Shown here one piece after another: positions 1 through 64,000 of a DNA stretch of 64,000 nucleotides. The stretch comes from a virus. The notes under the pieces were generated by a model that saw only the letters and a list, made by a program, of their open reading frames with translations, ran no database searches and had not been told where the DNA came from. The stretch spans positions 32,001 through 96,000 of the IMG/VR virus record IMGVR_UViG_3300032242_000488; one strand, 5' to 3'. The first letter of the stretch is position 1. The number at the start of each line of letters is the position of its first letter. Both the position numbers and the translations under genes were made by a program.

Positions 1-63
1 TGCCTCCACAATCAAGTAAAAACAGATTTATCATTGCCGCTGATATGGTATTTTAAGGAACAT

Positions 64-369
64 ATGACAAATATAACAGATGTAGTAGACTTTAACGAAA
101 CATGGTACTCAACAGCTACCGAAGAAGAACGTAAAACATTTCGTGAATGGCTACTAGGCGTACTCAATCAGCACGAGACCGTAACCGTTACCTTTAAGAA
201 AGTGGACGGAACTATTCGTGAAATGAAGTGTACGCTCAAAGAAGGTGTTCGGCCAGAAGTAAAAGATCCAAAAACTTCGGACACATTATGCACAGTTTGG
301 GCAACGGATGTCACTGCTTGGCGCAGTTTCAAGTTCGAAAACATTACCAAAATCGACTTTAGCCTCTAA
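64..369 (+). CDS. Small SH3-like beta-barrel (WYL_2/DUF2693-like) phage protein
   Basis: VTVTFKKVDGTIREMKCTL...WRSFKFENI pattern typical of this T4-like family. Start moved to ATG 64, which follows an AAGGA SD. Confidence 0.65.
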   Translation: MTNITDVVDFNETWYSTATEEERKTFREWLLGVLNQHETVTVTFKKVDGTIREMKCTLKEGVRPEVKDPKTSDTLCTVWATDVTAWRSFKFENITKIDFSL

Positions 370-386
370 GTCTAGCCCAAAATAGG

Positions 387-415
387 TTGACAAAGCGGCC
401 GTTTGACTATATAAT
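387..415 (+). promoter_or_regulatory. sigma70-type early promoter
   Basis: TTGACA (387-392), 17 bp spacer, TATAAT (410-415); perfect consensus upstream of ORF 447. Confidence 0.85.
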
Positions 416-446
416 ATGTTTATTGTTTAGTTAACTAGGAGCAAAA

Positions 447-1652
447 ATGGCAACAAAGACAGCAACAAAAACTCGTGTAACCAAAAAGCAAGTTACAGCC
501 CACCGTACTCGTGCAGTTAAAGACCACAGTCCTGTTTGGGAAGGTTGCGAAACTTGGGATGACAATACATTCCACCGTCACTTTAAACGCTCAATGGATT
601 ACTATCGCCTAGAATCCGAAATTAAAACTTACAAGCCAACAGTGGTCAAATGGATGGAAACTGTAGGTTGTACCAAAGATGATATTGCGGCTTTCAAGAA
701 AGTCAAAGACAATCGTATCAATACCACAATGGGTGCTGTTGCCGCTTGTTTGAATCGTGGCATGACTCCACAGCGTCCTGGTTTCAATAACGGCCGAGAT
801 ACAGCCGCTTGGTTACGTGCTGAGATTGTTAAGGTACTTGCAGAAGGCAAGGACGACGTTGATCCAGAAACACTAGCCGCTGAGAAAGAAGCCGCTAAGG
901 CCCAAGTCTATACTCCTTCAATCCAAGAACGTCTACGTGAAGTTGCACTTGGCATGACTGATGAGATTGAAAAGGCCTATGAGTCTTTTAGTATGGATCC
1001 AGAAAACTTTGATCCAAAAGCATTTAAGGTTCTTAACTTATTGAAGAGTCAGCAGGCAAAGGCCGCACATGCTCGCGTCATTCGCGACTTTTATGCTCAA
1101 GACCTAGCAGAGTTAGAAGAACTTGCCAGTGGCAAAGCAGACGAACAGTTACGTGAAGGTTACTCACACCGTAGCAAAAAGCAAATTAAGGCATTCATTG
1201 CGTTTTTAACTGAAGTGCAAAATGCCTGCACAATGCTCATGCAAGAAGCCAAAGTTAACCGGGCGCCACGTGCTAAGAAGGCGGTTCCTGCAGAAAAGAT
1301 TGTTGGCAAACTCAAATACATGAAGACTAACGAGCCGTTGAAGTTGGTTAGTATTAACCCTGCAGATATTCTGGGTGCAAAAGAGCTGTGGGTTTACAAT
1401 ACCAAGAACCGCAAGTTGGGTCGTTATGTGGCCAAAGAGTACGGCGACCTTGGTGTAAAAGGTGCTAGTATTATTAACTTTGATGAAAATCTCAGCATAC
1501 AAAAGACTGTACGCAAACCAGAAGAAAAACTCAAAGAGTTTAAAGCCGCTGGTAAGGTTGCATTGCGTAAGTTCTTAGACGAGATTAATGCTACAGATAC
1601 CAAGTTAAACGGTCGTCTTAACGAAGAAACACTACTGCTCAAAGTACAGTAA
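447..1652 (+). CDS. Conserved hypothetical protein of T4-like phages (401 aa)
   Basis: Long ORF with AGGAG SD. C-terminal LVSINPADILGAKELWVYNTKNRKLG...LNGRLNEETLLLKV domain recalled from large myoviruses; function unknown. Confidence 0.6.
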   Translation: MATKTATKTRVTKKQVTAHRTRAVKDHSPVWEGCETWDDNTFHRHFKRSMDYYRLESEIKTYKPTVVKWMETVGCTKDDIAAFKKVKDNRINTTMGAVAACLNRGMTPQRPGFNNGRDTAAWLRAEIVKVLAEGKDDVDPETLAAEKEAAKAQVYTPSIQERLREVALGMTDEIEKAYESFSMDPENFDPKAFKVLNLLKSQQAKAAHARVIRDFYAQDLAELEELASGKADEQLREGYSHRSKKQIKAFIAFLTEVQNACTMLMQEAKVNRAPRAKKAVPAEKIVGKLKYMKTNEPLKLVSINPADILGAKELWVYNTKNRKLGRYVAKEYGDLGVKGASIINFDENLSIQKTVRKPEEKLKEFKAAGKVALRKFLDEINATDTKLNGRLNEETLLLKVQ

Positions 1653-1691
1653 GAGCTGTTTATGTGTTACTAAACCAACTTTACAGGCATA

Positions 1692-1699
1692 GATAAATA
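1692..1699 (+). promoter_or_regulatory. T4-late-like promoter box GATAAATA
   Basis: One of at least 12 intergenic NNTAAATA boxes upstream of structural genes; resembles the T4 gp55 late promoter TATAAATA. Confidence 0.75.
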
Positions 1700-1719
1700 C
1701 TCTAAAGTGGAGTATTTCT

Positions 1720-4700
1720 ATGTCTGTGATTAGTGCTGACGCATTTAGAAGAATTGTTTTAGTTGATAACCTTGGTACGACCCAACCCGCCTTAAGAGCA
1801 GATGACCGCAGTGACACATTAACAATTCGTGCTGGTCAGGGTATCACTATTCTAAAGGACGAAGGTGACGTAAACGCAGGATTTACCATCTACAATACAG
1901 GCGATCCGGGCCCTACAAGTTTTGACGATATACTAGAAGTTGCAACAATCGGTCAACGTCCGCAACCGCCCGGTGTAAGTTGGAAGGCAGTAGAAGTTGG
2001 TAAGTTAACTGTACAGGATTACTTACCAGATAATATAACAAAAACTACACGTATGGTCTATTCAGGCCACGGGTTACAAGCACCTACTAATACTAATATC
2101 TCCCTAAAGGTTACCGGCAGTGGCATAATCATTGTAGACGGAACTACCGCACTACAGTTACCTATTGGAGATACTGCTAGTCGTCCGGGAACAACAATTG
2201 GAACAGTTCAAGCAGGACAAATCCGCTTTAACTCTGAAATACCAAGATTTGAAGGCTATGATGGTCGTGGATGGAACACACTTGGCGGTGTAAGCTCTAT
2301 CGATGGTGGCACAACTATTGCTCCAGATCCTACATTACCTATATTAAACTTTAATGCTAATGGCTACCTAGTAGCCACAATGAGCAGTTTAAATACAAAA
2401 ATCTTTAGTCCAGGGCTGGTAATCCCAACTGGTACTACTGCTGAACGCCCGCCTGCTCTTGTTGGACAAATTCGTTTCAATACTCAAAATACTCAGTTTG
2501 AAGGATACAATGGCAGTGGTTGGTCAAGTCTAGGCGGTGTTCGAGACATTGCTGGCAATACTTATATTATTCCAGAACTTGGTCCAGGTACACACGAGAA
2601 CACACTATATTTTGTAACCAATGCTAACCTAGCTCTTACCTTAGATGGCAGTAGACTATCACTACAAAACGGTCGTGCTCTTACATTTAGAGAAGGCATT
2701 GCCAGCGGTAATCAAACAGCAACTATTTCTCCGCCTGATAACATTACATCGAGTTATAATCTTAAATTGCCTACTAGTTTAGGACCTGCTGGTAGTGTTC
2801 TAAGTGTAGACGGAACTGGTCAATTGGCATTTGTTAATTCCGATTCAGGCGCGGGCAGTAAGATCAACGTATCAGATATCTATGGCGATGATGGCAATGA
2901 CGGATTTAGTCGTCCGGTTAGAACACTAAAACGTGCGTTACAAATAGCATCCGGTTATGTTTATAGCCCGACATTTATCTATGAAGAAGCAGTATGCCGA
3001 CGTGATGCTGGACTTATTATTGACAGCCTAGGCTGGGATCTAGTTACTGGATCAAACTGGAGATCACAAAAAAGTGGTCTTACATATTATAATGCTACAG
3101 CATCAACTGTGGTTACTAGTCAGAAAGCTCAAACAATACAGGCGGTATCTTTCTTAAAAAGAAAAGTATTAGATCTTACAACAGCCAATCTGACAGCAAC
3201 AACTACTCTTACCAGTCGTGCAAATGAAATCATTGCTATATTAACTAACGGTGTTGGTGCAGCCAGTGCAGTATCGATGCCTACACCAGCAGGAACTGCT
3301 AGCGGCATTTCAAACGCCAAAGACTTGTTGTTGGCCAATAGAGACTTTTTAGTAGCAGAAACTATTGCATGGATCAACTATCAAGCGGCAAACAATATTT
3401 TACCATTTGATAAAAGTATCATCTATGATCAAACCAAATGTCGTAGAGATACCGGATTAATTTTAGATGCTGTTGGATTTGATATTGCTCTAGGCACAAA
3501 CTATAATGCTGTAACTACCGGATTAGCATATCAAAGATATTCTTATGCAACATTACCAGCACAAAAAACAGTAACTCTTTCTGCTATAAATTATGCTAAA
3601 TCAAGTGTACTAGCACTAGCAGGTGTAAGTGCAGACACTACTGCCACAAGTCGTGCGGGTGCGGCATTTAATGAGATCATTGACATAATAACCAATGGGG
3701 TTGTCAATACCTCAACTAGTGCCGATACGCTGATATTCCCAACACCAACTGGAGCAAGTCCAAATAAAACACACGCAAAAGATCAACTAGTAGCTAATAA
3801 GGATTTTCTAAAGGCTGAAATCATTGCCTGGTTAAACTTAAATTATCCATCAGTTGCTGTTGATCCTACATCGTTTAGTAGAGACACTGGCCTTATTATT
3901 GATGCATTATGTTATGATATACTGTACGATGGAAATAGTGCAAGTATTACAGTTGCACAATCATATTTTTTAACTAATGGATCTCAAGTAATTCCTCTAT
4001 ATCAAAGAGCTGCCACTGTTGCTGCCTTTAATAGACTAACTGAAATAGCACAACAAGTTATTATTAAAGATGCCGTTCAAGTTACCGCCGGTAATACTGT
4101 TAGTCAAGACATTAGTAATCTTGCAGGATCATCAACAGAAACAGGTGCTGTTGCTACATTAATTTCATATATTACCAGTTGCATTACAGCCAATACCACT
4201 GCTGGACTACCATCAGTAACATTACCGTCAGTAACATGGGCCGCATCGGCATTACAAACAGCTAAGACTAGTATTGCATCTGCTCGATCGACTATTGTCG
4301 AAGGTACTATCAGTTATATTAATTCTAGTAATCCATTTACTTACAACAGTGACAAGTGTGCTAGAGATACTGCGTTTATTGTTAACTCAGTAACTTACGA
4401 TTTGATCTATGGTGGTAATAGTCAAAGTTTAGATGCTGGATTAAAATACTATAGTAGCGTAACTGGGTTGACGCTGATTGGTTCTCAGAATGTTCAAACC
4501 GCGGCTGCATTAGAAAGACTACGCACAGTATCAATACAGATTGCACAAAATATTGCTGTTACTAAGACATCAGGTAATACGCAAAATCAAGTAACAGGAT
4601 CTGCAGGTAGTAGTGCGGCAGCGGCCATTGTTTCAGCTAGATTATCAGAGATTATTGCTGTAGTAGGAAGTGGAGTAAGTTATGCTCCTGCATTACAAGA

Positions 4701-7700
4701 TCCAACACTTACAATTGATCCGACACTAGGTGCTATTCAAACAACGATTACAAACTCTAAAGATCGTATTGCTGACAACGTTGTTGCCTACACAAGTAAT
4801 TATAAACCAAACGGCAAGAAGATTGTTATACAAGTGTCTGCCGGTAACTATGTTGAAGACAATCCAGTTATTATTCCGGACAACACAACAGTTAAAGGTG
4901 CAAGTCTTCGTGCATGTGATATCCGTCCATTAAACGCTAACCAGGACATGTTCCGTTTACGTAACGGTTCATACTTTGGCGAATTCACATTCCGAGATGC
5001 TGTTGACGATAGAGGTGTTCCAGTATACACATTTGACTACTCTATAGCCTTTGACGATGCTACAGATATCAACACTGATCGTTTAGGCTATATTAACATG
5101 CCGATCAGCAAGCCAATTATCTCAGTATCGCCATATATTCAAAACGTTTCCATCTTATCATTCTTAGGCGGTAATGGTGTTAAGGTCGACGGTAATCTAG
5201 TCGAAACACCTAACATTCCTATTATTAGAGAAACTGCCGAATACCCATTAAGTGGTCCTGCACCTGAACAAGGTAAGTCAATGGTTGCTAACGCATTTAC
5301 CACATTGAGCTTTGGTGGTACAGGTTGGCGTGTTATCAACGATGCGTATGCTCAGATCGTATCGTGCTTCCAGATTTTCATGTTGAACGGTTCGTATGCA
5401 CAGTCAGGTGGATACTTGTCTATTACCAACTCTGCTACCAACTTTGGTGTGTATGCGCTTCGTGCGTCTGGTTACAGTCCAAATGCCTTTGCCTTTGACA
5501 AGGGATATATTGCCAGCACCGGTACTAGCAACAGCAAACAAACACTTACTACCTTAGGATTCGGCCGTCAGCCAACACAAGATTATGTTATCCGAGTTAG
5601 AAGTCCCAACTACAAAATTGCCTATGACTTGTTATTGGCCAGCAAATTGTCAATACAAAATGCAACTATTTCCTGGATCAATTCACATTACCCAAGTTTA
5701 GTCTACAACAATTCAACTTGTTTTAGAGACGTTGGTTTGATTATTGATGCTGTGGCATTCGATACATTTACAGGTGGTAACAGTAGAAGTGTTGAGGCAA
5801 CTACCAGCTACTACAAAGGTTCTACATCAAGTCAAATAGTCATTACGGGGCAGTTAACAGAAACTATTGCGGCTATTAACTATGCTAGGGGACTTGCACT
5901 AACTGCTGTTTCTAATACTGGATTAGGCTCATATGTTGGCACTAAATTTGATATTATCACTGCTGGTCTTGCTGATCCTGCAGGAGTGCCAACATCAGTT
6001 GCGTATAGTAGTGTAGGAGATATAACCAACAGTTATAAACCAGCATCAGTTACCGTGTCATTTGATGCGGCAACTAATGTAAACCCAACACTTGATACTA
6101 TCACCGTTATTGCTCATGGCTTCACTAATGGACAGGGTATTGTCTACAACTCAAATGGCAATACAGACCTTCCTGGATTAAACAATGAGCAGACCTATTA
6201 TGTCAGCTATGTTGATCAAGATAGTTTTAGATTAACATTTGATGATAGCGGTAGTGTTTCAGTAAACATTAGAGCAACAGGTACCGGCACACACGTATTC
6301 TTTAAAAATATTCAAGAATTTTATGTAGATGAAATTTTAGACAGTCACCATACATATCAGCAGTTGACTTTACAAGCAGGATCATACAACTTTGTACCGG
6401 GAAGTTCAATTACTGGTGTCACCGGGACTAGTACTAATAATGCCTTTGTCTACAGCTATGATCCAATCGGATATAAACTAATTATTAGTTTGAACAAAGT
6501 TACTGTAGGCGCTAGTGTTATTCGTAATGCCTTTGCCGCTAATAGTACCATTGACTCGGATAACGGAGCGCCGGCCACTCATAATATTGTAGTCAGCGAT
6601 GTCAGCGCAATCAACAACTTATATTCTGCAACATTCAGTATTCAGGGCACCACTGGCAACGGACAGTTGACCAATTTAAATACCTTAGCCAATAAACAAA
6701 TTTGGTTACATCGTCCTAGTATTGTTAACAGTTCTGGACACACTTGGGAATATGCCGGATCGGGTATTGACTATAATGCCTTGCCACAAAACGGTGGGCA
6801 GAGCATTTACAAGTATGAGCAATATTCAGACTTACCAGGCCGAGTTTACTCTTCAGGTACTAACGAACTAGGCGACTTTAAAGTCGGTGACTTCATTAAA
6901 GCTGAAAACAAAACTGGTAACGTTAGCTTTACCAACAAGGTGTCAGTTGCACAGCTAGATGCCCTACGTCTAGCTGTGGGTAATATTGTTATTGACTTTA
7001 TCAGTGATGACGTTGGCCTAGGCGATAATGAACCAGGTGGTGCAAGTAACAGTCGACTAACTACACAGTTGGCCATACGCACATTCTTGTCAAACAGACT
7101 AGGCGGATTTATTGACAAGGCTGTAAGTACTAACGCTGTTCCGGGTGCGGTTATTCAGCTAAACAGTTCTGGTCAGATTAATCCAGACTTACTACCTGCG
7201 GTACGTGCGTTTAACTCAGCTAAGAGCAAGGGATTCTATAGTCGCTTGTCACTAGTTGAAGAAGTACCTGCATACGATTTCTTAAACGGTGACATTGTAA
7301 CAGAAGAATACTCAACTGTTCAATTGACTCTTAGTGCAAATATTACAGCACTGCAAGGTGCAACAGTTACACAAGCAGTCACAGGAGTCTCTGCCTATTT
7401 GATCAGTGACATTATTGCATCAAATGTTATTACTGTTGCAAGTCCGACTGCTAATTTTAGTGCTAATTTTAATACCGTTAACAACTTGACCATCGCCGGT
7501 AATGCAACTCCGGGTGTTGGCGGTGTTGCTGTCCGTCCTACATTAGTAGGAACTGTTGCTAGCAACGTGCCAGCAAACTATGTTCTATCAAATGCCAACG
7601 AAGGACAGTATTTAAAATTAGTTGCTACAGGCTCTTATAGTTTTACTAACGGTGCCATTATAACTAGTGCCAATGATAATATTCAAGGAACAGTAACTTC

Positions 7701-10700
7701 AACTCGCTATGGTGTAATAGCCACAGTTGACAATGCAAGTATCACTCCAGGAAGTGGATATACTCCATTATCAGGAACTGTAACATATAGTCTAGTTCCA
7801 TTAACAAATATTACCAGCAGTGGTAGCGGTGCTACTGCTGATATCACTGTTACCAACGGTGTAGTTACTAGTGTTGACGTTCGTCGTGGTGGTCTTAGCT
7901 ATGCAGTAGGTGATGTGTTGTCTGCATCAACTCCTAGCTTAGGAGGTACAGGTAGTGGATTCCGTATTCCGGTTACCACTATTGAAAAACGTGTCTATGT
8001 AAGTCTACTAGGTGGCGAGCGTTTTACAGCTACTCTAGCAAGTCCAAACTTTATTGCAGATAACAATGCGCCAGTAAAAGCCATTACTGCTAGTGGTACT
8101 ATTACAAAATCATTTAATGCTCAGTCAACTGGGCTAGGCGGAAACGTTGATTATACCAGTAGTAGAATTACTATTACCACTCACGGGTTTTCAGACGGAG
8201 ATCCAGTTAAGTATGTAAGCAGTCCAAACACTGCCATTGATCCACTAGTTAATGCTACTATCTATTATGCTAAGAGATACGATGCTAATACTATTGAACT
8301 TTACAAAGACTACTCACTAATACAAAAAGTCATATTTACTGGCTCAAGTACTGGTACACATACATTAACTATTTTTAATGTTAACATACTAGACGATTCT
8401 TTCTACTATGCCGGTCATGGGTTAGTCACTGGTGATCCAGTAAGACTTACAGGATCTAGTTTGCCAGTATCAAATGGAACTGCTATTGTAACTGGTACAT
8501 TCTTCTTTGTCGGATCAGTTACTACTAACTCATTTACTATCCATGCCGCACGTAGTGAAGCATTGTCGAGTATTAACGGCTTGTTTACCAACAAGATTCC
8601 ATTAGATACGACAGGTAGTGGAACACTATCATTTACCAAACAAAACGTACAAGTGTACGGAACAACTAATACTAGCTCAACCAATCCAGCTAACTGGAGT
8701 CCGTTGAGTGCTACAACTATTGATGCTTCTAGTATTACTGGTGGTGTTATCTCTACAAGTCGACTAGCAGGTTCAGGTAGTGCTAACAACTCAACATATC
8801 TACGTGGCGATAGTCAATGGCATACTGCTGTTCAAAGTATATTTGAAGATGGAACACCGATCACACTAACTGGTTCATATACTACAACTAATAGTAAAAA
8901 CTACTATTATGGCGATGTACAAATTGACATTGAGAAAGTTGACAATATCAGTGGTGATGATAATTATACCAATTTGGGTGTAGCTAAATTCCGTAAGACA
9001 CAATTTGCTGTAGGAACTAGTATTTCAGCAGGTGAAGTTTATATTAAAGACGGTGTAGTTGATGCTGGCACGCTAGACAGCCTAGACAGTAGCTATTTCT
9101 TAAATCCTGCCAACTTGACCAGTAACGTGCCTGTTACACGTGGTGGTACTAATATAGGCTCATATGGTGTAGGTGACATACTGTACGCTTCTGCTACTAG
9201 TATTTTAAGTAAGGTACCTATTGGTCCTTCTAATACTATTCTAACCAGTGACGGTACAAAACCTAGTTGGCAGTCTAGCCTAACAGTAGATGGTGCGCTG
9301 ACAATTGGCAGTACTGCTGATCAAGCTCTTATTGTTACTACAGGTGGAGCACAAATTGGTGGCAATATATGGATTGGTAAGAACGCATACTTAACAGGTG
9401 ATCTAAATGTCACAGGCAATGTAAACATCAAAGGATCAATTCTAACCATTAACTCAACCACAGTTAACGTCGATGATAAGAACATTGAGTTGGGTAGCGT
9501 ATCGACTATAATGGGTCTAAGCGGAACTATCAGTGGAAATACTGTAGCAGGACTATTAGATACTACTGGATTAGTCAGCGGAATGAAATTGGTTAAAACC
9601 ACAGGTGCTGGAGCATTTGGTGGTGATACAGTTATCAATACTGTTGTCAATCCAACGACAATTACTATAATACCAACAACTACCAACACCAACGGTGTTA
9701 TTACATTTGATGTATTGGCCGCAACCAATGCTACGGCAGACGGTGGTGGCATTACACTAAAAGGTACAACTGACAAGACATTCAATTGGGTCAACTCAAC
9801 TAGTGCTTGGACTAGCTCCGAGCATATGAATCTTGCTTCTAGTAAGGAATATCGAATTGGTAATGTAGCAGTATTAACAAGTACAAAGGTATTAGGAAAA
9901 CTACCAGGTGGAACTTCATCTGGCGATCTAGTTGATATCGATAGCGCACAGACATTAACCAATAAGACTTTAACTAATCCGATAATTAGCGGAACCAACA
10001 CAAGTATTACTAGCATCGGTACATTGGCTATTCGAGATGCTAGTGCGGCCTATGATGTTACTCTAGCAGCCAATAGTTCAACTGCACTGACCGCAGGTCG
10101 CACACTAACATTTGATATGGTCAACGCGGCCAGAACAATCAAGTTGGGCGGCAATTTAACTCTAGCCAATAACTTTACCACTGTCGGTAATGCCATAACG
10201 CTAAATGTCAGCGGAGCAACTAGCGTCACAGTACCAACTACAGGTACACTGGCTACACTAGATGGCGCAGAAACATTTACCAACAAGACACTAACAAGTC
10301 CGGTAATTGGAACTATTGTTAACACTGGTACACTAACACTGCCAACTAGCACAGATACTATTGTTGGTCGTGCTACTACTGATACATTGTCTAATAAGAC
10401 ATTAACATTACCTAAGATCAATAATACTGATGCATCGTTTACCTATAACTTTGCTGTCGGTGCTATTAATGCTAACCGTACAATTACATTACCGGTGCTA
10501 ACAGGTAATGATACATTTGCATTTACCGGCCAAGCTCAAACATTTACCAACAAGACATTTACGGATGCAAGTACCTACTTCCAAGACGAAGGTGACACTA
10601 CTAAGAAGTTACAATTCCAATTAAGCGGAATTACTAGTGGTGTTACTCGTACAATGACTATTCCTGATGTCAACGGAACTATAGTAACAACTGGTGATAC

Positions 10701-12453
10701 CGGATCTATAACAAGTACTATGATTGCTGATGGTACTATTGTTAACGGCGACATCAATGCAAGTGCGGCCATTGCATACAGCAAACTAAGTTTAGGTAAT
10801 AGTATTGTCAATGCTGACGTTAACTCGGCGGCGGCCATTGCATACAGCAAACTAAGTTTAGGTAATAGTATTGTCAATAGTGATGTCAGTACTTCTGCCG
10901 CTATTGCCTATAGCAAATTAAATCTATCAGCAAGTATTGTCAATGCCGATATTAGTGCAACAGCGGCTATCGCAACAAGTAAGATCAGCGGCCTGGCAGC
11001 ATCTGCAACTACTGACACTACTAACGCTGGTAATATTACTAGCGGTACTTTACCAAATGCACGATTAAGTTCTGTTCCAAACTCTGCCCTAGCCTATAGT
11101 AGTGTCACTATTGGGTCAACTCCTATTAGTCTAGGTAGTTCAAGCACTACACTAGCCGGATTGTCTAGTGTAACATCGACTACATTTATTGGAGCATTAA
11201 GTGGCAATGCTACTACAGCAACCAACGGAGTTGTTACTACAGGTAGTTATAGTGACCCAAGTTGGTTAACCATTAGCAAGAGCAAAGTTGGCTTAGGTAA
11301 CGTTGATAATACTGCTGATGCAAACAAATCAGTTAACTATGCAACTAGTGCAGGTAGTGCAGGTAACGCAACTACAGCCGGCGGTTTAGCAGTGGCCACT
11401 GGTCGCAATAATAGTGCTAATCAAATTGTGCGTACAGATGGTAATGGTTATTTACAAACAGGTTACATCAACTCTAGCAACGGTGATGAGGGCAATAATA
11501 GTAGCCCAAGTAGAGTCTGGGGTACAAATGGTAGTGATAGTTATCTACGTACATACTTAACTAGTGCGCTAAGTGTTAGCTATGCGGCATCTGCTGGTGC
11601 AGTAGCATGGAGTAGTGTAAGTGGCAAACCAACCACAGTCAGTGGTTTTGGAATTACTGATGCAATTACTACAAGCAATATTGGTTCGCAATCAGTTAAC
11701 TATGCTACTAGTGCAGGCAGTGTAAGCGGTACTGTGGCTCGTGCAACCCTAGCAGATAATGCAACCAATGCGACTAGCGCAAATAACGCAACCTATGCAC
11801 GTTATGTTTATGACAACGGCACCTACAGCGGCGGTGCCGCTTATAGAGAACCATCTGGTATGTATGTTGCCTATGCGGCATCAGCAGGTAGTGCTCCGGC
11901 TAGTGACGTCTACTCTTGGGCTAAACAACCTAACCCACCTGCGTCAGGTACTGCAACCTATGTAGGTGCTAGTGGATATAGTGCTGTGTCAGGAACAGTT
12001 ACCTTAGCAGGCAGTGGTGGAACTAGTGTTACACAAAGTGGTAACACCATTTATATTTCATCCAATACTACTGCGGTATACGCGGCTGACTTGGCTGAAA
12101 ATTATCAAGCAGATGCAGTCTATGAACCCGGAACTGTGCTAATGTTTGGTGGAGAGTTTGAAGTAACTCTAGCAGACGAAGATACTATTCGAGTTGCTGG
12201 TATTGTTTCCACAGACCCTGCTTACTTGATGAACATTGGATTAGAAGGTGATCGTGTTGTTGCTCTTGCGCTGACTGGTCGTGTACCATGTAAGGTTAAA
12301 GGCAAGATCCGCAAGGGCGATATGTTAGTTTCCGCTGGCGGCGGATATGCCCGTGCTACTGATAACCCAAAACTAGGCGCAATCATTGGAAAAGCACTAG
12401 AAGACTTCGACGGCGAAGAAGGTGTTATCGAAGTAGTAGTAGGAAGAATTTAA
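1720..12453 (+). CDS. Giant tail fibre / virion structural protein (3577 aa) with C-terminal intramolecular chaperone (peptidase G2-like) domain
   Basis: Two GQIRFN...FEGY.G..W..LGG repeats, beta-helix signatures (GDDGNDG...VRTLKRAL; SAGNYVEDNP), multiple C.RD.GLIIDA helical repeats, HG[FL]..GD modules, a T/S/G/A-rich shaft and C-terminal ADLAENY.AD...GRVPCKV.G.IRKGDMLV...IIGKALE. Confidence 0.85.
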   Translation: MSVISADAFRRIVLVDNLGTTQPALRADDRSDTLTIRAGQGITILKDEGDVNAGFTIYNTGDPGPTSFDDILEVATIGQRPQPPGVSWKAVEVGKLTVQDYLPDNITKTTRMVYSGHGLQAPTNTNISLKVTGSGIIIVDGTTALQLPIGDTASRPGTTIGTVQAGQIRFNSEIPRFEGYDGRGWNTLGGVSSIDGGTTIAPDPTLPILNFNANGYLVATMSSLNTKIFSPGLVIPTGTTAERPPALVGQIRFNTQNTQFEGYNGSGWSSLGGVRDIAGNTYIIPELGPGTHENTLYFVTNANLALTLDGSRLSLQNGRALTFREGIASGNQTATISPPDNITSSYNLKLPTSLGPAGSVLSVDGTGQLAFVNSDSGAGSKINVSDIYGDDGNDGFSRPVRTLKRALQIASGYVYSPTFIYEEAVCRRDAGLIIDSLGWDLVTGSNWRSQKSGLTYYNATASTVVTSQKAQTIQAVSFLKRKVLDLTTANLTATTTLTSRANEIIAILTNGVGAASAVSMPTPAGTASGISNAKDLLLANRDFLVAETIAWINYQAANNILPFDKSIIYDQTKCRRDTGLILDAVGFDIALGTNYNAVTTGLAYQRYSYATLPAQKTVTLSAINYAKSSVLALAGVSADTTATSRAGAAFNEIIDIITNGVVNTSTSADTLIFPTPTGASPNKTHAKDQLVANKDFLKAEIIAWLNLNYPSVAVDPTSFSRDTGLIIDALCYDILYDGNSASITVAQSYFLTNGSQVIPLYQRAATVAAFNRLTEIAQQVIIKDAVQVTAGNTVSQDISNLAGSSTETGAVATLISYITSCITANTTAGLPSVTLPSVTWAASALQTAKTSIASARSTIVEGTISYINSSNPFTYNSDKCARDTAFIVNSVTYDLIYGGNSQSLDAGLKYYSSVTGLTLIGSQNVQTAAALERLRTVSIQIAQNIAVTKTSGNTQNQVTGSAGSSAAAAIVSARLSEIIAVVGSGVSYAPALQDPTLTIDPTLGAIQTTITNSKDRIADNVVAYTSNYKPNGKKIVIQVSAGNYVEDNPVIIPDNTTVKGASLRACDIRPLNANQDMFRLRNGSYFGEFTFRDAVDDRGVPVYTFDYSIAFDDATDINTDRLGYINMPISKPIISVSPYIQNVSILSFLGGNGVKVDGNLVETPNIPIIRETAEYPLSGPAPEQGKSMVANAFTTLSFGGTGWRVINDAYAQIVSCFQIFMLNGSYAQSGGYLSITNSATNFGVYALRASGYSPNAFAFDKGYIASTGTSNSKQTLTTLGFGRQPTQDYVIRVRSPNYKIAYDLLLASKLSIQNATISWINSHYPSLVYNNSTCFRDVGLIIDAVAFDTFTGGNSRSVEATTSYYKGSTSSQIVITGQLTETIAAINYARGLALTAVSNTGLGSYVGTKFDIITAGLADPAGVPTSVAYSSVGDITNSYKPASVTVSFDAATNVNPTLDTITVIAHGFTNGQGIVYNSNGNTDLPGLNNEQTYYVSYVDQDSFRLTFDDSGSVSVNIRATGTGTHVFFKNIQEFYVDEILDSHHTYQQLTLQAGSYNFVPGSSITGVTGTSTNNAFVYSYDPIGYKLIISLNKVTVGASVIRNAFAANSTIDSDNGAPATHNIVVSDVSAINNLYSATFSIQGTTGNGQLTNLNTLANKQIWLHRPSIVNSSGHTWEYAGSGIDYNALPQNGGQSIYKYEQYSDLPGRVYSSGTNELGDFKVGDFIKAENKTGNVSFTNKVSVAQLDALRLAVGNIVIDFISDDVGLGDNEPGGASNSRLTTQLAIRTFLSNRLGGFIDKAVSTNAVPGAVIQLNSSGQINPDLLPAVRAFNSAKSKGFYSRLSLVEEVPAYDFLNGDIVTEEYSTVQLTLSANITALQGATVTQAVTGVSAYLISDIIASNVITVASPTANFSANFNTVNNLTIAGNATPGVGGVAVRPTLVGTVASNVPANYVLSNANEGQYLKLVATGSYSFTNGAIITSANDNIQGTVTSTRYGVIATVDNASITPGSGYTPLSGTVTYSLVPLTNITSSGSGATADITVTNGVVTSVDVRRGGLSYAVGDVLSASTPSLGGTGSGFRIPVTTIEKRVYVSLLGGERFTATLASPNFIADNNAPVKAITASGTITKSFNAQSTGLGGNVDYTSSRITITTHGFSDGDPVKYVSSPNTAIDPLVNATIYYAKRYDANTIELYKDYSLIQKVIFTGSSTGTHTLTIFNVNILDDSFYYAGHGLVTGDPVRLTGSSLPVSNGTAIVTGTFFFVGSVTTNSFTIHAARSEALSSINGLFTNKIPLDTTGSGTLSFTKQNVQVYGTTNTSSTNPANWSPLSATTIDASSITGGVISTSRLAGSGSANNSTYLRGDSQWHTAVQSIFEDGTPITLTGSYTTTNSKNYYYGDVQIDIEKVDNISGDDNYTNLGVAKFRKTQFAVGTSISAGEVYIKDGVVDAGTLDSLDSSYFLNPANLTSNVPVTRGGTNIGSYGVGDILYASATSILSKVPIGPSNTILTSDGTKPSWQSSLTVDGALTIGSTADQALIVTTGGAQIGGNIWIGKNAYLTGDLNVTGNVNIKGSILTINSTTVNVDDKNIELGSVSTIMGLSGTISGNTVAGLLDTTGLVSGMKLVKTTGAGAFGGDTVINTVVNPTTITIIPTTTNTNGVITFDVLAATNATADGGGITLKGTTDKTFNWVNSTSAWTSSEHMNLASSKEYRIGNVAVLTSTKVLGKLPGGTSSGDLVDIDSAQTLTNKTLTNPIISGTNTSITSIGTLAIRDASAAYDVTLAANSSTALTAGRTLTFDMVNAARTIKLGGNLTLANNFTTVGNAITLNVSGATSVTVPTTGTLATLDGAETFTNKTLTSPVIGTIVNTGTLTLPTSTDTIVGRATTDTLSNKTLTLPKINNTDASFTYNFAVGAINANRTITLPVLTGNDTFAFTGQAQTFTNKTFTDASTYFQDEGDTTKKLQFQLSGITSGVTRTMTIPDVNGTIVTTGDTGSITSTMIADGTIVNGDINASAAIAYSKLSLGNSIVNADVNSAAAIAYSKLSLGNSIVNSDVSTSAAIAYSKLNLSASIVNADISATAAIATSKISGLAASATTDTTNAGNITSGTLPNARLSSVPNSALAYSSVTIGSTPISLGSSSTTLAGLSSVTSTTFIGALSGNATTATNGVVTTGSYSDPSWLTISKSKVGLGNVDNTADANKSVNYATSAGSAGNATTAGGLAVATGRNNSANQIVRTDGNGYLQTGYINSSNGDEGNNSSPSRVWGTNGSDSYLRTYLTSALSVSYAASAGAVAWSSVSGKPTTVSGFGITDAITTSNIGSQSVNYATSAGSVSGTVARATLADNATNATSANNATYARYVYDNGTYSGGAAYREPSGMYVAYAASAGSAPASDVYSWAKQPNPPASGTATYVGASGYSAVSGTVTLAGSGGTSVTQSGNTIYISSNTTAVYAADLAENYQADAVYEPGTVLMFGGEFEVTLADEDTIRVAGIVSTDPAYLMNIGLEGDRVVALALTGRVPCKVKGKIRKGDMLVSAGGGYARATDNPKLGAIIGKALEDFDGEEGVIEVVVGRI
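10735..10985 (+). repeat. 66-bp (22-aa) tandem repeat within the giant fibre gene, about 4 units
   Basis: IVN.D....AAIAYSKL.L..S x4; 48 bp are identical at 10765-10812 and 10831-10878. Confidence 0.9.
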
Positions 12454-12455
12454 AC

Positions 12456-12463
12456 GATAAATA
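12456..12463 (+). promoter_or_regulatory. T4-late-like promoter box GATAAATA
   Basis: Intergenic, upstream of ORF 12482. Confidence 0.7.
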
Positions 12464-12481
12464 TTCTAAAGAGAACTGATT

Positions 12482-14005
12482 ATGAGCCAATTGCTTTCCA
12501 TTGTTGATGATAAAATTGTTATTGAAAAACTAAGTCTAAAATATCTAGACGGCAACACCATGCACGTCGGAAACATGGATATCAAAGGCGGATTAAAAGT
12601 TGTTCAAAGTGTATCTTTTGACACTGATCTAAGAGTACGCGGCACACTAGATGTAGATACAATCAATGTTAAAAATCTCAACAGAGGAGATGCTAGTCAA
12701 TTAGATGCATTTACATTTAGTGCAGAAGCAGAGTCAGGGCTAGACGGTCGAGGCGTAGTTTGGGGAGTCGGCGATAATCATTATCAATTGGTTTTTAAAG
12801 CAGAGCCTCGAAGAATTTATTCAAGTGAGTCATTTGATATTGATAAAAATGCTCGATATCAGATTGACGGTATTGATGTATTGTTAAAAGACAGCTTGGG
12901 TAGTTCAATTAAACGATCAAAGCTAACTGAAGTTGGCACCCTTACAGGCTTAGAAGTAGACGGTAATACCAATCTAGGCAATGTGGTTATAGTAAACAGT
13001 TACCTTAATCGTGTAGGTGTTAACACTGAGATTCCAAATGCCGCGTTCAGCGTTATGGAAAATGGCATTGAGATTGTTGTTGGTACTGAGGACAATCGTG
13101 CTATCATTGGAACTTGGGGTAATCAAACATTAGATATTGTCACTGATAATACTTCTAGAATTAATATCCAAGGCAATACGGTAACATTTGGCAGCGAAGC
13201 TAGCAAAAACGCACAGGTTAAGATCAACGGAACACTGACTGTAGACAGTATCATTAGTGATGTGCGAGTTGAAAGAACTGCTCCTATTGAATTTTTAGAA
13301 GACAATAATAATAGTGTTTATAGCAAGGGATTAATTTGGAAAACCAAAGGAGCAGTGGCTAGACAGTTTTTCTTAATGCCAAATCCTGATAGATTCTACA
13401 GTACAGAATCAATCGACCTTGCTAGCGGAAACTATTTTAGTATTGGTAAGAATTTAGTTATTAGTGAAACAGCCATAGGAGAAGGTGTTAAAAACAGTAG
13501 TTTAGAAACACTAGGCACACTATCAAGTCTAACAGTTGGTGGTGATGTCAATCTAAGCGATGCTATAAAAGTTATTAGCTCAGAAGCCATTGCCAATAGA
13601 TCATTTACTGTGGCATCAGGGGAAGTAACTCTTAGATTAAATGCCGACAGTATCAATGCTAGCGATAGCATTAGAGTGTTTGTCAAAGACACACAAGAAT
13701 TAGCAGTTACCAATACAGGTATAACTATCGGTAACAAAAACAATACTTCTAGAACCATAAACGCATATGGTAAACTAGCAGTAAATATTACTCATCCAGA
13801 CCCAGATGCGGCATTTAGCGTTGAAGGTCCGGTAGTAATGAACGGCAAAAAGTTTGTAACCACAGATGCTATGCCAACCTCAGGCGAATGGTCAGTGGGT
13901 GACATTGCTTGGAACTCTACTCCACAAACAGCCAGCTACATCGGTTGGGTATGTGTGGCTAGCGGCAATCCTGGTATTTGGAAACCTTTTGGACAGATTG
14001 CCTAA
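12482..14005 (+). CDS. Tail fibre/tailspike-like protein (507 aa)
   Basis: Internal duplication (S.L..VGTL..L.V.G..NL) and C-terminal PTSGEWSVGDIAWNS.P....IGWVCV.SG.PG.WKPFG tip motif common in phage fibres. Confidence 0.7.
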   Translation: MSQLLSIVDDKIVIEKLSLKYLDGNTMHVGNMDIKGGLKVVQSVSFDTDLRVRGTLDVDTINVKNLNRGDASQLDAFTFSAEAESGLDGRGVVWGVGDNHYQLVFKAEPRRIYSSESFDIDKNARYQIDGIDVLLKDSLGSSIKRSKLTEVGTLTGLEVDGNTNLGNVVIVNSYLNRVGVNTEIPNAAFSVMENGIEIVVGTEDNRAIIGTWGNQTLDIVTDNTSRINIQGNTVTFGSEASKNAQVKINGTLTVDSIISDVRVERTAPIEFLEDNNNSVYSKGLIWKTKGAVARQFFLMPNPDRFYSTESIDLASGNYFSIGKNLVISETAIGEGVKNSSLETLGTLSSLTVGGDVNLSDAIKVISSEAIANRSFTVASGEVTLRLNADSINASDSIRVFVKDTQELAVTNTGITIGNKNNTSRTINAYGKLAVNITHPDPDAAFSVEGPVVMNGKKFVTTDAMPTSGEWSVGDIAWNSTPQTASYIGWVCVASGNPGIWKPFGQIA

Positions 14006-14014
14006 CCACAATCG

Positions 14015-14042
14015 TTGACTTTGTCTAATAAAAGTGTATAAT
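14015..14042 (+). promoter_or_regulatory. sigma70-type promoter for queD
   Basis: TTGACT (14015-20), 16 bp spacer, TATAAT (14037-42). Confidence 0.7.
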
Positions 14043-14058
14043 TATTAGACACACACAA

Positions 14059-14104
14059 AGAGGACTCTATGGCATCATCCCTCTATAAACACTCTGCAGT
14101 CATC
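14059..14104 (+). ncRNA. Candidate preQ1-I-like riboswitch / H-type pseudoknot in the queD leader
   Basis: AGAGG/CCTCT stem followed by an ATAAA tail as in preQ1-I aptamers. Loop ATGGC (14069-73) can pair with GTCAT (14099-103). Lies directly 5' of a preQ0-pathway gene. Confidence 0.5.
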
Positions 14105-14135
14105 AAACTTGCTACCTTAATAAAGGAGACTAGAG

Positions 14136-14651
14136 ATGGCAAAATTTTATTCAACAAAAACTTACGGCAACGATAGGGGTCTATCATGCTGTTTTAGACA
14201 GTGGAGAGCGACCCATAGTCACTGCTCAACACTTCACGGATACTCAATCGGTATTAAACTAATATTTGAATGCGATACACTAGATGACAAAAACTGGTGT
14301 ATGGACTTTGGTGGTCTTAAAGAATTCAAAGCATGGGCAGACTACATGTTTGATCACACTTTGGTAATTGCAGAAGATGATCCTCATCTAGAATTTTTCA
14401 ATGATATGAAAAACATATTCAGCAAAGATTCTGCCGATCCTACAAGCGATGTTCCTTATAAACGAGGAGCTATTTGCGATCTACGTATTGTAGAAGGTGT
14501 AGGCTGTGAAATGTTTGCCAAAATGGCCTACGACAAAATGGCTGAACTACTAGCGTCTGGAGACATGCGCTATCCAATCAATCCAACTGTAAGGGTTAAA
14601 TCTGTGGAAGTATTTGAACACGGTGCTAACTCAGCTACATACGAAGGTTAA
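14136..14651 (+). CDS. queD: 6-carboxy-5,6,7,8-tetrahydropterin synthase (QueD/PTPS family)
   Basis: C..LHGYS motif, MDFGGLK...FDH, terminal VEVFEHGANSA; AAGGAG SD. Confidence 0.9.
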   Translation: MAKFYSTKTYGNDRGLSCCFRQWRATHSHCSTLHGYSIGIKLIFECDTLDDKNWCMDFGGLKEFKAWADYMFDHTLVIAEDDPHLEFFNDMKNIFSKDSADPTSDVPYKRGAICDLRIVEGVGCEMFAKMAYDKMAELLASGDMRYPINPTVRVKSVEVFEHGANSATYEG

Positions 14652-14662
14652 CTCTTTCGGGC

Positions 14663-14709
14663 TTGACTTATATAGACATACATGCTATAATGCTGTATGT
14701 CTATTTTTT
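14663..14709 (+). promoter_or_regulatory. sigma70 promoter for uvsE overlapping an intrinsic terminator-like hairpin
   Basis: TTGACT (14663-68), 17 bp spacer, TATAAT (14686-91). An 11-bp inverted repeat ATAGACATACA/TGTATGTCTAT encloses the -10 box and is followed by a T-run. Confidence 0.75.
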
Positions 14710-14720
14710 GATTGGTTACT

Positions 14721-15749
14721 ATGATTAAGCGTATTGGATTTGCTTGTAAATGGATTGACGGTCCTAGCCAAATTAATGGCATTAAACAAACGGACACGGC
14801 TAAACAATACAACACAGGTACCACAACAGTAGCATGGCTTAAACGTCAAACACGTGATGTAGCAGAACAGAAATTATGGGACTTAATGGTAAGTAACATT
14901 GAAGCTACACAAAAACTCGTAGATCGAGTAGGAGAGTTAAATGAAAATCTTAGGATGGTTCGGCTTAGCAGTGATATTCTTCCTGTATACACTCAACCCG
15001 ACTTTAGCTACTTCTGGCGAAGAGCCGATGTTATTGACTATCTCGAGCGCAATTTTATCCTTGTTGGCGATAGTGCTCGTGCAAGCAATACCCGTCTTAG
15101 TATGCATCCTGGTCAGTTTACTGTGCTTGCTAGCATTGATCCGGGCATTGTCCAACGATCAATAGAGGAATTTGAATATCATGCTGATATGGCAAAATGG
15201 ATGGGTTATGGCCGCACCTTTCAGGACTTTAAGATCAACGTCCACATATCGGGTAGAGCCGGTCCCGAAGGTATTAGAAATGCCTACAAAAGACTTACCC
15301 CCGAAGCCAGGAATTGTATTACAATTGAAAACGAAGAAAACTCATGGGGGTTAGATGATTGCACTAGTCTTGGAGACATATTGCCTATTGTGCTTGATAT
15401 ACATCATCACTGGATTCGCGAAGGAGAGTACTTACTTCTCACCGATGATCGTGTTAGCAAGGTGCTTGATAGTTGGCGTGGTCTCCGCCCTACTATGCAT
15501 TATAGTCTTAGTCGTGAAGACGTTATTGTGGGGCATTCAACTACCAGTAGGCCAGACATGGCAACACTACTTCTAGAAGGCTACAAAAAACAAAAGCTCA
15601 GAGCACACTCTAACTTCTACTGGAATATTCCAGCAAACGAATGGGCATTGAGCTTTTTAGATCGCTTTGACATCATGTGTGAATCTAAAGCGAAAAACCT
15701 AGCAAGTGCTAGGCTATTCGATCAAGCTAAAGAACTAAGTCTTATTTAG
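14721..15749 (+). CDS. uvsE: UV damage endonuclease (UvsE/UVDE family)
   Basis: RIGFACK, RLSSDILP, RLSMHPGQF, IENEE, LDIHHH, RAHS and DIMCESKAKNLA motifs. ATG 14721 preferred over TTG 14712. Confidence 0.92.
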   Translation: MIKRIGFACKWIDGPSQINGIKQTDTAKQYNTGTTTVAWLKRQTRDVAEQKLWDLMVSNIEATQKLVDRVGELNENLRMVRLSSDILPVYTQPDFSYFWRRADVIDYLERNFILVGDSARASNTRLSMHPGQFTVLASIDPGIVQRSIEEFEYHADMAKWMGYGRTFQDFKINVHISGRAGPEGIRNAYKRLTPEARNCITIENEENSWGLDDCTSLGDILPIVLDIHHHWIREGEYLLLTDDRVSKVLDSWRGLRPTMHYSLSREDVIVGHSTTSRPDMATLLLEGYKKQKLRAHSNFYWNIPANEWALSFLDRFDIMCESKAKNLASARLFDQAKELSLI

Positions 15750-15996
15750 GTGCTTTTGGAGCACGTGGCTTTTTAGCCGCAGAAGCCTTTTTAGCAGCCG
15801 GTGCTTTCTTAGCGGCCGGCTTTTTCTTGGCTGGTGCTTCAGCTACTACCGGGATTGCTTCTGCTATAGGAGCAACTTCCACTGTTGGTGCCACTTCAAC
15901 TACTGGTGCTACTTCAACTTTATACTCAGCTACTGGAGCTGGTGTCTCTACAACTGCTGGTTTGCCTGTAAAGAACTCTTTGATTGCTTTGAACAT
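15742..15996 (-). CDS. Small P/A/V/E-repeat protein with a histone-H1-like Lys/Ala tail
   Basis: Strong AAGGAGG SD and perfect TATAAATA box (minus strand, 16020-27); VEVAP repeats followed by AKKKPAAKKAPAAKK. Confidence 0.75.
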   Translation of the reverse strand: MFKAIKEFFTGKPAVVETPAPVAEYKVEVAPVVEVAPTVEVAPIAEAIPVVAEAPAKKKPAAKKAPAAKKASAAKKPRAPKAPK

Positions 15997-16022
15997 TTTA
16001 ATGTCCTCCTTTGTTAGTTTAT

Positions 16023-16310
16023 TTATAATCTGCTAATATCATCTAGACTGCTAACGGGCGTGTCCCATATGTGTTTGCGTTCTACGCCACGTTTTTGGGC
16101 AAAGCGTTTGCTGTCACAGTTTTTACACACATGAAAATAGTTGTTGCTAAGTCTAGCGGGATCCATTGATCCTTTTAGTCTAGTAAAAACTTCTTTGCAG
16201 TTATCACAACGCAACACTACAATTGATCTCTTACGAACATACTCATGCTTATGCCCTAGTTTACTAGTTCTTTCATGAGTGGTTTTTTCTACATCTATTT
16301 TGATGAACAT
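16023..16310 (-). CDS. Small Zn-ribbon-like protein (CDNC...CKNC)
   Basis: Two CxxC pairs. Likely start is MFIKID at 16310, just downstream of a minus-strand TGTAAATA box (16316-23). Confidence 0.7.
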   Translation of the reverse strand: MFIKIDVEKTTHERTSKLGHKHEYVRKRSIVVLRCDNCKEVFTRLKGSMDPARLSNNYFHVCKNCDSKRFAQKRGVERKHIWDTPVSSLDDISRL

Positions 16311-16315
16311 ATAGC

Positions 16316-16351
16316 TATTTACATTAAGGTTATAAAACGGAAAGATAAATA
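16316..16351. promoter_or_regulatory. Divergent pair of late promoter boxes
   Basis: TGTAAATA on the minus strand (16316-23) and GATAAATA on the plus strand (16344-51). Confidence 0.7.
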
Positions 16352-16379
16352 TCATATACAAGACTTATTGGAGCATTCA

Positions 16380-19300
16380 ATGGCACGTAAAATAGTAGAC
16401 ATCGGCGTAGAAGGTAATGACGGTACTGGTGACAGTATTCGCGAAGGTTTTAGAAAAGTTAATGAAAACTTTAAAGAAATCTATGCTGTATTTGGACAAG
16501 AAGGCACTCTAGCATTTTTAAATCTAGGTGATGTAGAAGCTGGACAGCTCAAGAATTACTCTGCTATAGCTAATCAACTGCCAATTGTCAACAGTCAGGG
16601 TAGCGGAATCAAATTTAAGCCTATGGTTGGTGCTAACGGTTTAACAATTGCCTATCCAGATGATCCTGCTGATCCTAACTATAATAAGATTGTTTTAACA
16701 CAACAGCGTTCTACTTCAGAATTAGGCTCTGCAGATATCCCTGGAAAATTTGGTAATGTTGTAGATGGTCAAGGATTTTTGCTTGGAAACATTGCAGATC
16801 CTACGCAAGCCAACGTACTAAATTGGAACAGCGGGTTTGGCCGTTCTGGACAAACTGTTATTGGTGCTGAGAAATTCCCTGTTCCTTTAGGCTTTGCTGA
16901 TAATCGATATATTAACAAAGGTACAGTAGCAGGCGAGCAAGCTGATGCAATGGTTGGCTATTTGTCCGTACCGGCAGGTGCTTCTGGCGATCAAGTGGCG
17001 CAGGCTGCTGAAACTGTATTAAAAGCCGGTGCAACAATGACCGGCAAACTATTCCTAAGCGATCACCCGGGTGATCTAGCAGGTGCCGGAAATCCGTTAG
17101 GTGTTGATGACAAGCAAGCGGCTACAAAATATTATGTAGATACAACTGCATACTCAAGTAAAGTTAACTTGTATGTTAGCAGTAACGGCGATGATTCACA
17201 GGTCAAGACTCCTCCAGGAAAAGAAGGAAGAGCATTTGCCTATGCCTTCCAATCTCTAGTAGCGGCTTGTTTAAAAGCTGAACAGCTGATTGACGACAGT
17301 CCATGGGAAACTGGACCCTATCGACAATTAATTGCCTACGGAGGCGGAAAATACTATTCTGAGATCGTCAGCGGTGGTATTATTATTGGCGGTGGATTGA
17401 ACGGAACTACTCGTATTAAATTTAATAACGATAGCGGTAGCCCTGTTGATCAAGGTGTTGCAAACAACAAAGATATTATTCCAGGAAAAATAGTTGTAGG
17501 CCGCAATAGTGGCGCTAGAGGATTTATTGTCAAGTATGGAACAATTGATAATACAGACTATGTTGACCTAAGAGATGTTACAGGATCATTTGAAACAGGT
17601 GAAAACTTGTTCTTTGATCAAGCTGTTAAACGTTTAGAAATTTCTATCTTCATCGAGTCCGGAACTTACTACGAAGATTATCCGATCCGTATTCCACGTA
17701 ATTGTTCTATTCTAGGTGATGAATTCCGCCGTACAGTTATCCGTCCTGCAGACCGTGTGAGTAAGAGCCCATGGGCAGGTACTTGGTTCTATCGTGACTT
17801 AGAATTTGATAACCTAAAAATTGCTGAAACAAACTGGGGTTATCATTATCTAACTGACCCAACAAACAAAGCATCGACCCCAAAAAATAACAAAGACATT
17901 GACGTATTTTTATGTAATGACGCTACTATTATTCGTCAAATCAGCGCACAGGGACATGGCGGTTTCATGATGGTGCTTGACCCTAATGGTCAAATTTTAA
18001 CCAAATCCCCTTACTGTCAACAGTCAGGTTGTTTCTCTGGGTCATTAAACAAACAAGCATTCCGAGGTGGACAATACGTTGACGGCCAAGCTGGCAGTAT
18101 GCCTGTAACCACAGTTAGTGCTAATTTTAATCAAACTGAGATTACCGTAACTGATGCGTTCCGTGTGCCACAAACACCTACTGCATTCTTTGTTAAAGGT
18201 AAGAGATACAAAGTTGATACTTTTACTGATAACGGATTAGGCTATAGAGGGGCTAGAGAACTATTATTATTAAACAAAGAATTTATTGTTGCTGAAACCA
18301 TTGCCTATGTCAATGATGTTGTAACACCAACATTTGTATATGACGCAATTCAGTTTAGTATTGATGTTGGTAAAATTGTTAATGCCGTTGCCTGGGATAT
18401 TGTACTTGACAGTAATATTCAATCTATTTTATTTGCCGAATCTTATGTTACTCTACCGTCACAAAAATCTGCAATATTAGTTGCACTCAATTATGTAAAA
18501 GATTCCTTATCATCGTTATTATCATCTAATGCAACTGCGGCTGCTCGAGCCCGTGCTAAGATGGATATTATCATCCAAATAATTACATACGGAGTTGAAG
18601 ATCGAACTATTCTTGATGCAAGCTCTTGGAGTTACGACGGCACTACAATCAGTGTCACTAAGAGTTCAGGTCACGGTCTAGGAGCAGGATGGTCAGTAAA
18701 GATTGTAGATGCTACTGCATCTACCAATGCACCGAATGGTGTATTTAATGTTGCTTCCGTTGTAAACGATAACACGTTTACCTATGTAGTTACAAATGCA
18801 CCAACTGGCACTGCTGGTGGTACTCTTAGATTTACTAGCTCGCCTATTCCAATTAGATCAATTCCAAATCCGCCAGTGGATCCGCAAGCACTACCAGCAA
18901 CCACTGCCGGTATTCAAAATAGTCTTGCATTACTAATTGCCAATAGAGAATTAATCAAAGCTGAATATATTGCCTATATTCAAACATACTACTCAGATTT
19001 CTTATTTGGTACTAGAGGTGTTGTTGGCTATATTAGAGATGCTGACAGAATTGTCAATGCCGTCATCTATGATACCATCTACGGTGGTACAAGCCAAACT
19101 GTGCTAGTTGCTCGAGGTTTCTTTGATAGTGAAGGCAAATCAACCATATCAACCGAAGTTACACAGATATACAACGGATTAGAATGGATTAGAGATGTTG
19201 CTGGCCAAGTGGTTACTGATACGCAAATTACCAATCTGTTGCAAGTGTCTGTAAAACAAGTTAGAGGAACAGCTGGTACTAGTGCAATAGCCACCTCAGT

Positions 19301-22300
19301 ACAAGATAATTTTAATTATATTATCACCGCTATTCGATTCGGTCAGGACACACTACCCGCTGTTGCTTACCCCGGTATCGAAAACGTAGCAACTACCCTC
19401 CAATCGGCTAAGAGTCTAATAGACATAAATGTAAACACTATTCGCTCAAATACTATTGCGTTTATTAACAGCAAATATCTTTATAATATATATGCGGCAC
19501 AAAGAGATATTAGATTCTTAATCGACGATCTTGCACATGATATTGTCTACACCGGCAATCTCAACATGGTCGAGCACGGTCTAGGATATTTTGTAGGAGA
19601 TGCAAAATTAGTAAGTGATGCTGAACGTCCAAGAACATTGGCTATTCTAGATTACCTAAAGCAATTGGCATTATATGTTGTTGACAACAAAGATATACCA
19701 AGTCCACAATTAGTTAATGTTGGCGCTTTGGTTATTGGACAAACTTACAAAATTAATACTGTTGGCTCAACAGTCTGGACAGCGTTGGGATCAGTTGATA
19801 GTGTTCATAACACTGTCTTTACTGCAACTGCTACCGGTCTAGTCACTGCTGGACACTTTGTAGTAGGTCGTGCGTATACTATTGTATCAAGAGGTAATCC
19901 AAATAATCTAACCAACTTTATCAACATTGGATCTCCAAGCAATTCTGTTGGGACTGCATTTATTGCCACAGGTGTTGGTACAGGAACTGGTACTGCTATT
20001 CAAGGTACTGGTAATGCTAGACTAGCCAGCGGCAGTGATTTCTACAGAAGACAGTTTGCCATCAGCCAAACAATTCAGTTAGTATCAAGCGGAGCAGGGC
20101 CTGCTACTATTGTGCCAAGTTTAACTTGGGTCAATACTAATTTAGTTAATGCTTTCCAAAGATTAGAAACTGACAAGACTGCAATCGAGGCAGCTATTGT
20201 TACATGGATCAATAACAACATTGCCGGAAATACAAATAACCCCGGAAGTATCTGGTACGGATTTAGTTACAACAGCGGAGAATTTAGTAAAACTGTAGGT
20301 GCAATAATTGATGTTGTTGGTTACGATATGATGTTTAACAGCAACTTTAGAAGTAGCAGATTTGGTATAGACTACTATACCGCTAATCTATCTAGTCTGT
20401 CTACATCTATTGCGGCTTTTGGTTACTTGAAAAATTATCTATTATCAACAGTTACATCAGCTAGCTATGGCGACACAGCCAATACTAGAGTTGGTGATAA
20501 GATGGATATTATTTTATCAATCCTTGCCACCGGATCTGGTGCAGTACCTGCATATCTATTGCCAAGTCCAACAGGTTTTGATATAGATTACAGCAATGCA
20601 AAACGATTAATCAGCGATAATAAGGCATTTATAGTTGACGAAATAACTACATGGATAGCCGCACAAATTGCAGGTAACATTACTCCGTTTACTACTCAGT
20701 TCCAATATGATGCAACAGCGTTTTCAAATGGTGTGTCCCGTGTTATAGATGCTATTCTTTATGACTTAACCTATGGTGGAAATTTAGAAACCATAGTTGC
20801 TGCCAATGCAAACTTTGTGATCACTGATACTGCATTAGGTACAGGACAAAAAGATAAAAGCATTGCTGCCTATGCACGATTAGAAGAAGTCATCGGTAAG
20901 GTAGCACAAGCAGTTACAGTGTTAGATAAACATACTGCCATTTTACAAACCACAGCAGTATCCGGAGGCGGACTAACTACTTCAGTTGCATTTGCACAAG
21001 CTCGTGTAGAAGATATAATTAAACAACTTAATATTACAAAAGTTGACAGCAAACCACAATTAGAGTCATTAGTTAATACCACTAGAACAATGGTTGCAAA
21101 TACCGAGCCGTCAACTTATATTGCGGCTAAAGATCTATTAGTTGCTAACCGTTCATTTATACAAGCTGAAGTTTATAACTACTTAAAATACACTTACACA
21201 TTCCCTATCACTCAGACAACTAACAATCAGTTAGTAACTGCTAGTACTGCTAAGATGAGAGTTGGTATGCCGGTTCAATTCCTTGGCACTGACCCATTCC
21301 AAGTGACTATCTTAACAGCATCAACTCCACTACTAGTAGATGGAAAGTATGTGGTTACTTTTGAATTTGCAAGACAACGAGTTAGACCTGATTCAACAAA
21401 AGATTATGAAATACAAGGAAATGCAAACGGACTATATAACCTAATTGTACCAGTTGCTATTGTTCCTGACCAAGCAACAACTGATACTACAACTACTAGT
21501 ATCACCGTAGTATATCCGTTTAATCCTGGAGTATTTGATTACGCTAATCAAACAACTATTCGTGTATCGGGTGGTACATTTGGCGGTGTTAATCGCGATG
21601 CCAAGTACTACGTTAAAGAAATTAAGAGTCTAACTAACTTTACAATTTCAGAAACAATTAATGGATCAACTCCTGGCGCACTATTTTCATTAGACAGTGA
21701 TACAGGATCAATGTATTGCAGATTTGCATTTGACGAAGCTACTTGTAGAAGAGACACAGGATTCTTAGTCAGTAACATTTCTACTGATATACTCTACGGT
21801 GGTCGATACAATACTATTAAAGCAGGTAAGAGATTCTTAGCCGCAAGTTCTGTGCTAGTTGTAACAGAACAAAGTGTCGAGTGCCGAGCTGGTATTAGTT
21901 ATATAGATACTCTAGCACAGACAATTATTAATAATCAAGCTCCGTTGGTAAACTATCAATCATTGAATAATGTTGCCCTAATAGAAACAGTCACTCAAAC
22001 TATTGATACTACTAAGGTAGGAGGCAGTGCGGCAGGCACTACAATTACCGGACTAGTTGCACTAGTTAATAACATTATTTTAAACGGTAAGACATGGACT
22101 AACGATACTAATAATATCCCAGATGCTGTTGTATATCCAAAATATGTTTTACAACTAAATGAAGAAACTCCGTATAGCACAACAATATCAGGAGCACTCC
22201 CCGATGAGATTGTCATGCAGGCAGCTGGTAATACCAGTATGTTGTCAAATGACTGGACACAATTAAACGACCTAGCCTACGGACTAGTTGCTACAAACAA

Positions 22301-25300
22301 CGGATTAATTGAAACAGTTTCTGTGTTCACTTACTACTGCTGGACAGCATACTATTCACGCAACGGTGGACAGATTCGTTCAGTTGCAGGTTCTAATGCC
22401 AACGGAGAATATGGTCTTGTTGCAGAAGGTAGCGATCCGTTTGAAGTTCCAGACTCTGTTAATCTATCTAATGATATGCCGCAGGTGGCAAGAGTTTACA
22501 AAGCAGGACCATTCTCAGCAGAGATGGCCAAAACAAAGACCACTGTTTATATTGACACATACAATTACTTGCCTTACAACGTAAGTGAAATTGAAATTAA
22601 TCATGGTTACACTATTGTTGACGGTGCAGTTACTGGTATTGGTATTACTAGATACGAAGTTGCTGGCGTGGTTGATGCTTCAGGTACCTACTTCTCAACA
22701 GCGCAACCAACAGCCGGTACTCCAACATACAACAGCGGAACTGGCAAATACAGAGTTCAATTTACGTTCCCTGCAAAAACTTATATTCCAGATACAGGTA
22801 GATACTATACTATTACCGGTAATGCTAATACAGCATATAACAATAATTTAACTGGTTGGTTATGCGTAGCGTCTGATACAAGTCATATTACTTTAGAATT
22901 TACCAGTGTTAATCCTGGAACATTTAGTACTGTAACAGCCACTACACTTAAACTAAAGAAAGGTACAATCCTTAGATTAAATCTAAACACTAGCGGAAGT
23001 AATAGTACCATTGCTAGTGGTTTGCAAGCTGACCTTGCTGACAATCAATTGGTTGTTATTAGACCAAATCAAAACTTTAAGTTCTATAATGTTGACAACA
23101 TTAGCCCAACACGACCAAGTACTGCATTAACATTTAGAGGTGATCCTTTAGATAATGCCAGTGCTCCTGTATATCGTGTACTAGCATTTGGTACTAAAGA
23201 TCCGTTAAGCGATGCAATGACGTTGACCTTTAATACAATTTATAATGCATCAAGTGCTAGTAATGTTATTACTGTACCGTCAACTGTGCCTTTACGTGCA
23301 GGTATGACATTGTCAATAGTTAGCGGAACTGGTAGCTTGTCTGATACTGCAACTGTTTTAGCCATCACTAGTGACACTACATTTACAGTCAGCCCACCTC
23401 CTGCGGTAGCTCTAGTGAACGCAACTTTACAAGCAGAGTCGCCAACACTTAACGATGTTATTCTAACATTTGACTCTGGTTATAGCTATATTGGTCTAGT
23501 CATTGATCAGGATCATAATACATTAACAGAGGCAGCGGCAGGTATAGACGGTGGAAGCACTACTCGAACACTAGGTTCACAGATCGGTGACCAATGGCTT
23601 GCTATTAGAAAAATTAATAGTGCCGGAGAATTACAACGTATATTAACTGGCCAAATGTGTTTTGGTTGGAATGGGCGTGTTCACAGAATTTCCAATTATC
23701 TAACCAGAACTATTAGTAGTACTGAAGGTTACGGCATTATACAAATTAACGAAGTCACTGATGATGCTAGTAGAGGTTACCAAGATATTAGCGGATACGG
23801 ATATACAGGTATCACTGCTCCAACACGACCAGGTGAAGGTTATAATGTTACAACGGCCACATATGATTCCGATGCTCAACTAATAACTTATACAATTAGT
23901 GGTTTAGAAACTGCTCCAAACACAGCTAGATTTACAGGTGCTATTTCTGCTATTTCTCCGATTGGAGCAACTGGTGGGACATTAACTGTTAGTAGTATTA
24001 GTTCTGGAACCATGTTAATAGGATCTACTATTACTGGTATTACTGGTACTAGTGTAACTGCTGGAACTAGAATAACTGCGCAGGTAACATGTTCTGCGGC
24101 ATCAATATATAATTCTAGTGCAACAGGAACTAGCGGATCATATACGCTAACATTAAGTGCAGGATCAGTTAACATTCTAAATGGACAATTTGTTTCTGGT
24201 AATGCGGCAATTATCGACGGCTTACCTGCTAATACATATGTGACAAATGTTAGCGGTAATACAGTTACATTAAGCAACGCATTGACTAAAAATTTCTCTG
24301 CTACTGTTTACTTCTATACTGCTGGCTTAGCTGGTATATATGCTGTTGATAAGTCGCAAACAGTATCAAGTCAAGCAATGGGTGTTCACTACACTGTCTA
24401 CGGTAACAGTAACGCTAGTTATGATATCGCTGGACCGATACTAACTTCAACTTATCAGTCATTGACTATTGCGGCTGCTAAGGCTACCGTTGTTGGAACA
24501 GTTTCAGGATTATACTTAACTGTTAACTATGTAAGTGGTAATACCATACAGCTTGGTCAAAGCGTTAGTGGTACTGGATTAAATGCAGGAACATATATTG
24601 TATCACAAAGTTCTGGAACTGCGGGCGGTGCAGGAGTGTATCTATTAAACACAGTTGCTAATATTGTAACACCGACATTTACTGGAGCTATCAATAACTT
24701 GAGCAGTGGTGCTGGTAATGTTCTAACTGTTAGCGCAGTGGCCAGCGGTACTATCTTAGTTGGTGCTGACATTCAGAAAACTGCAGGTAGTGGTGTGACC
24801 GCTGGCACTACTATTACAGGACAGCTTACTGGTGTAACTGCATTTACAACTACTGCTACAGGTACACAAGGTACATTTATATTAACAGTTGCGTCAGTTG
24901 GTACTGCACCTGCAGGAGTTATCAAAGGACAGCTAGTTACTGGTAGTGGCATTCCAAATGACACATACGTTAGCGATATTAACTTAACAGGTATTACCCT
25001 AACTAGAGCACTAACCGGTAATGCTACTGGAGGTACTTACACATTTGCAACAGCTGGATCAACCGGTACATACTCTGTAGATACTAGCCAATTGGCCACA
25101 TCGGGCGAAATGAAGGCTGTGTTTATAGCGATACCTGGGGCATTTGGTTCAACTAGTGCTACACGTATTTTCCCAACAGAGAAATTATATAATCCTTCAC
25201 TAGTACAAGATAACACAATTACTATCCGTACTGGTCTAAGTGCAGGTGAACCGGCAGACATTATTGTTAACATTAGTACTTGCCGTGTTACTGGCCACGA

Positions 25301-28300
25301 CTTTAGTGATATTGGTACAGGTGGTTATAACCAATCTAACTATCCAAATAAAGTTTATGGTCCAGGTAAAGCAAAGAATCAAAAGAAAGAAGTTGCTGAA
25401 CGCGGTACAGGTCGTGTATTCTGGGTCGCTACTGACCAAGACGGATTCTTCCGTGTAGGTCGATTCTTTACAGTTGATCAAGGTACCGGTACTGTTACAT
25501 TTGCGGCTTCATTGGCACTGAGTAACTTGGACGGTCTTGGATTTAAACGTGGTCGTGCTATTAATGAATTCTCAGATGATGACACATTCCAAGATTTATC
25601 AGATACCAAAGTTCCAACAGAACATGCCATTGACGGTTATCTAAATCGTCGATTAGGTATTGATCGCAATAACATTGTTATCAGCGAAGGAACTCTAGGA
25701 GCAGGATTTTTAGATCGTAACGGTATTCTAGAAATGAATGCCAACTTGAGACTTGGTGGACATTATGTTGAGAACTTAGGTGAAATTACACCTACTACTC
25801 CGTTCAACTATGCAGTTACAAAACGCTATGTTGATGGTCAACAAATGTCTGACGCATCAGTGGATGTTGACGGACATGTTAATAATGATCTGTTAATATA
25901 CAACTATGATAGAGCAACACCGGCATGGGTCAATGCCAGGAGCTCAAGCCCTAATAGTCAAATATATGTTGAATTAATTGCTGATAAAGAACTTGACATT
26001 CGTGTTAAACGTGAAACTATCAGCAACAGTCAAGTTAGAGAAGATGCTAACATATCACAAAATAAAGTTGATATTAACGTGGCTAATGAGCAACGCGATC
26101 AAGGCGTACTACTGTCTAGTGTACAACTGACCAGCGGATATGTAGTAGCTACAGCAGATGCTCCTACAGGTAAATCTCCACATTGCTTGGTCAAATTATC
26201 TGTAAATGGTACACCTACTGCACTATCAACTAATATTTGGTATACCGTATCAGGAAACAGCAACCTAAACTACAATGGTAAGTTCCTATGTGTAAGTTCT
26301 AGTCCACGAGTTGGCGGGGCTAATGCGTATGTAATATTAGAATATCCTGAGAATCCAGGTGTGTTTGGTGGTTCTACTACTACTGTAACTCCTTGGGAAA
26401 CAACTGTTACCACACAATTAGACCACGGACTAGTTGCAGGAGATAATATTTTAATTACCGATTCAGTTGTAGCATCAGTTAGCCTATCTGCAACAGGTTC
26501 AATTAACAGCCGTCAACTAATACTAAGTTCGCAAAATAGTGGAATTGGTACTGGACAACTAGTTACAGGTATCGGTATTCCAGACAACACCTATGTAGTA
26601 TCAGTTGATCAGGCCAACGTTACATTGAGTGAAAAATTAACTAAAGCAGTCAATGGCGTTTGTGTATTTGCATCTAATATTAATGGCAATTGGTTGATTA
26701 AATCTGTTCCGTCTACTAATTCTTTTGTAATATCTCTTGATACAAGACTGTCAGGAGCATTTACATTAACTACTGCTCGAGCAACCAAACTGGGACTATC
26801 AACATTTAACAAAAATCAATTTGCAGTGACAAATGGTTTTGTATCGTTAGAAACAAGTTCTACTGATGCAGTGACAGCCGCAATCAATGCCAATAGTAAT
26901 ATAGTAACTATATCGAGCAGTGACATGGCTAAGGTCAGCGTTGGTCATGTGATTACTATTAGATCTAATGCTAGCCTAGTGACCATTCCAACAACTGCAT
27001 TGGCCAATCCAACAGGCATTGACAACGGTGTTCAACCACAGCCAATGACTGTAACTGCCATTACCAGTGCTACTACATTTACTGTATCGGTAGCATTTAG
27101 TGGATCTGGTTCAGCGGCTAGTGCTATACTGAATATTATTTCAGGTGTACCGTTATCAAGCCTACAACAAGTTGAAACAGACAGCATTATTGGTAATCTT
27201 AGCGGAAGTAGAACTAGTCCTAATACAGTAACTAGCGGACAAATTGTCAAAGCTGGTGACGGTATTAAGAACATACAGTTTAATGATGATTTATTAGCTG
27301 ACGTAAATGTACGCGGTATTATGAGTATTATCGCAAGAGACACTGTATACCCGCACAAGAATACATATGGCGTTTGGAACGTAACTAAAACAGGTGCTGG
27401 TAATAGTGTTGTTCGTACAACCAACGAAGGTGCAATTGAAGCTACTCAATATATCTTGGATGGTAAGAAAGCTATTGATACATCAAGTGGAGCCAACATT
27501 GACTTCTTTACACCAGGATTGGCCAAGTTCTTAACAGCCAACGGTAATGACAGTGTTGCGGCCGCTCCTACTATTTCAATTGGTACATTTACAACAGCAG
27601 TTAATACCAGTGCAACAAGTAACACCAACGGTGCAATTACTGTTGTGTCTATTGCTAACATGTACATTGGACAAGAGTTATCATTCAGTGGCACACCATT
27701 TGGTGGCATTAGTGTTGGAACATACTATATTGTTTCTATAAATTCAGGTTCTAACACAATAAGCATCAGCACAAGCGACACATTGTCTCCTGTGTTTACT
27801 GGAACTACTGCTAATGGTTCAATGACTGTAACTGGTACTATTACTAACCCAGGGGTACTAAACGGTCAGGTGTATGTGCCAAACTTAAAAGCATATGGTA
27901 CTGTAACATTTAATCCTATTAATGCCAACATCAGTTTACAGCCACGTTCAACAAACGGATCAACTGGTACTATCACCATGTTCCCTGCTGTTAACGGTAG
28001 TATCAATAATATGGCAATTGGTGCGCTTTCTGAATCAACTGGTAAGTTTACCACTGTTGAGATTACCAGCGTAACAGATGCTGTTAATTCTACAACTGGT
28101 CCGTTAAAAGTTGCAGGTGGCGCAGCCATTGCTAAGAAATTATTTGTAGGCGGAAACTTTGAAGTTACTGGAAATGCACTAGTAACAGGTGACCTAACTG
28201 TTAAGGGCGTAACAACTACTGTTAATTCAAATACAGTTAACATTGCTGATAAGAATATTGTACTTGCAGGCGTTACAACATCACCAAGAATCAGTTGTGA

Positions 28301-30485
28301 CATTGATTCCAGCGGTACTGTAACCAACATGCTTGCTGAAAACGGTCTAGCAATTACTGGTCTAATTCCAGGTATGGTTATTACTAAAGATGGCACTGTT
28401 GGCCCAACTAACAATGCTGTGCTTGGTACCGGTGGTGCTGTAGCAACTATTGCTACAATCATTAGTCCAACTAGTATTACTATTACAGTATCAGCAGGAT
28501 CTATTACAGCTGGCAAGTTGATCTTTACTGCCGCAGGTGGTAACGATACAACAGGTGATGGTGGTGGTATTACTGTCAAGGCTGCGGCTGATAAAACCAT
28601 AATATGGGTAGCCGCTACCAATCGTTGGACAACAAACGTTGGAATTGAAACTCCAAATATTACTGTTACCAATGGATTTGGTGCAGATACTGTTACTGCT
28701 AAAACATTGATCATTACTGATAACACAACATTGGGTAATGCAAATACTGACACTATTACCGTAAACAGTCAGTTTGTAAATGGTACACAATTAAAAACTG
28801 CACAGACTGCAGGTAACACATTAAACATATCTGCTTATGATACCAACGATACTGTATATAGAGATCTAATTAAAGTCACAGCTGGTGATACTCCATATGT
28901 AACTATTAACTCTAATGGCCTTGGCACAATTGATGGTATTGATATTGGTCAAACTAGTGAGAAGAAAGGTAAGTTTAGTATACTAGCCACTACTGATACT
29001 ACTACGTTTGGTGCCGCAGTAACAATGACCACTGCTAACAAGACAGTAACATTTAGCCCAACTGGTACTGGTACAGTGTCTGTTGAGCCGGCAGCGGCTC
29101 TAAGTTTAAAATCAACAGGTGCCGCAGTTACAATTACATCATATACCACAGGTAATATGGACGGTATAGCAATTGGTGTTAACAATGCCAAGGATGGTAC
29201 ATTTGCCAACTTGACCAGCACCGGTGCGGTACAGTTTACACGCAACGGTCAAGGTACAACTACAACTGACATAGCTCATACATTAAAAGTTACAGGTGGT
29301 GCAGGGTTTAGTGGAAACGTATATGCGGCCAAGTTCTACGGTGCATTTGAAGTGCCAGCAGGTAGTGGTACAATCAAGGGACAAATTGACGGTGCTGATC
29401 AAGTTAAGACTGTTACAGCAAGCGACGGTGCTGGTCCATATTATGTGGCATTTGTTAATAGTAATAACGGATCAGCCGCAAACTCAACTGTATACACTGA
29501 TGGTTCATTAAGCTATAATGCTAGTACCAATACACTAACCACTGATAACTTTGTAGGTACTGCAACTAAGGCAACAAACTTAACAGGCGGTAGTTTAGGT
29601 TCAATTCATTATCAGACGGCAGCTAGTACATCAGGGATACTAGCTCCAAATACCAGTACAACGCCTAAGTATTTAAAATCAACAGGCGATGGTGCAAACG
29701 GTACTGCACCATCTTGGACACAGATTGTGGCAGCTGATATTGGTGATTTTGCTACTGCTGTTGGTAGTTATATTGGCTCTGGAACAACAATTCAAGCTAA
29801 CGCGGCAACAGCCAGCAAGTGGGCCACTGCTCGCACAATTTCATTTACTGGAGGAGCCACCGGTAGTGTATCTATCGATGGTAGTGCTAACGTAAGTTGT
29901 CAGTTAACTCTAGGGGCGGCAGCGGCAGATACTGTAAAAATTACAGAAGAAGCCACAACTGGATTTACTAGATACTTGACATTTACCAGTCAAAACGTTA
30001 GCGGTCAACAAGGTAGTATGTCTGTTGATGGCGACTTAACTTACAAGCCAAGTACTAATACATTAACATCTACTTATTTTGCAGGTACTGCTAGCTCTGC
30101 CAATTACGGTGACTTGGCAGAAAAGTATCTAGCAGATGCAGAATATGAGGAAGGCACTGTGTTAGTGTTTGGCGGAGATGAAGAAGTAACTCAAAGCACA
30201 GTTTTTAATGATCGTAGAGTTGCTGGTGTTATATCTCTAAAAGCGGCATATACTATGAACAACGATTTGTCAGGCGATCACGTGGCTGTTGTTGCACTAC
30301 AAGGTCGTGTACCAGTTAAAGTAATTGGTCGTGTACAAAAAGGCGACATGCTAGTAACTAGTGGCAAACCAGGATATGCTATTGTTAATAACGACCCACG
30401 AGTTGGTACAGTTATTGGTAAAGCACTAGCAGTAAAAACAACAGACGGCGAAGGCGTTGTCGAAGCTGTTGTAGGTAAACATTAA
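16380..30485 (+). CDS. Giant baseplate-anchored tail fibre protein (about 4701 aa) with T4 gp9/gp10-like N-terminus and C-terminal intramolecular chaperone
   Basis: Starts MARKIVDIGVEGNDGTGDSIREGFRKVNENF (gp9/gp10-type N-terminal motif) after a GGAG SD. Beta-helix signatures, helical RD..YD repeats, many beta-rich modules, C-terminal GDLAEKYLAD...GRVPVKV.G.VQKGDMLV...VIGKAL. Confidence 0.85.
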   Translation: MARKIVDIGVEGNDGTGDSIREGFRKVNENFKEIYAVFGQEGTLAFLNLGDVEAGQLKNYSAIANQLPIVNSQGSGIKFKPMVGANGLTIAYPDDPADPNYNKIVLTQQRSTSELGSADIPGKFGNVVDGQGFLLGNIADPTQANVLNWNSGFGRSGQTVIGAEKFPVPLGFADNRYINKGTVAGEQADAMVGYLSVPAGASGDQVAQAAETVLKAGATMTGKLFLSDHPGDLAGAGNPLGVDDKQAATKYYVDTTAYSSKVNLYVSSNGDDSQVKTPPGKEGRAFAYAFQSLVAACLKAEQLIDDSPWETGPYRQLIAYGGGKYYSEIVSGGIIIGGGLNGTTRIKFNNDSGSPVDQGVANNKDIIPGKIVVGRNSGARGFIVKYGTIDNTDYVDLRDVTGSFETGENLFFDQAVKRLEISIFIESGTYYEDYPIRIPRNCSILGDEFRRTVIRPADRVSKSPWAGTWFYRDLEFDNLKIAETNWGYHYLTDPTNKASTPKNNKDIDVFLCNDATIIRQISAQGHGGFMMVLDPNGQILTKSPYCQQSGCFSGSLNKQAFRGGQYVDGQAGSMPVTTVSANFNQTEITVTDAFRVPQTPTAFFVKGKRYKVDTFTDNGLGYRGARELLLLNKEFIVAETIAYVNDVVTPTFVYDAIQFSIDVGKIVNAVAWDIVLDSNIQSILFAESYVTLPSQKSAILVALNYVKDSLSSLLSSNATAAARARAKMDIIIQIITYGVEDRTILDASSWSYDGTTISVTKSSGHGLGAGWSVKIVDATASTNAPNGVFNVASVVNDNTFTYVVTNAPTGTAGGTLRFTSSPIPIRSIPNPPVDPQALPATTAGIQNSLALLIANRELIKAEYIAYIQTYYSDFLFGTRGVVGYIRDADRIVNAVIYDTIYGGTSQTVLVARGFFDSEGKSTISTEVTQIYNGLEWIRDVAGQVVTDTQITNLLQVSVKQVRGTAGTSAIATSVQDNFNYIITAIRFGQDTLPAVAYPGIENVATTLQSAKSLIDINVNTIRSNTIAFINSKYLYNIYAAQRDIRFLIDDLAHDIVYTGNLNMVEHGLGYFVGDAKLVSDAERPRTLAILDYLKQLALYVVDNKDIPSPQLVNVGALVIGQTYKINTVGSTVWTALGSVDSVHNTVFTATATGLVTAGHFVVGRAYTIVSRGNPNNLTNFINIGSPSNSVGTAFIATGVGTGTGTAIQGTGNARLASGSDFYRRQFAISQTIQLVSSGAGPATIVPSLTWVNTNLVNAFQRLETDKTAIEAAIVTWINNNIAGNTNNPGSIWYGFSYNSGEFSKTVGAIIDVVGYDMMFNSNFRSSRFGIDYYTANLSSLSTSIAAFGYLKNYLLSTVTSASYGDTANTRVGDKMDIILSILATGSGAVPAYLLPSPTGFDIDYSNAKRLISDNKAFIVDEITTWIAAQIAGNITPFTTQFQYDATAFSNGVSRVIDAILYDLTYGGNLETIVAANANFVITDTALGTGQKDKSIAAYARLEEVIGKVAQAVTVLDKHTAILQTTAVSGGGLTTSVAFAQARVEDIIKQLNITKVDSKPQLESLVNTTRTMVANTEPSTYIAAKDLLVANRSFIQAEVYNYLKYTYTFPITQTTNNQLVTASTAKMRVGMPVQFLGTDPFQVTILTASTPLLVDGKYVVTFEFARQRVRPDSTKDYEIQGNANGLYNLIVPVAIVPDQATTDTTTTSITVVYPFNPGVFDYANQTTIRVSGGTFGGVNRDAKYYVKEIKSLTNFTISETINGSTPGALFSLDSDTGSMYCRFAFDEATCRRDTGFLVSNISTDILYGGRYNTIKAGKRFLAASSVLVVTEQSVECRAGISYIDTLAQTIINNQAPLVNYQSLNNVALIETVTQTIDTTKVGGSAAGTTITGLVALVNNIILNGKTWTNDTNNIPDAVVYPKYVLQLNEETPYSTTISGALPDEIVMQAAGNTSMLSNDWTQLNDLAYGLVATNNGLIETVSVFTYYCWTAYYSRNGGQIRSVAGSNANGEYGLVAEGSDPFEVPDSVNLSNDMPQVARVYKAGPFSAEMAKTKTTVYIDTYNYLPYNVSEIEINHGYTIVDGAVTGIGITRYEVAGVVDASGTYFSTAQPTAGTPTYNSGTGKYRVQFTFPAKTYIPDTGRYYTITGNANTAYNNNLTGWLCVASDTSHITLEFTSVNPGTFSTVTATTLKLKKGTILRLNLNTSGSNSTIASGLQADLADNQLVVIRPNQNFKFYNVDNISPTRPSTALTFRGDPLDNASAPVYRVLAFGTKDPLSDAMTLTFNTIYNASSASNVITVPSTVPLRAGMTLSIVSGTGSLSDTATVLAITSDTTFTVSPPPAVALVNATLQAESPTLNDVILTFDSGYSYIGLVIDQDHNTLTEAAAGIDGGSTTRTLGSQIGDQWLAIRKINSAGELQRILTGQMCFGWNGRVHRISNYLTRTISSTEGYGIIQINEVTDDASRGYQDISGYGYTGITAPTRPGEGYNVTTATYDSDAQLITYTISGLETAPNTARFTGAISAISPIGATGGTLTVSSISSGTMLIGSTITGITGTSVTAGTRITAQVTCSAASIYNSSATGTSGSYTLTLSAGSVNILNGQFVSGNAAIIDGLPANTYVTNVSGNTVTLSNALTKNFSATVYFYTAGLAGIYAVDKSQTVSSQAMGVHYTVYGNSNASYDIAGPILTSTYQSLTIAAAKATVVGTVSGLYLTVNYVSGNTIQLGQSVSGTGLNAGTYIVSQSSGTAGGAGVYLLNTVANIVTPTFTGAINNLSSGAGNVLTVSAVASGTILVGADIQKTAGSGVTAGTTITGQLTGVTAFTTTATGTQGTFILTVASVGTAPAGVIKGQLVTGSGIPNDTYVSDINLTGITLTRALTGNATGGTYTFATAGSTGTYSVDTSQLATSGEMKAVFIAIPGAFGSTSATRIFPTEKLYNPSLVQDNTITIRTGLSAGEPADIIVNISTCRVTGHDFSDIGTGGYNQSNYPNKVYGPGKAKNQKKEVAERGTGRVFWVATDQDGFFRVGRFFTVDQGTGTVTFAASLALSNLDGLGFKRGRAINEFSDDDTFQDLSDTKVPTEHAIDGYLNRRLGIDRNNIVISEGTLGAGFLDRNGILEMNANLRLGGHYVENLGEITPTTPFNYAVTKRYVDGQQMSDASVDVDGHVNNDLLIYNYDRATPAWVNARSSSPNSQIYVELIADKELDIRVKRETISNSQVREDANISQNKVDINVANEQRDQGVLLSSVQLTSGYVVATADAPTGKSPHCLVKLSVNGTPTALSTNIWYTVSGNSNLNYNGKFLCVSSSPRVGGANAYVILEYPENPGVFGGSTTTVTPWETTVTTQLDHGLVAGDNILITDSVVASVSLSATGSINSRQLILSSQNSGIGTGQLVTGIGIPDNTYVVSVDQANVTLSEKLTKAVNGVCVFASNINGNWLIKSVPSTNSFVISLDTRLSGAFTLTTARATKLGLSTFNKNQFAVTNGFVSLETSSTDAVTAAINANSNIVTISSSDMAKVSVGHVITIRSNASLVTIPTTALANPTGIDNGVQPQPMTVTAITSATTFTVSVAFSGSGSAASAILNIISGVPLSSLQQVETDSIIGNLSGSRTSPNTVTSGQIVKAGDGIKNIQFNDDLLADVNVRGIMSIIARDTVYPHKNTYGVWNVTKTGAGNSVVRTTNEGAIEATQYILDGKKAIDTSSGANIDFFTPGLAKFLTANGNDSVAAAPTISIGTFTTAVNTSATSNTNGAITVVSIANMYIGQELSFSGTPFGGISVGTYYIVSINSGSNTISISTSDTLSPVFTGTTANGSMTVTGTITNPGVLNGQVYVPNLKAYGTVTFNPINANISLQPRSTNGSTGTITMFPAVNGSINNMAIGALSESTGKFTTVEITSVTDAVNSTTGPLKVAGGAAIAKKLFVGGNFEVTGNALVTGDLTVKGVTTTVNSNTVNIADKNIVLAGVTTSPRISCDIDSSGTVTNMLAENGLAITGLIPGMVITKDGTVGPTNNAVLGTGGAVATIATIISPTSITITVSAGSITAGKLIFTAAGGNDTTGDGGGITVKAAADKTIIWVAATNRWTTNVGIETPNITVTNGFGADTVTAKTLIITDNTTLGNANTDTITVNSQFVNGTQLKTAQTAGNTLNISAYDTNDTVYRDLIKVTAGDTPYVTINSNGLGTIDGIDIGQTSEKKGKFSILATTDTTTFGAAVTMTTANKTVTFSPTGTGTVSVEPAAALSLKSTGAAVTITSYTTGNMDGIAIGVNNAKDGTFANLTSTGAVQFTRNGQGTTTTDIAHTLKVTGGAGFSGNVYAAKFYGAFEVPAGSGTIKGQIDGADQVKTVTASDGAGPYYVAFVNSNNGSAANSTVYTDGSLSYNASTNTLTTDNFVGTATKATNLTGGSLGSIHYQTAASTSGILAPNTSTTPKYLKSTGDGANGTAPSWTQIVAADIGDFATAVGSYIGSGTTIQANAATASKWATARTISFTGGATGSVSIDGSANVSCQLTLGAAAADTVKITEEATTGFTRYLTFTSQNVSGQQGSMSVDGDLTYKPSTNTLTSTYFAGTASSANYGDLAEKYLADAEYEEGTVLVFGGDEEVTQSTVFNDRRVAGVISLKAAYTMNNDLSGDHVAVVALQGRVPVKVIGRVQKGDMLVTSGKPGYAIVNNDPRVGTVIGKALAVKTTDGEGVVEAVVGKH

Positions 30486-30497
30486 AAGGAAACAACT

Positions 30498-31292
30498 ATG
30501 TCAGTTCCATTTGAAATCCAAGACAATCTTGTCAACGTTGGCGTAGTTGCCAACGACGGTACAGGTGATGATCTTAGAAATGCATTTTTAAAAATTAACG
30601 GAAACTTCCTATACTTAGGTAATAGATTAGGAACAGATCCTAGTGGAACTAACTTAGGATCCACCGGCGAGTCAGTGTTTAAAGAAGTTGTAGATTTTCA
30701 ATATCGATTTAGAAAGATCGATGCTGATGGCAACCTGCATGTTAGACTCGTAGGCGATGTTATTACCTTAGAGTTCAAACCAAATAGTGCTGTTGATTTT
30801 CACGGCCAGGCTATTACTAATGCTAGTGCCGTAACTGCTACAAGTTTTACCGGTAATCTAAGTGGTAATGTAACGGGTAATGTAAGCGGTAATGCTCACA
30901 CAGTGGATAACGGTGTTTACACAACCGGTGATCAAACAATTGGTGGAGTTAAAACATTTAACTCTAGAATAAACGGTGATATTAACGGAAATGCACATAC
31001 AGTAGATGACGGAGTTTACACCCGGGGAAATCAGAACATAGATGGTTTTAAAACTTTCCTCCAACCTATAGCAGGACTATTATCAGGCAATGTAACAGGA
31101 TTTATTAGAAGTCCAGGCCAAACTGCTTACGTGGATGTAAGCAACTTAGAAAGACGAATAAATACATTTGACTACGGAGTTATCAATCCAGTGTTTGTGG
31201 ATCCTATAAGCTACTATTTGTACGCAGTAGGAACTGATATGGGCACATTCAATAACCCTAGCGAATTTAGCATAGACGCTGGAACTATATAA
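30498..31292 (+). CDS. Short fibre/baseplate protein with gp9/gp10-like N-terminus
   Basis: VNVGVVANDGTGDDLRNAFLKINGNF; GN[VL][ST] repeats; duplicated GNAHTVD.GVYT.G.Q.I.G.KTF. Confidence 0.75.
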   Translation: MSVPFEIQDNLVNVGVVANDGTGDDLRNAFLKINGNFLYLGNRLGTDPSGTNLGSTGESVFKEVVDFQYRFRKIDADGNLHVRLVGDVITLEFKPNSAVDFHGQAITNASAVTATSFTGNLSGNVTGNVSGNAHTVDNGVYTTGDQTIGGVKTFNSRINGDINGNAHTVDDGVYTRGNQNIDGFKTFLQPIAGLLSGNVTGFIRSPGQTAYVDVSNLERRINTFDYGVINPVFVDPISYYLYAVGTDMGTFNNPSEFSIDAGTI

Positions 31293-31303
31293 CGGAGAAT
31301 ATA

Positions 31304-32992
31304 ATGGCATTACAAATTAGACGCGGACCAACAGCAGACAGAACAAGCAAAGTATTTGCTGAGGGCGAATTAGTTTACGACACGCAAGAAAAAGCAGTAT
31401 ACATCGGCGACGGTACTACTTCTGGTGGTAAGGCAGCATCATCTTATACTGACGAGCGAGCAGTTGATGCAGTAGGTGCGGCACTGGTTGCTGGTACTGG
31501 TAATGTTGTTTTCACCTATGGAACAACACAAGATAATGCCAATAGAATAGATGCAACTGTTACTTTAGACGGCATCGGTCTTACTGCAATTAATCAAGAC
31601 ACAAGTCCACAGCTTGGCGGTAATTTAAGTTTAAATAGTCACAATATTACAGGTACAGGTAGCATTAATATTACCGGTGATGCTACTGCTACTAACTTCT
31701 ACGGTGAACTACACGGTAATGCGGCTACTGTTACTAACGGTATCTATGCTGGACAGAAGTTTCATATTGGTACTACAGAAATTGATATTGGCAGAGTATC
31801 TGCAACACAAACATTAACTGGCACAAATATTGATGGTAACGCCGGTGGAAACGCAGCCACTGCAACTAAATTGGCAGCTACTAAAAACATCAACGGTGTA
31901 GCATTTGACGGTAGTGCCGATGTTACAGTAATAACACAAGGCACAGGAGTTACTGTTAGCGGAAGCACTATTAGTATTGGTCAAGCTGTTGCTACCACTA
32001 GTAATGTTACATTCAATGACGTAACAGTTAGTGGTAATTTAATTGTTAACGGCGATACTACCACACTTAATACAACAACACTGACTGTTGAAGATATTAA
32101 TATTAACATTGCTAAAAATGCAACAAGTATAGGAGCGGCTGATGGGGCAGGAATTACTATTGGTAACTATGCAAACAGCCCAACTTTAACATATCTACAA
32201 AGCGGTGATAAACTTGTTTTTAATAGACGAGTTGATGCTACAAGTTTTTATGGTGATTTTACAGGCAATGTGACCGGTAATGTTACAGGTAATGTAACAG
32301 GTAACGTGACTAGCGTAAGCGATAATTCATTTGGAACAGCAACTATTAGCGGCGGCGATAGTAATAATTCTAGTTTGAAACTTGCAGGATACAATCAACG
32401 TGGTGGTGTTGGGTTCCATGGATTTTTAGAAGTTAGAAACAACTATTCTTCTGCGGCAAATCCCAACAGATATTTCCGTTTAAATTCCGATGGTGTTTTA
32501 GAAATTATCAACAGCTCATATGCCGTAACGTTATTGGCATTAGACAATGATGGCAATATGACAATCCATGGAACATTCCAATCTATTGGTAATATAACTG
32601 CTCCACAATTTAACGGAGATGTAGCAGGTAATGTTATTACTACTAATATTAATACTCCAACTATAGGCGGAATACTAACTGTTCCTCCTCAAGTAAAATT
32701 TAACAATTATGTTGATATTGATCAAGGACTATCAATAGCAGGCGATTATGTAGTATCAGTATCTGGATATAAAGTGGTTAGTGCCGTTGCTCCAGGATTT
32801 ACAACTGCTGTTGATCTAACCAATACTAGAGCAACATTTAATGTTCCAGTACGTTTTGGTAGCTATACAACAACACAAAGAAATGCACTGACACCTACTA
32901 ACGGTGATGTAATTTATTGTTCAGACAGCGGACCTGGCGGTATTGGTCAATTCTTAGGCTATGCAAACGGTGCTTGGACATCGCTAAGTTAA
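31304..32992 (+). CDS. Tail fibre protein with Mtd_N-like N-terminal domain
   Basis: MALQIRRG...EGELVYDT..K.VYIGDG.T.GG N-terminus; ATKLA..KNINGV.FDGS.DV and TGNV x4 fibre repeats. Confidence 0.8.
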   Translation: MALQIRRGPTADRTSKVFAEGELVYDTQEKAVYIGDGTTSGGKAASSYTDERAVDAVGAALVAGTGNVVFTYGTTQDNANRIDATVTLDGIGLTAINQDTSPQLGGNLSLNSHNITGTGSINITGDATATNFYGELHGNAATVTNGIYAGQKFHIGTTEIDIGRVSATQTLTGTNIDGNAGGNAATATKLAATKNINGVAFDGSADVTVITQGTGVTVSGSTISIGQAVATTSNVTFNDVTVSGNLIVNGDTTTLNTTTLTVEDININIAKNATSIGAADGAGITIGNYANSPTLTYLQSGDKLVFNRRVDATSFYGDFTGNVTGNVTGNVTGNVTSVSDNSFGTATISGGDSNNSSLKLAGYNQRGGVGFHGFLEVRNNYSSAANPNRYFRLNSDGVLEIINSSYAVTLLALDNDGNMTIHGTFQSIGNITAPQFNGDVAGNVITTNINTPTIGGILTVPPQVKFNNYVDIDQGLSIAGDYVVSVSGYKVVSAVAPGFTTAVDLTNTRATFNVPVRFGSYTTTQRNALTPTNGDVIYCSDSGPGGIGQFLGYANGAWTSLS

Positions 32993-33020
32993 CAATAAAT
33001 ACAGCATATAGGATAATAAT

Positions 33021-36000
33021 ATGCTGAATATTTGGAGCGTAAAATCTGGGTATAAATTCCCTACCTTGCAAGAAGGTACGGTTTGGAAAGATATCCACGG
33101 AGTAGATCATCGTATACCCCTACCTCTGGTCGCCGGTGCTGATTTATCCAATATAACGTTCAACGTGATTTCTGGAACTCTTCCACAAGGACTGAGACTA
33201 ATTAATCATTATATCTCAGGATCACCGTACGAGGTTATCAGAACTACAACCTCAACATTTGTTATTCGAGCAAAAAATACTGTTACAGGTGAGATATCAG
33301 ATCGAACACTATCGTTTGTAGTTGAGGGTCCAGATGCTCCTAAATGGGTTACCACTGAAGGAACACTTCCGGTCGGCGCGGTCCCTCATAGAATTGCACG
33401 TATAGTTAGTGCATCTAGATACAATAATATTGTCACACTAACCACTGACAAGGCGCACGATTTTGTATTCGATAATGAAATTTCTGTAACCACGTCATTA
33501 GTAGATATCAATAATACAAAAATAAAAATACTACGTCCTTCATTTTCTGGCGTAGAAACTCCAGACCAATACATCTATAGAGTAGCACACACTATAACAT
33601 ATAGAGATGTTGGCATTAATTTTGGTACTAGGTCTGTTAGCGGAACTATTCAATTATTAAAAGCGCCTCTAACTTTTGTACTAGACGGAACATACATCGA
33701 TTTTCAGTTGCTGGCCACTGATACTGATTTAAGAGCAGGTGACGAATTAGAATTCTTTATTGAAGAAAATAGCGGACAACTTCCTCCAGGCTTAATTTTA
33801 ACTAGGGACGGACGCATTACCGGATTTATTGACCCAATACTTTCGTTAGACATTACTGCTCGAGATGGGTCATTTGACGTTAACACCTTTGATGATTACC
33901 CTTATGATTTTGCGGTATTGCAAAATATCAGCGACCCCAACTGGCAACAGGTAGCAACGCCCAAAAAACTAAACCGATTTTATGAGTTCACAGTCAGTGT
34001 AACAGACGGTGAAACGATCACCAAGCGCACATTTAAAATATATGTAGTCGGTGATGATTTCTTGCGTACAGATAATACCATAATGAAAATTGGTGGCGGC
34101 GCATATATTTCTTATACATCCGATTCTACTTATCTGCGTAGTCCAATTTGGTTAAGTGCCGCTAACTTAGGAATCAAACGTGCCAATAACTATGTTACTG
34201 TTATACTAGATACCTTTGATCCAAATCCTGCTATTGGACCTGTAGACTATCGTTTAGAAAAATTTAATCCCGATGGTACTCCTAGCGAACTGCCTCCGGG
34301 GCTTGCACTTGATCCAACCAACAGTGAAGTGTTTGGGTTTGTTCCCTATCAGCCAGCAGTTACTATTGATTATAAATTTACCATTAGTGCTACCAAATAT
34401 GATAAAGAAAATATTGAACAAATTGAAGTTGAAATTGTCAATGCGGAAGTTGCACCAATTGGGCAAAATTATCTAAAGATTAATAAGCTGCCAACAGATG
34501 ATCAACTGTTAATCACCAATGATAATATTAGAATTGGTGCATATACATATAAAATTAAAACTTACGAAGTATTAAACAATCAAACATATGATATTATTAG
34601 ATTAGATAAACCTTTACAAAATGTAGTCATTAAAGGTTTTATAATTGCCAACACCTATTATAGAATATTGAGTCAACTGTATACGACACGTACAAGTCCA
34701 AAAACGTTTACTATGCAGGTACTTGGAGAAGTTGACAGTGTAATTAAATTCTTGACTCCTGCTAATTTAGGATCAGTTAGAGCAAACTTATCAAGTCAAT
34801 TGGAAATAAAAGCAGTAACCACTGTAGTTGGTGCTGTACTTACCTATAGACTAGTAGGTGGAATATTGCCACCAGGTGTTGAACTAAGTGCCAACGGAGA
34901 ACTGATTGGCCGAGTTACACAATTTGGAAATATTGTTTATAGAAGTTTTTGGAAAAGCGGCAAGCAATATAAAATTAATGATGTTGTAAAATATCAGGAT
35001 CAATTGTACAAAGCTAACTTTGCACATACTAGCGGCACACCGTTTAATATTGACTATTGGGACAAATATACATTTAGAAACAATGTTACCGGTCTTACTA
35101 CCTATGACAGTAGAACTACTACATTTGACGGAAGACAGGGAACTCAAGATCGTTCTTATAAATTTACAGTATTGGCTCAAGATCAATTCAAATACAGTGC
35201 AATAGCTGGAACCTTTACTGTATTTGTTGCTGACCCTGATGTCAAACTTTTTAGTAATGTCTATGTTAAACCATTCCCTACATTGGCCAAGCGAGCAAAA
35301 TTTTATACCTTTATTAATGATCTAGATATTTTTACTGAAAGTAAAATATATCGCGCCAGTGATCCTAATTACGGTGTACAAAAAGAATTAAAAATGTTAA
35401 TCTATGCAGGCATAGAAACTTTAGAAATTAAAAACTATGTGCCAGCACTAACATTGAACACTAAACGTAAACGCTTCCGTATTGGAAGTCCAAAGAAAGC
35501 CATTGCAAGACTGCAGGGATCAAATGAAACTATATATGAAGTAATTTATCTTGAAATTTTTGACGAGTACGAAATTGGGAAAATCAGTGCGGCGCCGGCA
35601 ATAAAATTATCTTATTCCAATCGTTCTAAGATTAATGTTAATCAAACAGATATCAACCCAGTCAACGGTCGATTAGATTTAAACAACAATAAAATACGCG
35701 ATAAATTAAACGAAGATGCAGTAGAGCGACTACGTAGTAATAAAGATGTTATGCGAGCAGATAATACTGGGGTTAATGCTAGCGGTAGAGATTTAGAATT
35801 AGTATATCCATCTAGTGTTAGCAATATTAGACGTAACATAAAAACGCTAATTGTCGGAGATAGTCCTAGACAAATTGACACAGAAAACAGCTTTTTGCCG
35901 CCGTGGATGGTGACTCCGCAGGATTCAAAAACTCCTGCTACAGGATATATAAAAGCAGTGCCGCTATGCTACTGCAAGCCCGGCGAAGCGGACTACATTT

Positions 36001-36134
36001 TACAAAATATAACACATAGCGGATTTGATTTTACTAGCTTAGACTTTGAAATTGATAGATTTATCATTGATGCAATTTCTGGAAATAACCAAGATCAGTA
36101 TTTGAAAATTCCTAATTACAAGTTTAATGTATGA
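33021..36134 (+). CDS. Ig-like-repeat baseplate/virion protein (1037 aa)
   Basis: Four G.LP.GL.L (He_PIG/cadherin-like) repeats and a CBM5/12-like W.SGK.YKINDVV.Y segment; late box AATAAATA at 32994-33001. Confidence 0.7.
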   Translation: MLNIWSVKSGYKFPTLQEGTVWKDIHGVDHRIPLPLVAGADLSNITFNVISGTLPQGLRLINHYISGSPYEVIRTTTSTFVIRAKNTVTGEISDRTLSFVVEGPDAPKWVTTEGTLPVGAVPHRIARIVSASRYNNIVTLTTDKAHDFVFDNEISVTTSLVDINNTKIKILRPSFSGVETPDQYIYRVAHTITYRDVGINFGTRSVSGTIQLLKAPLTFVLDGTYIDFQLLATDTDLRAGDELEFFIEENSGQLPPGLILTRDGRITGFIDPILSLDITARDGSFDVNTFDDYPYDFAVLQNISDPNWQQVATPKKLNRFYEFTVSVTDGETITKRTFKIYVVGDDFLRTDNTIMKIGGGAYISYTSDSTYLRSPIWLSAANLGIKRANNYVTVILDTFDPNPAIGPVDYRLEKFNPDGTPSELPPGLALDPTNSEVFGFVPYQPAVTIDYKFTISATKYDKENIEQIEVEIVNAEVAPIGQNYLKINKLPTDDQLLITNDNIRIGAYTYKIKTYEVLNNQTYDIIRLDKPLQNVVIKGFIIANTYYRILSQLYTTRTSPKTFTMQVLGEVDSVIKFLTPANLGSVRANLSSQLEIKAVTTVVGAVLTYRLVGGILPPGVELSANGELIGRVTQFGNIVYRSFWKSGKQYKINDVVKYQDQLYKANFAHTSGTPFNIDYWDKYTFRNNVTGLTTYDSRTTTFDGRQGTQDRSYKFTVLAQDQFKYSAIAGTFTVFVADPDVKLFSNVYVKPFPTLAKRAKFYTFINDLDIFTESKIYRASDPNYGVQKELKMLIYAGIETLEIKNYVPALTLNTKRKRFRIGSPKKAIARLQGSNETIYEVIYLEIFDEYEIGKISAAPAIKLSYSNRSKINVNQTDINPVNGRLDLNNNKIRDKLNEDAVERLRSNKDVMRADNTGVNASGRDLELVYPSSVSNIRRNIKTLIVGDSPRQIDTENSFLPPWMVTPQDSKTPATGYIKAVPLCYCKPGEADYILQNITHSGFDFTSLDFEIDRFIIDAISGNNQDQYLKIPNYKFNV

Positions 36135-36161
36135 TAAATACATAATCAAGGATACTATAAC

Positions 36162-37172
36162 ATGGCTACAATGAGAAATTTAGATATTGACCAGGACTTT
36201 CCAGTTGCTGGGCAAGATAACGAAAGTCAAGGATTTAGAGATAACTTTAATGCAATTAAAGAATCGCTAACCTACGTTAACGAAAAAGTTTTTGAAACCG
36301 GTGGGCTAACTGAAACTACTGTAAAGTTAGGTGAAAGAAATCAATTTGACATTAATGCTAGTTTAGAAACTGTTAAACTATTAGGTACTTCAGAAACTAC
36401 TGTTAAAAGTGGTCAAGCTATTATATTGACCAGCGGACAAGAATTAAATTATTCAGCTGGGTCATATCATTCTATTCTATTAACATCCAGCACCAGTCTA
36501 GATGTAACTGGTTTTCCTATGCCAGATGGTACAGAAGACGGCCGCTATGCCAAAATGAGACTTGATGCTACATTGAGTACCTTTAATGTAACTACATCAG
36601 GTTCGTTTATTGTAGGTAATGTCTATACTATTTTTGCTTTGGGCAACACAGACTTTACAGCTATTGGTGCTACTGACAATATTGTAGGCACAACATTTAA
36701 AGCTACAGGTGTTGGCGCAGGAACTGGCACAGCTAAAGAAGCAAGAACACTAAGTTTTACAAACTCAGTAGCAGGTGGTACAATCAAATATGCGGGCAAC
36801 TGGCCAACAACATTGTATGTTACCAGCGAAACAAATCCTGTAGTTGTTGAATTTTGGTCTTATGACGGCGGTGAAGTAGTCTATGCTCAATACATAGGGC
36901 AATTTGGTCAAACTGTTAGAGATACTGCCGTAGTAAATTTAACTGTTACAGGTAGCACTACTCTAGGTGACGCTGTTACAGACAAGGTGGTATTTAAAGG
37001 TATACCAAAACTACCGTTAGTAGACGGAGTTACACTTTCTGGTCTAACTCCAGAAGTGGGTATGATGATTTTTAATACTACAACCAAGCGTGTTCAATCA
37101 TATGTTCCAGATACAGGACTTGCTCAAGGTAACAATGCATCAGGTACTGCTGGATGGGTTAATATCAGCTAA
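36162..37172 (+). CDS. Virion structural protein (336 aa)
   Basis: DFPVAGQDNESQGFRDNF N-terminus, GMMIFNTT C-terminal motif, late box GATAAATA at 36133-40. Confidence 0.65.
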   Translation: MATMRNLDIDQDFPVAGQDNESQGFRDNFNAIKESLTYVNEKVFETGGLTETTVKLGERNQFDINASLETVKLLGTSETTVKSGQAIILTSGQELNYSAGSYHSILLTSSTSLDVTGFPMPDGTEDGRYAKMRLDATLSTFNVTTSGSFIVGNVYTIFALGNTDFTAIGATDNIVGTTFKATGVGAGTGTAKEARTLSFTNSVAGGTIKYAGNWPTTLYVTSETNPVVVEFWSYDGGEVVYAQYIGQFGQTVRDTAVVNLTVTGSTTLGDAVTDKVVFKGIPKLPLVDGVTLSGLTPEVGMMIFNTTTKRVQSYVPDTGLAQGNNASGTAGWVNIS

Positions 37173-37405
37173 TGTTACATCCACTGTCGCCCGACTTGTC
37201 AAAGCTAAAAGATAACGAGCTTGAGAATAAACTTCAAGAGCTTAGTAAGCGTTATTTTCAAACTAGCAATGCAAATATTCAACAACAACTGATCATGTTG
37301 ATTGATGGATATAAAGAAGAATTGGCGAACCGCAGAGCCAGAATGTGGCAAGAACAATATCAAAAACGCGATACAGATCTTGACAGTTTAATAAAAGTCA
37401 GTTAA
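37172..37405 (+). CDS. Hypothetical helical protein (77 aa)
   Basis: TAATG overlap with the previous gene; coiled-coil composition. Confidence 0.7.
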   Translation: MLHPLSPDLSKLKDNELENKLQELSKRYFQTSNANIQQQLIMLIDGYKEELANRRARMWQEQYQKRDTDLDSLIKVS

Positions 37406-37408
37406 AAT
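37380..37408 (+). promoter_or_regulatory. sigma70 promoter probably giving a leaderless dnaE-fragment mRNA
   Basis: TTGACA (37380-85), 17 bp spacer, TAAAAT (37403-08). The ATG lies 6 nt later with no SD. Confidence 0.6.
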
Positions 37409-37414
37409 AACTGA

Positions 37415-37933
37415 ATGCATACTGACCTTCTAGGAATACCCATCTATTCTAAATCTGATATACTTGATATTATCTATCAAGGAAAGTTGGATGTCTTAAA
37501 CACAATCCTAGTTGACATTGAAAATGCTGAATTTGATAAATTCAATTTGGCCGCAAGAGAAGCAGGCGGCACAGAATTAAAAAAATACTACCCACTAGAT
37601 ATTAGCATAGAAGAATTTGATCAATCTCTTCAAGAAAATTGGTTAATGCCCGATGAATATAAAAATATGGACATTGCTAAATGGGTGCTGGATAAATGCT
37701 CTACGCAAGATCAATTACAGCGTGTTGGAGCAGAACTATTAGAATTCCAAAAACGCAATATGATGCCGTTGTTAAAATGGATGAAGTATTTTGTCGATAC
37801 CTGTAGGGCTAATAAGGTAGTATGGGGTGTGGGTAGAGGTAGCTCTGTAGCTAGTTATGTGTTATACTTAATAGGCGTTCATCGCATAGATAGTATGAAA
37901 TATAATTTAGACTGGCAGGAATTTCTGAGATAA
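37415..37933 (+). CDS. Stand-alone fragment of DNA polymerase III alpha (DnaE-like), 172 aa
   Basis: RV..EL..F...VVWGVGRGSSVASYVLYLIGVHRIDSMKYNLDWQEFLR aligns with DnaE VGPGRGS.AGSLVAY.LGIT.LDP..Y.LLFERFL; the ORF stops before the PDxDxD catalytic motif. Confidence 0.8.
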   Translation: MHTDLLGIPIYSKSDILDIIYQGKLDVLNTILVDIENAEFDKFNLAAREAGGTELKKYYPLDISIEEFDQSLQENWLMPDEYKNMDIAKWVLDKCSTQDQLQRVGAELLEFQKRNMMPLLKWMKYFVDTCRANKVVWGVGRGSSVASYVLYLIGVHRIDSMKYNLDWQEFLR

Positions 37934-37960
37934 GTAATACTATAATAGGAGGCTAGTAAA

Positions 37961-38191
37961 ATGGCACAAAAACCGCAAGCAAAGAAAGTATACCGTACAG
38001 CAAACGGCCGTGTAGTAGATATGGATCTACTGCGTCAAAAAAACGAACTAACGCCCGCAGTTGGCAATAGTCGTGTTAATGCTAGGGGCGACGAATTAGG
38101 ACCAGGTGGTAAAATTGTCCGTAGTAGAGAAGAAATTTTAAAAGACTTTTATGCATCAGCAGAAGCTGAAGCAGCCAAATCAAAGGAATAA
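37961..38191 (+). CDS. Conserved hypothetical phage protein (76 aa)
   Basis: GGAGG SD; AVGNSRVNARGDELGPGGKIV motif; variant late box GATAAGTA at 37929-36. Confidence 0.7.
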   Translation: MAQKPQAKKVYRTANGRVVDMDLLRQKNELTPAVGNSRVNARGDELGPGGKIVRSREEILKDFYASAEAEAAKSKE

Positions 38192-38193
38192 CA

Positions 38194-38592
38194 GTGAACG
38201 TCAACGCAGTAAAAGGTAAAATTATACCGCTAGGTGATAAAATATTTGTTCATAACATGAACTTTGGCGAGCAAGTGACTACCGGCGGCATCGTATTAAT
38301 GAGTGATGATGCCAAGGATCACGGCATCCATGCTAGGTGGGCTCAGGTCTGGGCAGTTGGTAAGGATCATGCAGAAGAGTTTAATGTAGGTGATTGGATC
38401 TTAATTGAACACGGTCGCTGGACTAGAGGCATTCCATATGAGTATGAAGATGGTACAGAAACTACTATTCGTATGGTGGAAAACAAATCTATCATTATGT
38501 GGGATACTGAACAGCCTAAAGATGCAATCATTGGTCGTTTAGACGGTGGCGGCCCTCCTCCAACAGTTAGCCCAGATGAGTTTTTAAGATGA
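38194..38592 (+). CDS. groES: Co-chaperonin GroES/Cpn10 (functional analogue of T4 gp31)
   Basis: IIPLGDKIFV...EQVTTGGIVL...VWAVG....VGDWILI; GTG start after AAGGA. Confidence 0.8.
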   Translation: MNVNAVKGKIIPLGDKIFVHNMNFGEQVTTGGIVLMSDDAKDHGIHARWAQVWAVGKDHAEEFNVGDWILIEHGRWTRGIPYEYEDGTETTIRMVENKSIIMWDTEQPKDAIIGRLDGGGPPPTVSPDEFLR

Positions 38593-38954
38593 CAAATCCA
38601 TTCCGCGATCAAGAAAAATTTATGAAAGCCTGTGATCAAACCGCAGGCGGAGAATTTGACCAAGCGCAGTTTAAAATGTATCTAGGTCTTATTGACGAAG
38701 AATATAAAGAACTCCAAGTTGCTGTTGACGATAACGATCAGTTAGAAACACTTGATGCTCTTATTGATATTCTTGTTGTTACCATTGGCGCGATCCATAG
38801 TATGGGCAGTGATGCTGAAGGTGCTTGGAAAGAAGTTATGCAGACTAATTTTAATAAAATTGACAAAGAAACTGGTAAAGTTCGTAAACGTGAAGATGGT
38901 AAAGTACTCAAGCCAATTGGGTGGACACCTCCAGATTTAAAACCATTTGTATAA
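38589..38954 (+). CDS. MazG-like all-alpha NTP pyrophosphohydrolase
   Basis: LIDEEYKEL...LDALIDILVV..G and V...N..K...KREDGKVLKP.GW.PP motifs. Confidence 0.8.
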   Translation: MTNPFRDQEKFMKACDQTAGGEFDQAQFKMYLGLIDEEYKELQVAVDDNDQLETLDALIDILVVTIGAIHSMGSDAEGAWKEVMQTNFNKIDKETGKVRKREDGKVLKPIGWTPPDLKPFV

Positions 38955-38956
38955 AA

Positions 38957-39088
38957 ATGTATAGAGTAAAATATTACAGATATGAAACATTACATTCCAA
39001 ATATTTTGAAACACTACACGAAGCAGTGATGTTTTCTGTATACAGTGTTCGGAATGGTAATGTCTACGGAATAGATCTAATCAAATAG
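38957..39088 (+). CDS. Small hypothetical protein (43 aa), not in the ORF track
   Basis: ATG...TAG ORF MYRVKYYRYETLHSKYF... exactly fills the gap before the terminator. Confidence 0.5.
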   Translation: MYRVKYYRYETLHSKYFETLHEAVMFSVYSVRNGNVYGIDLIK

Positions 39089-39096
39089 ATAACACC

Positions 39097-39133
39097 AAAG
39101 GGTCTTGACAGACCCTTTTTTAACCTCTATAAT
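39097..39133 (+). promoter_or_regulatory. Terminator hairpin whose apex is the -35 box of a sigma70 promoter
   Basis: AAAGGGTC-TTGACA-GACCCTTTTTT; TTGACA (39105-10), 17 bp spacer, TATAAT (39128-33). Confidence 0.8.
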
Positions 39134-39158
39134 AGCAGTATATGCCAAGAGGAAAAAT

Positions 39159-39314
39159 ATGAAATGTAATACTTGCAACCAGCAGTACAGCGTTACCTGT
39201 GATTGGAATCAAGGAAGATGTCCACATCACCCTCCAATTATTAATCCACATAGTATGAGATTTTATAATCTGTTACAATTTATCAAGAGCATTTTTAAAG
39301 GACGATTACCATGA
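39159..39314 (+). CDS. Small Cys/His-rich protein (51 aa)
   Basis: GAGG SD; MKCNTC...C..W.QGRCPH. Confidence 0.6.
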   Translation: MKCNTCNQQYSVTCDWNQGRCPHHPPIINPHSMRFYNLLQFIKSIFKGRLP

Positions 39315-39562
39315 CTGACAACGAACAAAATATAGAAATAATGAAAGACCTTAGAAATAGACTAGACAAGGTACTTGACAATACACCAGCAGAAACATCA
39401 ACTGTTAAGCATCCAGATGCTAAAAAGCATTTATACGTTAGCCTTGTAAAAAGTTTTATTCGCATAGGTGCAGGTTGCTGGTTAATGTCAGGCAACTTGC
39501 TAATGGCCGGTGTTTGTCTTATTCTAGCAGAAGTGTTAGGCGTTGTTGAGGAATTAGTATGA
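39311..39562 (+). CDS. Small membrane protein
   Basis: ATGA overlaps on both sides; hydrophobic C-terminal hairpin ending [12 protein letters not shown]. Confidence 0.7.
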   Translation: MTDNEQNIEIMKDLRNRLDKVLDNTPAETSTVKHPDAKKHLYVSLVKSFIRIGAGCWLMSGNLLMAGVCLILAEVLGVVEELV

Positions 39563-40479
39563 AAGAGTTGTGGGTAGAAAAATATCGTCCTAAGACCGTA
39601 GAAGGTTATGTTTTTAAAGATGATACTCTTAAAGAACAAATTAACAAGTGGATTAAGGACGGATCGATTCCGCATATCATGTTAAGTGGTAATGCTGGTA
39701 CTGGTAAAACCACATTGGCAAAATTGTTGTTAAATGAAATCGGTGTACAGGATACTGACATCTTAGTCGCCAACGGTAGTAAAGAAGGTCGTAAGATTGA
39801 ATGGGTTGACAAGCTAATTGGTTTTTGTCAAACTATGCCCTTTGGTGATTTTAAAGTCGTGCTTATTGACGAAGCAGATTACATGAACAAAGATTCTGTA
39901 CAGCCAGCACTTCGTAATCTAATGGAAGACTATTCAAACAGTGTTCGATTTATCTTTACCTGTAACTATCCACACAGGATTATTACTCCTGTAAAAAGTC
40001 GGTGTCAAGAAATTAAGATTGAACGTACTGACTTAACAGAGTTTACTGCCCGTGTTGCTACTATTCTAGTTGAAGAAGGCATTAACTTTGATTTAGATAC
40101 ACTAGACACGTTTGTACAAGGCACATATCCAGACCTGCGTAAGTGTATTAACAATGTGCAAATGAACAGTACTAACGGTGCTTTAACAGTTCCAGAAGTA
40201 GTTGACGGTGCAGGGGACTATCGTGTTGAGATGGTAGACCTGTTTAAGAAGGGCAAGATTAGCGAAGCACGTAAACTGCTATGCTCACAAGCTCGTCCAG
40301 AAGAAATGGAAGAAATCTATCGTTGGATGTATGACAATATTGCTATGTTTGGTGACTCTGAAGAAAAACAAGATAGTGCTATCCTTATCATCAAGCAAGG
40401 TCTAGTAGATAATGCATCAGTCGCAGACCAAGAAATTAATCTAGCGGCAACTTTAATTAGGCTTGCGAGGTTGCAATGA
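39559..40479 (+). CDS. Sliding-clamp loader AAA+ subunit (RFC small subunit / T4 gp44-like)
   Basis: LWVEKYRP, Walker A GNAGTGKT, Walker B LIDEAD, SRC motif, PDLRKCIN. Confidence 0.92.
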
Positions 40480-40799
40480 CCTATCTAGTAACAGAAAATT
40501 GTATCAAATGCAAACATACTGATTGTGTAAGTGTTTGTCCAGTTGACTGCTTTTATGAAGGACCAAATTTTCTAGCAATCAATCCCGACGAATGTATTGA
40601 TTGCGGAGTATGCGTTACAGAATGTCCTGTCGATGCTATTGTAGCAGATAGTAATGTTAATGTTGATATAGAATTTTGGCTTGAGCTTAATACTCGACTA
40701 AGTAAAAAATGGCCAGTTATTACAAAACAAAAACATGCACTACCCGATGCAGATAACTGGAAGGATGTTCCGGATAAAATAAAACTATTAGAGGAATAA
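40476..40799 (+). CDS. fdxA: 7Fe ([3Fe-4S][4Fe-4S]) ferredoxin, FdxA type
   Basis: [18 protein letters not shown]...[12 protein letters not shown] with C-terminal W.ELN..LS..WP.IT extension. Confidence 0.92.
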
Positions 40800-40800
40800 A

Positions 40801-41595
40801 ATGACACAACGTATTTTAATTATGGGATTACCAGGCTCAGGTAAAACTTACCTAGCACAGCACATTGTAGATCATCTACAAGCAGATAAGAAAAAAGTTG
40901 GTTGGTTAAACGCCGACGATGTGCGTAAAAAGTATGATGATTGGGATTTTAGCGAAGCTGGACGTATTCGTCAAAGCAAACGTATGCGTGAACTAGCAGA
41001 TGCAATGACCGATATGGATTATGTAATCTGTGACTTTGTTGCGCCCTTAGTTGAGATGCGTAATAACTTTAAAGCAGACTGGACTATCTGGGTTGATACT
41101 ATCCGTGAAGGACGATACGCTGATACAAATGCTATGTTTATTGAGCCAGAAGTTTATGACTTCCGTGTTACTGTACAGAAAGCAGAAACATGGGGTGAGT
41201 TTATTGCAGGACATATTTTAGACAATCGCCGTCGTCCTACATTTGATTGGAAGAAAGAAACTGTACAGATGCTTGGGCGTTGGCAACCATGGCATGACGG
41301 ACATCGTGCATTGTTTGAAAAACTGTTGGCCCGTACAGGACAAGTTATTATTCAAGTGCGTGATGTACAAGGATGGCAGGGAAGTAATCCGTTTGAAGTA
41401 GAAAAAGTCAAGAGTTTTATCAAACGTGATTTAGATCCATTGTACCAAGGTCAATATGAAATCCAAGTTGTTCCTAACATTGTACATATTGGGTGGGGGC
41501 GCGGTGTAGGCTATACTGCTGGCGAAGAAACGTTTGATGAATCTATTACCAATATTAGTGCTACACAAATTCGTAAAGAATTAGGATTAAAATGA
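40801..41595 (+). CDS. APS-kinase-like P-loop kinase fused to a HIGH-superfamily nucleotidyltransferase
   Basis: GLPGSGKT, LNADDVR, DFS..GR.RQ (CysC-like); C-terminal MLGRWQPWHDGH...ISATQIR. Confidence 0.75.
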   Translation: MTQRILIMGLPGSGKTYLAQHIVDHLQADKKKVGWLNADDVRKKYDDWDFSEAGRIRQSKRMRELADAMTDMDYVICDFVAPLVEMRNNFKADWTIWVDTIREGRYADTNAMFIEPEVYDFRVTVQKAETWGEFIAGHILDNRRRPTFDWKKETVQMLGRWQPWHDGHRALFEKLLARTGQVIIQVRDVQGWQGSNPFEVEKVKSFIKRDLDPLYQGQYEIQVVPNIVHIGWGRGVGYTAGEETFDESITNISATQIRKELGLK

Positions 41596-41777
41596 GAACA
41601 ATATTAAAAACGTTATCCTGGAGAGTCATTGGCTCTACTTCAACGTTTTTAATCAGCTATCTAATAACAGGGCAGGCATTTATTGCCACTAGTATTGCAA
41701 TTATGCAAATGATAGTGAACACCGTGTTATATTACATACACGAATTAGTTTGGAACAGAGTAAAAAAGGGCCACTAG
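41592..41777 (+). CDS. DUF2061-like small membrane protein
   Basis: R.ILKTLSWRVIGS...LYYIHE.VW signature. Confidence 0.8.
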   Translation: MRTILKTLSWRVIGSTSTFLISYLITGQAFIATSIAIMQMIVNTVLYYIHELVWNRVKKGH

Positions 41778-41787
41778 GGCCCTTTTT
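41762..41787. terminator. Bidirectional intrinsic terminator
   Basis: AAAAAAGGGCC-ACTAG-GGCCCTTTTT between convergent genes. Confidence 0.85.
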
Positions 41788-42543
41788 CTATTCGTCACCG
41801 TATAAAGATAATACCTCCTTGACCGCTTCGTGTCGCTCGATATCTTTCATACCAAACTGGCACACGCTCAATAAATCTAACTGTTTACCATGTAATCGCT
41901 CGCAGAAATCAATCAAGCCATTGTCATTTAAACGATCAGCTTGACGCAAATCTCCAGTTACGACCATTTTAGAACCTTCACCCAGTCTCGTTAGCAACAT
42001 CTTCATTTGATTTGGCGTAGCATTTTGCATTTCGTCTGCAATAATGTATGCGTTCTTGAAGGTGCGACCTCTCATATATGCTAACGGGCTTATTTCAATT
42101 ACTCCCTCACGGATCATGTTCTCGATATCCCTAGCGTAATAGTACTCTGCTAACACATCCATAATAGGGCGTGTCCAAGGAGCCATTTTTTGCTCAAGGG
42201 TTCCGGGAAGAAAACCGTGATCTTCATCAACAGAAACTGCCGGGCGTGTTACCACGATTTTATCTACCAACCCTTCTTTGAAGAGTTTGATACCGACTTG
42301 ACACGCAATCAATGTTTTTCCTGTGCCAGCGGGGCCCAGTGCGAAAACTATGTTTTTCGATGGGTCTAATAGTTGTAGTAGATATTCTTCTTGACTTCGG
42401 TTACGTGGGACTACGTGAACGCTACGTTTTTTCTGTGGAAGATTTTGTGAAAGTGTGTGTTGAAAGGGTTGAAACTCAATCACGTTTGCACGTGGATCGT
42501 TAAATCCGTCGTTAAAACGCTTTTTGGCTCTTTTTGTCGTCAT
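41788..42543 (-). CDS. phoH: PhoH-like ATPase
   Basis: GPAGTGKT, TRPAV, GFLPG, LAYMRGRTF, DEMQN, TGDLRQAD. Start set at MTTKRAK (42543) after an AGGAGAG SD. Confidence 0.93.
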   Translation of the reverse strand: MTTKRAKKRFNDGFNDPRANVIEFQPFQHTLSQNLPQKKRSVHVVPRNRSQEEYLLQLLDPSKNIVFALGPAGTGKTLIACQVGIKLFKEGLVDKIVVTRPAVSVDEDHGFLPGTLEQKMAPWTRPIMDVLAEYYYARDIENMIREGVIEISPLAYMRGRTFKNAYIIADEMQNATPNQMKMLLTRLGEGSKMVVTGDLRQADRLNDNGLIDFCERLHGKQLDLLSVCQFGMKDIERHEAVKEVLSLYGDE

Positions 42544-42702
42544 TAACTGCTCTCCTTTTTGAGGCTGTAGGACGTCATTGTCACAACTCTTTGTAGGACA
42601 ACTGAGAGGTCCTACACTCATATTTACAGAGTTACAGAAAAACAGAACTGATACTATATCAAAACAGTCAAGATAAATACATTGACAAAGGATCACTTGA
42701 AC

Positions 42703-43266
42703 ATGGCAGATATTTTAGACATTATCGAGAACATTAGCACCATCTACGAAAGCAACAGTAGCTTGGCTATTCTCAAAGACTACGAACGTGTATTTGACGA
42801 GTTAGATCTCTACGTGTTTGAAAACTGGCAGGACGGTGAACTTATATCAGGACCGCAAGTGGAACGCCATTGGGTAACTTGCAGTTTCATGTGGCCTAAA
42901 GATAAGATGCCAGATCCAGAAGCAGGCAAACGTTTATCAGAATACGGCTGTAGTGTCAAGTACAAGAAAGACACATTAGTCAAACCTAGAAAAATCAAAA
43001 AACCAGAAGACATCCGTCCTGGTACTAAAAAAGGCAAACTTGACGAGCACCCAATATGGGTTGTTGAGGTTACCATGCCAAAGAAGTTGATGTTAGATAT
43101 ATTCCGTGGGTACCACAATCAACTAATGGACGATCTAGGTATCGATAAAAATGTATCTGCTCCAGAACTACAAGCACCTCCAGCAGGTGAAGCAGTACAG
43201 CAACAAGAAACACCGGCCGCACCAGGAACAGCGGCACCAGAGGGAGCACCTAATGCAACTCAATGA
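42703..43266 (+). CDS. Conserved hypothetical late protein
   Basis: Late box GATAAATA at 42672-79; start MADILDII; P/A/Q-rich tail. Confidence 0.7.
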   Translation: MADILDIIENISTIYESNSSLAILKDYERVFDELDLYVFENWQDGELISGPQVERHWVTCSFMWPKDKMPDPEAGKRLSEYGCSVKYKKDTLVKPRKIKKPEDIRPGTKKGKLDEHPIWVVEVTMPKKLMLDIFRGYHNQLMDDLGIDKNVSAPELQAPPAGEAVQQQETPAAPGTAAPEGAPNATQ

Positions 43267-43981
43267 AGATAGCTTACAAGCAGGCGACCTACGCAATCTA
43301 GTACATCATGTATTTGAAGTAGACAGCTATCGCTCAAAAATGGGCAACGATAAAGATGTAGTAGTATTAAGTTTTACAGTAGAAAGCAAAGACCCCGCAG
43401 ACGACCTAGTTAACTTTATTGAAAAAGGTTATCAGTTTGTACTAGATGCAGATGTAACACCTGGCGAACTAAGTAATGGCAAATACAAAGTGTTTGTTGA
43501 ACTGCAACGTGATCGTCATGTTGCAGAACACATTAGTGATTTATTATACGGTGTTAAAAAACTTACGGGCCTAGAAGAGTTTAAGTTTAGATATTATAAG
43601 AGTTTTGACAGCAAAGATGCTGTTAAAGAAATGTTAGAAGAAGTTATTCCTAATGATCCTAACACATACGAAGAAAGTATTAAAGAACATGCAATGGAAA
43701 GCTACGAGCATTTCTTTGCAAAAGGGCGTTTAGAAAAAGTAGTAATGGAAGGCGATCTATTGCGAGTCAAAAAGATCTATGCTGATCCATTACAGTTTAA
43801 AGTTATTAGAGCAGGAACACCAGCAGGTATATTAGAATCCATCGAAGAAAAGATTAATGTCAACGAATGGGCAGAGGTTATCTTTTTAACTAAGTACTTT
43901 GGGGACTTTAATATTACCAAGTTTGGTAACAAACTCATGTTTGAAGATAATGGACATGCAGTACTAATGGAGAGATTATAA
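43253..43981 (+). CDS. Hypothetical protein (242 aa)
   Basis: GGGAG SD before MQLNED at 43253; TAATG coupling to the endolysin gene. Confidence 0.7.
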   Translation: MQLNEDSLQAGDLRNLVHHVFEVDSYRSKMGNDKDVVVLSFTVESKDPADDLVNFIEKGYQFVLDADVTPGELSNGKYKVFVELQRDRHVAEHISDLLYGVKKLTGLEEFKFRYYKSFDSKDAVKEMLEEVIPNDPNTYEESIKEHAMESYEHFFAKGRLEKVVMEGDLLRVKKIYADPLQFKVIRAGTPAGILESIEEKINVNEWAEVIFLTKYFGDFNITKFGNKLMFEDNGHAVLMERL

Positions 43982-44619
43982 TGAGCGAATTTACATTTCA
44001 GTTTACACAAGATCAGTTAGCACAAGTTATTCCAGGTAATCCATATATGGATCACTGGTTTAAGGCCTTATGCGAAATTTTACCAGACTATGAAATCAGT
44101 ACACCACAACGTGTTGCCGCATTTCTAGCACAGACAGCACACGAGTCAGGCGGCTATCGTGCTATTAAAGAAAACTTAAACTATAAGGCACCGACACTAC
44201 GTAAGATTTTCCCTAAGTATTTCCCGACAGACGAGATTGCTAATCAGTATGCTAACTTGCCAAACAAGCAAGAAGCTATTGCTAATCGTGTATACGGCGG
44301 ACGTATGGGTAACGGTCCAGAAGAGTCGGGTGATGGTTACAGATATTGCGGACGTGGACTTATTCAATTGACCGGTAAAGATAACTATACTCGCTATGCA
44401 CAAAGTCTTGAGATTAGCGTAGAAGAAGCTAGTGAGCACCTAACAACATTTGAAGGTTGTGTACAATCAGCGGCTTGGTTCTGGGAAGCTAACAACCTAA
44501 ACCAGTGGGCAGACAAGGGCGACATCTTAACACTAACAAAACGTATCAATGGCGGTACCATTGGACTAGAAGATCGTATCAAGCATTACAATCACGCTCT
44601 CCATGTCCTAGGAGCATAA
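43981..44619 (+). CDS. Glycoside hydrolase family 19 endolysin
   Basis: AAFLAQTAHESGG...ENLNY, IANRVYGGRMGNG, YCGRGLIQLTGKDNY, SAAWFW, TKRINGG..GL.DR. Confidence 0.92.
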   Translation: MSEFTFQFTQDQLAQVIPGNPYMDHWFKALCEILPDYEISTPQRVAAFLAQTAHESGGYRAIKENLNYKAPTLRKIFPKYFPTDEIANQYANLPNKQEAIANRVYGGRMGNGPEESGDGYRYCGRGLIQLTGKDNYTRYAQSLEISVEEASEHLTTFEGCVQSAAWFWEANNLNQWADKGDILTLTKRINGGTIGLEDRIKHYNHALHVLGA

Positions 44620-44620
44620 T

Positions 44621-45085
44621 ATGTGGATGCTTGCGTGGGTACCAGATAGTGTTTTACTCTTAGCGGTTCATGCAGTGCTTGTTGCTGGAGCTATCGGCAC
44701 GTTTTTAAGTTTTTTCTTGTTACACAGGATTGTAAACTGGTTCCCAGCATTAGCACCGTGGCATTTACTATTACAGATTATTAGTATAGCATTGCTAGTA
44801 GGTGGTGTTTACTTTAAAGGCGGATATGATACTGAAGCTAGTTGGAGAGCTCGAGTTAAAGAAGCTGAGGATAAAGTAGCTGTAGTAGAAGAACAGAGTA
44901 AAGAACTTAATGCCAAGTTAGAAGCTAAGATTAAAGAAAAGCAAAAAGTGCGTGTTGAGTATTATGCAACTGTTAAAGAGCGTATCAAAGAAGTTGAAAA
45001 ACTTATCGACAGTAAATGCGAGCTAGACCCAAAGGTCAACGAGCTACATAACAAAGCCGCAACTAATCCGGAGAAAGCAAAATGA
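44621..45085 (+). CDS. Inner-membrane spanin (Rz-like)
   Basis: N-terminal hydrophobic segments, then a long coiled coil with a C-terminal Cys; lies between the endolysin and a lipoprotein gene. Confidence 0.7.
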   Translation: MWMLAWVPDSVLLLAVHAVLVAGAIGTFLSFFLLHRIVNWFPALAPWHLLLQIISIALLVGGVYFKGGYDTEASWRARVKEAEDKVAVVEEQSKELNAKLEAKIKEKQKVRVEYYATVKERIKEVEKLIDSKCELDPKVNELHNKAATNPEKAK

Positions 45086-45351
45086 AACGACTATTATTGC
45101 TAATCCCTGTAGTTATGTTAACAGGGTGCTTGGCAACAGCACCTGTAGTTCCAAACTGGCCTGAAGTGCCTAAAGATTTGCTAGAAGCTTGCCCTGATTT
45201 AAAAACAGTAGATCCTGCAAACGATAAACTTAGCGCAGTACTTGATACTGTAGCAGAAAACTACGGCGAGTATTACGGATGTAAGGCTAAAGTAGATGAT
45301 TGGATTAACTGGTACAGTGGCCAGCAAAAACTTTGGAAAACACTTAAATAA
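45082..45351 (+). CDS. Outer-membrane spanin lipoprotein (Rz1-like)
   Basis: Lipobox LTGC, Pro-rich region P.VP.DLLEACPDL, second Cys; overlaps the i-spanin stop. Confidence 0.8.
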   Translation: MKRLLLLIPVVMLTGCLATAPVVPNWPEVPKDLLEACPDLKTVDPANDKLSAVLDTVAENYGEYYGCKAKVDDWINWYSGQQKLWKTLK

Positions 45352-45374
45352 AGTAGTAGATTAAGGAGCGAGCG

Positions 45375-45689
45375 ATGTCAACACACAACGACATAAAATT
45401 AGTAAAATGGTTATTTCTATTATTGTTATTACCATTGTGCCTAGCATACTTTAGCGGAGATCGTTTTCGCTATCCTTGCCAGGACCCAAAAAACTGGGAC
45501 AAAGATTTTTGTAAAATGCCAATATGTGATGTTACAAGAACTTGCCCCGAACATATTTTTAAAGGTCAACGCGACCCTAGACTAGGACCCCCAAAAGATG
45601 GACAAACTCAAACACCTACTCAAACATTTACGCCAACTCCCTCAGCGAGTTTTGGCCCTACTGCACAAGGAGCAAACTGTGGAAAATAA
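45375..45689 (+). CDS. Membrane-anchored Cys-containing protein in the lysis cassette
   Basis: AAGGAG SD; N-terminal TM; DRFRYPCQDP.NW...C..P.C....CP. Confidence 0.7.
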   Translation: MSTHNDIKLVKWLFLLLLLPLCLAYFSGDRFRYPCQDPKNWDKDFCKMPICDVTRTCPEHIFKGQRDPRLGPPKDGQTQTPTQTFTPTPSASFGPTAQGANCGK

Positions 45690-46287
45690 TCAAACACCCC
45701 TAATGTATACCGAAGAGCAACTAATGGCTCGACTAAAATTCTTTATTGGCATTTGTCTATCATTGACATTGTTTGGTATTGTATTTGTTGTGTTATATTC
45801 TTTGATCTTTGTAACACAACCACTTAATGCTATCAGTCCAATTGACTCTAAGTTTTTTGAATTAATTATTCCTATTGCTACATTCTTAACAGGTACATTA
45901 TCTGGTATTATGTTAGCAAGCCCTGGCGATAAAGAAGCACAGAAACAGGCACTGACAGCGGCTAATGCAGGATGGTCACGTCCGCCTAGCCCAACACCAA
46001 CAGCACCATCAGGAGGATTTGGAAGTGGCGCAACAGCATCAACAACAGGATTTGGCGGCGGGGCTCCAGCATTTGGCGCACCTTCAACAGGAGGCTTCGG
46101 TGCCCCCAGCACAGGTTTTGGTTCAGCACCGCTTGGCGGCAACACCGCAAGTAGCTTTGGCGGAAGCGGGTTTGGAGGCGCACCTTCAACAGCAGTTGCT
46201 CCGGTACCAAGCTGGGGAACAACACCAGTAGCAATGACAGCAGGTGGTAAGGCTATTGTACCAGATATGCCACAACCAGAACTATAA
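45679..46287 (+). CDS. Two-TM membrane protein (holin-like) with an FG-repeat low-complexity tail
   Basis: GTG start after AAGGAG; two TM helices; tail GGFGSG..TGFGGGAPAFGAPSTGGFGAPSTGFGSA...SFGGSGFGG. Confidence 0.7.
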   Translation: MENNQTPLMYTEEQLMARLKFFIGICLSLTLFGIVFVVLYSLIFVTQPLNAISPIDSKFFELIIPIATFLTGTLSGIMLASPGDKEAQKQALTAANAGWSRPPSPTPTAPSGGFGSGATASTTGFGGGAPAFGAPSTGGFGAPSTGFGSAPLGGNTASSFGGSGFGGAPSTAVAPVPSWGTTPVAMTAGGKAIVPDMPQPEL

Positions 46288-46306
46288 TCATTTTAAGGAG
46301 CGATAT

Positions 46307-46450
46307 ATGTTAGAAACATTATTTTATATTTTTGTAGGAGCATTCATTGGGTGGAATTTTCCACAACCTGAATTTGCAAAAAATATACAAGCCAAGTATT
46401 TGCAAAAGTACATTGACAAGTTAAAAGTTATTTTATTCTTTTGGAAATAA
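46307..46450 (+). CDS. Small membrane protein (47 aa)
   Basis: AAGGAG SD; MLETLFYIFVGAFIGWNFPQP. Confidence 0.7.
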   Translation: MLETLFYIFVGAFIGWNFPQPEFAKNIQAKYLQKYIDKLKVILFFWK

Positions 46451-46452
46451 CT

Positions 46453-46665
46453 ATGAACTGGCTGCAAAGTATGTTATCAGATGGGGCTAATAACTCCATC
46501 TCTAGTAAAAGAGTAATCACAGTATTAGCATTTTTGCTATGCGGTGTAGGATATCTTGCTAGTATGTACGGAGTTCATGTAGACAATAAGCTATATGATT
46601 CTATGATGTACATAGTAGTTGCAGGATTAGGTTTTACAGCAAGCGAAAAGTTTGCATCAAAATAA
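46453..46665 (+). CDS. Putative small two-TM holin
   Basis: MLSD....SSKRVI TM1 ... TM2 AGLGFTASEKF; lysis-cassette context. Confidence 0.55.
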   Translation: MNWLQSMLSDGANNSISSKRVITVLAFLLCGVGYLASMYGVHVDNKLYDSMMYIVVAGLGFTASEKFASK

Positions 46666-46675
46666 GGAAAATAAA

Positions 46676-46906
46676 ATGAAAAAATTATTAGCAATTGTAT
46701 ATCTAGTAGGAATCTACTCAGTATGCCTTGTAGCTACTACAAATATGGCCTATGCTGAAGCAGTAGTTAAAGAAGTTTGCACACCAAAAGTAGACAAAGC
46801 CGGCAAACCAGTTTTGGATAAAGCAGGTAAGCAAGCTGAAGATTGCAAGAAAATTAAAACCCATAAAAAGGTAGAAGGCGATAAAGTTCCAGACGGCAAG
46901 AAGTAA
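46676..46906 (+). CDS. Small secreted basic protein
   Basis: AAGGA SD; signal peptide ending AYA; two Cys in the mature part. Confidence 0.65.
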   Translation: MKKLLAIVYLVGIYSVCLVATTNMAYAEAVVKEVCTPKVDKAGKPVLDKAGKQAEDCKKIKTHKKVEGDKVPDGKK

Positions 46907-46914
46907 AATTCTTC

Positions 46915-46961
46915 TTGACATAAGTAAAAAGGTATAGTATAATCATTACTATGCCTTTTTT
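46915..46961 (+). promoter_or_regulatory. sigma70 promoter for dnaJ overlapping a terminator hairpin
   Basis: TTGACA (46915-20), 17 bp spacer, TATAAT (46938-43); stem AAAAAGGTATAGTA/TACTATGCCTTTTT with the -10 box at its apex. Confidence 0.8.
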
Positions 46962-46978
46962 CACCAATAAAATAAAAT

Positions 46979-47809
46979 ATGGACTATTATAATGTATTAG
47001 GCGTTCCTAGAGGTGCTAGCTCCGAGGACATTAAGAAAGCCTATAGAAAACTAGCCGCAGTCCACCATCCAGATCGTGGTGGTGATACCTCACAGTTTCA
47101 AAAACTACAAGAAGCATACGCAACACTCAGTGACGATCAAAAACGTGCCGAGTACGATAATCCGCAACCACAATTTGGTGGGCCAGGAGGATTCCACTTC
47201 CATACAGGAAATATGAATGACATATTTGGTAATATGTTTGGTGGACCGTTTGGCGGATTCCAACAACGTGGAATGATGCGTAAAAATAAATCTATCAACA
47301 TCACTGTACAGATGACTCTCAAAGATATCCTGCATGGTAAAGATATTGTTGGTAGCATCCGTTTACCGTCTGGTAGAGAACAAGCAATCCAACTTAAAAT
47401 CCCTAAGGGTGTTGCTATGGGAGATAGTATTCGATTCCACGAAATGGGCGACGATACTCATCCGCAACTACCTCGAGGCGACCTAATTGCTATTATTGAA
47501 GAAGTACCGCATCCACAGTTTGAGCGTAGAGGTCCGGACTTGTACACAACTGCACCGATATCAGTATTTGATACAATGCTAGGAACTTCTATTAAAATTC
47601 AAACTATAGATGATTCTACATTAGACATCACAGTTCCAGCAGGGATTAATCCAGGTACTACAATGTGCTGTCATCAATACGGGTTGCCAATTGGCATGCA
47701 CGAACATCGTCGAGGAAACTTATATGTTAAGATCGATGTTGTTGTTCCAAAAAATGTGGATTACCAAGATGCTGAAATTTTAAAGCAATTAAAAGCCAAG
47801 TACGGTTGA
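46979..47809 (+). CDS. dnaJ: DnaJ-class co-chaperone (type II/CbpA-like, no Zn finger)
   Basis: DYYNVLGV...IKKAYRKLA..HHPDR J-domain, G/F-rich linker, DnaJ_C (GDL, GNLYV). Confidence 0.9.
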   Translation: MDYYNVLGVPRGASSEDIKKAYRKLAAVHHPDRGGDTSQFQKLQEAYATLSDDQKRAEYDNPQPQFGGPGGFHFHTGNMNDIFGNMFGGPFGGFQQRGMMRKNKSINITVQMTLKDILHGKDIVGSIRLPSGREQAIQLKIPKGVAMGDSIRFHEMGDDTHPQLPRGDLIAIIEEVPHPQFERRGPDLYTTAPISVFDTMLGTSIKIQTIDDSTLDITVPAGINPGTTMCCHQYGLPIGMHEHRRGNLYVKIDVVVPKNVDYQDAEILKQLKAKYG

Positions 47810-47833
47810 CAACTGTTTTAATTCGTGTATAAT
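47806..47833 (+). promoter_or_regulatory. sigma70 promoter for clpA
   Basis: TTGACA (47806-11, containing the dnaJ TGA), 16 bp spacer, TATAAT (47828-33). Confidence 0.7.
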
Positions 47834-47860
47834 TAACTTATCATAACCTAAGGAAACGTA

Positions 47861-50113
47861 ATGGTAGAACCAAGTGATCAATTACAAGTAGTATTTGAAA
47901 AAGCAGTTGAAGACTGTAAAAAACTATCGCATGAGTATGTTACTCTAGAGCATTTAGTATATGCTATGCTATGCGAAGAAAAATTCTTTGAACTACTAAG
48001 TAATTTTGGTGCTGATACTACATATATCAAAACCAATTTAGAGCACTATTTGAAAAATAATCTTGACGAGATTAAAATAGAAAATGCTCCAAAAGGATTT
48101 AAACCTAAAAAGACTCAAACAGTCGAACGTGTGCTTAATCGTGCGTTCACACAGGTTCTGTTTAGTGGACGTCAAAGTATTGAACTTGTTGATGTGTTTC
48201 TAAGTATCCTTAGCGAAAAACGTAGCTATGCAGTCTACTATATCAATAAGGGCGGTATTGAACGAGAAAAATTTGCTGACTTTGTTAATAACGAACTCAA
48301 CGAAGAGGAAGAAGATACTGTAGTAGATGCCCAAAGTGAAAAAGCACTTAGAGCATTTACAACTAACCTTAACGATCAAGTCAAGAAAGCCAAGATCGAT
48401 CCTGTGATTGGTCGAGTAGAAGAACTTGAACAAATTGCATTGGGCTTAGGTCGTCGTACTAAAAATAACGTATTGTTAGTAGGTGATCCGGGTGTTGGTA
48501 AGACTGCTATCGCAGAAGGACTTGCATTTAACATCATTCACGGTGCTGTTCCAGAGTTCTTAAAAGAATACACAGTTTATAACTTAGACATTAGTTCTAT
48601 GTTAGCAGGCAGTAAATATCGCGGTGACTTTGAAGAAAGATTTAAACTTGTTCTTAAGGCATTAACTGGTAAAGGTAAAACTATTCTATTCATTGACGAA
48701 GCACACATGATTAGTGGTGCAGGTGCAGGTGGTGGAAATAGCAGTAACGACCTTGCTAACATGATGAAGCCAGCACTGAGCAAGGGCAATATCAAAGTTG
48801 TTGCTTCAACTACTTGGGAAGAATTCCGCAAGTACTTTGAAAAGGATCGTGCCTTGATGCGTCGATTCCAACGTATTACTATCGATGAACCTACTCCAGA
48901 AATGGCCATTGAGATTCTTAAGGGTATCAAGAAGTACTACGAGAAACATCACAATGCTACAATTACAGATACTGCGGTTGAGTCAGCAGTTAAACTAAGT
49001 GTCAAGTATTTACCAGATCGTAAGTTACCAGATAAGGCCATTGATTTGATTGACGTTGCTTGCTCACGTTTTAATATCAAACAAGTTGATAACAGAAATG
49101 TTGATGTAGCTGAAATTCAATTTGAACTTAGTAAAATGGCTAACTTGCCTGAAGAAACTGTCAAGGAAAAAGAAAGCGAAAATCTTGTTAACCTTGAAAA
49201 GAATCTTAAAGGTGAAGTTTACGGACAAGACGAAGCTATTACAGAAGTTGTTGACAAGATCTTTGTTGCACAAGCTGGATTGAAAGCAGAAAACAAGCCT
49301 ATTGGATCATTTGTGTTTATGGGGCCAACTGGTGTTGGTAAAACAGAAGCCGCTAAACAATTGGCTAAACAACTAGGCATCCCAATGATCCGCTTTGATA
49401 TGAGTGAATATCAAGAGAAGCACTCTGTGTCCAAGCTCATTGGATCGCCTCCGGGTTATGTTGGCTTTGAAGAAAATGCTGGCCTATTGATTACTAAACT
49501 ACAAGAGCAACCACATTGTGTTCTATTGCTAGACGAGATTGAAAAGTCACACCCAGATGTGTCAACTATCTTGTTGCAGTTAATGGACAATGGTAAGGTC
49601 ACCGGATCTAATGGTAAAGAAGCTGATTGCCGTAATGTAGTTCTTATTATGACAACTAACTTAGGTGCCGCTGATGCAGATCGAAACGTTATTGGCTTTG
49701 GTAGCCAAGAAAATGACTACGAAGATAAAGAACTTAAGAAGTTCTTTGCTCCAGAGTTCCGTAATCGTTTAGATGGTATTATTACATTCAGCAAGTTAAG
49801 CAAAGAAACAATGATCAAGATCGTTGGCAAGTTCCTAGTTGAACTTAAAACACAGGTTAACGATAAAGGTATTACTGTTACTATCAGTAATGAAGCTATT
49901 GATTACTTGGTTGAAAAAGGCTTTGATAGCAAGATGGGTGCTCGTCCGTTACAACGTGTTATTGACAAAGACGTTAAGCGTCCGTTGTCACGTGAGATGT
50001 TGTTTGGCAGTTTAAAAGATGGTGGCGCTGTTGAAATTGATGTTAATGATGACGGTATTATATTAAAAACTAAACAGAATGTATCAGAAGAAAACTACCA
50101 AGCTATTCTTTAA
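47861..50113 (+). CDS. clpA: ATP-dependent Clp protease ATP-binding subunit ClpA
   Basis: HEYVTLEHL N-domain, two AAA+ modules (GDPGVGKT; GPTGVGKT), no ClpB middle domain, VIGF ClpP-docking loop, MGARPL. Confidence 0.92.
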   Translation: MVEPSDQLQVVFEKAVEDCKKLSHEYVTLEHLVYAMLCEEKFFELLSNFGADTTYIKTNLEHYLKNNLDEIKIENAPKGFKPKKTQTVERVLNRAFTQVLFSGRQSIELVDVFLSILSEKRSYAVYYINKGGIEREKFADFVNNELNEEEEDTVVDAQSEKALRAFTTNLNDQVKKAKIDPVIGRVEELEQIALGLGRRTKNNVLLVGDPGVGKTAIAEGLAFNIIHGAVPEFLKEYTVYNLDISSMLAGSKYRGDFEERFKLVLKALTGKGKTILFIDEAHMISGAGAGGGNSSNDLANMMKPALSKGNIKVVASTTWEEFRKYFEKDRALMRRFQRITIDEPTPEMAIEILKGIKKYYEKHHNATITDTAVESAVKLSVKYLPDRKLPDKAIDLIDVACSRFNIKQVDNRNVDVAEIQFELSKMANLPEETVKEKESENLVNLEKNLKGEVYGQDEAITEVVDKIFVAQAGLKAENKPIGSFVFMGPTGVGKTEAAKQLAKQLGIPMIRFDMSEYQEKHSVSKLIGSPPGYVGFEENAGLLITKLQEQPHCVLLLDEIEKSHPDVSTILLQLMDNGKVTGSNGKEADCRNVVLIMTTNLGAADADRNVIGFGSQENDYEDKELKKFFAPEFRNRLDGIITFSKLSKETMIKIVGKFLVELKTQVNDKGITVTISNEAIDYLVEKGFDSKMGARPLQRVIDKDVKRPLSREMLFGSLKDGGAVEIDVNDDGIILKTKQNVSEENYQAIL

Positions 50114-50732
50114 CAAATACGTTTATAAGGTAGCAATCCGTACTCCGTTGTCTACGCTGTTTAGAGGTAAAAATCTTCCAAACACTAGACAACAGATTGA
50201 GGTATTGTCTGAACGTTTTGATAACAAGCGTGTATCGTCTACTAGTATAACCAATGGGTGGCGTAGTAGACAACAGGCTACATCAACAGATGTGTTTGTT
50301 GGACTACTATTACTAGACCAATTAGACTCGTTAAGTGATTTTACACTCAGGGTTGAAAATAGTACACTAGGGTTATACTGTAATGATTTAGACTTTATCT
50401 CAAAAGTTACCAATATTGTTGGTATTAATGTAGAAGAAATTGCAGTACCTGAAACCGATGACGTCCGTGACTTTTTGTTGTCAAATCCCAAGTCCATTAT
50501 CCGCGGAGAGTATACACACAAGTATAAAGTAACGGTTAATGCGCTATGGGAATCTGCTGATAACTTTAAAGCATGGGCTGTTAAATTGCCTAAAATTAAG
50601 ACTACTAATAACAAATATCGCTTTGGCGGTCACTTTTATGTAGCAGATGAAAAGACTCTGAGCCTTTGCCACATCTTTTTAGCTGATAAAATACGCAAAG
50701 TAGAACAGCTAGTCACTACAACGGAAATTTAA
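50079..50732 (+). CDS. Hypothetical protein (217 aa)
   Basis: ORF overlapping the clpA end; T.KLFFNKYVYK N-terminus. Confidence 0.65.
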   Translation: MYQKKTTKLFFNKYVYKVAIRTPLSTLFRGKNLPNTRQQIEVLSERFDNKRVSSTSITNGWRSRQQATSTDVFVGLLLLDQLDSLSDFTLRVENSTLGLYCNDLDFISKVTNIVGINVEEIAVPETDDVRDFLLSNPKSIIRGEYTHKYKVTVNALWESADNFKAWAVKLPKIKTTNNKYRFGGHFYVADEKTLSLCHIFLADKIRKVEQLVTTTEI

Positions 50733-50748
50733 CCTAACTTCAAAATAG

Positions 50749-50756
50749 CATAAATA
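50749..50756 (+). promoter_or_regulatory. Late promoter box CATAAATA heading the head-cargo cluster
   Basis: Intergenic NNTAAATA. Further copies at 54786-93, 59326-33 and 60032-39. Confidence 0.7.
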
Positions 50757-50779
50757 CTCTATAATAAGGTATCTGTGCT

Positions 50780-51124
50780 ATGAGAATGGATGAAGTTGCA
50801 AACTCAGTGATTAATTTAGAAGAAATAGATCTGCCTGCAGATTTACATTTTTTCATGCATAACGATCACAATTTTTACCGCAAGGTGTTTTTTCCTATGA
50901 TTAGCAAGGTTAAAGCACACATTAAAGCAGGTAATCGTTGCCACGATGGCGTATTCCGTCCTGTAGTTGATACTGCCGCAGAAACATACTGCAAAAAGTT
51001 TAATATTCCCGACAATCACAAGTCTGTATTCACAGATGTTGATCGTGATGAGCTAGCCCGTAAGATTTTTGGTCAAGAAAAAGATCGTATTGAGCAGGGC
51101 GACTATGATGGAGACGACCAATGA
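50780..51124 (+). CDS. Hypothetical late protein (114 aa)
   Basis: AAGG SD; DL.FFM.ND..FYRK.FFP motif. Confidence 0.7.
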   Translation: MRMDEVANSVINLEEIDLPADLHFFMHNDHNFYRKVFFPMISKVKAHIKAGNRCHDGVFRPVVDTAAETYCKKFNIPDNHKSVFTDVDRDELARKIFGQEKDRIEQGDYDGDDQ

Positions 51125-51882
51125 TTTTATTAGAAGGCGGTAATGTATTTGCCAATGCAACTCCATTCGATCACAAAGATGTTCCTGCAATACTTAAAAC
51201 AATCAACGGCGCACTAGCCGGTACCGGTATTACTGCTATTCCCGTCGGTTCGGCTGCTACACCAAAACACGGTCATACTAGCGGAGATATGGACGTTATT
51301 GTAGACGAACAGGCAGTACTAAACTACTTCAAAGCTAAGGATGCCAAAGCAGGCCGTAAGGCACTTAATGATTATATCAGCAGTAAAGGTTTAGAAACTG
51401 CACAAAGTGGTATCAATGTACACGTAAACGTTCCTGTTAACGGAGAGTTTCATCAAGTAGACGTTATGGTATCAGCTAATGCTGAGAAAGTGTCAAAATT
51501 TCACACCCATGCTATTCCAGATAACAGTCCTTACAAGGGCGTTAACAAACAACTAATGATGGCCATACTTGCCAAACAAAAGAACTATATGTGGTCAGCA
51601 TGGCAAGGTCTGTTTAGTCGTACACCAGAAGGTAAGAAGGGTGAACTAGTTGCCGATAACTTGGATGATGTTGCCAAACACCTGTTTGGTCCTAACGGTA
51701 GTGCTAAAGATTTAGGAAGTGTCGAAGCCATCCTTGCCGCATTACCTAAACCAGAAGCAGATGCACTATTGGCCAAAGCCAAAGAAGATGCTAACTGGAA
51801 AGAAGTACCAGTCAAGCAAGAAAGTTATCGTATTGGAACTAACGAATGGTTCCGTCATATGTTGGATAAGGTACAGCTATGA
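51121..51882 (+). CDS. Pol-beta-superfamily nucleotidyltransferase
   Basis: PVGSA.......SGDMDVIVD (GS...DxD) with a third acidic residue in HQVDVM; N-terminal MILLE|GGNVF. Confidence 0.7.
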   Translation: MILLEGGNVFANATPFDHKDVPAILKTINGALAGTGITAIPVGSAATPKHGHTSGDMDVIVDEQAVLNYFKAKDAKAGRKALNDYISSKGLETAQSGINVHVNVPVNGEFHQVDVMVSANAEKVSKFHTHAIPDNSPYKGVNKQLMMAILAKQKNYMWSAWQGLFSRTPEGKKGELVADNLDDVAKHLFGPNGSAKDLGSVEAILAALPKPEADALLAKAKEDANWKEVPVKQESYRIGTNEWFRHMLDKVQL

Positions 51883-53021
51883 GACTAAGACAACTGTTTA
51901 AAGAAGCAGAAGCACCTAAACAGTTAGGTCGAGCATTTAACCACCTAGAAGATCTAGTTTTCTTTCACGGTACTAAAGGCACACTTGAAGCACTAAGTCA
52001 TATTAAAGACTTTGCCAGTCAAGAAGGCGCACAGAGTATTCGTATGAAGTGGGACGGCAATCCACAAATATATTGGGGTCGTGCAGAAGCCAACGGTCCT
52101 TTAATATTAGCAGGACACAATGGTTGGAGCAAAGGTGCTGTAACAGACAGCCCAGAAGCTGTACAAGATTTTATTGCTAATAAATCTGGTAGTCCAAAGA
52201 CTCCAGAAGAAAAAGCAAGCCGTGATAAGTTTGCTAGCGAGTTCGCTAGCCTATATCCCCTGTTTGATAAAGCAACACCACGTGACTTTGTGGGTTTTGT
52301 CTATGCTGACGGTTTGTTCTTACAAAAGCCTGCGGCAGACAAAGAAGGTGTATACACATTCTGTCCTAATCCAAAGAGTCAAACTTGCTATCACGTTCGT
52401 GCTAATAGTCCACTAGGTAAACGCATCAGTGGCGCACAAGTAATGGTTGTGGGACATGCGTTCTTTCCAGAGTTTGGTATGCCTGATGCTAGTCAAAAGC
52501 CTATTAGTGACTTTAGTCAGTTTAACAGCAATCCACAACTAATCGTTCTTGGTCCAATATACAACAGCAAGCCTGTTAAGATTGACACTACCGCAGTTGA
52601 TGCCGTAGAACAGTTTGCACAAGCACACGGTCCACAGATGGACAGTTTCCTACAAGGACTTCCGGGACTAGGCGACCTAAAAAATATTATCTACACTTAT
52701 GTAAATCAAACAGCCAAAGCAAAACAGTTAGACTCGCTAAGTCCAAAACATTTTACAGAATGGTTGGCAGCTTCAAAGACTAGTCCGGGCAAACAACAAA
52801 AGATTAATGATCTAGTGGCGGCTAATCCAACAGCACTAGCAACTATCTTTACATTAGTAAAACGTATACAAGCAATGAAAGATGATATCATTGATCAAAT
52901 CGAAGGCGAACAAGGTGAGATATGGGATACGCACGGCGAAGGTCGTGTGCGTTATGCAGATCAAACTAAACAGCTAGGTCACGTTAAACTTGTACCTCGC
53001 AAGCGTTGGACACCGACCTAA
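51879..53021 (+). CDS. ATP-dependent ligase-like (covalent nucleotidyltransferase) protein, DUF6267-like
   Basis: Motif I KWDG, motif III-like YADGLF, motif IV GEGRV, motif V KLV; N-terminal MRLRQLFKE. Confidence 0.6.
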   Translation: MRLRQLFKEAEAPKQLGRAFNHLEDLVFFHGTKGTLEALSHIKDFASQEGAQSIRMKWDGNPQIYWGRAEANGPLILAGHNGWSKGAVTDSPEAVQDFIANKSGSPKTPEEKASRDKFASEFASLYPLFDKATPRDFVGFVYADGLFLQKPAADKEGVYTFCPNPKSQTCYHVRANSPLGKRISGAQVMVVGHAFFPEFGMPDASQKPISDFSQFNSNPQLIVLGPIYNSKPVKIDTTAVDAVEQFAQAHGPQMDSFLQGLPGLGDLKNIIYTYVNQTAKAKQLDSLSPKHFTEWLAASKTSPGKQQKINDLVAANPTALATIFTLVKRIQAMKDDIIDQIEGEQGEIWDTHGEGRVRYADQTKQLGHVKLVPRKRWTPT

Positions 53022-53030
53022 GGACTTATT

Positions 53031-54071
53031 ATGAAACTAAGACAACTATTTGAAGGAATGGGGCAGGAAGTTGCCATTATATTCGGTCGCTTTAACCCTC
53101 CGCATAAAGGACATAGAGCCGCATGGGAACTTGCCGCAAAGAGTCCTATTTGGTATGTAGGTACTAATGAAAGTACAGTAGGTCCAAAGGATCCATTACC
53201 ATACGGCATCAAAGTAGAAGCAATGACTGCCATATGGCCAGAAGTTGAAGGACATATTATTGCAGAAACTTCATGGCTAACACTAGCTAGCCTAGTATAT
53301 GAGAAGCACGGAGATGTTACACTATTCTGCCTAACTGACGAAGATTGGGTTACTAAGACTATTGTTCAATACAATGGTAAAGAAGGTGCTCATGGTTTCT
53401 ATAACTTTAAAACTATTAAACAAAAGCCAACACCGCGTTTAAGTTCAGCTACTGCTTTACGTGACGCAGTAACAAAAGGCGATCGTGAAGCATTTGCTAA
53501 TGCCGCGGGTGTTCCAGCAGATACTCCTGTAGCAGGTAAACCATTCTTTGATCTTGTAGCAGAATACCTGCTACCATACTCTAATGCACCTGTAAAGAAA
53601 ACTGCAAAGAAGAAAGTGGCTGCACCTGTAGAAGGTGTAGAAGAAAGTATGTTGCCAGCTAGTGCGTTTGCAGGCAGTTCTAAATACAAAATGGGACAAG
53701 CAGGACAATGGCGTAACGACGGTCCTAGTAAGAATCGTCCGGCACGTCGAGGCGACCTAGTTGGATCCACAGATGAGTCCGAAGGTAGTCCGGAAGGTCT
53801 TCCACACTTAACAAAGACCATGCTAACACACATTGTACAGCAAGTTGGCTCAGAGGGCGCACACGCTATTATTAAAAGTTTAGAGTGGGGTGATGGTGCT
53901 AGTAAAGAACTTCTACATTTGATTGTTCAAGACATAGAAGACGATATAAAAGCCAACGACTTTAGACAAGAAGATGCAGCCGGCGTAGGTATCATTACTA
54001 AGCAAAACTCAACTGTAGATGTAAACAAAGGCACACCACGCAAAAATCTTAAAGCATTTAAACTAGCATGA
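53031..54071 (+). CDS. HIGH-superfamily (cytidylyl/adenylyl-transferase-like) enzyme with appended peptide modules
   Basis: IIFGRFNPPHKGH, KDPL, SSATALR (KMSKS-equivalent); N-terminal MKLRQLFE. Confidence 0.8.
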   Translation: MKLRQLFEGMGQEVAIIFGRFNPPHKGHRAAWELAAKSPIWYVGTNESTVGPKDPLPYGIKVEAMTAIWPEVEGHIIAETSWLTLASLVYEKHGDVTLFCLTDEDWVTKTIVQYNGKEGAHGFYNFKTIKQKPTPRLSSATALRDAVTKGDREAFANAAGVPADTPVAGKPFFDLVAEYLLPYSNAPVKKTAKKKVAAPVEGVEESMLPASAFAGSSKYKMGQAGQWRNDGPSKNRPARRGDLVGSTDESEGSPEGLPHLTKTMLTHIVQQVGSEGAHAIIKSLEWGDGASKELLHLIVQDIEDDIKANDFRQEDAAGVGIITKQNSTVDVNKGTPRKNLKAFKLA

Positions 54072-54355
54072 AACAATACAAGATAACAAGTCAAGATTTA
54101 ATTCAGGATAGTCCTGATGATTGTTATCTTGCACCTGAAGATCCAATCCATGAACTAAAGATATTATCTGGCATGGGCGGACTAGGCGCCGAAGCTAGAC
54201 TACATGAGTATCGTGCTAATCAAGGCAGTAATATAAGTGTTACTGGAGATAGCAAAGGCGAACTAATGAAGAAGCATAACATACAACCTGGAACTAAAGA
54301 ATGGTTTAAGTTATGGTTCAGTCGTCCGTACCTTACAGGAGAACCTCCCGTATGA
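54068..54355 (+). CDS. Hypothetical protein (95 aa)
   Basis: ATGA-coupled; C-terminal IQPGTKEWFKLWFSRP. Confidence 0.7.
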   Translation: MKQYKITSQDLIQDSPDDCYLAPEDPIHELKILSGMGGLGAEARLHEYRANQGSNISVTGDSKGELMKKHNIQPGTKEWFKLWFSRPYLTGEPPV

Positions 54356-54486
54356 AGCTACGTGAATTATTTGAACATAAAAAAGGTGTTCGTGCCGTTA
54401 AATATAATAAGAAACCAAAAGCGTTTATTGAACCTAAAAAACCAATCAAACCTAAAAAGGTAGGAACAAAACATGAAAATGAGTGA
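54352..54486 (+). CDS. 44-aa Lys-rich peptide with capsid-targeting-like N-terminus, not in the ORF track
   Basis: MKLRELFE|HKKGVRAVKYNKKPKAFIEPKKPIKPKKVGTKHENE; ATGA overlap with the upstream stop. Confidence 0.7.
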   Translation: MKLRELFEHKKGVRAVKYNKKPKAFIEPKKPIKPKKVGTKHENE

Positions 54487-54790
54487 ACTATTAGAAGCAA
54501 AAACTAAAAAAGCTGAGGCACCTAAGCCACGTAATTTTGTGGCTAAAAATGCTATCAACACAGGCGCTGGCGCACACAAAGACAAAAAGAAAGCCGCTAA
54601 ACAGGGCGATACTAAGCACAAGAATAAAGATCTTGAAATGGCAGAATCTGCTAGTGCAGGTGCTACTAGTGCGGCTAACGTAGGTGTAGGTCCTGTATAC
54701 AAGAACAAAAAACCTAAGATGCAAAAACCCGGAACTAACGCTTTAGACGGCGATAACTTAATGACCGGTGGCAGTATTGTAAAACGATAA
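54473..54790 (+). CDS. Basic putative internal head protein
   Basis: MKMSELLE|...PRNFVAKNA...GAGAHKDKKK...MAE|SASAGATS. Confidence 0.75.
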   Translation: MKMSELLEAKTKKAEAPKPRNFVAKNAINTGAGAHKDKKKAAKQGDTKHKNKDLEMAESASAGATSAANVGVGPVYKNKKPKMQKPGTNALDGDNLMTGGSIVKR

Positions 54791-54815
54791 ATACATAAAG
54801 ACAACGGAGTTACCC

Positions 54816-55766
54816 ATGCAACCACAAGTACAAATGCAACAACCAGACGATGAGGGCGGAATGGCCCGTGCAGACCTATATAGAGCTGCCAAGCACTCTA
54901 TGAAACTGTTTCAAATGATTCAGGATAATCAGCCACTAGAAGGTTGGGTACAAGCAAAGATCACCAAGGCTGCTGACTATCTAGACAGCATCTATCACTA
55001 CATGGAATATCAAGTAAAGTTTGGTCAAGGCGCAGTTGCTGCCAGCGTTGACGACATTACTGGAGACATGGAAACTGCCGCTCGTGCCGCAGAAGAAGAT
55101 GAAGAAAAAACTGATATGGAAGAATCTATGAACTACGAACAAAAACTTCAAGCACTATTAGAAAGTGCTGTTAAAAAAGCCAAAAAAGATTACGACGGTG
55201 ACGGCAAAATCGAAACTGGCAAGGATGAATATTTAGGTAGCCGAATCGCTGCCGCTAAGAAAGCTGGCAAGATGAAAGAAGGAACTTGTTCTGTCTGCCA
55301 TAAAGATCCGTGCAAGTGTAAAGATGTTAAAGAAGGTTTCCCAACTGTTGACGATGCAAAGAAAAATGCACAGGGTACAGCTGGAATGAAGGCAGGTGAA
55401 AAGAAAAAGTCTAGCACTGGTGGCACTATCGAAAAGACCAAGACTGGTATTAAACATACTGCTGGTAAGAATTATAGTGGCAAAGGCGTTGCAGAAGCTG
55501 ATGAAAAATGCAATCATAGTGCTAAAGGTAAAAAGTGTCCAGTACACGGCCTAAAAGAATGTGGTACTATGATGGCCTATGAAGCTGCCAAGCCAAGTGC
55601 AGGAATGAGCAAAGGTGCTAAGTCGGCATTAGTCAAGAAAGCTAAGAAGGGCGGAGATATTGGTAAGCCAGGTAAGAGTTTTGACAAAGTAGCCAAGGCT
55701 GCTGGTGGTGGCGAAAAAGGCAAAAAGATTGCCGCTGCCGCTATGTGGAAGAACGCGGCCAAGTAA
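54816..55766 (+). CDS. Modular putative internal head protein (316 aa)
   Basis: Late box at 54786. LEGWVQAKITKAADYL domain, DYDGDG motif, two Cys clusters and a Lys-rich tail, separated by x-x-E sites. Confidence 0.7.
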   Translation: MQPQVQMQQPDDEGGMARADLYRAAKHSMKLFQMIQDNQPLEGWVQAKITKAADYLDSIYHYMEYQVKFGQGAVAASVDDITGDMETAARAAEEDEEKTDMEESMNYEQKLQALLESAVKKAKKDYDGDGKIETGKDEYLGSRIAAAKKAGKMKEGTCSVCHKDPCKCKDVKEGFPTVDDAKKNAQGTAGMKAGEKKKSSTGGTIEKTKTGIKHTAGKNYSGKGVAEADEKCNHSAKGKKCPVHGLKECGTMMAYEAAKPSAGMSKGAKSALVKKAKKGGDIGKPGKSFDKVAKAAGGGEKGKKIAAAAMWKNAAK

Positions 55767-55778
55767 GGAATAGACAAA

Positions 55779-56741
55779 ATGGATATGAAGAAAATATTAC
55801 AAGCCTTTGACGGGGCCGCTGAGAAGAAGCCTGTGCAAGGTGCTAATGATATGAAGAAGTTCCTATCCATTGTGAAGGAAAGTGCTAATCCATATACACC
55901 TGCAAAAGAATCTGTTATTACAAGTTTTGAAGAAGGGTCAGTAGGCGGTGATGCTAATGCATTTTTGTTAGCCGCTGATACTATTCAAGATGAAGTAATG
56001 GCACAGGTTAACAAGATCAAGATCAATGCAGACGAAGCTAGCTTACGTGATATGATGGACAAGTTCAATGCTTTCATGACTGCTTATCATAATGTTGGTA
56101 AAGGCATTCTACAACCAGACATGTTTAATGATGAGATGGGCGAAAGCGTAGAAGAAGGCCGTCACGGATATGATGACAGTGGTATGAGTCTTGCACCGGG
56201 CAACGATGAAGGCCCTGATAGTTGGGACTACAGTGCGGCACATGATAGGATTGGCGCAGGCGATCCTAGACCAAAAAGAAGTGCATATCAAGCACCGCAG
56301 GATAAACCACAAATGGTTGGCATGTTCTTTTATAATGTACAACCAGGACAAGAAAATGAAGCAGCCGCATTAGGTATTAAACAAACTAAAAGCGGCAAAT
56401 GGGCAAAAACAAAATATAGCACAAGCGGACGCACATTTGGCATGCAAAAAGATCAAGCTGACAAGGCATTTGGTGTTGGCAAATGGTGGGCTCCTAAAAC
56501 AGAAAGCGTACAGTCAGTAGCAGAAATGGATAAGAGTCAAACTCCTCCAGGACGTGATGGTAGCAATAGTGATTCAGATGCTGGTAAGAAAGAATACTAC
56601 GGCAAATCTGTTAAGGCTAACGACGTTGTTAAAAGTGCTACTAAGAGTCTTGACAAAGAAATGAAGAAGGCGCATGCCAAAGAAGGCCTAAGTTTTAAAG
56701 ATTATGTTAACTTAGCAGAAGCTAAAAAGGGACTTGAATAA
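55779..56741 (+). CDS. Modular putative internal head protein (320 aa)
   Basis: AAGGA SD; repeated DMKK[IF]L motif; low-complexity modules delimited by VKE/FEE/VEE/VAE. Confidence 0.65.
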   Translation: MDMKKILQAFDGAAEKKPVQGANDMKKFLSIVKESANPYTPAKESVITSFEEGSVGGDANAFLLAADTIQDEVMAQVNKIKINADEASLRDMMDKFNAFMTAYHNVGKGILQPDMFNDEMGESVEEGRHGYDDSGMSLAPGNDEGPDSWDYSAAHDRIGAGDPRPKRSAYQAPQDKPQMVGMFFYNVQPGQENEAAALGIKQTKSGKWAKTKYSTSGRTFGMQKDQADKAFGVGKWWAPKTESVQSVAEMDKSQTPPGRDGSNSDSDAGKKEYYGKSVKANDVVKSATKSLDKEMKKAHAKEGLSFKDYVNLAEAKKGLE

Positions 56742-57130
56742 TGAGATTATTAGCCTTAGTAGTAGCAGTATCTTTAACCGGCTGTGCTAGCATTAAGGAA
56801 ATGATTCCTAGTTTTCAGGATCCTAATCAGTCAGCTAAGATTATAGATGTACGTCAAAGTGTAGCACAGTTGGATTGTAAACAACCACATGCTCCACAAG
56901 TTAAACAAATAAAAGATAACTTAGAATGGTTTGAGCTATATAGTACTAGCAAAGGCGAAAGACAAAACGATGTATTACGTTTGATCAAACCAATGCAAGA
57001 AACAGTAGATGATTTTTACAAGCGCAGTACAAGTGAAAAGCAGGGTAGCGATACCTATTGCGAGATTAAGAAAAAGTTAATGACTACACAGGCCGAACGT
57101 GCGGCGAGTGCAGTACTAGGGAGATTCTAA
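56741..57130 (+). CDS. Lipoprotein
   Basis: Signal peptide with LTGC lipobox; two further Cys. Confidence 0.8.
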   Translation: MRLLALVVAVSLTGCASIKEMIPSFQDPNQSAKIIDVRQSVAQLDCKQPHAPQVKQIKDNLEWFELYSTSKGERQNDVLRLIKPMQETVDDFYKRSTSEKQGSDTYCEIKKKLMTTQAERAASAVLGRF

Positions 57131-57363
57131 TGAACGAACTGATTCAATGTATTAACTCAGGAAAAGGTTGGGCCGCTGAACGTGCTAATATGGCATATCA
57201 AATAGGTCAAGCATTACAAGCAGGACAAGTAGGTCCTGATGAAGCAAAGGAACTGTTAGAAGATTTAGTTAGAACAGACAAGCTAGATGCAGAAGCAGAC
57301 GATATGGCTCTTAAGGCCTTGTTAGTTACTGGCATCTATGCAGTTATACAGATATGTGGGTAA
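57130..57363 (+). CDS. Hypothetical protein (77 aa)
   Basis: TAATG coupling; GGGAG SD. Confidence 0.65.
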   Translation: MNELIQCINSGKGWAAERANMAYQIGQALQAGQVGPDEAKELLEDLVRTDKLDAEADDMALKALLVTGIYAVIQICG

Positions 57364-57364
57364 T

Positions 57365-57799
57365 ATGGAACAACTAATAAACGCATTAAAAATAGCATTT
57401 GCCAGTGAATACGCATTTGCACTAAAGGCACAAAACTTTCATTGGAATACAGAAGGTCCAGATTTCTACGAGTTTCATTTGTTATTTGAAAGAATCTATG
57501 ACGAAGTCTACGGAAGTGTTGATGACTTTGCAGAAAACATTCGTAAGAGTGGCGCTTATGCTCCAGCAAGTCTAGCTAAGTTTAGTATGCTTACTACAGT
57601 TGAAGATGAGAACTCAGTTCCAGAAGCAAGAAGTATGGCAGCAGAACTATTAGCTGACAGTGACAAACTAGCACAGTTAATGGCTATGGTTTACAAAATG
57701 GCTGATGCTTCTGGCGAGTTTGGTCTAGCTAACTTCCTAGCAGATCGTCAAGATGCACATCGTAAGCACAGCTGGTTTTTACGTTCAATGTTAAAATGA
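57365..57799 (+). CDS. dps: Dps / ferritin-like DNA protection protein
   Basis: KAQNFHWNTEGPDFYEFHLLFERIY....D.FAE.IR...H.K..WFLRS. Confidence 0.92.
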   Translation: MEQLINALKIAFASEYAFALKAQNFHWNTEGPDFYEFHLLFERIYDEVYGSVDDFAENIRKSGAYAPASLAKFSMLTTVEDENSVPEARSMAAELLADSDKLAQLMAMVYKMADASGEFGLANFLADRQDAHRKHSWFLRSMLK

Positions 57800-57938
57800 G
57801 AGAAAATGAATATCCAGTCTATCCAGAAGATGATGGCACCGACCGTCCAAGAAATCCTTACAGCCCTGTATAATGGCCTAGCCTTATTCGGCGCTGGACT
57901 AGGTGGTATTCCATTAACTATTGGAGATTTAACAGATC

Positions 57939-58661
57939 ATGAGAGCAAATGAGTTTATAACTGAAGCATGGAGTCAGAAATACAAAAAGAGTATTAACTG
58001 CTCGCACCCTAAAGGTTTCAGTCAACGTGCCCATTGTGCTGGTCGAAAGAAACACAACGAATCAGTTGAGATGGAAATGACATGCCCTGACTGCGGCATG
58101 TGCGAATCACACGGCAATCTTAGTGAAATCAAAAAAGGTGCTAAAGACAGCAATGGCTTTACTAAGTGCTGGTCTGGATATCATGCCGCAGGTACAAAAC
58201 AAGGTAAGAATGGTTCAGTACGTAACTGTGTAAAGAATGAAAGCACAGAACTAGAAGAAGAGTTTGATCTTATAGAATCAATCATAGCTGATCTAGCTCT
58301 ACGCAATGGTGTTAACGAAGATGCTGTTTGGGAAGATTTAGAAACACTTACTGACGATGAACTATATGTGTTTGCTGTTACACAGCCAGTTAACGAAGAT
58401 TGGCAGAAAGTCAACAAACACGATAAGACTTCAGGTATGAGTCAAAAGGCAGTAAATGCCTATCGCAGAGAAAATCCAGGCAGTAAACTAAAAACTGCTG
58501 TAACAACAAAACCTAGCAAACTAAAGCGTGGTAGCAAAAGTGCCAAGCGTCGATCAAGTTATTGTTCTAGATCCGCTGGACAAAAGCGTATGCATCATAT
58601 AGATTGTAGTAAAACTCCAGACAAAGCAATTTGTGCGGCACGCCGTCGCTGGAACTGCTAA
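57939..58661 (+). CDS. Modular putative internal head protein with Cys-rich peptides (C-terminal DUF6321-like)
   Basis: MRANEFITE|AWSQKYKKSINC.HPKGFSQRAHC; CPDCGMC; KCWSGY...RNCVK; GMSQKAVNAYRRENPGSKLKTAVT...RRWNC. Confidence 0.75.
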   Translation: MRANEFITEAWSQKYKKSINCSHPKGFSQRAHCAGRKKHNESVEMEMTCPDCGMCESHGNLSEIKKGAKDSNGFTKCWSGYHAAGTKQGKNGSVRNCVKNESTELEEEFDLIESIIADLALRNGVNEDAVWEDLETLTDDELYVFAVTQPVNEDWQKVNKHDKTSGMSQKAVNAYRRENPGSKLKTAVTTKPSKLKRGSKSAKRRSSYCSRSAGQKRMHHIDCSKTPDKAICAARRRWNC

Positions 58662-59221
58662 TGCGAGCAAAGGAAATATTTGAAAACTTTGCTGACGGTA
58701 AACATCCTGAAGATAAGGGTGATAGCAAACGTTATCATGTACCAACTAAGGCTAGTGTAAGCACACTACGCAAAGTTGCCAAGCAGGGCGGACGTAAAGG
58801 ACAATTAGCACATTGGATGGCTAACATGAAAGCTGGTCGTGCTAAACATGAAAGCACAGAATCCGCAGATCCTAAAAAAGAAAAACTCATACACGACTTT
58901 CTTAAGTTTGCCACTAAGAAGCTACAATTACGTTCTGATTTTACAATAGAGTTTAGTTACGATACTAAGTCTGCACAAGATGAACATCACACAGGTGCAT
59001 ATAACTTTAAAAAGAATCATATGACTGTGTATTCTGCACATCGTAATCTAATAGATATATTACGTACATTATGCCACGAGCTAGTACATGCCAAACAAGA
59101 TCAGTTAGGACAACTACATCATCACGATGCTCCGGGTAGCCCACACGAAGCACAAGCAGATGAGATTGCAGGATATTTGATTAAGTTATACGTGAAGAAA
59201 CATCACGATATAATACAATGA
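58661..59221 (+). CDS. Putative internal head protein with an HExxH zinc-metallopeptidase domain
   Basis: MRAKEIFE|NFADGK... basic module, then DILRTLCHELVHAKQ...E.QA. Confidence 0.75.
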   Translation: MRAKEIFENFADGKHPEDKGDSKRYHVPTKASVSTLRKVAKQGGRKGQLAHWMANMKAGRAKHESTESADPKKEKLIHDFLKFATKKLQLRSDFTIEFSYDTKSAQDEHHTGAYNFKKNHMTVYSAHRNLIDILRTLCHELVHAKQDQLGQLHHHDAPGSPHEAQADEIAGYLIKLYVKKHHDIIQ

Positions 59222-59324
59222 ACACACCTTAGGACCGGTACTTGTTACCGAAAGTGTGCGCCGGCTGCTGGCGCAGGACGGCCCGATTCGCTACCGGGAA
59301 TCCTGGAAGTGAGCACTTTTTTTT
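59222..59324 (+). ncRNA. Unclassified GC-rich structured RNA element
   Basis: Helices CACAC/GTGTG, CGGTA/TACCG, CGCCG/TGGCG, CAGGA/TCCTG and CCCG/CGGG; possible pseudoknot TTCGCT/AGTGAG; ends in T8. Confidence 0.65.
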
Positions 59325-59337
59325 GGGTAAATACTAG

Positions 59338-60036
59338 ATGATTATATTATATACGTTAATACTAACACATATTACTATTGTTTGCGTTACCCTGTTCCTA
59401 CATAGAGGACAAGCACATAAAGGATTTGTTTTTAATCCTGTGCTAGAACACTTTATGCGCTTCTGGTTATGGTTAACAACAGGTATGGTTACTAAGCAGT
59501 GGGTAGCGATACACCGCAAGCATCACAGATTCAGTGATGTTGAGGGTGACCCGCATAGTCCACATGTATATGGTATATGGCGTGTATTCTTTAAGGGCGC
59601 AGGATTATATCATGATGCTAGTAAAGATGCAGTTATGGTTGCTACTTACGGTCAAGGTACTCCTTATGATTGGGTAGAGCGTAACATTTATACACCCCAC
59701 AGTCGCCTGGGCATTCTCCTAATGTTAGTTATAGACTTGTTGTTATTTGGGCCTTTAGGTTTAATAGTGTGGGGTGTACAAATGATATGGATTCCGTTCT
59801 GGGCCGCTGGTGTTATTAACGGAATAGGACATTGGTGGGGATATCGTAATGGCAAAACTAAAGATCATAGTCGTAATATTAGTCCTTGGGGCATTGTTAT
59901 TGGTGGCGAAGAACTGCATAACAACCACCACTTGGACCCAGCGAGTCCCAAGCTCAGCAAAAGGTGGTTTGAGTTTGATATAGGCTGGATGTGGTTTACA
60001 GTATTTAAAACACTTAGACTAGCAAAAGTTAGATAA
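59338..60036 (+). CDS. Delta-9-type acyl-CoA/fatty acid desaturase
   Basis: Three His boxes HRGQAH, HRKHH and HNNHH; GDPHSP; W.EFDIGW; TM segments. Confidence 0.92.
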   Translation: MIILYTLILTHITIVCVTLFLHRGQAHKGFVFNPVLEHFMRFWLWLTTGMVTKQWVAIHRKHHRFSDVEGDPHSPHVYGIWRVFFKGAGLYHDASKDAVMVATYGQGTPYDWVERNIYTPHSRLGILLMLVIDLLLFGPLGLIVWGVQMIWIPFWAAGVINGIGHWWGYRNGKTKDHSRNISPWGIVIGGEELHNNHHLDPASPKLSKRWFEFDIGWMWFTVFKTLRLAKVR

Positions 60037-60044
60037 ATATTATT

Positions 60045-60428
60045 ATGAGAGCAAAAGAATTTATTAAAGAAGCTAAAAAAGGTCATATGCTAAAGATTGA
60101 TCCAACTCACAAAGCTGGATTAAAAAATGCTATGACGTTTCCCGATCAAAACTCAAGTACAGGGTCAGCATATCTTAACTGGAGAATGGGTATTGCTCTA
60201 GCAGGTGCACCTGACTATCCTACAAAAATGGCCGCTGATAACTGGATCGGTGGAGACCCATTAGTTAGCACGTATACTCAGGAAGAATACGATATGGTAG
60301 TAGCTGCCAATGATGTAATCGGCGGTGGGCCACTGGAAAACTGGTCTGGCAAACGTAGCGAAGAACTTCCAGGTACACATAAAACAAGTCCAGTAGCTAA
60401 ACCAAAACGTAACAAGTACGGCGTATGA
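60045..60428 (+). CDS. Putative internal head protein
   Basis: MRAKEFIKE| N-terminus; late box 5 nt upstream; C-terminal SPVAKPKRNKYGV. Confidence 0.7.
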   Translation: MRAKEFIKEAKKGHMLKIDPTHKAGLKNAMTFPDQNSSTGSAYLNWRMGIALAGAPDYPTKMAADNWIGGDPLVSTYTQEEYDMVVAANDVIGGGPLENWSGKRSEELPGTHKTSPVAKPKRNKYGV

Positions 60429-60739
60429 AAATAAACGAGCTGTTAACAGAAGCCCCGATCGACTTTGATCCTAACGAGCCGATGAATCCGCTAGTACATA
60501 GCCACCAAGGTGCTAATCCTGGCAAGCTACAGTATCGTATGTTACGTGCGGCAGGTCAGTTAAAGGATCTTGCCAAGAGAGCAGAACATGCTAGTCCCTT
60601 AGAATGGGAAATGATTGCCAAAAACTTTTCAGAACTAGCAATGAACGTTGAACAGATTAGACATGGTCTAGAAGAACTTGCCGCACAACGTAAAAAAGGT
60701 GGCGTCCGTTCAAGAGGCATAGATCCAACTATTGGATAA
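60425..60739 (+). CDS. Putative internal head protein
   Basis: MKINELLTE| N-terminus; helical body. Confidence 0.7.
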   Translation: MKINELLTEAPIDFDPNEPMNPLVHSHQGANPGKLQYRMLRAAGQLKDLAKRAEHASPLEWEMIAKNFSELAMNVEQIRHGLEELAAQRKKGGVRSRGIDPTIG

Positions 60740-60746
60740 AATATAG

Positions 60747-60775
60747 TTGACACAGTCAACACAAGGCTATATAAT
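60747..60775 (+). promoter_or_regulatory. sigma70 promoter with a palindrome over the -35 box
   Basis: TTGACA (60747-52), 17 bp spacer, TATAAT (60770-75); GTTGAC-ACA-GTCAAC at 60746-60. Confidence 0.85.
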
Positions 60776-60797
60776 AAGGCATTACTAAGGAGAAGTT

Positions 60798-61058
60798 ATG
60801 GGCTCACGTACCTATGGACCAGAAGAAAAGGCCAAACTAGAAAGACTCATCAACGAAGGTTGTCAAATCAAATATGAGATTGAAAGCCTGTCAGAAGGAC
60901 TCAAAGAAACTGTTAAAGCAGTTGCCGAAGAGTTAGAAATCAAACCCGCACTAATTAACAAAGCTATCTCAATTGCCCATAAAGGTAACTGGAATGACGT
61001 ATTCAGCGACTTTGACGATCTTGAAACACTGATCGTAACCGTAGGCAAGGATAAATGA
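60798..61058 (+). CDS. T4 DsbA/GapR-like dsDNA-binding protein
   Basis: KL..LINEG..IK.EIE.L.E.LKE....VAEELEIKP.LINKAI.IAHK pattern and size (86 aa); AAGGAG SD. Confidence 0.65.
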   Translation: MGSRTYGPEEKAKLERLINEGCQIKYEIESLSEGLKETVKAVAEELEIKPALINKAISIAHKGNWNDVFSDFDDLETLIVTVGKDK

Positions 61059-61351
61059 TTGATACAATATTTGGTCCAACTATACAATGGATCAGGGATG
61101 ATTGGCGCAGTCATCCTTTACGTTTTTGCATTGAGTTGCTTGCTTGGGCTATTAGTATTGGTTGCTCAATCACAATGGCAGTCACTGTCCCTAATCCCCC
61201 TCTTCTTATACTATATCCTATCTGGATTAGTGGCTGTGCTATGTATGCATGGGCTAGCTTCACTAGGAAGAGCTTTGGCATGTTGGCTAACTATATCTTG
61301 CTGACCACTATTGATAGTGTAGGCTTGATCAGAATGCTAAATAATTTATAA
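61055..61351 (+). CDS. Small three-TM membrane protein
   Basis: Three hydrophobic segments in 98 aa; ATGA-coupled. Confidence 0.7.
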   Translation: MIDTIFGPTIQWIRDDWRSHPLRFCIELLAWAISIGCSITMAVTVPNPPLLILYPIWISGCAMYAWASFTRKSFGMLANYILLTTIDSVGLIRMLNNL

Positions 61352-61360
61352 GAAAGGTCG

Positions 61361-61413
61361 GCGGGCCATAAACCGCACAATAGGTATTTGTCAGCCCTAA
61401 ATGACATAAGGAG
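61361..61413 (+). promoter_or_regulatory. Tandem hairpins, candidate translational operator of the DNA polymerase gene
   Basis: GCGG-GCCATAAA-CCGC and TGTCA-GCCCTAAA-TGACA, the second abutting the TAAGGAG SD. Confidence 0.65.
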
Positions 61414-61417
61414 AAAT

Positions 61418-64000
61418 ATGAGTTATGTAGATGCTCTCTTTGACAGAGAGAATGACACCATTAAAGTCGTAGAACGAAACGACAAAGGCGAACGGGTCTA
61501 TAAAGAACACCCTGTACGCTACACATTTTACTACCCGGATCAAAGAGGCAAGTTTACTTCAATCTATGGAGATCCGCTTACTAAGGTAGTATGCAAGAAC
61601 ACTAAAGACTTCCGCAAAGAAGTTTCTATTGCTTCAAATAAAGAATTGTACGAAAGCGATATTAATCCAATCTTTGTACACTTATCCGAAAACTATTTAA
61701 ATCAAGACGCACCTAAATTAAACATCTGCTTCTTCGACATCGAGGTAGACTTTGATCCAGAGCGTGGCTATAGCACTCCAGAAGATGCGTTCATGCCAAT
61801 CACTGCGATTACTGTTTACCTAAAATGGCTTGGCAAGTTAATCACTCTAGCAATGCCACCTAAAGGCATGAAGATGGATGATGCTGTTAAACTAGTGTCC
61901 GATATTCCGGATGTACACTTGTTTGACAACGAAGGCGACATGCTAGAAACATTCCTCGATCTTATCGATGATGCAGATATTATAAGTGGTTGGAACAGTG
62001 AAGGCTATGACGTACCATATACTGTTAATCGTGTAACCCGTGTACTCAGCAAAGAAGATACCAAGCGTTTCTGTTTATGGGGACAACTACCAAAGAAAAG
62101 AGAGTACGAAAAATATGGGAAACAAGCTGTTACCTATGACTTTCATGGTCGCGTTCATTTGGACAGTCTCGAGCTGTACCGCAAATACACATATGAAGAA
62201 CGTCACACATACCGATTGGACGCTATCGGAGAAATGGAAGTAGGCGAGAACAAGACTGTCTACGAAGGCACATTGGATCAACTGTATAACAATGACTTCC
62301 ACAAGTTTATTGTTTATAACAGACAAGATACGTTGTTGCTGAACAAATTAGATGACAAGCTAAAGTTTATTGATCTTGCCAATACCCTAGCACATGAATG
62401 TACTGTACTACTACAGACTACTATGGGTGCTGTTGCTGTAACAGAGCAGGCTATTATTAACGAATGTCATCGCCGCGGATTCCAAGTTCCTAATAGACAA
62501 AAACGTGATGAAGATGCAGATAACAGTGCCGCTGGTGCTTATGTTGCTTATCCTAAAGAAGGCATTCACGAATGGATTGGCTCACTAGATATTAACAGTC
62601 TTTATCCTTCAGCTATTCGTGCGCTTAACATGGGCCCAGAAACTATTGTTGGACAGTTACGCCAGACCATGACAGATAACTTTATCCACGAACAAATGAC
62701 ACTTAAGAAAAAGTCATTTGCCGCGGCATGGGAAGGTATGTTTGGATCATTAGAATATACTGCTGTTATGGAACAGCGTATTGACAAAACGATTACGATT
62801 GACTGGGAAGATGGCAATAGTACAGAACACTCTGCCGCTGAAGTATACCAGTTAATCTTTGACAGCAATCAACCTTGGATGCTAAGTGCCAATGGTACAA
62901 TCTTTACCTACGAAAAAGAAGGTATTATCCCAGGACTTCTCAAGCGTTGGTATGCTGAACGTAAAGAAATGCAAGCCAAACTCAAAGACTGTATCAAAGC
63001 AGAAAACAAAGTTGAAGAAGAATACTGGGATAAACGTCAACTGGTTAAGAAGATTAACCTAAATAGTCTATATGGTGCTATCCTTAACGCAGGTTGTCGC
63101 TTCTTTGACAAGCGTATTGGACAGTCAACTACCTTAACAGGACGACAGATTGTTAAGCACATGGCTGGTAAAGTAAACGAGATTATTACAGGTGAGTTTG
63201 ATTATCGCGGTAAAGCTATCATCTATGGCGATACTGACTCATGTTACTTCTCTGGGTACACTACACTAAAGAAAGATATTGATAGTGGTGTTATTCCGTG
63301 GACTAAAGAAAACGTTATTGCTCTATACGATCAAGTCGGCGATGAAGTTAATAAAACATTCCCTAGCTTTATGGAACATGCATTTCATTGTCCACCAAGC
63401 CGCGGCGAAGTTATTAAAGCAGGTCGTGAGATCGTTGCTATTAAAGGGTTATTCATTACTAAGAAGCGTTATGCTGTTCTTTACTTTGATAAAGAAGGCA
63501 AACGTACAGACGTGGATGGAAAGCCTGGCAAGATCAAAGCTATGGGTTTAGACCTTAAGCGTAGTGACACACCAGAATTTATTCAAAACTTTTTAAGTGA
63601 TATTCTAGAACGTGTACTAACTGCTGGCTCGGAAACTGAAGTATTAGAACACATTACCAAGTTCCGTACTGAGTTTAAGGCTAGACCCGGTTGGGAGAAA
63701 GGTAGTCCAAAACGTGCTAATAACATTACAGACTATCAAGCCAAAGAAGCCAAAGCAGGCAAAGCTAACATGCCCGGACATGTTCGAGCCAGCATTAACT
63801 GGAATACTCTACGCCGTATGAATGGCGACAAGTATTCTATGCAGATTACAGATGGACAAAAAGTTATTGTCTGTAAACTCAAGCCAAACCCAATTGGCTT
63901 TACATCAGTTGCGTATCCTGTAGACGAACTACGTTTGCCTAAATGGTTTATGGAATTACCATTTGATGACGCAGAGATGGAACAGACTATTATTGATAAC
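61418..64000 (+). CDS. Family B DNA polymerase (T4 gp43-like), truncated by the window end; not in the ORF track
   Basis: Read from ATG 61418: ExoI FFDIEVD, ExoII SGWNSEGYD, ExoIII YNRQD, motif A SLDINSLYPS, motif B KINLNSLYG, motif C IYGDTDS, KKRYA. Confidence 0.95.
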   Translation, partial: MSYVDALFDRENDTIKVVERNDKGERVYKEHPVRYTFYYPDQRGKFTSIYGDPLTKVVCKNTKDFRKEVSIASNKELYESDINPIFVHLSENYLNQDAPKLNICFFDIEVDFDPERGYSTPEDAFMPITAITVYLKWLGKLITLAMPPKGMKMDDAVKLVSDIPDVHLFDNEGDMLETFLDLIDDADIISGWNSEGYDVPYTVNRVTRVLSKEDTKRFCLWGQLPKKREYEKYGKQAVTYDFHGRVHLDSLELYRKYTYEERHTYRLDAIGEMEVGENKTVYEGTLDQLYNNDFHKFIVYNRQDTLLLNKLDDKLKFIDLANTLAHECTVLLQTTMGAVAVTEQAIINECHRRGFQVPNRQKRDEDADNSAAGAYVAYPKEGIHEWIGSLDINSLYPSAIRALNMGPETIVGQLRQTMTDNFIHEQMTLKKKSFAAAWEGMFGSLEYTAVMEQRIDKTITIDWEDGNSTEHSAAEVYQLIFDSNQPWMLSANGTIFTYEKEGIIPGLLKRWYAERKEMQAKLKDCIKAENKVEEEYWDKRQLVKKINLNSLYGAILNAGCRFFDKRIGQSTTLTGRQIVKHMAGKVNEIITGEFDYRGKAIIYGDTDSCYFSGYTTLKKDIDSGVIPWTKENVIALYDQVGDEVNKTFPSFMEHAFHCPPSRGEVIKAGREIVAIKGLFITKKRYAVLYFDKEGKRTDVDGKPGKIKAMGLDLKRSDTPEFIQNFLSDILERVLTAGSETEVLEHITKFRTEFKARPGWEKGSPKRANNITDYQAKEAKAGKANMPGHVRASINWNTLRRMNGDKYSMQITDGQKVIVCKLKPNPIGFTSVAYPVDELRLPKWFMELPFDDAEMEQTIIDN

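Follow-up and report, generated by a model that had tools for sequence, protein, structure and literature searches.

Within a block of the window (the window being the whole 64,000-nt stretch analysed here), eight ORFs of an uncultured giant T4-related lake phage, starting at 51879, 53031, 54352, 54473, 57939, 58661, 60045 and 60425, have a common start peptide of 8-9 residues. It is quite likely, and offers the best explanation, that these N-termini are capsid-targeting propeptides of the type known from T4 internal proteins (IPs). The initial annotation had already proposed such a propeptide on unrelated cargo, and this is the best-supported reading, considering the likeness to T4, the S77 protease, the promoter-like boxes, the leader-like N-terminus in the head module, the [LI]xE counts, the Glu joints and the virion homologues. 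Since the leaders resemble the T4 tag and proteins tagged in this way are present in published virion proteomes of cultured relatives, the eight proteins are probably cargo packaged in the phage head. In T4 this principle was already recognized in the 1990s (for the IPs, the capsid-targeting sequence (CTS) and gp21 processing see Mullaney & Black 1996 and the reviews PMC3012670, PMC9026906 and PMC5694885), and the advance lies in the breadth and the cargo rather than in kind.

In the proposed mechanism the genes would be transcribed late from NATAAATA boxes, and the short amphipathic leader, hydrophobic at positions 3, 6 and 7, would bind the gp22-based scaffolding core, the tagged protein thereby being enclosed during gp23 shell formation. 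A gp21-type S77 prohead protease is expected to cleave behind the leader Glu ([LI]-x-E) and probably also to cut the like internal joints of multi-module proteins. The mature cargo, including the NMNAT-like cytidylyltransferase, the DUF6267 KxDG enzyme, the HExxH protein, the DUF6321 protein and small basic proteins, would remain in the head with the DNA and, by analogy with the T4 IPs and Alt, be ejected into the host, where it might act ahead of phage gene expression, as the initial annotation had proposed.

Table 1 Features in and next to the block (positions of the window; slashes are set behind the leader Glu)
Feature	Position	Strand	Remarks
ATAAATA late-promoter-like box	50750..50756	+	23 nt before 50780 start; heads translationally coupled run 50780-54790
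114-aa ORF, degenerate leader	50780..51124	+	orthologues in L012 and L013 begin MKIQDLFE-N, a typical leader
253-aa ORF beginning MILLE	51121..51882	+	weak candidate, short Alt-like propeptide
Leader 51879-51905 (F-K-E/A) and DUF6267 protein	51879..53021	+	K57-x-D-G invariant
Leader 53031-53054 (L-F-E/G) and cytidylyltransferase/NMNAT-like enzyme	53031..54071	+	HxGH motif
Leader 54352-54375 (L-F-E/H) and basic 44-aa peptide	54352..54486	+	orthologue of 135 aa in L006 and L010
Leader 54473-54496 (L-L-E/A) and basic 105-aa protein	54473..54790	+	pI 10
ATAAATA late-promoter-like box	54787..54793	+	22 nt before 54816 start; heads run 54816-59221
Six leaderless genes	54816..57952	+	including two low-complexity proteins (316 and 320 aa), 77-aa ORF, 48-aa ORF
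Lipoprotein	within 54816..57952	+	lipobox at 56741; no leader
Dps/ferritin-like protein	57338-57799	+	no leader
Leader 57939-57965 (I-T-E/A) and Cys-rich 240-aa protein	57939..58661	+	DUF6321 at C-terminus
Leader 58661-58684 (I-F-E/N), NFADG module of about 55 aa, HExxH metalloprotease-like domain	58661..59221	+	
Fatty-acid-desaturase-like membrane protein	59338..60036	+	no leader, not cargo
ATAAATA box	60033..60039	+	5 nt before 60045 start
Leader 60045-60071 (I-K-E/A) and 127-aa protein	60045..60428	+	no known family
Leader 60425-60451 (L-T-E/A) and 104-aa module	60425..60739	+	leader nearly the T4 gp24 propeptide

Extent and conservation of the common start peptide

The initial annotation had listed nine ORFs with the same Glu-ending leader. 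All nine possess real ATG starts on the + strand and eight share the motif, while the ninth, MILLE at 51121, is off the motif and has only its L-x-E at residue 5, which makes it a weak case (T4 Alt is cleaved at ITE-6; PMC5694885). This ORF shows a pol-beta-type nucleotidyltransferase-like motif, with an Atlas lead to NTP_transf_2 only, and contains no [LI]xE after residue 5. The leaders end in [LI]-x-E in seven of the eight proteins and in F-K-E in the remaining one (51879).

The strict leader pattern, M-[KR]-x-[RNKS]-[EQ]-[LFI]-[FIL]-(x)-E, which was drawn up after the leaders had been seen, was compared with the residues behind every ATG of the 167,540-bp contig, on either strand, and matched eight times, each time at one of the eight leader starts of the block. 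Because this pattern was defined post hoc, leave-one-out position-weight scoring was run on about 200 ORF N-termini, in which every held-out leader scored above all non-leader ORFs bar one, a 78-aa ORF behind the portal gene. Short N-termini of the hydrophobic-x-E kind are not rare as such, since 25 of the 267 ORFs of T4, and 17 of the 179 of the present phage, satisfy a generic, looser 'CTS-like' rule.

The similarity of the leaders resides at the peptide level, as the synonymous codons vary between them (CTA/CTG/TTA; AGA/CGT/CGA) and the DNA upstream is unrelated. The regions behind them belong to different families, namely DUF6267, a cytidylyltransferase-like HxGH enzyme, a C-terminal DUF6321 and an HExxH protein, along with proteins without a family, which confirms the earlier claim that the tagged ORFs are otherwise unrelated. 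In the relatives L005-L013 the leaders are conserved and the neighbouring residues diverge, including those directly after the 60045 leader, and M-x-[LI]-[RK]-x-[LI]-[FY]-E is present in 119 of 120 close homologues of 53031, mostly followed by A or G, the sole exception being a truncated start call. A HAD-like variant in L006-L008 retains MRAKEF and has no Glu.

The common start could in principle be a nucleic-acid or translation feature, such as an initiation enhancer rich in A+T or a linker by which genes are shuffled through recombination, or else a remnant of paralogy, with the peptide itself having no role. Highly expressed genes often have Lys or Arg at the second codon and AT-rich codons early on, modules have clearly been shuffled at the leader/Glu joints, and the T-even IP loci reportedly recombine at the CTS (Repoila et al. 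1994). Given the variable codons, the unrelated upstream regions and domain families, the Glu retained in all but the one truncated homologue of 53031, and highly expressed late genes such as gp23 that carry no leader, this explanation is considered highly improbable.

The propeptide reading, on the other hand, is favoured by direct comparison with T4 N-termini taken from NC_000866, where ipII/ipIII begin with MKTYQEFIAE/A, gp24 with MAKINELLRE/S and gp22 with MLKEQLIAE/A. The window leaders are like these starts, the closest example being that at 60425, MKINELLTE/A, and they match the i, i+3, i+4 hydrophobic spacing of the residues reported to be critical for targeting and processing in T4 (PMC9026906). 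The propeptides of T4 IPI, IPII, IPIII and Alt comprise 6-19 aa and the putative ones of the present phage 8-9 aa, with a small residue behind the terminal [LI]-x-E in either case, and in both phages the leader alone is common to otherwise unrelated proteins. The present leader has diverged in sequence, being one residue shorter than that of T4 ipII/ipIII, and whereas the three IP genes and alt are scattered in T4, at least eight tagged genes are clustered here in one putative late block. Its predicted cargo, unlike that of T4, includes NMNAT-like, DUF6267 (KxDG) and HExxH enzymes as well as multi-module proteins with joints resembling cleavage sites.

Head genes, late-promoter-like boxes and cleavage motifs

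The phage encodes portal, S77 protease, gp22 and gp23. The gp21-type S77 prohead protease was recognized with PF03420 (E 1.7e-26) and phrog_207 (E 5e-57) and is 35% identical to T4 gp21 (E 2.6e-18), and gp22 begins with ..KQLFE/N. The S77 protease and gp22 scaffold of T4 thus have counterparts here, and its late expression may have one, judging from the promoter-like boxes. Structural genes of this phage tend to be accompanied by a NATAAATA box about 20 nt upstream of the start codon. The 167.5 kb contain 26 of these boxes, mostly at 2-30 nt 5' of gene starts and chiefly at structural genes. Three lie in the block, ahead of 50780, 54816 and 60045, with ATGA-type overlaps joining the genes of the first run. 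The initial annotation had placed the tagged ORFs behind late boxes, which applies to the three operons headed by NATAAATA rather than to each ORF, and TATAAATA is absent from the + strand of the window. The boxes at these operons and at most structural genes suggest that the block may be expressed late, alongside the head genes.

In the mature parts of the leader proteins [LI]xE occurs at 5 sites in 1645 aa, an observed/expected ratio of 0.49 vs 1.26 in the rest of the contig (Poisson P ~0.012). This depletion is modest and due in part to composition, and T4 Alt does not show it. The scaffold gp22 has 19 such sites vs 6.9 expected. T4 is alike, with 0 sites in 349 aa of the IPs and 16 vs 5.7 expected in gp22, so that in both phages the scaffold is rich and the small cargo poor in the cleavage motif.

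These counts bear on whether the tagged proteins enter the prohead solely to assist in assembly, as core or scaffold-associated proteins like T4 gp22, gp67 and gp68, which would be degraded by the protease and leave the head, nothing functional reaching the next host. The only leader-like N-terminus outside the block, and the nearest to the leaders, belongs to the above 78-aa ORF of the head module, located between portal and protease at the position of T4 gene 67, and the box geometry ahead of this ORF matches that at 60045. Several block proteins are also low-complexity and basic, and the internal Glu joints suggest extensive processing. Unlike the scaffold, however, the enzyme-bearing members are poor in [LI]xE beyond the leader, folded enzymes, the NMNAT-like protein among them, have been detected in mature virions of relatives, and packaged enzymes have a T4 precedent in Alt, which renders a purely assembly-related role rather unlikely.

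Tagged and untagged genes of the block

Whereas the initial annotation regarded the whole 10 kb block as a cargo kit, this may apply to the eight tagged genes; the leader is lacking in about half of the genes between 50780 and 60739, among them those for the membrane desaturase, the Dps/ferritin protein and the lipoprotein.

The 51879 protein matches DUF6267 (PF19782) with 60 bits, above the gathering cut-off of 27, and its K57-x-D59-G60 is invariant across 6 diverse members. In its structural model a low-confidence leader helix is followed by a disordered linker, the fold beginning at about residue 20, and weak Foldseek/VIA rows only (LigIV, T4 Rnl1, Pmar-Lig Z 5.9) hint at a possible ligase-like fold. 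The 53031 protein, which has a variable low-complexity C-terminal extension, scores 19.5 bits with PF01467 vs a gathering cut-off of 21, but contains the motif FGRFNPPHKGH, is assigned to phrog_3041 'cytidyltransferase' (E 1.8e-13) and matches phage cytidylyltransferases in tblastn. DUF6321 (PF19846) at the C-terminus of the 57939 protein reaches 36.9 bits, above the gathering cut-off of 28.5.

Three modules stand behind a leader in one phage and internally behind Glu in another. The internal E/SASAGATSAANVG module of the 54473 protein is free-standing directly behind a leader in L012 and L013; the NFADG module of the 58661 protein is found in relatives C-terminal to a HAD-like or other domain, always with Glu directly before it; and in L013 the 60425 module makes up the last 102 aa of the NMNAT-like protein, where it follows ..V-D-E/A-P. 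These module boundaries at Glu, in three families, indirectly support the predicted removal of the leader and ejection of the cargo.

Leader-bearing proteins in cyanophage virions and other relatives

In CsCl-purified virions of cyanophage S-CREM2 the cytidylyltransferase ORF154, SAM hydrolase ORF6, kinase ORF14, ORF13 and ORF136 were detected by MS (PMC10665884 Table 3), and all five have a near-identical leader of the M-K-x-F-x-x-F-L-x-E type. With a leader rule fixed beforehand, 8 of 50 virion ORFs of S-CREM2 were positive vs 6 of 160 others (Fisher P 0.006). ORF154 is homologous to the present cytidylyltransferase/NMNAT-like enzyme (25% identity over 173 aa), and the last 96 aa of the 57939 protein, containing DUF6321, share 75% identity with the C-terminus of the virion-detected ORF137. 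The virion-detected cytidylyltransferase of S-SZBM1 (PMC9146016) begins with MRFRQFIIE/A, and NMNAT-like proteins have also been reported from S-SCSM1 and S-CBWM1 virions (PMC9602691). The authors of the cyanophage papers themselves caution that virion preparations may carry along non-structural proteins of high abundance. An N-terminal tag or CTS is not mentioned in these virion-MS papers (PMC10665884, PMC9146016, PMC9602691), and our literature search found no paper joining 'capsid targeting sequence' with cyanophage, one review apart, and none that connects the CTS with enzymes from cyanophage virions. In GAP32 the homologue of the NMNAT-like enzyme lacks a leader, and the tag is therefore an add-on.

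T4-like cyanophages share with the present phage both the type of leader and the adjacency of DUF6267 and the cytidylyltransferase. In cyanophages and Melnitz, however, this cluster is found between gp41/MazG and gp61, but here behind DnaJ and a ClpA-like gene. In every relative whose sequence extends upstream of the block, the genes ahead of it are those for DnaJ, the ClpA-like ATPase and an unknown protein of 217 aa. As the ClpA-like unfoldase and DnaJ are located immediately upstream, a second potential reader of N-terminal tags is nearby, and the leader might be a tag for that machine (an N-terminal degron or chaperone handle) or for a modifying enzyme; a ClpP-like N-terminus, at motif level only, is present at genome position 30900. 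Yet the leaders specifically resemble T4 head propeptides ending in the S77 cleavage motif, S-CREM2 and S-SZBM1 carry leader-bearing virion proteins with no Clp among the annotated neighbours of the leader genes, and the ORFs of the block revealed neither a radical-SAM enzyme nor any other candidate for such a modification. We consider such a role quite improbable and retain the head-propeptide reading.

Four cyanophage papers report NMNAT-like enzymes, SAM hydrolase or kinase in purified virions and leave undecided whether these are cargo or contaminants; a common T4-type leader on those enzymes and on the present homologues offers a mechanism for their presence. It may tentatively be suggested that aquatic T4-like phages (cyanophages, methylophages and the lake jumbo lineage) have in common a plug-in cargo system injecting counter-defence or takeover tools at time zero, whole enzymes being loaded into the head and swapped by means of the CTS-type tag and Glu-joint 'polyprotein' linkers. 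Candidates for such cargo are the NMNAT-like adenylyltransferase, possibly coupled functionally to the KxDG DUF6267 enzyme, and nucleotidyltransferase, HAD, HExxH, SAM hydrolase and kinase proteins, and the injected tools could, for example, restore NAD+ or repair RNA ahead of any phage gene expression. If the reading of the leaders as capsid-targeting propeptides holds, sequence alone would suffice to screen the genes of abundant aquatic T4-like phages for proteins delivered at the moment of infection, a set likely to be rich in anti-defence functions. The tag would then also be a candidate for use as a packaging handle outside T4.

The phiKZ-like jumbo phages (SPN3US, 201phi2-1), a lineage unrelated to the present T4-like phage, likewise have head-internal cargo including enzymes, with a removable propeptide cut after Glu by an S77-family protease, but their propeptides share no common short leader, are mostly >100 residues long and have an A/S/G-x-E site with another P3 preference (PMC5694885).

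The leader and the proteins behind it

All nine ORF starts named in the initial annotation of the block (window 50780-60739) are genuine, and the common leader ending in Glu that was proposed there is present in eight of them, with the consensus M-[KR]-x-[RNKS]-[EQ]-[LFI]-[FIL]-(0-1 residue)-E (ORFs 51879, 53031, 54352, 54473, 57939, 58661, 60045 and 60425, named by start position), while the ninth, 51121, with its start MILLE, falls outside the motif. Searched on either strand, the contig as a whole has eight ATGs followed by the strict pattern, all of which are these gene starts, and when N-termini were compared with a leave-one-out position-weight approach (about 200 ORF N-termini), each leader scored above all other ORFs but one. 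Seven of the eight end in [LI]-x-E, which is the rule of prohead protease gp21. The leaders are encoded by unlike codons and preceded by unrelated DNA, so selection acts at the peptide level. ORF 50780 has a degenerate leader, and its orthologues in contigs L012 and L013 carry a typical one. In the AlphaFold model of the 51879 product (pLDDT 72) the leader forms a helix, predicted with low confidence, that runs into a disordered linker; the fold begins near residue 20. Readings of the leader as a product of paralogy or as a translation enhancer were considered and set aside.

Leader-bearing genes and neighbouring features (window positions unless marked)
Feature	Position	Remark
DUF6267 protein	51879	leader
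Cytidylyltransferase/NMNAT-like HxGH enzyme	53031	leader
Small basic peptides, pI ~10	54352 and 54473	leader
Cys-rich protein, C-terminal DUF6321	57939	leader
HExxH protein	58661	leader
Proteins without known family	60045 and 60425	leader
DnaJ and two-ring ClpA-like AAA+ protein with Clp_N domain	46979-50732	
ClpP-like protein	genome 30900-31493	outside the window
Canonical sigma-70-type promoter TTGACA-N17-TATAAT	60747-60775	gap after the block, before T4 DsbA-like regulator gene at 60798

The sequences following the leaders are unrelated between genes. The entire 10-kb block had been proposed to be a cargo kit; the eight leader genes encode candidate cargo, but about half of the block is without a leader, the leaderless members including a membrane desaturase, a Dps-like protein and a lipoprotein. 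With 51121, 51879 and 53031 as queries, phmmer found no informative match among PDB sequences, and Foldseek and VIA-align searches with the 51879 model returned helical-bundle noise and weak ligase rows alone, so a ligase-like fold can be treated just as a lead. In another contig, IMGVR_UViG_3300047284_000516 (L016:8807-10567), DUF6267, with an invariant KxDG, and a cytidylyltransferase/NMNAT-like domain are fused in a single 586-aa ORF, which suggests that the adjoining genes 51879 and 53031 act jointly.

Comparison with T4 and the head genes of the phage

The window spans bases 32001-96000 of a 167,540-bp IMG/VR contig, about 46% complete according to CheckV. The contig belongs to a T4-like phage: directly outside the window it encodes a T4-type portal (PF07230), a prohead protease of the Peptidase_S77 family (35% identity to T4 gp21), a scaffold resembling gp22 and the capsid protein gp23. 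The closest cultured relatives of the block proteins are found in marine and freshwater T4-like cyanophages and methylophage Melnitz; the block itself had no megablast match among 50,697 phage records. The gp22 of this phage has the N-terminus ..KQLFE, and the sole leader-like N-terminus outside the block is that of a 78-aa ORF between the portal and protease genes, the position of T4 gene 67.

The T4 N-termini, translated from T4's own genes in NC_000866, are MKTYQEFIAE|A for ipII and ipIII, MKTFKEF onward to ITE|A for ipI, MAKINELLRE|S for gp24 and MLKEQLIAE|A for gp22. The 60425 leader is nearly identical to the gp24 propeptide, and the leaders of 57939 and 60045 have E-F-I-x-E-A in common with ipII and ipIII. 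The T4 capsid targeting sequence (CTS) is the sole sequence common to T-even internal proteins, and its ten residues are enough for packaging (PMC9026906, PMC3012670, PMC5694885), with residues 4 and 7 counting for targeting and 8 and 10 for processing (PMC9026906); Alt loses six residues and no more, at ITE-6 (PMC5694885).

The scaffold of this phage contains 19 [LI]xE motifs vs 6.9 expected, and the eight leader-type proteins contain, in their mature portions, five in 1645 residues, an observed/expected ratio of 0.49 compared to 1.26 in the rest of the contig (Poisson P ~0.012 for the depletion); no contiguous eight-gene set elsewhere was found with a value as low. T4 offers a parallel, with no such motif in the 349 residues of its internal proteins and 16 in gp22 vs 5.7 expected, although T4 Alt, unlike the internal proteins, is not depleted.

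Judging by sequence, the leaders and their proteins probably represent a cargo set of the T4 CTS type, here in a distant lineage of T4-like phages, and the predicted set stands out for its polyprotein-like joints and an unusually large cargo of enzymes; its ejection would follow by analogy with T4 alone. The CTS reading is limited by the presence of a ClpA-like unfoldase with DnaJ upstream of the block, and in all relatives whose sequence extends upstream, the block comes after these two genes and a 217-aa ORF. Interpretations of the leader as a ClpA degron or as a tag for a modifying enzyme were also considered and set aside.

T4 gene 61.1 (NC_000866 18966-19130), located between genes 41 and 61, codes for a 54-aa protein with the CTS-like start MKTFKEFIKE; the same gp41-gp61 position is the site of leader-cargo clusters in cyanophages and Melnitz.

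Virion proteins and module shuffling in relatives

Among the 52 proteins of CsCl-purified S-CREM2 virions (PMC10665884 Table 3), cytidylyltransferase ORF154, SAM hydrolase ORF6, kinase ORF14, ORF13 and ORF136 have a start of the M-K-x-F-x-x-F-L-x-E type. A leader rule set beforehand from T4 and the window, with internal ATGs permitted for every ORF, selected 8 of 50 virion ORFs vs 6 of 160 others (Fisher P 0.006); this generic regular-expression rule, applied solely in that test, is too loose as a detector, being matched by 25 of 267 T4 ORFs. The virion list also includes ORF137, which shares 75% identity with 57939 at the C-terminus. The S-CREM2 paper makes no mention of N-termini or targeting (PMC10665884), and among the papers searched a single one, a review, brings together "capsid targeting sequence" and "cyanophage". 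The cytidylyltransferase detected in S-SZBM1 virions (PMC9146016) begins with MRFRQFIIE|A, NMNAT-like proteins have been reported in S-SCSM1 and S-CBWM1 virions (PMC9602691), and Melnitz possesses the same cluster with leaders. The authors of the cyanophage studies caution that co-purification with virions is possible.

The cluster and its leaders are kept in seven IMG/VR contigs (L005-L011), and in the diverged L012 and L013 the arrangement is kept with variant leaders. The lineage is very abundant in metagenomes, which contain 1108 homologues of 53031 at E<=0.001, including one from a contig of 365 kb. Among the 120 homologues listed (P0001-P0120), all of them 80% or more identical across the N-terminal enzyme, so that the count covers close homologues rather than family breadth, the leader with Glu is present in 119, the remaining one being a truncated start call. 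Their lengths range from 195 to 568 aa, which indicates a highly variable and modular C-terminal extension; DUF6321 occurs in one of them. In GAP32 the homologous enzyme lacks a leader, and a more distant contig (L014) contains a 143-aa ORF with the N-terminus MKTYKQFIAE-A.

Three modules are shuffled precisely at Glu. The NFADG module, behind the leader in 58661, is found in relatives on the C-terminal side of a HAD-like or other domain, always preceded by Glu, and the 104-aa protein of 60425 corresponds to the C-terminal 102 residues of the NMNAT-like protein of L013, where they follow ..VDE. The SASAGATSAANVG module, internal in 54473 (window 54680-54720, after LEMAE), comes directly after a leader in L012 and L013 and resembles the predicted mature gp23 N-terminus SATAGATSAGNV after YLSE (L002:15766-16938), and it may mimic the context of the gp23 cleavage site.

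In L007 (12307-13068) and at the equivalent loci of L006 and L008, a HAD-phosphatase-like gene (DxDxT) stands where 58661 has its HExxH domain; MRAKEF is retained and the leader Glu is missing, so this variant may be targeted yet uncleaved.

Transcription of the block

The canonical late box TATAAATA is absent from the + strand of the window, and therefore the NATAAATA box was analysed in its place. ATAAATA occurs 26 times in the 167.5-kb contig, more rarely than composition predicts (a few dozen per strand expected), and most copies precede a gene start by 2-30 nt, mainly in front of fibre, baseplate and head genes. Late boxes had been placed before the leader ORFs in general; the block contains three copies, before 50780, 54816 and 60045, each heading a translationally coupled gene run, so the block is plausibly late-transcribed from these boxes, but not from one per ORF. 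The sigma-70-type promoter after the block would mark the point where late control gives way to early-type control. In two cases, 60045 and the 78-aa head ORF, ATAAATA lies just 5 nt from the ATG, a spacing suggestive of 5′ leaders that are very short or lacking.

Follow-up and report, generated by a model that had tools for sequence, protein, structure and literature searches.

What use would a phage have for three adjacent enzymes that each transfer nucleotides? The question is raised by a giant uncultured lake phage (IMG/VR record IMGVR_UViG_3300032242_000488), in which three genes, A, B and C, stand side by side on the + strand. They had been predicted to encode nucleotidyl-transfer enzymes of three different folds, all tagged for packaging and serving a virion-delivered counter-defence or host-takeover pathway. 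The window analysed is a stretch of 64,000 nucleotides (positions 32,001 to 96,000 of the record), and the features of the locus are collected in Table 1.

Layout of the locus

The stop of A and the start of B overlap as ATGA, and a gap of 9 bp (53022-53030) separates B from C, so that the close linkage first described is borne out by the ORF coordinates. A is joined to the 114-aa gene upstream by another ATGA overlap. This gene and the 217-aa gene before it, for which a family search found no match, occur upstream of B in 32 and 40 of 80 related loci, respectively, and in loci without A the 114-aa gene directly abuts B. From its sequence, the A-B-C operon seems to be driven by the perfect sigma-70 promoter at 47806. 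No comparable promoter was found directly before A, and the + strand from 47806 to C shows no terminator-like site with a long, G+C-rich stem. Genes for a clamp loader and PolB flank the region, and those for ClpA-like and DnaJ chaperones lie just upstream. The phage also encodes a canonical ATP-dependent DNA ligase (PF01068, E 3.9e-23).

Table 1. Features of the A-B-C locus, in window coordinates
Feature	Position	Strand	Basis or remark
Perfect sigma-70 consensus promoter	47806..47833	+	TTGACA-16-TATAAT, 12/12; nearest strong promoter upstream of cluster
Two conserved upstream unknowns	50079..51124 (217 aa 50079-50732; 114 aa 50780-51124)	+	accompany B and C
Gene A, 253 aa, minimal family-X-polymerase-like nucleotidyltransferase, palm + thumb	51121..51882	+	AF2 model, structure matches
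A catalytic core	51247..51462 (G43-S44 51247-51252; D56-x-D58 51286-51294; D114 51460-51462)	+	homologue alignment
Gene B, 380 aa, DUF6267, putative divergent ligase-type (lysine-nucleotide) nucleotidyltransferase	51879..53021	+	Pfam PF19782 E 3.4e-16
Leader of B, MRLRQLFKE	51879..51905	+	pattern kept in B homologues
B motif I, K57-W-D-G60, predicted nucleotidyl-lysine	52047..52058	+	K57, D59, G60 invariant
B helical insertion, residues 237-342, between motifs IIIa and IV	52587..52904	+	five helices, AF2 model
B motifs IV (E354-G-R-V357) and V (K370)	52938..52988	+	E354, G355, V357, K370 invariant
Gene C, 346 aa	53031..54071	+	
C N-terminal domain, residues 1-195, HIGH-superfamily, NadM/NadR-NMNAT-like	53031..53615	+	PHROG 3041 'cytidyltransferase' E 1.8e-13
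Leader of C, MKLRQLFE	53031..53054	+	compare T4 IPII/IPIII, which start MKTYQEFIAE
C HIGH motif, G19-RFNPPHKG-H28	53085..53114	+	R20, P23, G27, H28 invariant
C second motif, S138-SATALR-144, ISxTxxR-like	53442..53462	+	R144 invariant
C hypervariable middle, residues about 196-310	53616..53960	+	unalignable between relatives >80% identical in N-domain
C conserved C-terminal tail (EDAAGVGIITKQN.T.DVNKGT.RK), stop codon included	53961..54071	+	kept in relatives
Small ORF, 44 aa, leader MKLRELFE	54352..54486	+	leader pattern
Small basic ORF, 105 aa, leader MKMSELLE	54473..54790	+	phrog_1359 E 5.7e-8
ORF, 104 aa, leader MKINELLTE	60425..60739	+	leader pattern

The three enzymes

The motifs first read from the three proteins lie where they had been placed, and their conservation was checked among homologues. 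In A, the pol-beta signature (G43-S44, D56-M-D58, Q112-V-D114) fits the pattern hG[GS]x9-13Dh[DE]h with a third carboxylate; all of 43 homologues, with identities down to 25%, keep G43, D56, D58, Q112 and D114, and nearly all keep S44. This confirms a pol-beta nucleotidyltransferase, but not of the CCA-adding or cyclic-nucleotide kind that had come to mind, since the AF2 model (pLDDT 94) matches family-X polymerases. In a VIA structure search the best eight of 48,161 chains were all members of this family and covered palm and thumb. Scores were Z 12.0 for the palm-thumb of Pol beta (174 aa, rmsd 3.5), 11.0 for ASFV PolX (156/176 aa, rmsd 3.0), 11.0 for Pol lambda and 10.5 for TdT. Other pol-beta nucleotidyltransferases match the palm alone, or more residues solely at rmsd >5; this holds for the CD-NTases (Z 6.3-8.3), while TUTases match the palm only. 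A CCA-adding enzyme (Z 5.9 vs 10.5-12 for family X) is a poorer fit, as is a cGAS-like or cyclic-nucleotide enzyme, the family-X palm and thumb matching far better. Foldseek returned more than 300 PDB matches at E<=1e-3, with Pol lambda (E 1.6e-7) and Pol beta at the top, and a BFVD search gave uncharacterised phage homologues first, followed by NCLDV 'DNA polymerase family X' proteins and ASFV O174L. A Pfam scan, PolX models included, found no match, and sequence similarity to ASFV PolX is undetectable. Neither the 8-kDa lyase domain nor the fingers domain is present. Its match to family X over palm and thumb favours templated gap filling and ligation; TdT, which is template-independent, also belongs to this family.

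Judged by its motifs and its model, B is a divergent covalent nucleotidyltransferase of the ligase type, in line with the ligase-like protein first proposed from KWDG, EGxV and K370-L-V (motif V). The seven residues marked as invariant in Table 1 are so among 26 homologues, down to 23% identity, and fall on motifs I, IV and V of ligases. In the AF2 model (pLDDT 91.5; below 50 for residues 1-17), all structure matches longer than 150 aa are to RNA or DNA ligases or a capping enzyme, with Z from 4.7 to 6.3: NgrRnl 6.3 (182 aa), TbREL1 5.8, T4 Rnl2 5.7, T7 ligase 5.3, LigIV 5.3, ASFV ligase 5.0 and vaccinia capping enzyme 4.9. A Z of at most 6.3, with a best Foldseek E of 0.11, is a weak fold match. 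A Pfam scan found no ligase family, and both the OB domain and motif VI are absent. An NCBIfam model of an HhH-GPD repair protein weakly matches residues 305-355, at 18.8 bits, which is far short of its cut-off.

C appears to be the predicted HIGH-motif transferase, carrying F18-GRFNPPHKGH-28 and an SxTxxR motif, and its profile is nearest to NadM/NadR-type NMN adenylyltransferases. Searched against the PDB, the family profile finds M. jannaschii NMNAT (E 9e-4), NadR (1.5e-3) and Francisella NadM (2.5e-3) ahead of PPAT (about 1), a similarity (E about 1e-3) that covers some 50 N-terminal residues. Like phage NadM and NadR, C has a HIGH motif of the GRFxPxHxGH type, and in one relative it is fused to a Zeta/AAA_33 P-loop kinase in a NadR-like architecture. 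Unlike them, it has no Nudix domain, scores below the cut-offs of Pfam (PF01467, 19.5 vs 21 bits) and NCBIfam, has a hypervariable C-terminal region, and is tied to a polymerase and a ligase rather than to salvage enzymes. The C-terminal tail occurs once in this genome and is kept across relatives although the middle varies. In relatives the N-domain stands at the head of ORFs that reach about 2100 aa.

Linkage and the leader peptide

Domains of A, B and C are fused in relatives. Among 50 multidomain homologues of A, 21 carry DUF6267 and 4 CTP_transf_like. Both A-B and B-A orders are found, as are C-A-B (P0419, P0486, P0503), A-B-C (P0487) and A-C (P0367), and PHROG 455 covers B and C as a B-C fusion. 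Because relatives fuse them, the three proteins probably work together as one functional unit. The 80 related IMG/VR loci comprise 40 with B and C, 24 with A and B, 12 with all three and 4 with B alone, so A and C are each absent from many; the module genes are syntenic in 76/80. A complete relative of 364.5 kb has all three genes, with C lying 120 kb from A-B. Fusions and synteny uphold the linked unit of three folds. The B-C adjacency extends to cultured Kyanoviridae (S-CAM3, Melnitz), where it lies inside the replication module. A predicted complex of B with A scored 0.42, against 0.00 for the best control, with at least 66% of contacts shared between runs and a partner pLDDT of 85. That mark is reached by 58/80 solved complexes and 2/110 mismatches; since just 7/80 solved complexes, yet both mismatches, lie between it and 0.60, the score lends the complex weak support.

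The Glu-ending leader had been assigned to each enzyme, which is right for B and C only. A starts with MILLE, part of a block (L-x-EGGN-x-F) that is the conserved beginning of the A domain and is retained where A is internal in fusions; some homologues start directly at MGGN. In other lineages a leader-like MRFxE[LFI] extension precedes A. The leader pattern opens B, C and three further ORFs (54352, 54473, 60425), all within 9 kb of the 167.5-kb record, and no other ORF of the record starts with it (one weaker match, MILQNIYE, lies elsewhere). Codons differ between the copies, indicating selection on the peptide. In the model of B the leader is disordered. It is kept on B and C homologues of the 80 loci while the linker after it varies, with the consensus hydrophobic-x-[E/Q]-hydrophobic-hydrophobic, then hydrophobic-x-E.

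In T4, the proteins IPI, IPII, IPIII and Alt carry a capsid-targeting sequence (CTS) as leader, which gp21 cuts after Glu, and this cargo, with the enzyme Alt among it, is injected (PMC3012670, PMC9026906). Within that leader, targeting depends on residues 4 and 7, and cleavage is guided by residues 8 and 10; in Alt the propeptide is 7 residues long (PMC9026906). As in T4, a short N-terminal peptide is common to unrelated, fast-evolving, clustered proteins, and its length and hydrophobic spacing match; IPI starts MKTFKEFTS, and the C homologue of Melnitz MKKFSEIIEA. The similarity to T4 is at the pattern level only, and the cargo would here be nucleic-acid repair enzymes in place of anti-restriction proteins and an ADP-ribosyltransferase. 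Since a gp21 homologue is encoded (Peptidase_S77, E 1.4e-27), part of the claim of packaging survives: it is plausible, from these comparisons, that B and C are packaged into the phage head, while A has no leader.

The leader could instead be a protein-contact motif, with the sliding clamp or the ClpA-like and DnaJ chaperones as possible partners, and the enzymes acting early or in the middle phase at the replication fork. We take this as a serious contender, though somewhat doubtful. The core L-x-x-L-F presumably recalls clamp-binding peptides, A has no leader, and replication genes both flank the region and surround B and C in Kyanoviridae. With two perfect sigma-70 promoters (46915 and 47806) and none equally strong before A, the operon looks early and replication-side. 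Against this stand the closeness of the leader to that of T4 in length, position and spacing, its hydrophobic-x-Glu ending, like gp21 sites, its presence on small basic ORFs resembling internal proteins, the encoded protease, and one B-A fusion that is flanked by tail sheath and terminase genes.

A candidate break-repair module

We give an even chance to the reading that A-B-C is one module mending polynucleotide breaks, with B and C perhaps packaged and delivered along with the injected DNA. We infer the following roles and order of reactions. A, as a minimal family-X polymerase, would extend a 3'-OH, within a gap or at an end, by the missing nucleotide or nucleotides, and B, as a divergent lysine-adenylate ligase, would close the nick left behind. 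C would make or regenerate an adenylyl donor, in the simplest case NAD+ from NMN and ATP, which could serve B or a host NAD-dependent ligase. DNA is the likelier substrate, for example damaged or nicked phage DNA that is incoming or replicating, and RNA a possible one. The leader of B and C would be cut after Glu by the gp21-type prohead protease, and the enzymes may be taken up into the head and enter the host with the DNA, A being carried along by B.

An RNA repair kit seems rather unlikely. Here B would be an Rnl2/Rnl5-like ligase, A would restore missing 3' nucleotides, with or without a template, to tRNA or other RNA that has been cleaved, and C would give NAD+ for RNA end-healing or as adenylyl donor, countering anticodon nucleases or RNases. 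The best-ranked long matches of B (NgrRnl, TbREL1, T4 Rnl2, Trl1) are all RNA ligases, which favours RNA as the substrate, but RNA and DNA ligases differ by less than 1 in Z and are thus tied. In the complete relative, Pfam finds no Rnl1, Rnl2-type or RtcB ligase and a canonical DNA ligase is present, so that B could fill the RNA-ligase slot. According to a review (PMC9503650), phages restore bases by combining an RNA ligase with a nucleotidyltransferase, either templated or untemplated. However, A fits family-X DNA polymerases over palm and thumb, far above CCA-adding enzymes and TUTases; the module has no kinase-phosphatase end-healing enzyme; B-C of Kyanoviridae sits in a DNA replication module; and one C-A-B fusion adjoins a Mre11/Rad50-like gene.

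It is improbable that the genes act in counter-defence, with C rebuilding NAD+ after NADase defences and A and B making or destroying a nucleotide signal instead of acting on polynucleotides. NMNATs are nearest to C, a Tad3 Thoeris-inhibitor domain is joined to one homologue of A, and NadM/NadR of phages are known counter-defence tools (PMC9503650). But the Tad3 fusion is one case, the ligase motifs of B are invariant, A is closer to templated polymerases than to CD-NTases, and phage NadM is reported always to occur with NadV (PMC9503650), whereas neither NadV nor NAPRTase was found in the complete relative. This absence weakens NAD+ restoration as a function on its own, and protein nucleotidylation, also suggested at first, finds no support. 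Hardly credible is mRNA end modification, in which phage transcripts would be capped by B, as a guanylyltransferase of the capping type, and tailed at the 3' end by A: ligases and capping enzymes have motifs I, III, IV and V in common, the vaccinia enzyme is among the matches of B, and poly(A) polymerases are pol-beta nucleotidyltransferases, but the latter match A over the palm only (Z 6.3-6.6) or at rmsd >6, B lacks the OB domain and motif VI, and the scan of neighbouring genes turned up neither a triphosphatase nor a methyltransferase.

The break-repair reading has counterparts among known systems. Bacterial LigD, of non-homologous end joining, combines a nucleotide-adding polymerase, a ligase and an end-processing module in a domain order that varies by species, much as in the C-A-B and A-B-C fusions. 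Its polymerase, in contrast, has the archaeo-eukaryotic primase fold, its third module is a phosphoesterase and its partner is Ku. The repair enzymes of ASFV are also reported in ASFV virions. In ASFV base excision repair, PolX (pO174L), the ATP-dependent virus ligase (pNP419L) and an AP endonuclease (pE296R) mend the viral genome (PMC9353306), and A is likewise a minimal palm and thumb polymerase. Unlike the phage, ASFV is an NCLDV with a eukaryotic host, and its ligase is a canonical DNA ligase with an OB domain. The HIGH-family transferase is found only in the phage module, and no AP endonuclease scored above its cut-off in the complete phage relative. PgVPolX of Phaeocystis globosa virus is a polymerase-lyase-NAD+-ligase fusion whose parts act jointly on gapped DNA (PMC5537341), and phage relatives similarly fuse the Pol-beta-like core and the ligase. 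The PgV ligase being NAD+-dependent, an NMNAT partner would have a rationale. PgVPolX differs in its dRP/AP lyase activity, A lacking the 8-kDa lyase domain, in its LigA-like ligase (B is of another, ATP-ligase/Rnl-like family whose motif IV has EG) and in having no NMNAT-like third domain. The phage module would be a variant, not seen before, of the virus PolX-ligase repair systems of ASFV and Phaeocystis globosa virus, which the original prediction had not named.

Linkage of the three genes and their phage setting

Three adjacent open reading frames, here called A (253 aa, pol-beta-type), B (380 aa) and C (346 aa, HIGH-motif), are present in the window together with the ATGA overlap and the 9-bp gap that led to the original prediction of a linked unit; the motifs quoted for them are likewise present and are not due to chance. 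Fusions in several orders and synteny in related loci make this linkage far stronger than adjacency suggested. Among 50 multidomain homologues of A, 21 carry DUF6267, which is the family of B, and 4 carry a cytidylyltransferase-like domain. Both A-B and B-A orders were mapped, as well as fusions of the type C-A-B (P0419, P0486 and P0503, all proteins of relatives), A-B-C (P0487) and A-C (P0367), and the PHROG 455 profile itself consists of B plus C. One of the C-A-B fusions adjoins a Mre11/Rad50-like gene. In the 80 IMG/VR loci that were retrieved with B, C lies directly downstream of B in 52 and A directly upstream in 36; all three genes occur in 12, and B stands alone in 4. In the complete relative (364.5 kb), A adjoins B and C is 120 kb away. 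The B-C pair of the cultured Kyanoviridae S-CAM3 and Melnitz is found among genes for primase, helicase, polymerase and ribonucleotide reductase. A predicted complex of B with A scored 0.42 (best control 0.00), with runs agreeing in at least 66% of contacts and a partner pLDDT of 85. This weakly supports an interaction: of 80 solved complexes, 58 attained the mark, but only 7 of the 80 did so at scores of 0.60 or lower; of 110 mismatches, 2 attained it, both of them at such low scores.

The genes belong to a wider conserved array, consisting of two unassigned ORFs (217 and 114 aa) followed by B, C, a 95-aa ORF and two ORFs of about 320 aa; A is optional in it and, when present, is inserted after the 114-aa gene and ahead of B. 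The 114-aa ORF shares an ATGA overlap with A, indicating translational coupling. The order of the five flanking ORFs (listed in the table) is kept around B and C in many relatives, and the module may extend to these genes as well. For the 217-aa upstream gene, no relationship to the upstream genes of S-CAM3 or Melnitz could be detected, and its only ESM Atlas matches are unnamed viral clusters. A 360-aa gene upstream of DUF6267 in S-CAM3 was considered as an A homologue and ruled out by hhalign. In a relative, the 1002-aa protein P0482 has an A homologue at its end, along with DUF5661, a Tad3 (Thoeris inhibitor) domain and a faint match to a crAss cargo protein.

The source phage is a jumbo phage related to T4. 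Its IMG/VR record of 167.5 kb, of which the window covers bases 32001-96000, is graded 46% complete, and relatives of up to 364.5 kb are graded complete. A nucleotide search of 50,697 phage records gave no match to the region, and no cultured phage shares its DNA. The phage encodes a gp44-type clamp loader, a family-B DNA polymerase, a canonical ATP-dependent DNA ligase (PF01068), DnaJ, a ClpA-like ATPase and tail-fibre-like proteins. Two giant ORFs are without a convincing Pfam domain, their sole match being a sub-marginal one to Phycobilisome; tail-fibre-like genes (BppL_N, Mtd_N, He_PIG, CBM_5_12) lie downstream of them. Chance alone would give about 7 copies of the T4 late promoter octamer TATAAATA in the window, which has one, and the octamer therefore cannot be used for timing genes; the late promoter of this phage probably differs from that of T4.

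Features of the region and of related loci (window coordinates unless a record or locus is named)
Feature	Position	Strand	Remarks
Giant ORF	1720-12453	+	3577 aa
Giant ORF	16275-30485	+	4736 aa
Sigma-70 promoters	46915; 47806		perfect, 12/12
DnaJ and ClpA/ClpB-type genes	46979-50113	+	full DnaJ (J domain and C-terminal domain); 750-aa double AAA+ unfoldase
Five flanking ORFs	50079-51124; 54068-54355; 54816-56741		217, 114, 95, 316 and 320 aa
A	51121-51882		253 aa
B	51879-53021		380 aa
C	53031-54071		346 aa
Hypervariable middle and conserved 35-residue C-terminal tail of C	53616-54071		tail strongly conserved
Three small leader-bearing ORFs	54352-54790; 60425-60739		one very basic, with DUF7230/phrog_1359 motif
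Lipoprotein-type ORF	56741-57130	+	129 aa; hydrophobic stretch at start, then LTGC
Prohead protease, gp21-type	163072-163518 of the record		Peptidase_S77
Long ORFs headed by the N-terminal domain of C in relatives	L066:9127-15492; L072:3065-8710; L061:6430-8832

Predicted activities of the three proteins

None of the three proteins gave a meaningful match when its single sequence was compared with those of the PDB. For A, the pol-beta signature proposed earlier is present in full. The spacing of G43-S44, 11 residues, D56-M-D58 and, later, D114 corresponds to the pattern hG[GS]x9-13Dh[DE]h plus a third carboxylate. In a set of 43 homologues with identities as low as 25%, G43, D56, D58, Q112 and D114 are invariant and S44 nearly so. 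A is not matched by any model of Pfam, PHROG or NCBIfam, PolX models included; tblastn against phage records found nothing, and the family profile gave only a weak match to a TUTase palm in the PDB (E 0.02). A search of 1.84 billion representatives returned 281 relatives, 43 of which were used to build an AlphaFold2 model (pLDDT 94). Foldseek of this model against the PDB gave more than 300 matches at E<=1e-3; human Pol lambda and Pol beta head the list, the best having an E of 1.6e-7 over about 200 columns. In an exhaustive VIA-align comparison of the predicted model, the top eight structures are family-X polymerases: Pol beta is matched over palm and thumb (Z 12.0, 174 residues, rmsd 3.5), followed by Pol lambda (Z 11.0, 159 aa), ASFV PolX (Z 11.0, 156 of 176 residues, rmsd 3.0), Leishmania Pol beta (Z 10.6), Thermus PolX (10.5) and TdT (10.5). 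A CCA-type enzyme, poly(A) polymerases, TUTases and CD-NTases reach a Z of at most 9.2 and align over the palm only (about 95–110 residues), or further only at an rmsd above 5. The alignment begins at residue 142 of Pol beta, and A lacks the 8-kDa dRP-lyase and the fingers (helix-hairpin-helix) domains. ASFV PolX is likewise without them, placing A nearer to the minimal form than to canonical Pol beta or lambda. Among predicted viral structures, the closest belong to uncharacterised proteins from uncultured Caudovirales and from jumbo phage Atu_ph07, and the next are 'DNA polymerase family X' proteins of NCLDV and ASFV O174L. Given the fold matches over palm and thumb and these viral neighbours, A is, as judged from the model, a family-X-like enzyme in minimal form, of the same type as ASFV PolX.

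Protein B belongs to DUF6267, on which a literature search found no papers. The ligase-like motifs attributed to it are present, and their key residues are invariant in 26 homologues down to 23% identity: K57, D59 and G60 of motif I (KxDG, here K57-W-D59-G60), E354, G355 and V357 of motif IV, and the motif V lysine, K370. D144 and Y171 are nearly invariant and occupy the places expected for motifs III and IIIa. In the predicted structure (pLDDT 91.5), residues 1-17 are disordered and precede a mixed alpha/beta core, with a five-helix insertion (residues 237-342, 106 residues) interrupting the nucleotidyltransferase domain. A profile of B found only low-complexity or chance matches in the PDB, and Foldseek of the model gave none at E<=1e-3 (best E 0.11). 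In an exhaustive structure search, all matches with 145–192 aligned residues are ligases or a capping enzyme, at Z values of only 4.7–6.3 and rmsd of 4–5.5. They include NgrRnl (Z 6.3, 182 residues), TbREL1 (5.8), T4 Rnl2 (5.7), T7 ligase (5.3), LigIV (5.3), T4 DNA ligase (5.2), ASFV ligase (5.0) and the vaccinia capping enzyme (4.9). These values from a modelled structure are low and tied, and the fold would not by itself carry a ligase claim. It agrees, however, with invariant residues exactly at motifs I, IV and V, and B is therefore predicted to be a divergent ligase-type enzyme. The chain stops 10 residues past motif V, without the C-terminal OB domain and motif VI; RNA ligases also do without an OB domain. 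With EG in place of DG in motif IV and without a recognisable Ia domain, B may use ATP as cofactor. B was rejected as the replicative DNA ligase of this phage, since the canonical PF01068 enzyme is already encoded; in cyanophages it could possibly have that role.

Protein C has 195 conserved N-terminal residues, about 115 hypervariable ones and a conserved tail, of which there is no second copy in the genome. C carries the HIGH-type motif originally described, with (H/T)xGH of the first beta-loop-helix lying within P24-H25-K-G27-H28 (TTGH in S-CAM3 and Melnitz). It also has the second nucleotide-binding motif of these transferases (ISxTxxR/SxTxxR), as S138-S-A-T-A-L-R144. R20, P23, G27, H28 and R144 are invariant in 24 homologues, two cultured phages among them. 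C matches PHROG 'cytidyltransferase' families (PHROG 3041, E 1.8e-13). Against PF01467 it scores 19.5 bits, just below the cut-off of 21, which is exceeded by homologues from Melnitz (27.4 bits) and L069 (24.6) and by P0503 (23.4); the NCBIfam NMNAT models score far below their cut-offs. A profile of full-length C retrieved only low-complexity or chance matches in the PDB, and trimming to the N-terminal domain was needed. The trimmed profile matches the NMNAT of M. jannaschii (E 9e-4), NadR of H. influenzae (1.5e-3) and NadM of Francisella (2.5e-3), with phosphopantetheine adenylyltransferases behind them at an E of about 1. The similarity to NMNATs spans only the first 50 residues or so, and 'NMNAT-like' is our best guess from this stretch of sequence. 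In one relative, a Zeta/AAA_33 P-loop kinase follows the C domain, as in NadR. The N-terminal domain heads ORFs of 800 to about 2100 aa in relatives, which resemble polyvalent injected proteins. The three long ORFs in the table contain weak HIPIP-like and amidoligase-like stretches, or a Zeta-toxin/AAA_33 kinase.

Leader peptides and possible packaging

The original prediction had all three enzymes tagged for packaging. The leader itself is confirmed on B and C, which start with the short peptides MRLRQLFKE and MKLRQLFE, but not on A of this phage, where it is absent and the start is the conserved domain block L-x-EGGN, internal in the fusions. Many A homologues in other lineages have an extension, MRFxE[LFI], ahead of this block, and the tag travels with all three families. 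The leader pattern (M-[K/R]-hydrophobic-x-[E/Q]-hydrophobic-hydrophobic, followed shortly by hydrophobic-x-Glu) is found on B, on C and on three small ORFs, five in all within a 9-kb stretch, and elsewhere in the 167.5-kb record there is one weaker match, MILQNIYE on a 68-aa frame. Homologues of B and of C retain it at identities as low as about 40%, with drift in the adjoining linker, and its copies differ in codon usage. A repeated regulatory DNA element was ruled out, as the DNA upstream of the five leader genes is unrelated.

The leaders of B and C are alike in pattern to the starts of the T4 internal proteins IPII and IPIII (MKTYQEFIAE) and IPI (MKTFKEFTS); the Melnitz C homologue starts with MKKFSEIIEA, and some B relatives with MRYQELIEA. 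In T4, targeting to the capsid depends on residues 4 and 7 and cleavage on residues 8 and 10; the propeptide of Alt is only 7 residues long (PMC9026906). The leaders fit this layout, having about 7–10 residues, two spaced hydrophobic residues and a hydrophobic-x-Glu end, and the phage encodes a gp21-type prohead protease (93.1 bits, E 1.4e-27). The three small leader-bearing ORFs look like analogues of the T4 internal proteins, and some relatives carry these sequences as an extension of the C ORF. Counting against packaging are the promoters upstream: a perfect sigma-70 promoter stands before each of the DnaJ and ClpA/ClpB-type genes, with the leader-bearing cluster immediately downstream, and none comparable precedes A. 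The leader core, L-x-x-L-F, could instead be a contact site for a clamp or chaperone. On balance, the chances that the leader-bearing enzymes are packaged appear roughly even.

Substrate, mechanism and significance

A family-X polymerase joined to a ligase is known repair logic. The PolX of Phaeocystis globosa virus is a working polymerase-lyase-NAD+-ligase fusion (PMC5537341), and ASFV repair employs PolX, a ligase and an AP endonuclease (PMC9353306). By analogy, A would fill a gap and B would then seal the nick. C might regenerate NAD+ from the NMN released by an NAD+-using ligase or, alternatively, might supply NAD+ to the NAD+-dependent ligase of the host. DNA is the favoured substrate, given the fold of A, the replication and recombination neighbours and the viral precedents. 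RNA is a serious rival: RNA ligases rank first among the structural matches of B, a canonical DNA ligase is encoded by the complete relative but neither an Rnl2-type ligase nor RtcB, and phages are known to pair RNA ligases with nucleotide-adding enzymes (PMC9503650). The Rnl1 model had no match anywhere, controls included, and is uninformative. No full viral set for base excision repair or RNA repair was found in the complete relative, where a LigA-type ligase and an ExoIII-type nuclease are also absent and there is only a sub-threshold EndoIV-like match. A role of C purely in NAD+ salvage is weakened by the absence of NadV (PF04095) from both the 167.5-kb record and the complete relative.

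A more far-reaching proposal, which as a whole seems rather improbable, is that large aquatic T4-like phages load A, B and C into the capsid by means of a T4-style peptide and inject them with the genome, and that DNA damaged by sunlight, nicked or cut by restriction would be repaired ahead of all phage gene expression. It would make A the first family-X lineage of tailed phages and DUF6267 a new ligase family, with C recharging the adenylyl donor of the ligase, and the set would be delivered in relatives as one polyprotein or as the head of giant multi-domain injected proteins. A literature search found no papers combining PolX, bacteriophage, virion and base excision repair.

Overall, the module reads as a viral PolX-ligase repair system whose unusual features are an additional NMNAT-like enzyme, a ligase family not assigned before and a tag that may serve capsid delivery. 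It provides a function that can be tested for three families of proteins which, although abundant in uncultured phages, lack annotation (at 90% identity, more than 1,000 clusters each for B and C and about 700 for A); B and C are also found in cultured cyanophages and Methylophilales phages. Among viruses, a 2022 review of phage DNA polymerases lists family X for ASFV only (PMC8775771), and the present analysis suggests that tailed phages have family-X polymerases of their own. The recurrent polymerase-ligase-NMNAT-like fusion points to a coupling of strand sealing to the supply of NAD+ or adenylyl donor, for which there is no described counterpart. Should the leader be a genuine signal for capsid targeting, the T4 principle of cargo delivery would also cover repair enzymes and phages of a very different group, and a short tag would be at hand for loading proteins into their capsids.

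Follow-up and report, generated by a model that had tools for sequence, protein, structure and literature searches.

Introduction

Huge phages are known to carry many translation-related genes. Among the RNAs that come closest to the one described here, the guide RNAs of archaea and eukaryotes have the helix-69 (H69) region of the large-subunit rRNA as a classic target, and elements of the turnip crinkle virus type contact the large ribosomal subunit. To our knowledge, guide ribonucleoproteins have not been found in bacteria or their viruses. The region of 23S rRNA that spans helices 69 and 70 (H69-H70) lines the A site.

Subunit association and the contacts with tRNA and RRF depend on the helix/loop-70 region, which two toxins, MazF-mt3 and MazF-mt6, cleave; MazF-mt6 does so in the free 50S subunit and not in the 70S ribosome (PMC5408214). 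H69 forms the intersubunit bridge B2a, and helices H67-H71 are highly flexible or unstable in late 45S assembly intermediates (PMC3737534). Judging from this literature on H67-H71 and MazF-mt6, the target proposed in this study would be functionally central, exposed in the free 50S subunit, and unfolded in late precursors.

The present analysis concerns a stretch of 64,000 nucleotides, hereafter the window, which corresponds to positions 32,001 to 96,000 of the IMG/VR virus record IMGVR_UViG_3300032242_000488. The complete record spans 167.5 kb and is estimated to represent 46% of a genome. Its family-B DNA polymerase shares 43-51% identity with those of cultured jumbo phages of 350-490 kb, namely Phosso, Atu_ph07, and the 121Q/Rak2 group. 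At positions 59220-59316, the plus strand encodes a stand-alone small RNA, about 95 nt long, that had not been described before. This RNA is a concrete candidate for the manipulation of ribosomes at the RNA level.

The RNA Gene and Its Immediate Surroundings

The element lies in a gap of 116 nt between two co-oriented genes, and the covariance model R1 matches it at positions 59217-59316 (103 bits, E = 3e-29). The upstream neighbour is an open reading frame of 196 amino acids (58631-59221, with its TGA stop at 59219-59221) that belongs to no Pfam family, and the downstream neighbour is a fatty-acid desaturase gene (59338-60036; PF00487, E = 1.4e-13). A preliminary description, prepared from the nucleotide sequence alone, had singled out a GC-rich island that starts directly after the TGA and ends in eight T residues. 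Reading of the sequence agrees with both limits, and the GC content is 0.55 compared with 0.31-0.43 in the flanks. The features of the locus are collected in Table 1.

Table 1. Features of the RNA gene and its surroundings; positions refer to the window.
Feature	Position	Strand	Remarks
Whole ncRNA	59220-59316	+	From the conserved 5' GAAC leader to the 3' GAGCAC; covariance-model match
P1, CACAC (59223-27) / GUGUG (59254-58)	59223-59258	+	Encloses J1/2 and P2
J1/2, ACCUUAGGACCG	59226-59237	+	Unpaired; 12-nt exact antisense to E. coli 23S 1920-1931; predicted duplex dG -22.1 kcal/mol
P2 hairpin, CGGUA/UACCG (59236-40/59246-50), loop CUUGU	59236-59250	+	Carries the conserved GUUAC; 5/5 pairs covary
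P3 hairpin, CGCC/GGCG (59259-62/59270-73)	59259-59273	+	Loop L3 GGCUGCU (59263-69)
P4 CAGGA/UCCUG (59274-78/59301-05) enclosing P5 CCCG/CGGG (59282-85/59295-98) and loop L5	59274-59305	+	
L5 segment, UUCGCUACC	59287-59295	+	9-nt exact antisense to 23S 1929-1937 (end of H70 stem and loop); predicted dG -15.6 kcal/mol
3' tail, AAGUGAGCA	59307-59315	+	GAGC (59311-14) pairs with L3; 97% of cells paired
T8 run	59317-59324	+	Lineage-specific and outside the family; 26/97 distinct members have 4 or more T in the 12 nt next to the tail
TAAATA box	59328-59333	+	T4-late-promoter-like; 4 nt ahead of the desaturase ATG (59338); presumed function

The frame that follows the TGA stays open to 59341 in the window, as had been noted previously. 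Among the members of the family there are insertions and deletions that are not multiples of three, so this open frame is not a conserved reading frame, and the remote option of a readthrough signal was rejected.

Two further observations concern the neighbouring desaturase. More than 599 stretches related to this phage gene occur among viral contigs, which makes it a common auxiliary gene of the lineage. With the TAAATA box so close to its start codon, the desaturase mRNA would be nearly leaderless and lack a Shine-Dalgarno sequence. The same spacing between box and ATG recurs 3' of the RNA in related loci, for example GGATAAATATTAGATG.

Distribution in a Lineage of Huge Phages

Loci were first collected through two flanking proteins and then searched for the element with blastn. 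Since the loci were chosen by their flanking proteins, the selection was unbiased towards the RNA. About 25 homologues of the element were obtained from them by blastn, at varying distances from the desaturase gene. Three pattern scans of viral contigs gave at least 120 hits each. Among the first 281 loci, 151 occurrences were counted, with about 130 distinct sequences. A covariance model built on 30 close members then detected 61 further copies in 100 other loci and 99 copies in a diverse set of 100 sources, and the family comprises more than 200 loci overall.

The 167.5-kb record that contains the window holds one real copy according to the covariance model. A second model match in this record, located outside the window (G000:C1:141660-141745, minus strand; 11.5 bits, E = 0.44), includes UUAGGACCGGUAAC, which resembles the J1/2-P2 junction; the other conserved blocks are missing, and the match was set aside as noise that probably arose by chance. 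Exactly one copy was found in 20 of 25 whole related records, and this was the case for all eight records that are at least 90% complete; the five related records that have no copy are fragments of 32-58%. This amounts to one copy per genome of 300-400 kb, and the element is a single-copy gene in every complete genome sampled from an uncultured freshwater lineage of huge phages.

A blastn search of 50,697 phage records with both the locus and the element detected no homologue. The five cultured relatives that are closest by DNA polymerase (Sinorhizobium phage Phosso, Agrobacterium phage Atu_ph07, Vibrio phage 2.275.O, Xanthomonas phage XbC2, and Escherichia phage 121Q) were searched with the model and with patterns, and none had a copy, with the model filters being stricter in this search so that weak matches may be lost.

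The freshwater metagenome DNA runs X1, X5, and X8 show a sharp peak of summed contig depth at window positions 59176-59259, that is, over the 5' part of the RNA. In X8, the depth over this part is 3005, compared with 4 in the preceding bins. The peak indicates a block common to many related phages in the same samples. In X18, a metatranscriptome run with a low share of contigs that speaks neither for nor against expression, the contigs compared with 58000-60500 leave the element uncovered.

Secondary Structure and Covariation

The predicted fold of the single sequence is no better than those of its shuffles (z = -1.3 on the plus strand and -1.8 on the minus strand), and the case for a structured RNA therefore depends on comparative data. 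The preliminary description had recommended collecting homologues and examining covariation, and had proposed five stems. All five can be read in the sequence and are backed by covariation in an alignment of 99 homologues (97 distinct rows), which was evaluated for five nested helices and a pseudoknot against 500 shuffles. In this alignment, pairing extends to 86.8% of cells (66.4% in shuffles), 24 of the 27 pairs change on both sides (shuffled mean 18.5), 482 cells carry changes on both sides (160 in shuffles), and the covariation score is 0.398 (0.113 in shuffles); no shuffle out of the 500 reached the observed value on any of these measures. Sliding the partners by 1-3 columns lowered pairing to 35-45% and the covariation score to 0.024-0.095. 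Compensatory changes thus exceed both the shuffled and the slid controls, and the covariation in 99 homologues is decisive for a structured RNA.

The individual helices contribute as follows. Five of the six columns of P1 are double-changed, with variants such as AUUCAC/GUGAAU and ACAUA/UAUGU. All four pairs of P3 covary, with 97% of cells paired, and all eight pairs of the P4-P5 arm have changes on both sides, the variants of this arm being designated types A to D. Across the helices, 108 G-U combinations were counted versus 65 A-C combinations, of which 23 come from one optional column, leaving 42 without it. This excess of G-U over A-C indicates that the plus strand is the RNA.

Among the blocks left unpaired by this fold, the most conserved are J1/2 (CCUUAGGACC, with an optional 5' UA), the GUUAC of P2, L5 with its CGCUACC core, and L3. 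In one subgroup of loci (L175, L244, L288, L305, L319, L345, and L287), P1 is replaced by a helix of 7 bp formed in cis between CCUUAGG and a CCUAAGG that lies downstream. The CCUAAGG partner is identical to 23S 1924-1930, so that the predicted duplex between RNA and rRNA is found here inside one molecule.

The loop of P3 and the 3' tail form an H-type pseudoknot across the inserted P4-P5 arm. The register is G59264-C59314, C59265-G59313, U59266-A59312, and C59268-G59311, with G59267 bulged. Seven independent compensated variants of L3 and tail were found: GCCAC/GUGGC, GCUAC/GUAGC, in which an inserted U turns the bulge into a pair, GCCCC/GGGGC, GCUCC/GGAGC, CCCAC/GUGGG, the complete swap CCCCA/UGGGG in member L509, and a change from G-C to A-U in member L298. 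An earlier proposal that UGCU pairs with AGCA had named the right partners, the P3 loop and the 3' tail, but placed them two positions out of register, since the variants support GCU(G)C with GAGC.

Two other pairings suggested for the tail region did not hold. The loop UUCGCU in L5 had been thought to pair with AGUGAG in the tail; members with a changed tail leave L5 unchanged. RNAalifold also proposed a pairing of L5 with the tail, which is ruled out by L509, where the tail reads AUGGGGC, L3 reads ACCCCA, and L5 is kept. A switchable helix between AAAGUG and CACUUU is not conserved, as it needs a T-run that occurs in just 26 of the 97 distinct members.

Complementarity to Ribosomal RNA

The rRNA reference was the annotated rrnH operon of E. 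coli. The three longest exact rRNA matches of the window's element are all antisense, and sense matches reach at most 9 nt. Nearly all members contain the J1/2 core CCUUAGGAC, among them most of the 20 matches obtained without any RNA pattern. The GUUAC of P2 is complementary to 23S G1910-C1914 within the H69 loop, and in other members J1/2 and P2 form an unbroken match to 23S 1914/1917-1930. The members with the longest matches copy the antisense of the H69 loop, the H69 3' strand, and the beginning of H70. The flank on which the J1/2 match continues varies with the sublineage (23S 1917-1930, 1919-1933, and 1921-1933; overall span 1917-1933), and the match never falls below 10 nt. In L5, the family-wide core is CGCUAC(C). 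In members of type C, this core gives way to ACGCCAUUC, the antisense of 23S 1968-1976, which lies in the same domain 40 nt downstream; types B and D have no good rRNA complement.

A further antisense match of 11 nt, also exact, joins positions 59262-59272 in P3/L3 (CGGCUGCUGGC) to 16S 517-527 in the 530 loop, where complementarity amounts to 9-11 nt among members. Because L3 is occupied by the pseudoknot and varies with the tail, this 16S match is probably incidental. The same P3/L3 segment also fits 23S 1902-1910, which adjoins H69, with two G-U pairs.

Of the 97 distinct members, 87 have their longest antisense match (10-17 nt) in 23S 1900-1950 and 8 have it in the 16S 530 loop, compared with none in either region for the sense control (7-12 nt) and one in each for the shuffled antisense control (7-13 nt); the homologues are related, and these counts are not independent trials. 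A conserved unpaired seed complementary to 23S rRNA is thus found beyond chance, in 87/97 members as against 0-1/97 in the controls. The chance that a given 12-mer matches anywhere in 4.5 kb of rRNA is about 0.03, and it is far less beside a second matching block. The phage record itself contains no sense-strand target for J1/2 or L5. At the level of sequence, the invariant unpaired nucleotides of the family perfectly complement a stretch of rRNA that is universally conserved. This match to 23S H69-H70 is a strong and testable lead to a function rather than a demonstration of one.

J1/2 reads CCCUAGG in two related members, which creates a mismatch with A1928. Among 185,579 species genomes, a single one has the 23S variant that would match, and host tracking by the CCCUAGG variant was discarded for that reason.

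Proposed Mechanism and the Case for a Folded Relic

The reading that we prefer, with a probability of roughly 45%, is that the RNA may act in trans by base-pairing with the 23S rRNA of the host. J1/2 and the adjoining part of P2 would form a duplex of 10-17 bp with 23S 1917-1933, comprising the 3' strand of H69, the linker, and the 5' strand of H70, and would thereby invade the stems of both helices. Loop L5 would kiss the adjacent helix-70 loop (1929-1937). In the minimum free energy fold of the isolated 23S segment, H69 corresponds to 1906-1924 and the H70 hairpin to 1927-1930/1941-1944, with a loop at 1931-1940. Binding would block, mark, or shield this surface of the 50S subunit; candidate outcomes include hindered subunit joining or maturation, guidance of an enzyme, a repair splint, and protection from ribosome-cleaving toxins. 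The wider proposition, that huge phages encode a dedicated RNA which pairs with host 23S rRNA from helix 69 to helix 70 and would inhibit, mark, repair-splint, or shield ribosomes, is more tentative.

Several points speak against pairing with 23S rRNA. J1/2 and L5 share the target GGU(AG) at 1929-1933, so that full pairing of both with one 23S molecule is impossible. Pairing of J1/2 also requires that the H69 and H70 stems of the folded rRNA be melted. The tail AAAGUGAGCA and the 5' GAAC, neither of which has an rRNA complement, are conserved as much as J1/2; invariance alone is therefore no pointer to rRNA, and it also fits a compact tertiary core. In the subgroup with the cis CCUUAGG/CCUAAGG helix, this helix would sequester the proposed seed.

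The alternative that survives best, rather unlikely as we judge it, is that the RNA owes its activity to its tertiary fold, serving as an aptamer or as a scaffold for a protein, and that the rRNA match is the relic of an antisense 23S rDNA fragment from the vicinity of helix 69 that was later kept for another reason. High conservation extends to all unpaired blocks, even to the tail and the 5' leader, as in compact folded RNAs, and the seed sequence is paired in cis in one subgroup. P2 is collinear with antisense H69, as expected of a captured fragment, and the fit of L3 to 23S 1902-1910 is collinear with the same arrangement. The helix-69 region of 23S rDNA is a hotspot of mobile introns and homing endonucleases. 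The matched stretch (E. coli 23S 1911-1937 versus window 59226-59295) is what we take to be the recognition site of the homing endonuclease I-CeuI and presumably also a cluster of group I intron insertion sites, which could bear on the origin of the 5' domain. A relic does not account as readily for sublineages that hold at least 10 nt of contiguous complementarity while switching the complementary flank, nor for two types of L5 that match two different nearby 23S segments, and no gene for a partner protein is linked to the RNA.

Known RNA Classes and the Possibility of a Ribozyme

A comparison with Rfam, which had been suggested for this locus, gave no match at the gathering thresholds in the 64-kb window (Rfam 15, 4227 families). 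A permissive scan of 350 nt around the element returned three matches at chance level (E 5.5-9.9; 13.9-14.8 bits versus thresholds of 47-71). The element had been judged to be neither a tRNA nor a canonical hammerhead, and both judgements stand: ARAGORN reported no tRNA or tmRNA gene in the window, and the CUGANGA...GAAA core is absent on reading the sequence. The models of the hammerhead, twister, twister-sister, pistol, hatchet, and HDV ribozymes found no match in the 350 nt around the element, even at E <= 10.

These results bear on the idea of a new class of small self-cleaving ribozyme that would process polycistronic transcripts of the phage where the upstream gene ends. Phage DNA often contains small ribozymes, and the compact pseudoknotted fold, the invariant junction nucleotides, and the usual site of the element, 3-13 nt past a stop codon and 10-30 nt ahead of the next start codon, would suit such a role. 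In addition to the empty model searches and the missing hammerhead core, a topology in which the tail pairs with the loop of another hairpin does not correspond to that of HDV or twister ribozymes, and the rRNA complementarity would be left unexplained. We therefore regard a ribozyme as improbable.

Genomic Neighbourhood and Stand-Alone Status

The element has the orientation of its flanking open reading frames in most loci, and its neighbours are diverse. The upstream genes fall into 42 clusters among 116 open reading frames and the downstream genes into 47 clusters among 129. Pfam searches of ten recurrent neighbour genes yielded nothing RNA-related, and representative neighbours have unrelated Pfam domains or none. 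In L498, L508, and L208, a TAAATA box, a motif that also precedes many open reading frames here, is located 8-13 nt 5' of the RNA, which implies that the RNA would have its own promoter there. The unlinked neighbours, the promoter-like box of its own, and the single copy together indicate a stand-alone gene. Among the options that had been listed for the locus, that of a stand-alone phage ncRNA fits: the element is present in one copy, is conserved and covaries, and its neighbours belong to at least 42 unrelated gene families upstream and at least 47 downstream.

The same data make it very improbable, more so than for a ribozyme, that the element acts in cis on the surrounding mRNA, whether as a riboswitch, as an attenuator or terminator, or as an enhancer that recruits ribosomes to the next gene. 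Such a role could be imagined from the window, where the 116-nt gap between co-oriented genes is followed by T8, and from the start of the next open reading frame 10-30 nt downstream in most loci. With 47 unrelated downstream clusters, there is no consistent downstream gene as a riboswitch-like attenuator would have, neither a conserved terminator or T-run nor a sequestered ribosome-binding site was found among the members, and the interval from the element to the next ATG often contains a promoter-like box. A single copy per genome of 300-400 kb also argues against a cis element. An intrinsic terminator was considered separately and rejected, since the scan found no terminator-like site in 58500-60100 and the T-run occurs in 26 of 97 members.

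It is highly improbable that the functional transcript is the minus strand, a decoy that would display 23S H69-H70 and the 16S 530 loop in sense orientation and titrate an rRNA-binding enzyme or toxin: its loops would show GUAAC, GGUCCUAAGG, GGUAGCGAA, and CCAGCAGCC, which are sites of rRNA modification and toxin cleavage (PMC5408214), but G-U exceeds A-C by about 2.5 to 1 in the plus-strand helices, U-G pairs, which would read A-C on the minus strand, occur in several variants of the pseudoknot, the flanking genes and promoter-like boxes are on the plus strand, and the H69 loop sequence is not conserved in the P2 loops.

Significance

If pairing with 23S rRNA were true, this would be the first natural antisense or guide RNA directed at rRNA in bacteria or their viruses. 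As the target is universal, such an RNA would work irrespective of the host. E. coli has the same target sequence, so the idea can be tested with neither the phage nor its host in culture. If the link to rRNA proves to be a relic, the element still defines a new RNA family with five covarying helices and a pseudoknot that has no entry in Rfam.

Comparison with Known Systems

Small RNAs that act in trans by base-pairing in bacteria and phages share with this element a stand-alone gene of about 100 nt and a short conserved unpaired seed, here J1/2 (10-17 nt) together with loop L5, that is complementary to a cellular RNA. Unlike them, the element has rRNA rather than mRNA as its predicted target, and its five helices and pseudoknot make it far more structured. 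The Hfq-type terminator tail is not a feature of this family.

The C/D-box and H/ACA guide RNAs of archaea and eukaryotes resemble the element in their 10-20 nt of complementarity to universally conserved, functional rRNA. In contrast to those guides, it has no C box (RUGAUGA) or D box (CUGA) within 59220-59316, and it lacks ACA boxes, a pseudouridylation pocket, a k-turn, and a linked partner protein.

Small self-cleaving ribozymes such as twister, pistol, hatchet, and HDV-like RNAs are similar in size, in their pseudoknots and invariant junction nucleotides, and in being frequent in phage DNA. They differ from the element in topology; the latter occurs in one copy per genome and gave no match to their covariance models at E <= 10. 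Finally, the T-shaped 3' structure of turnip crinkle virus is likewise built of hairpins and pseudoknots within about 100 nt. Structures of this type are cis elements of eukaryotic RNA viruses that mimic the shape of tRNA, whereas the predicted contact of the present RNA with the ribosome would rely on sequence complementarity and would be provided by a separate gene of a dsDNA phage.
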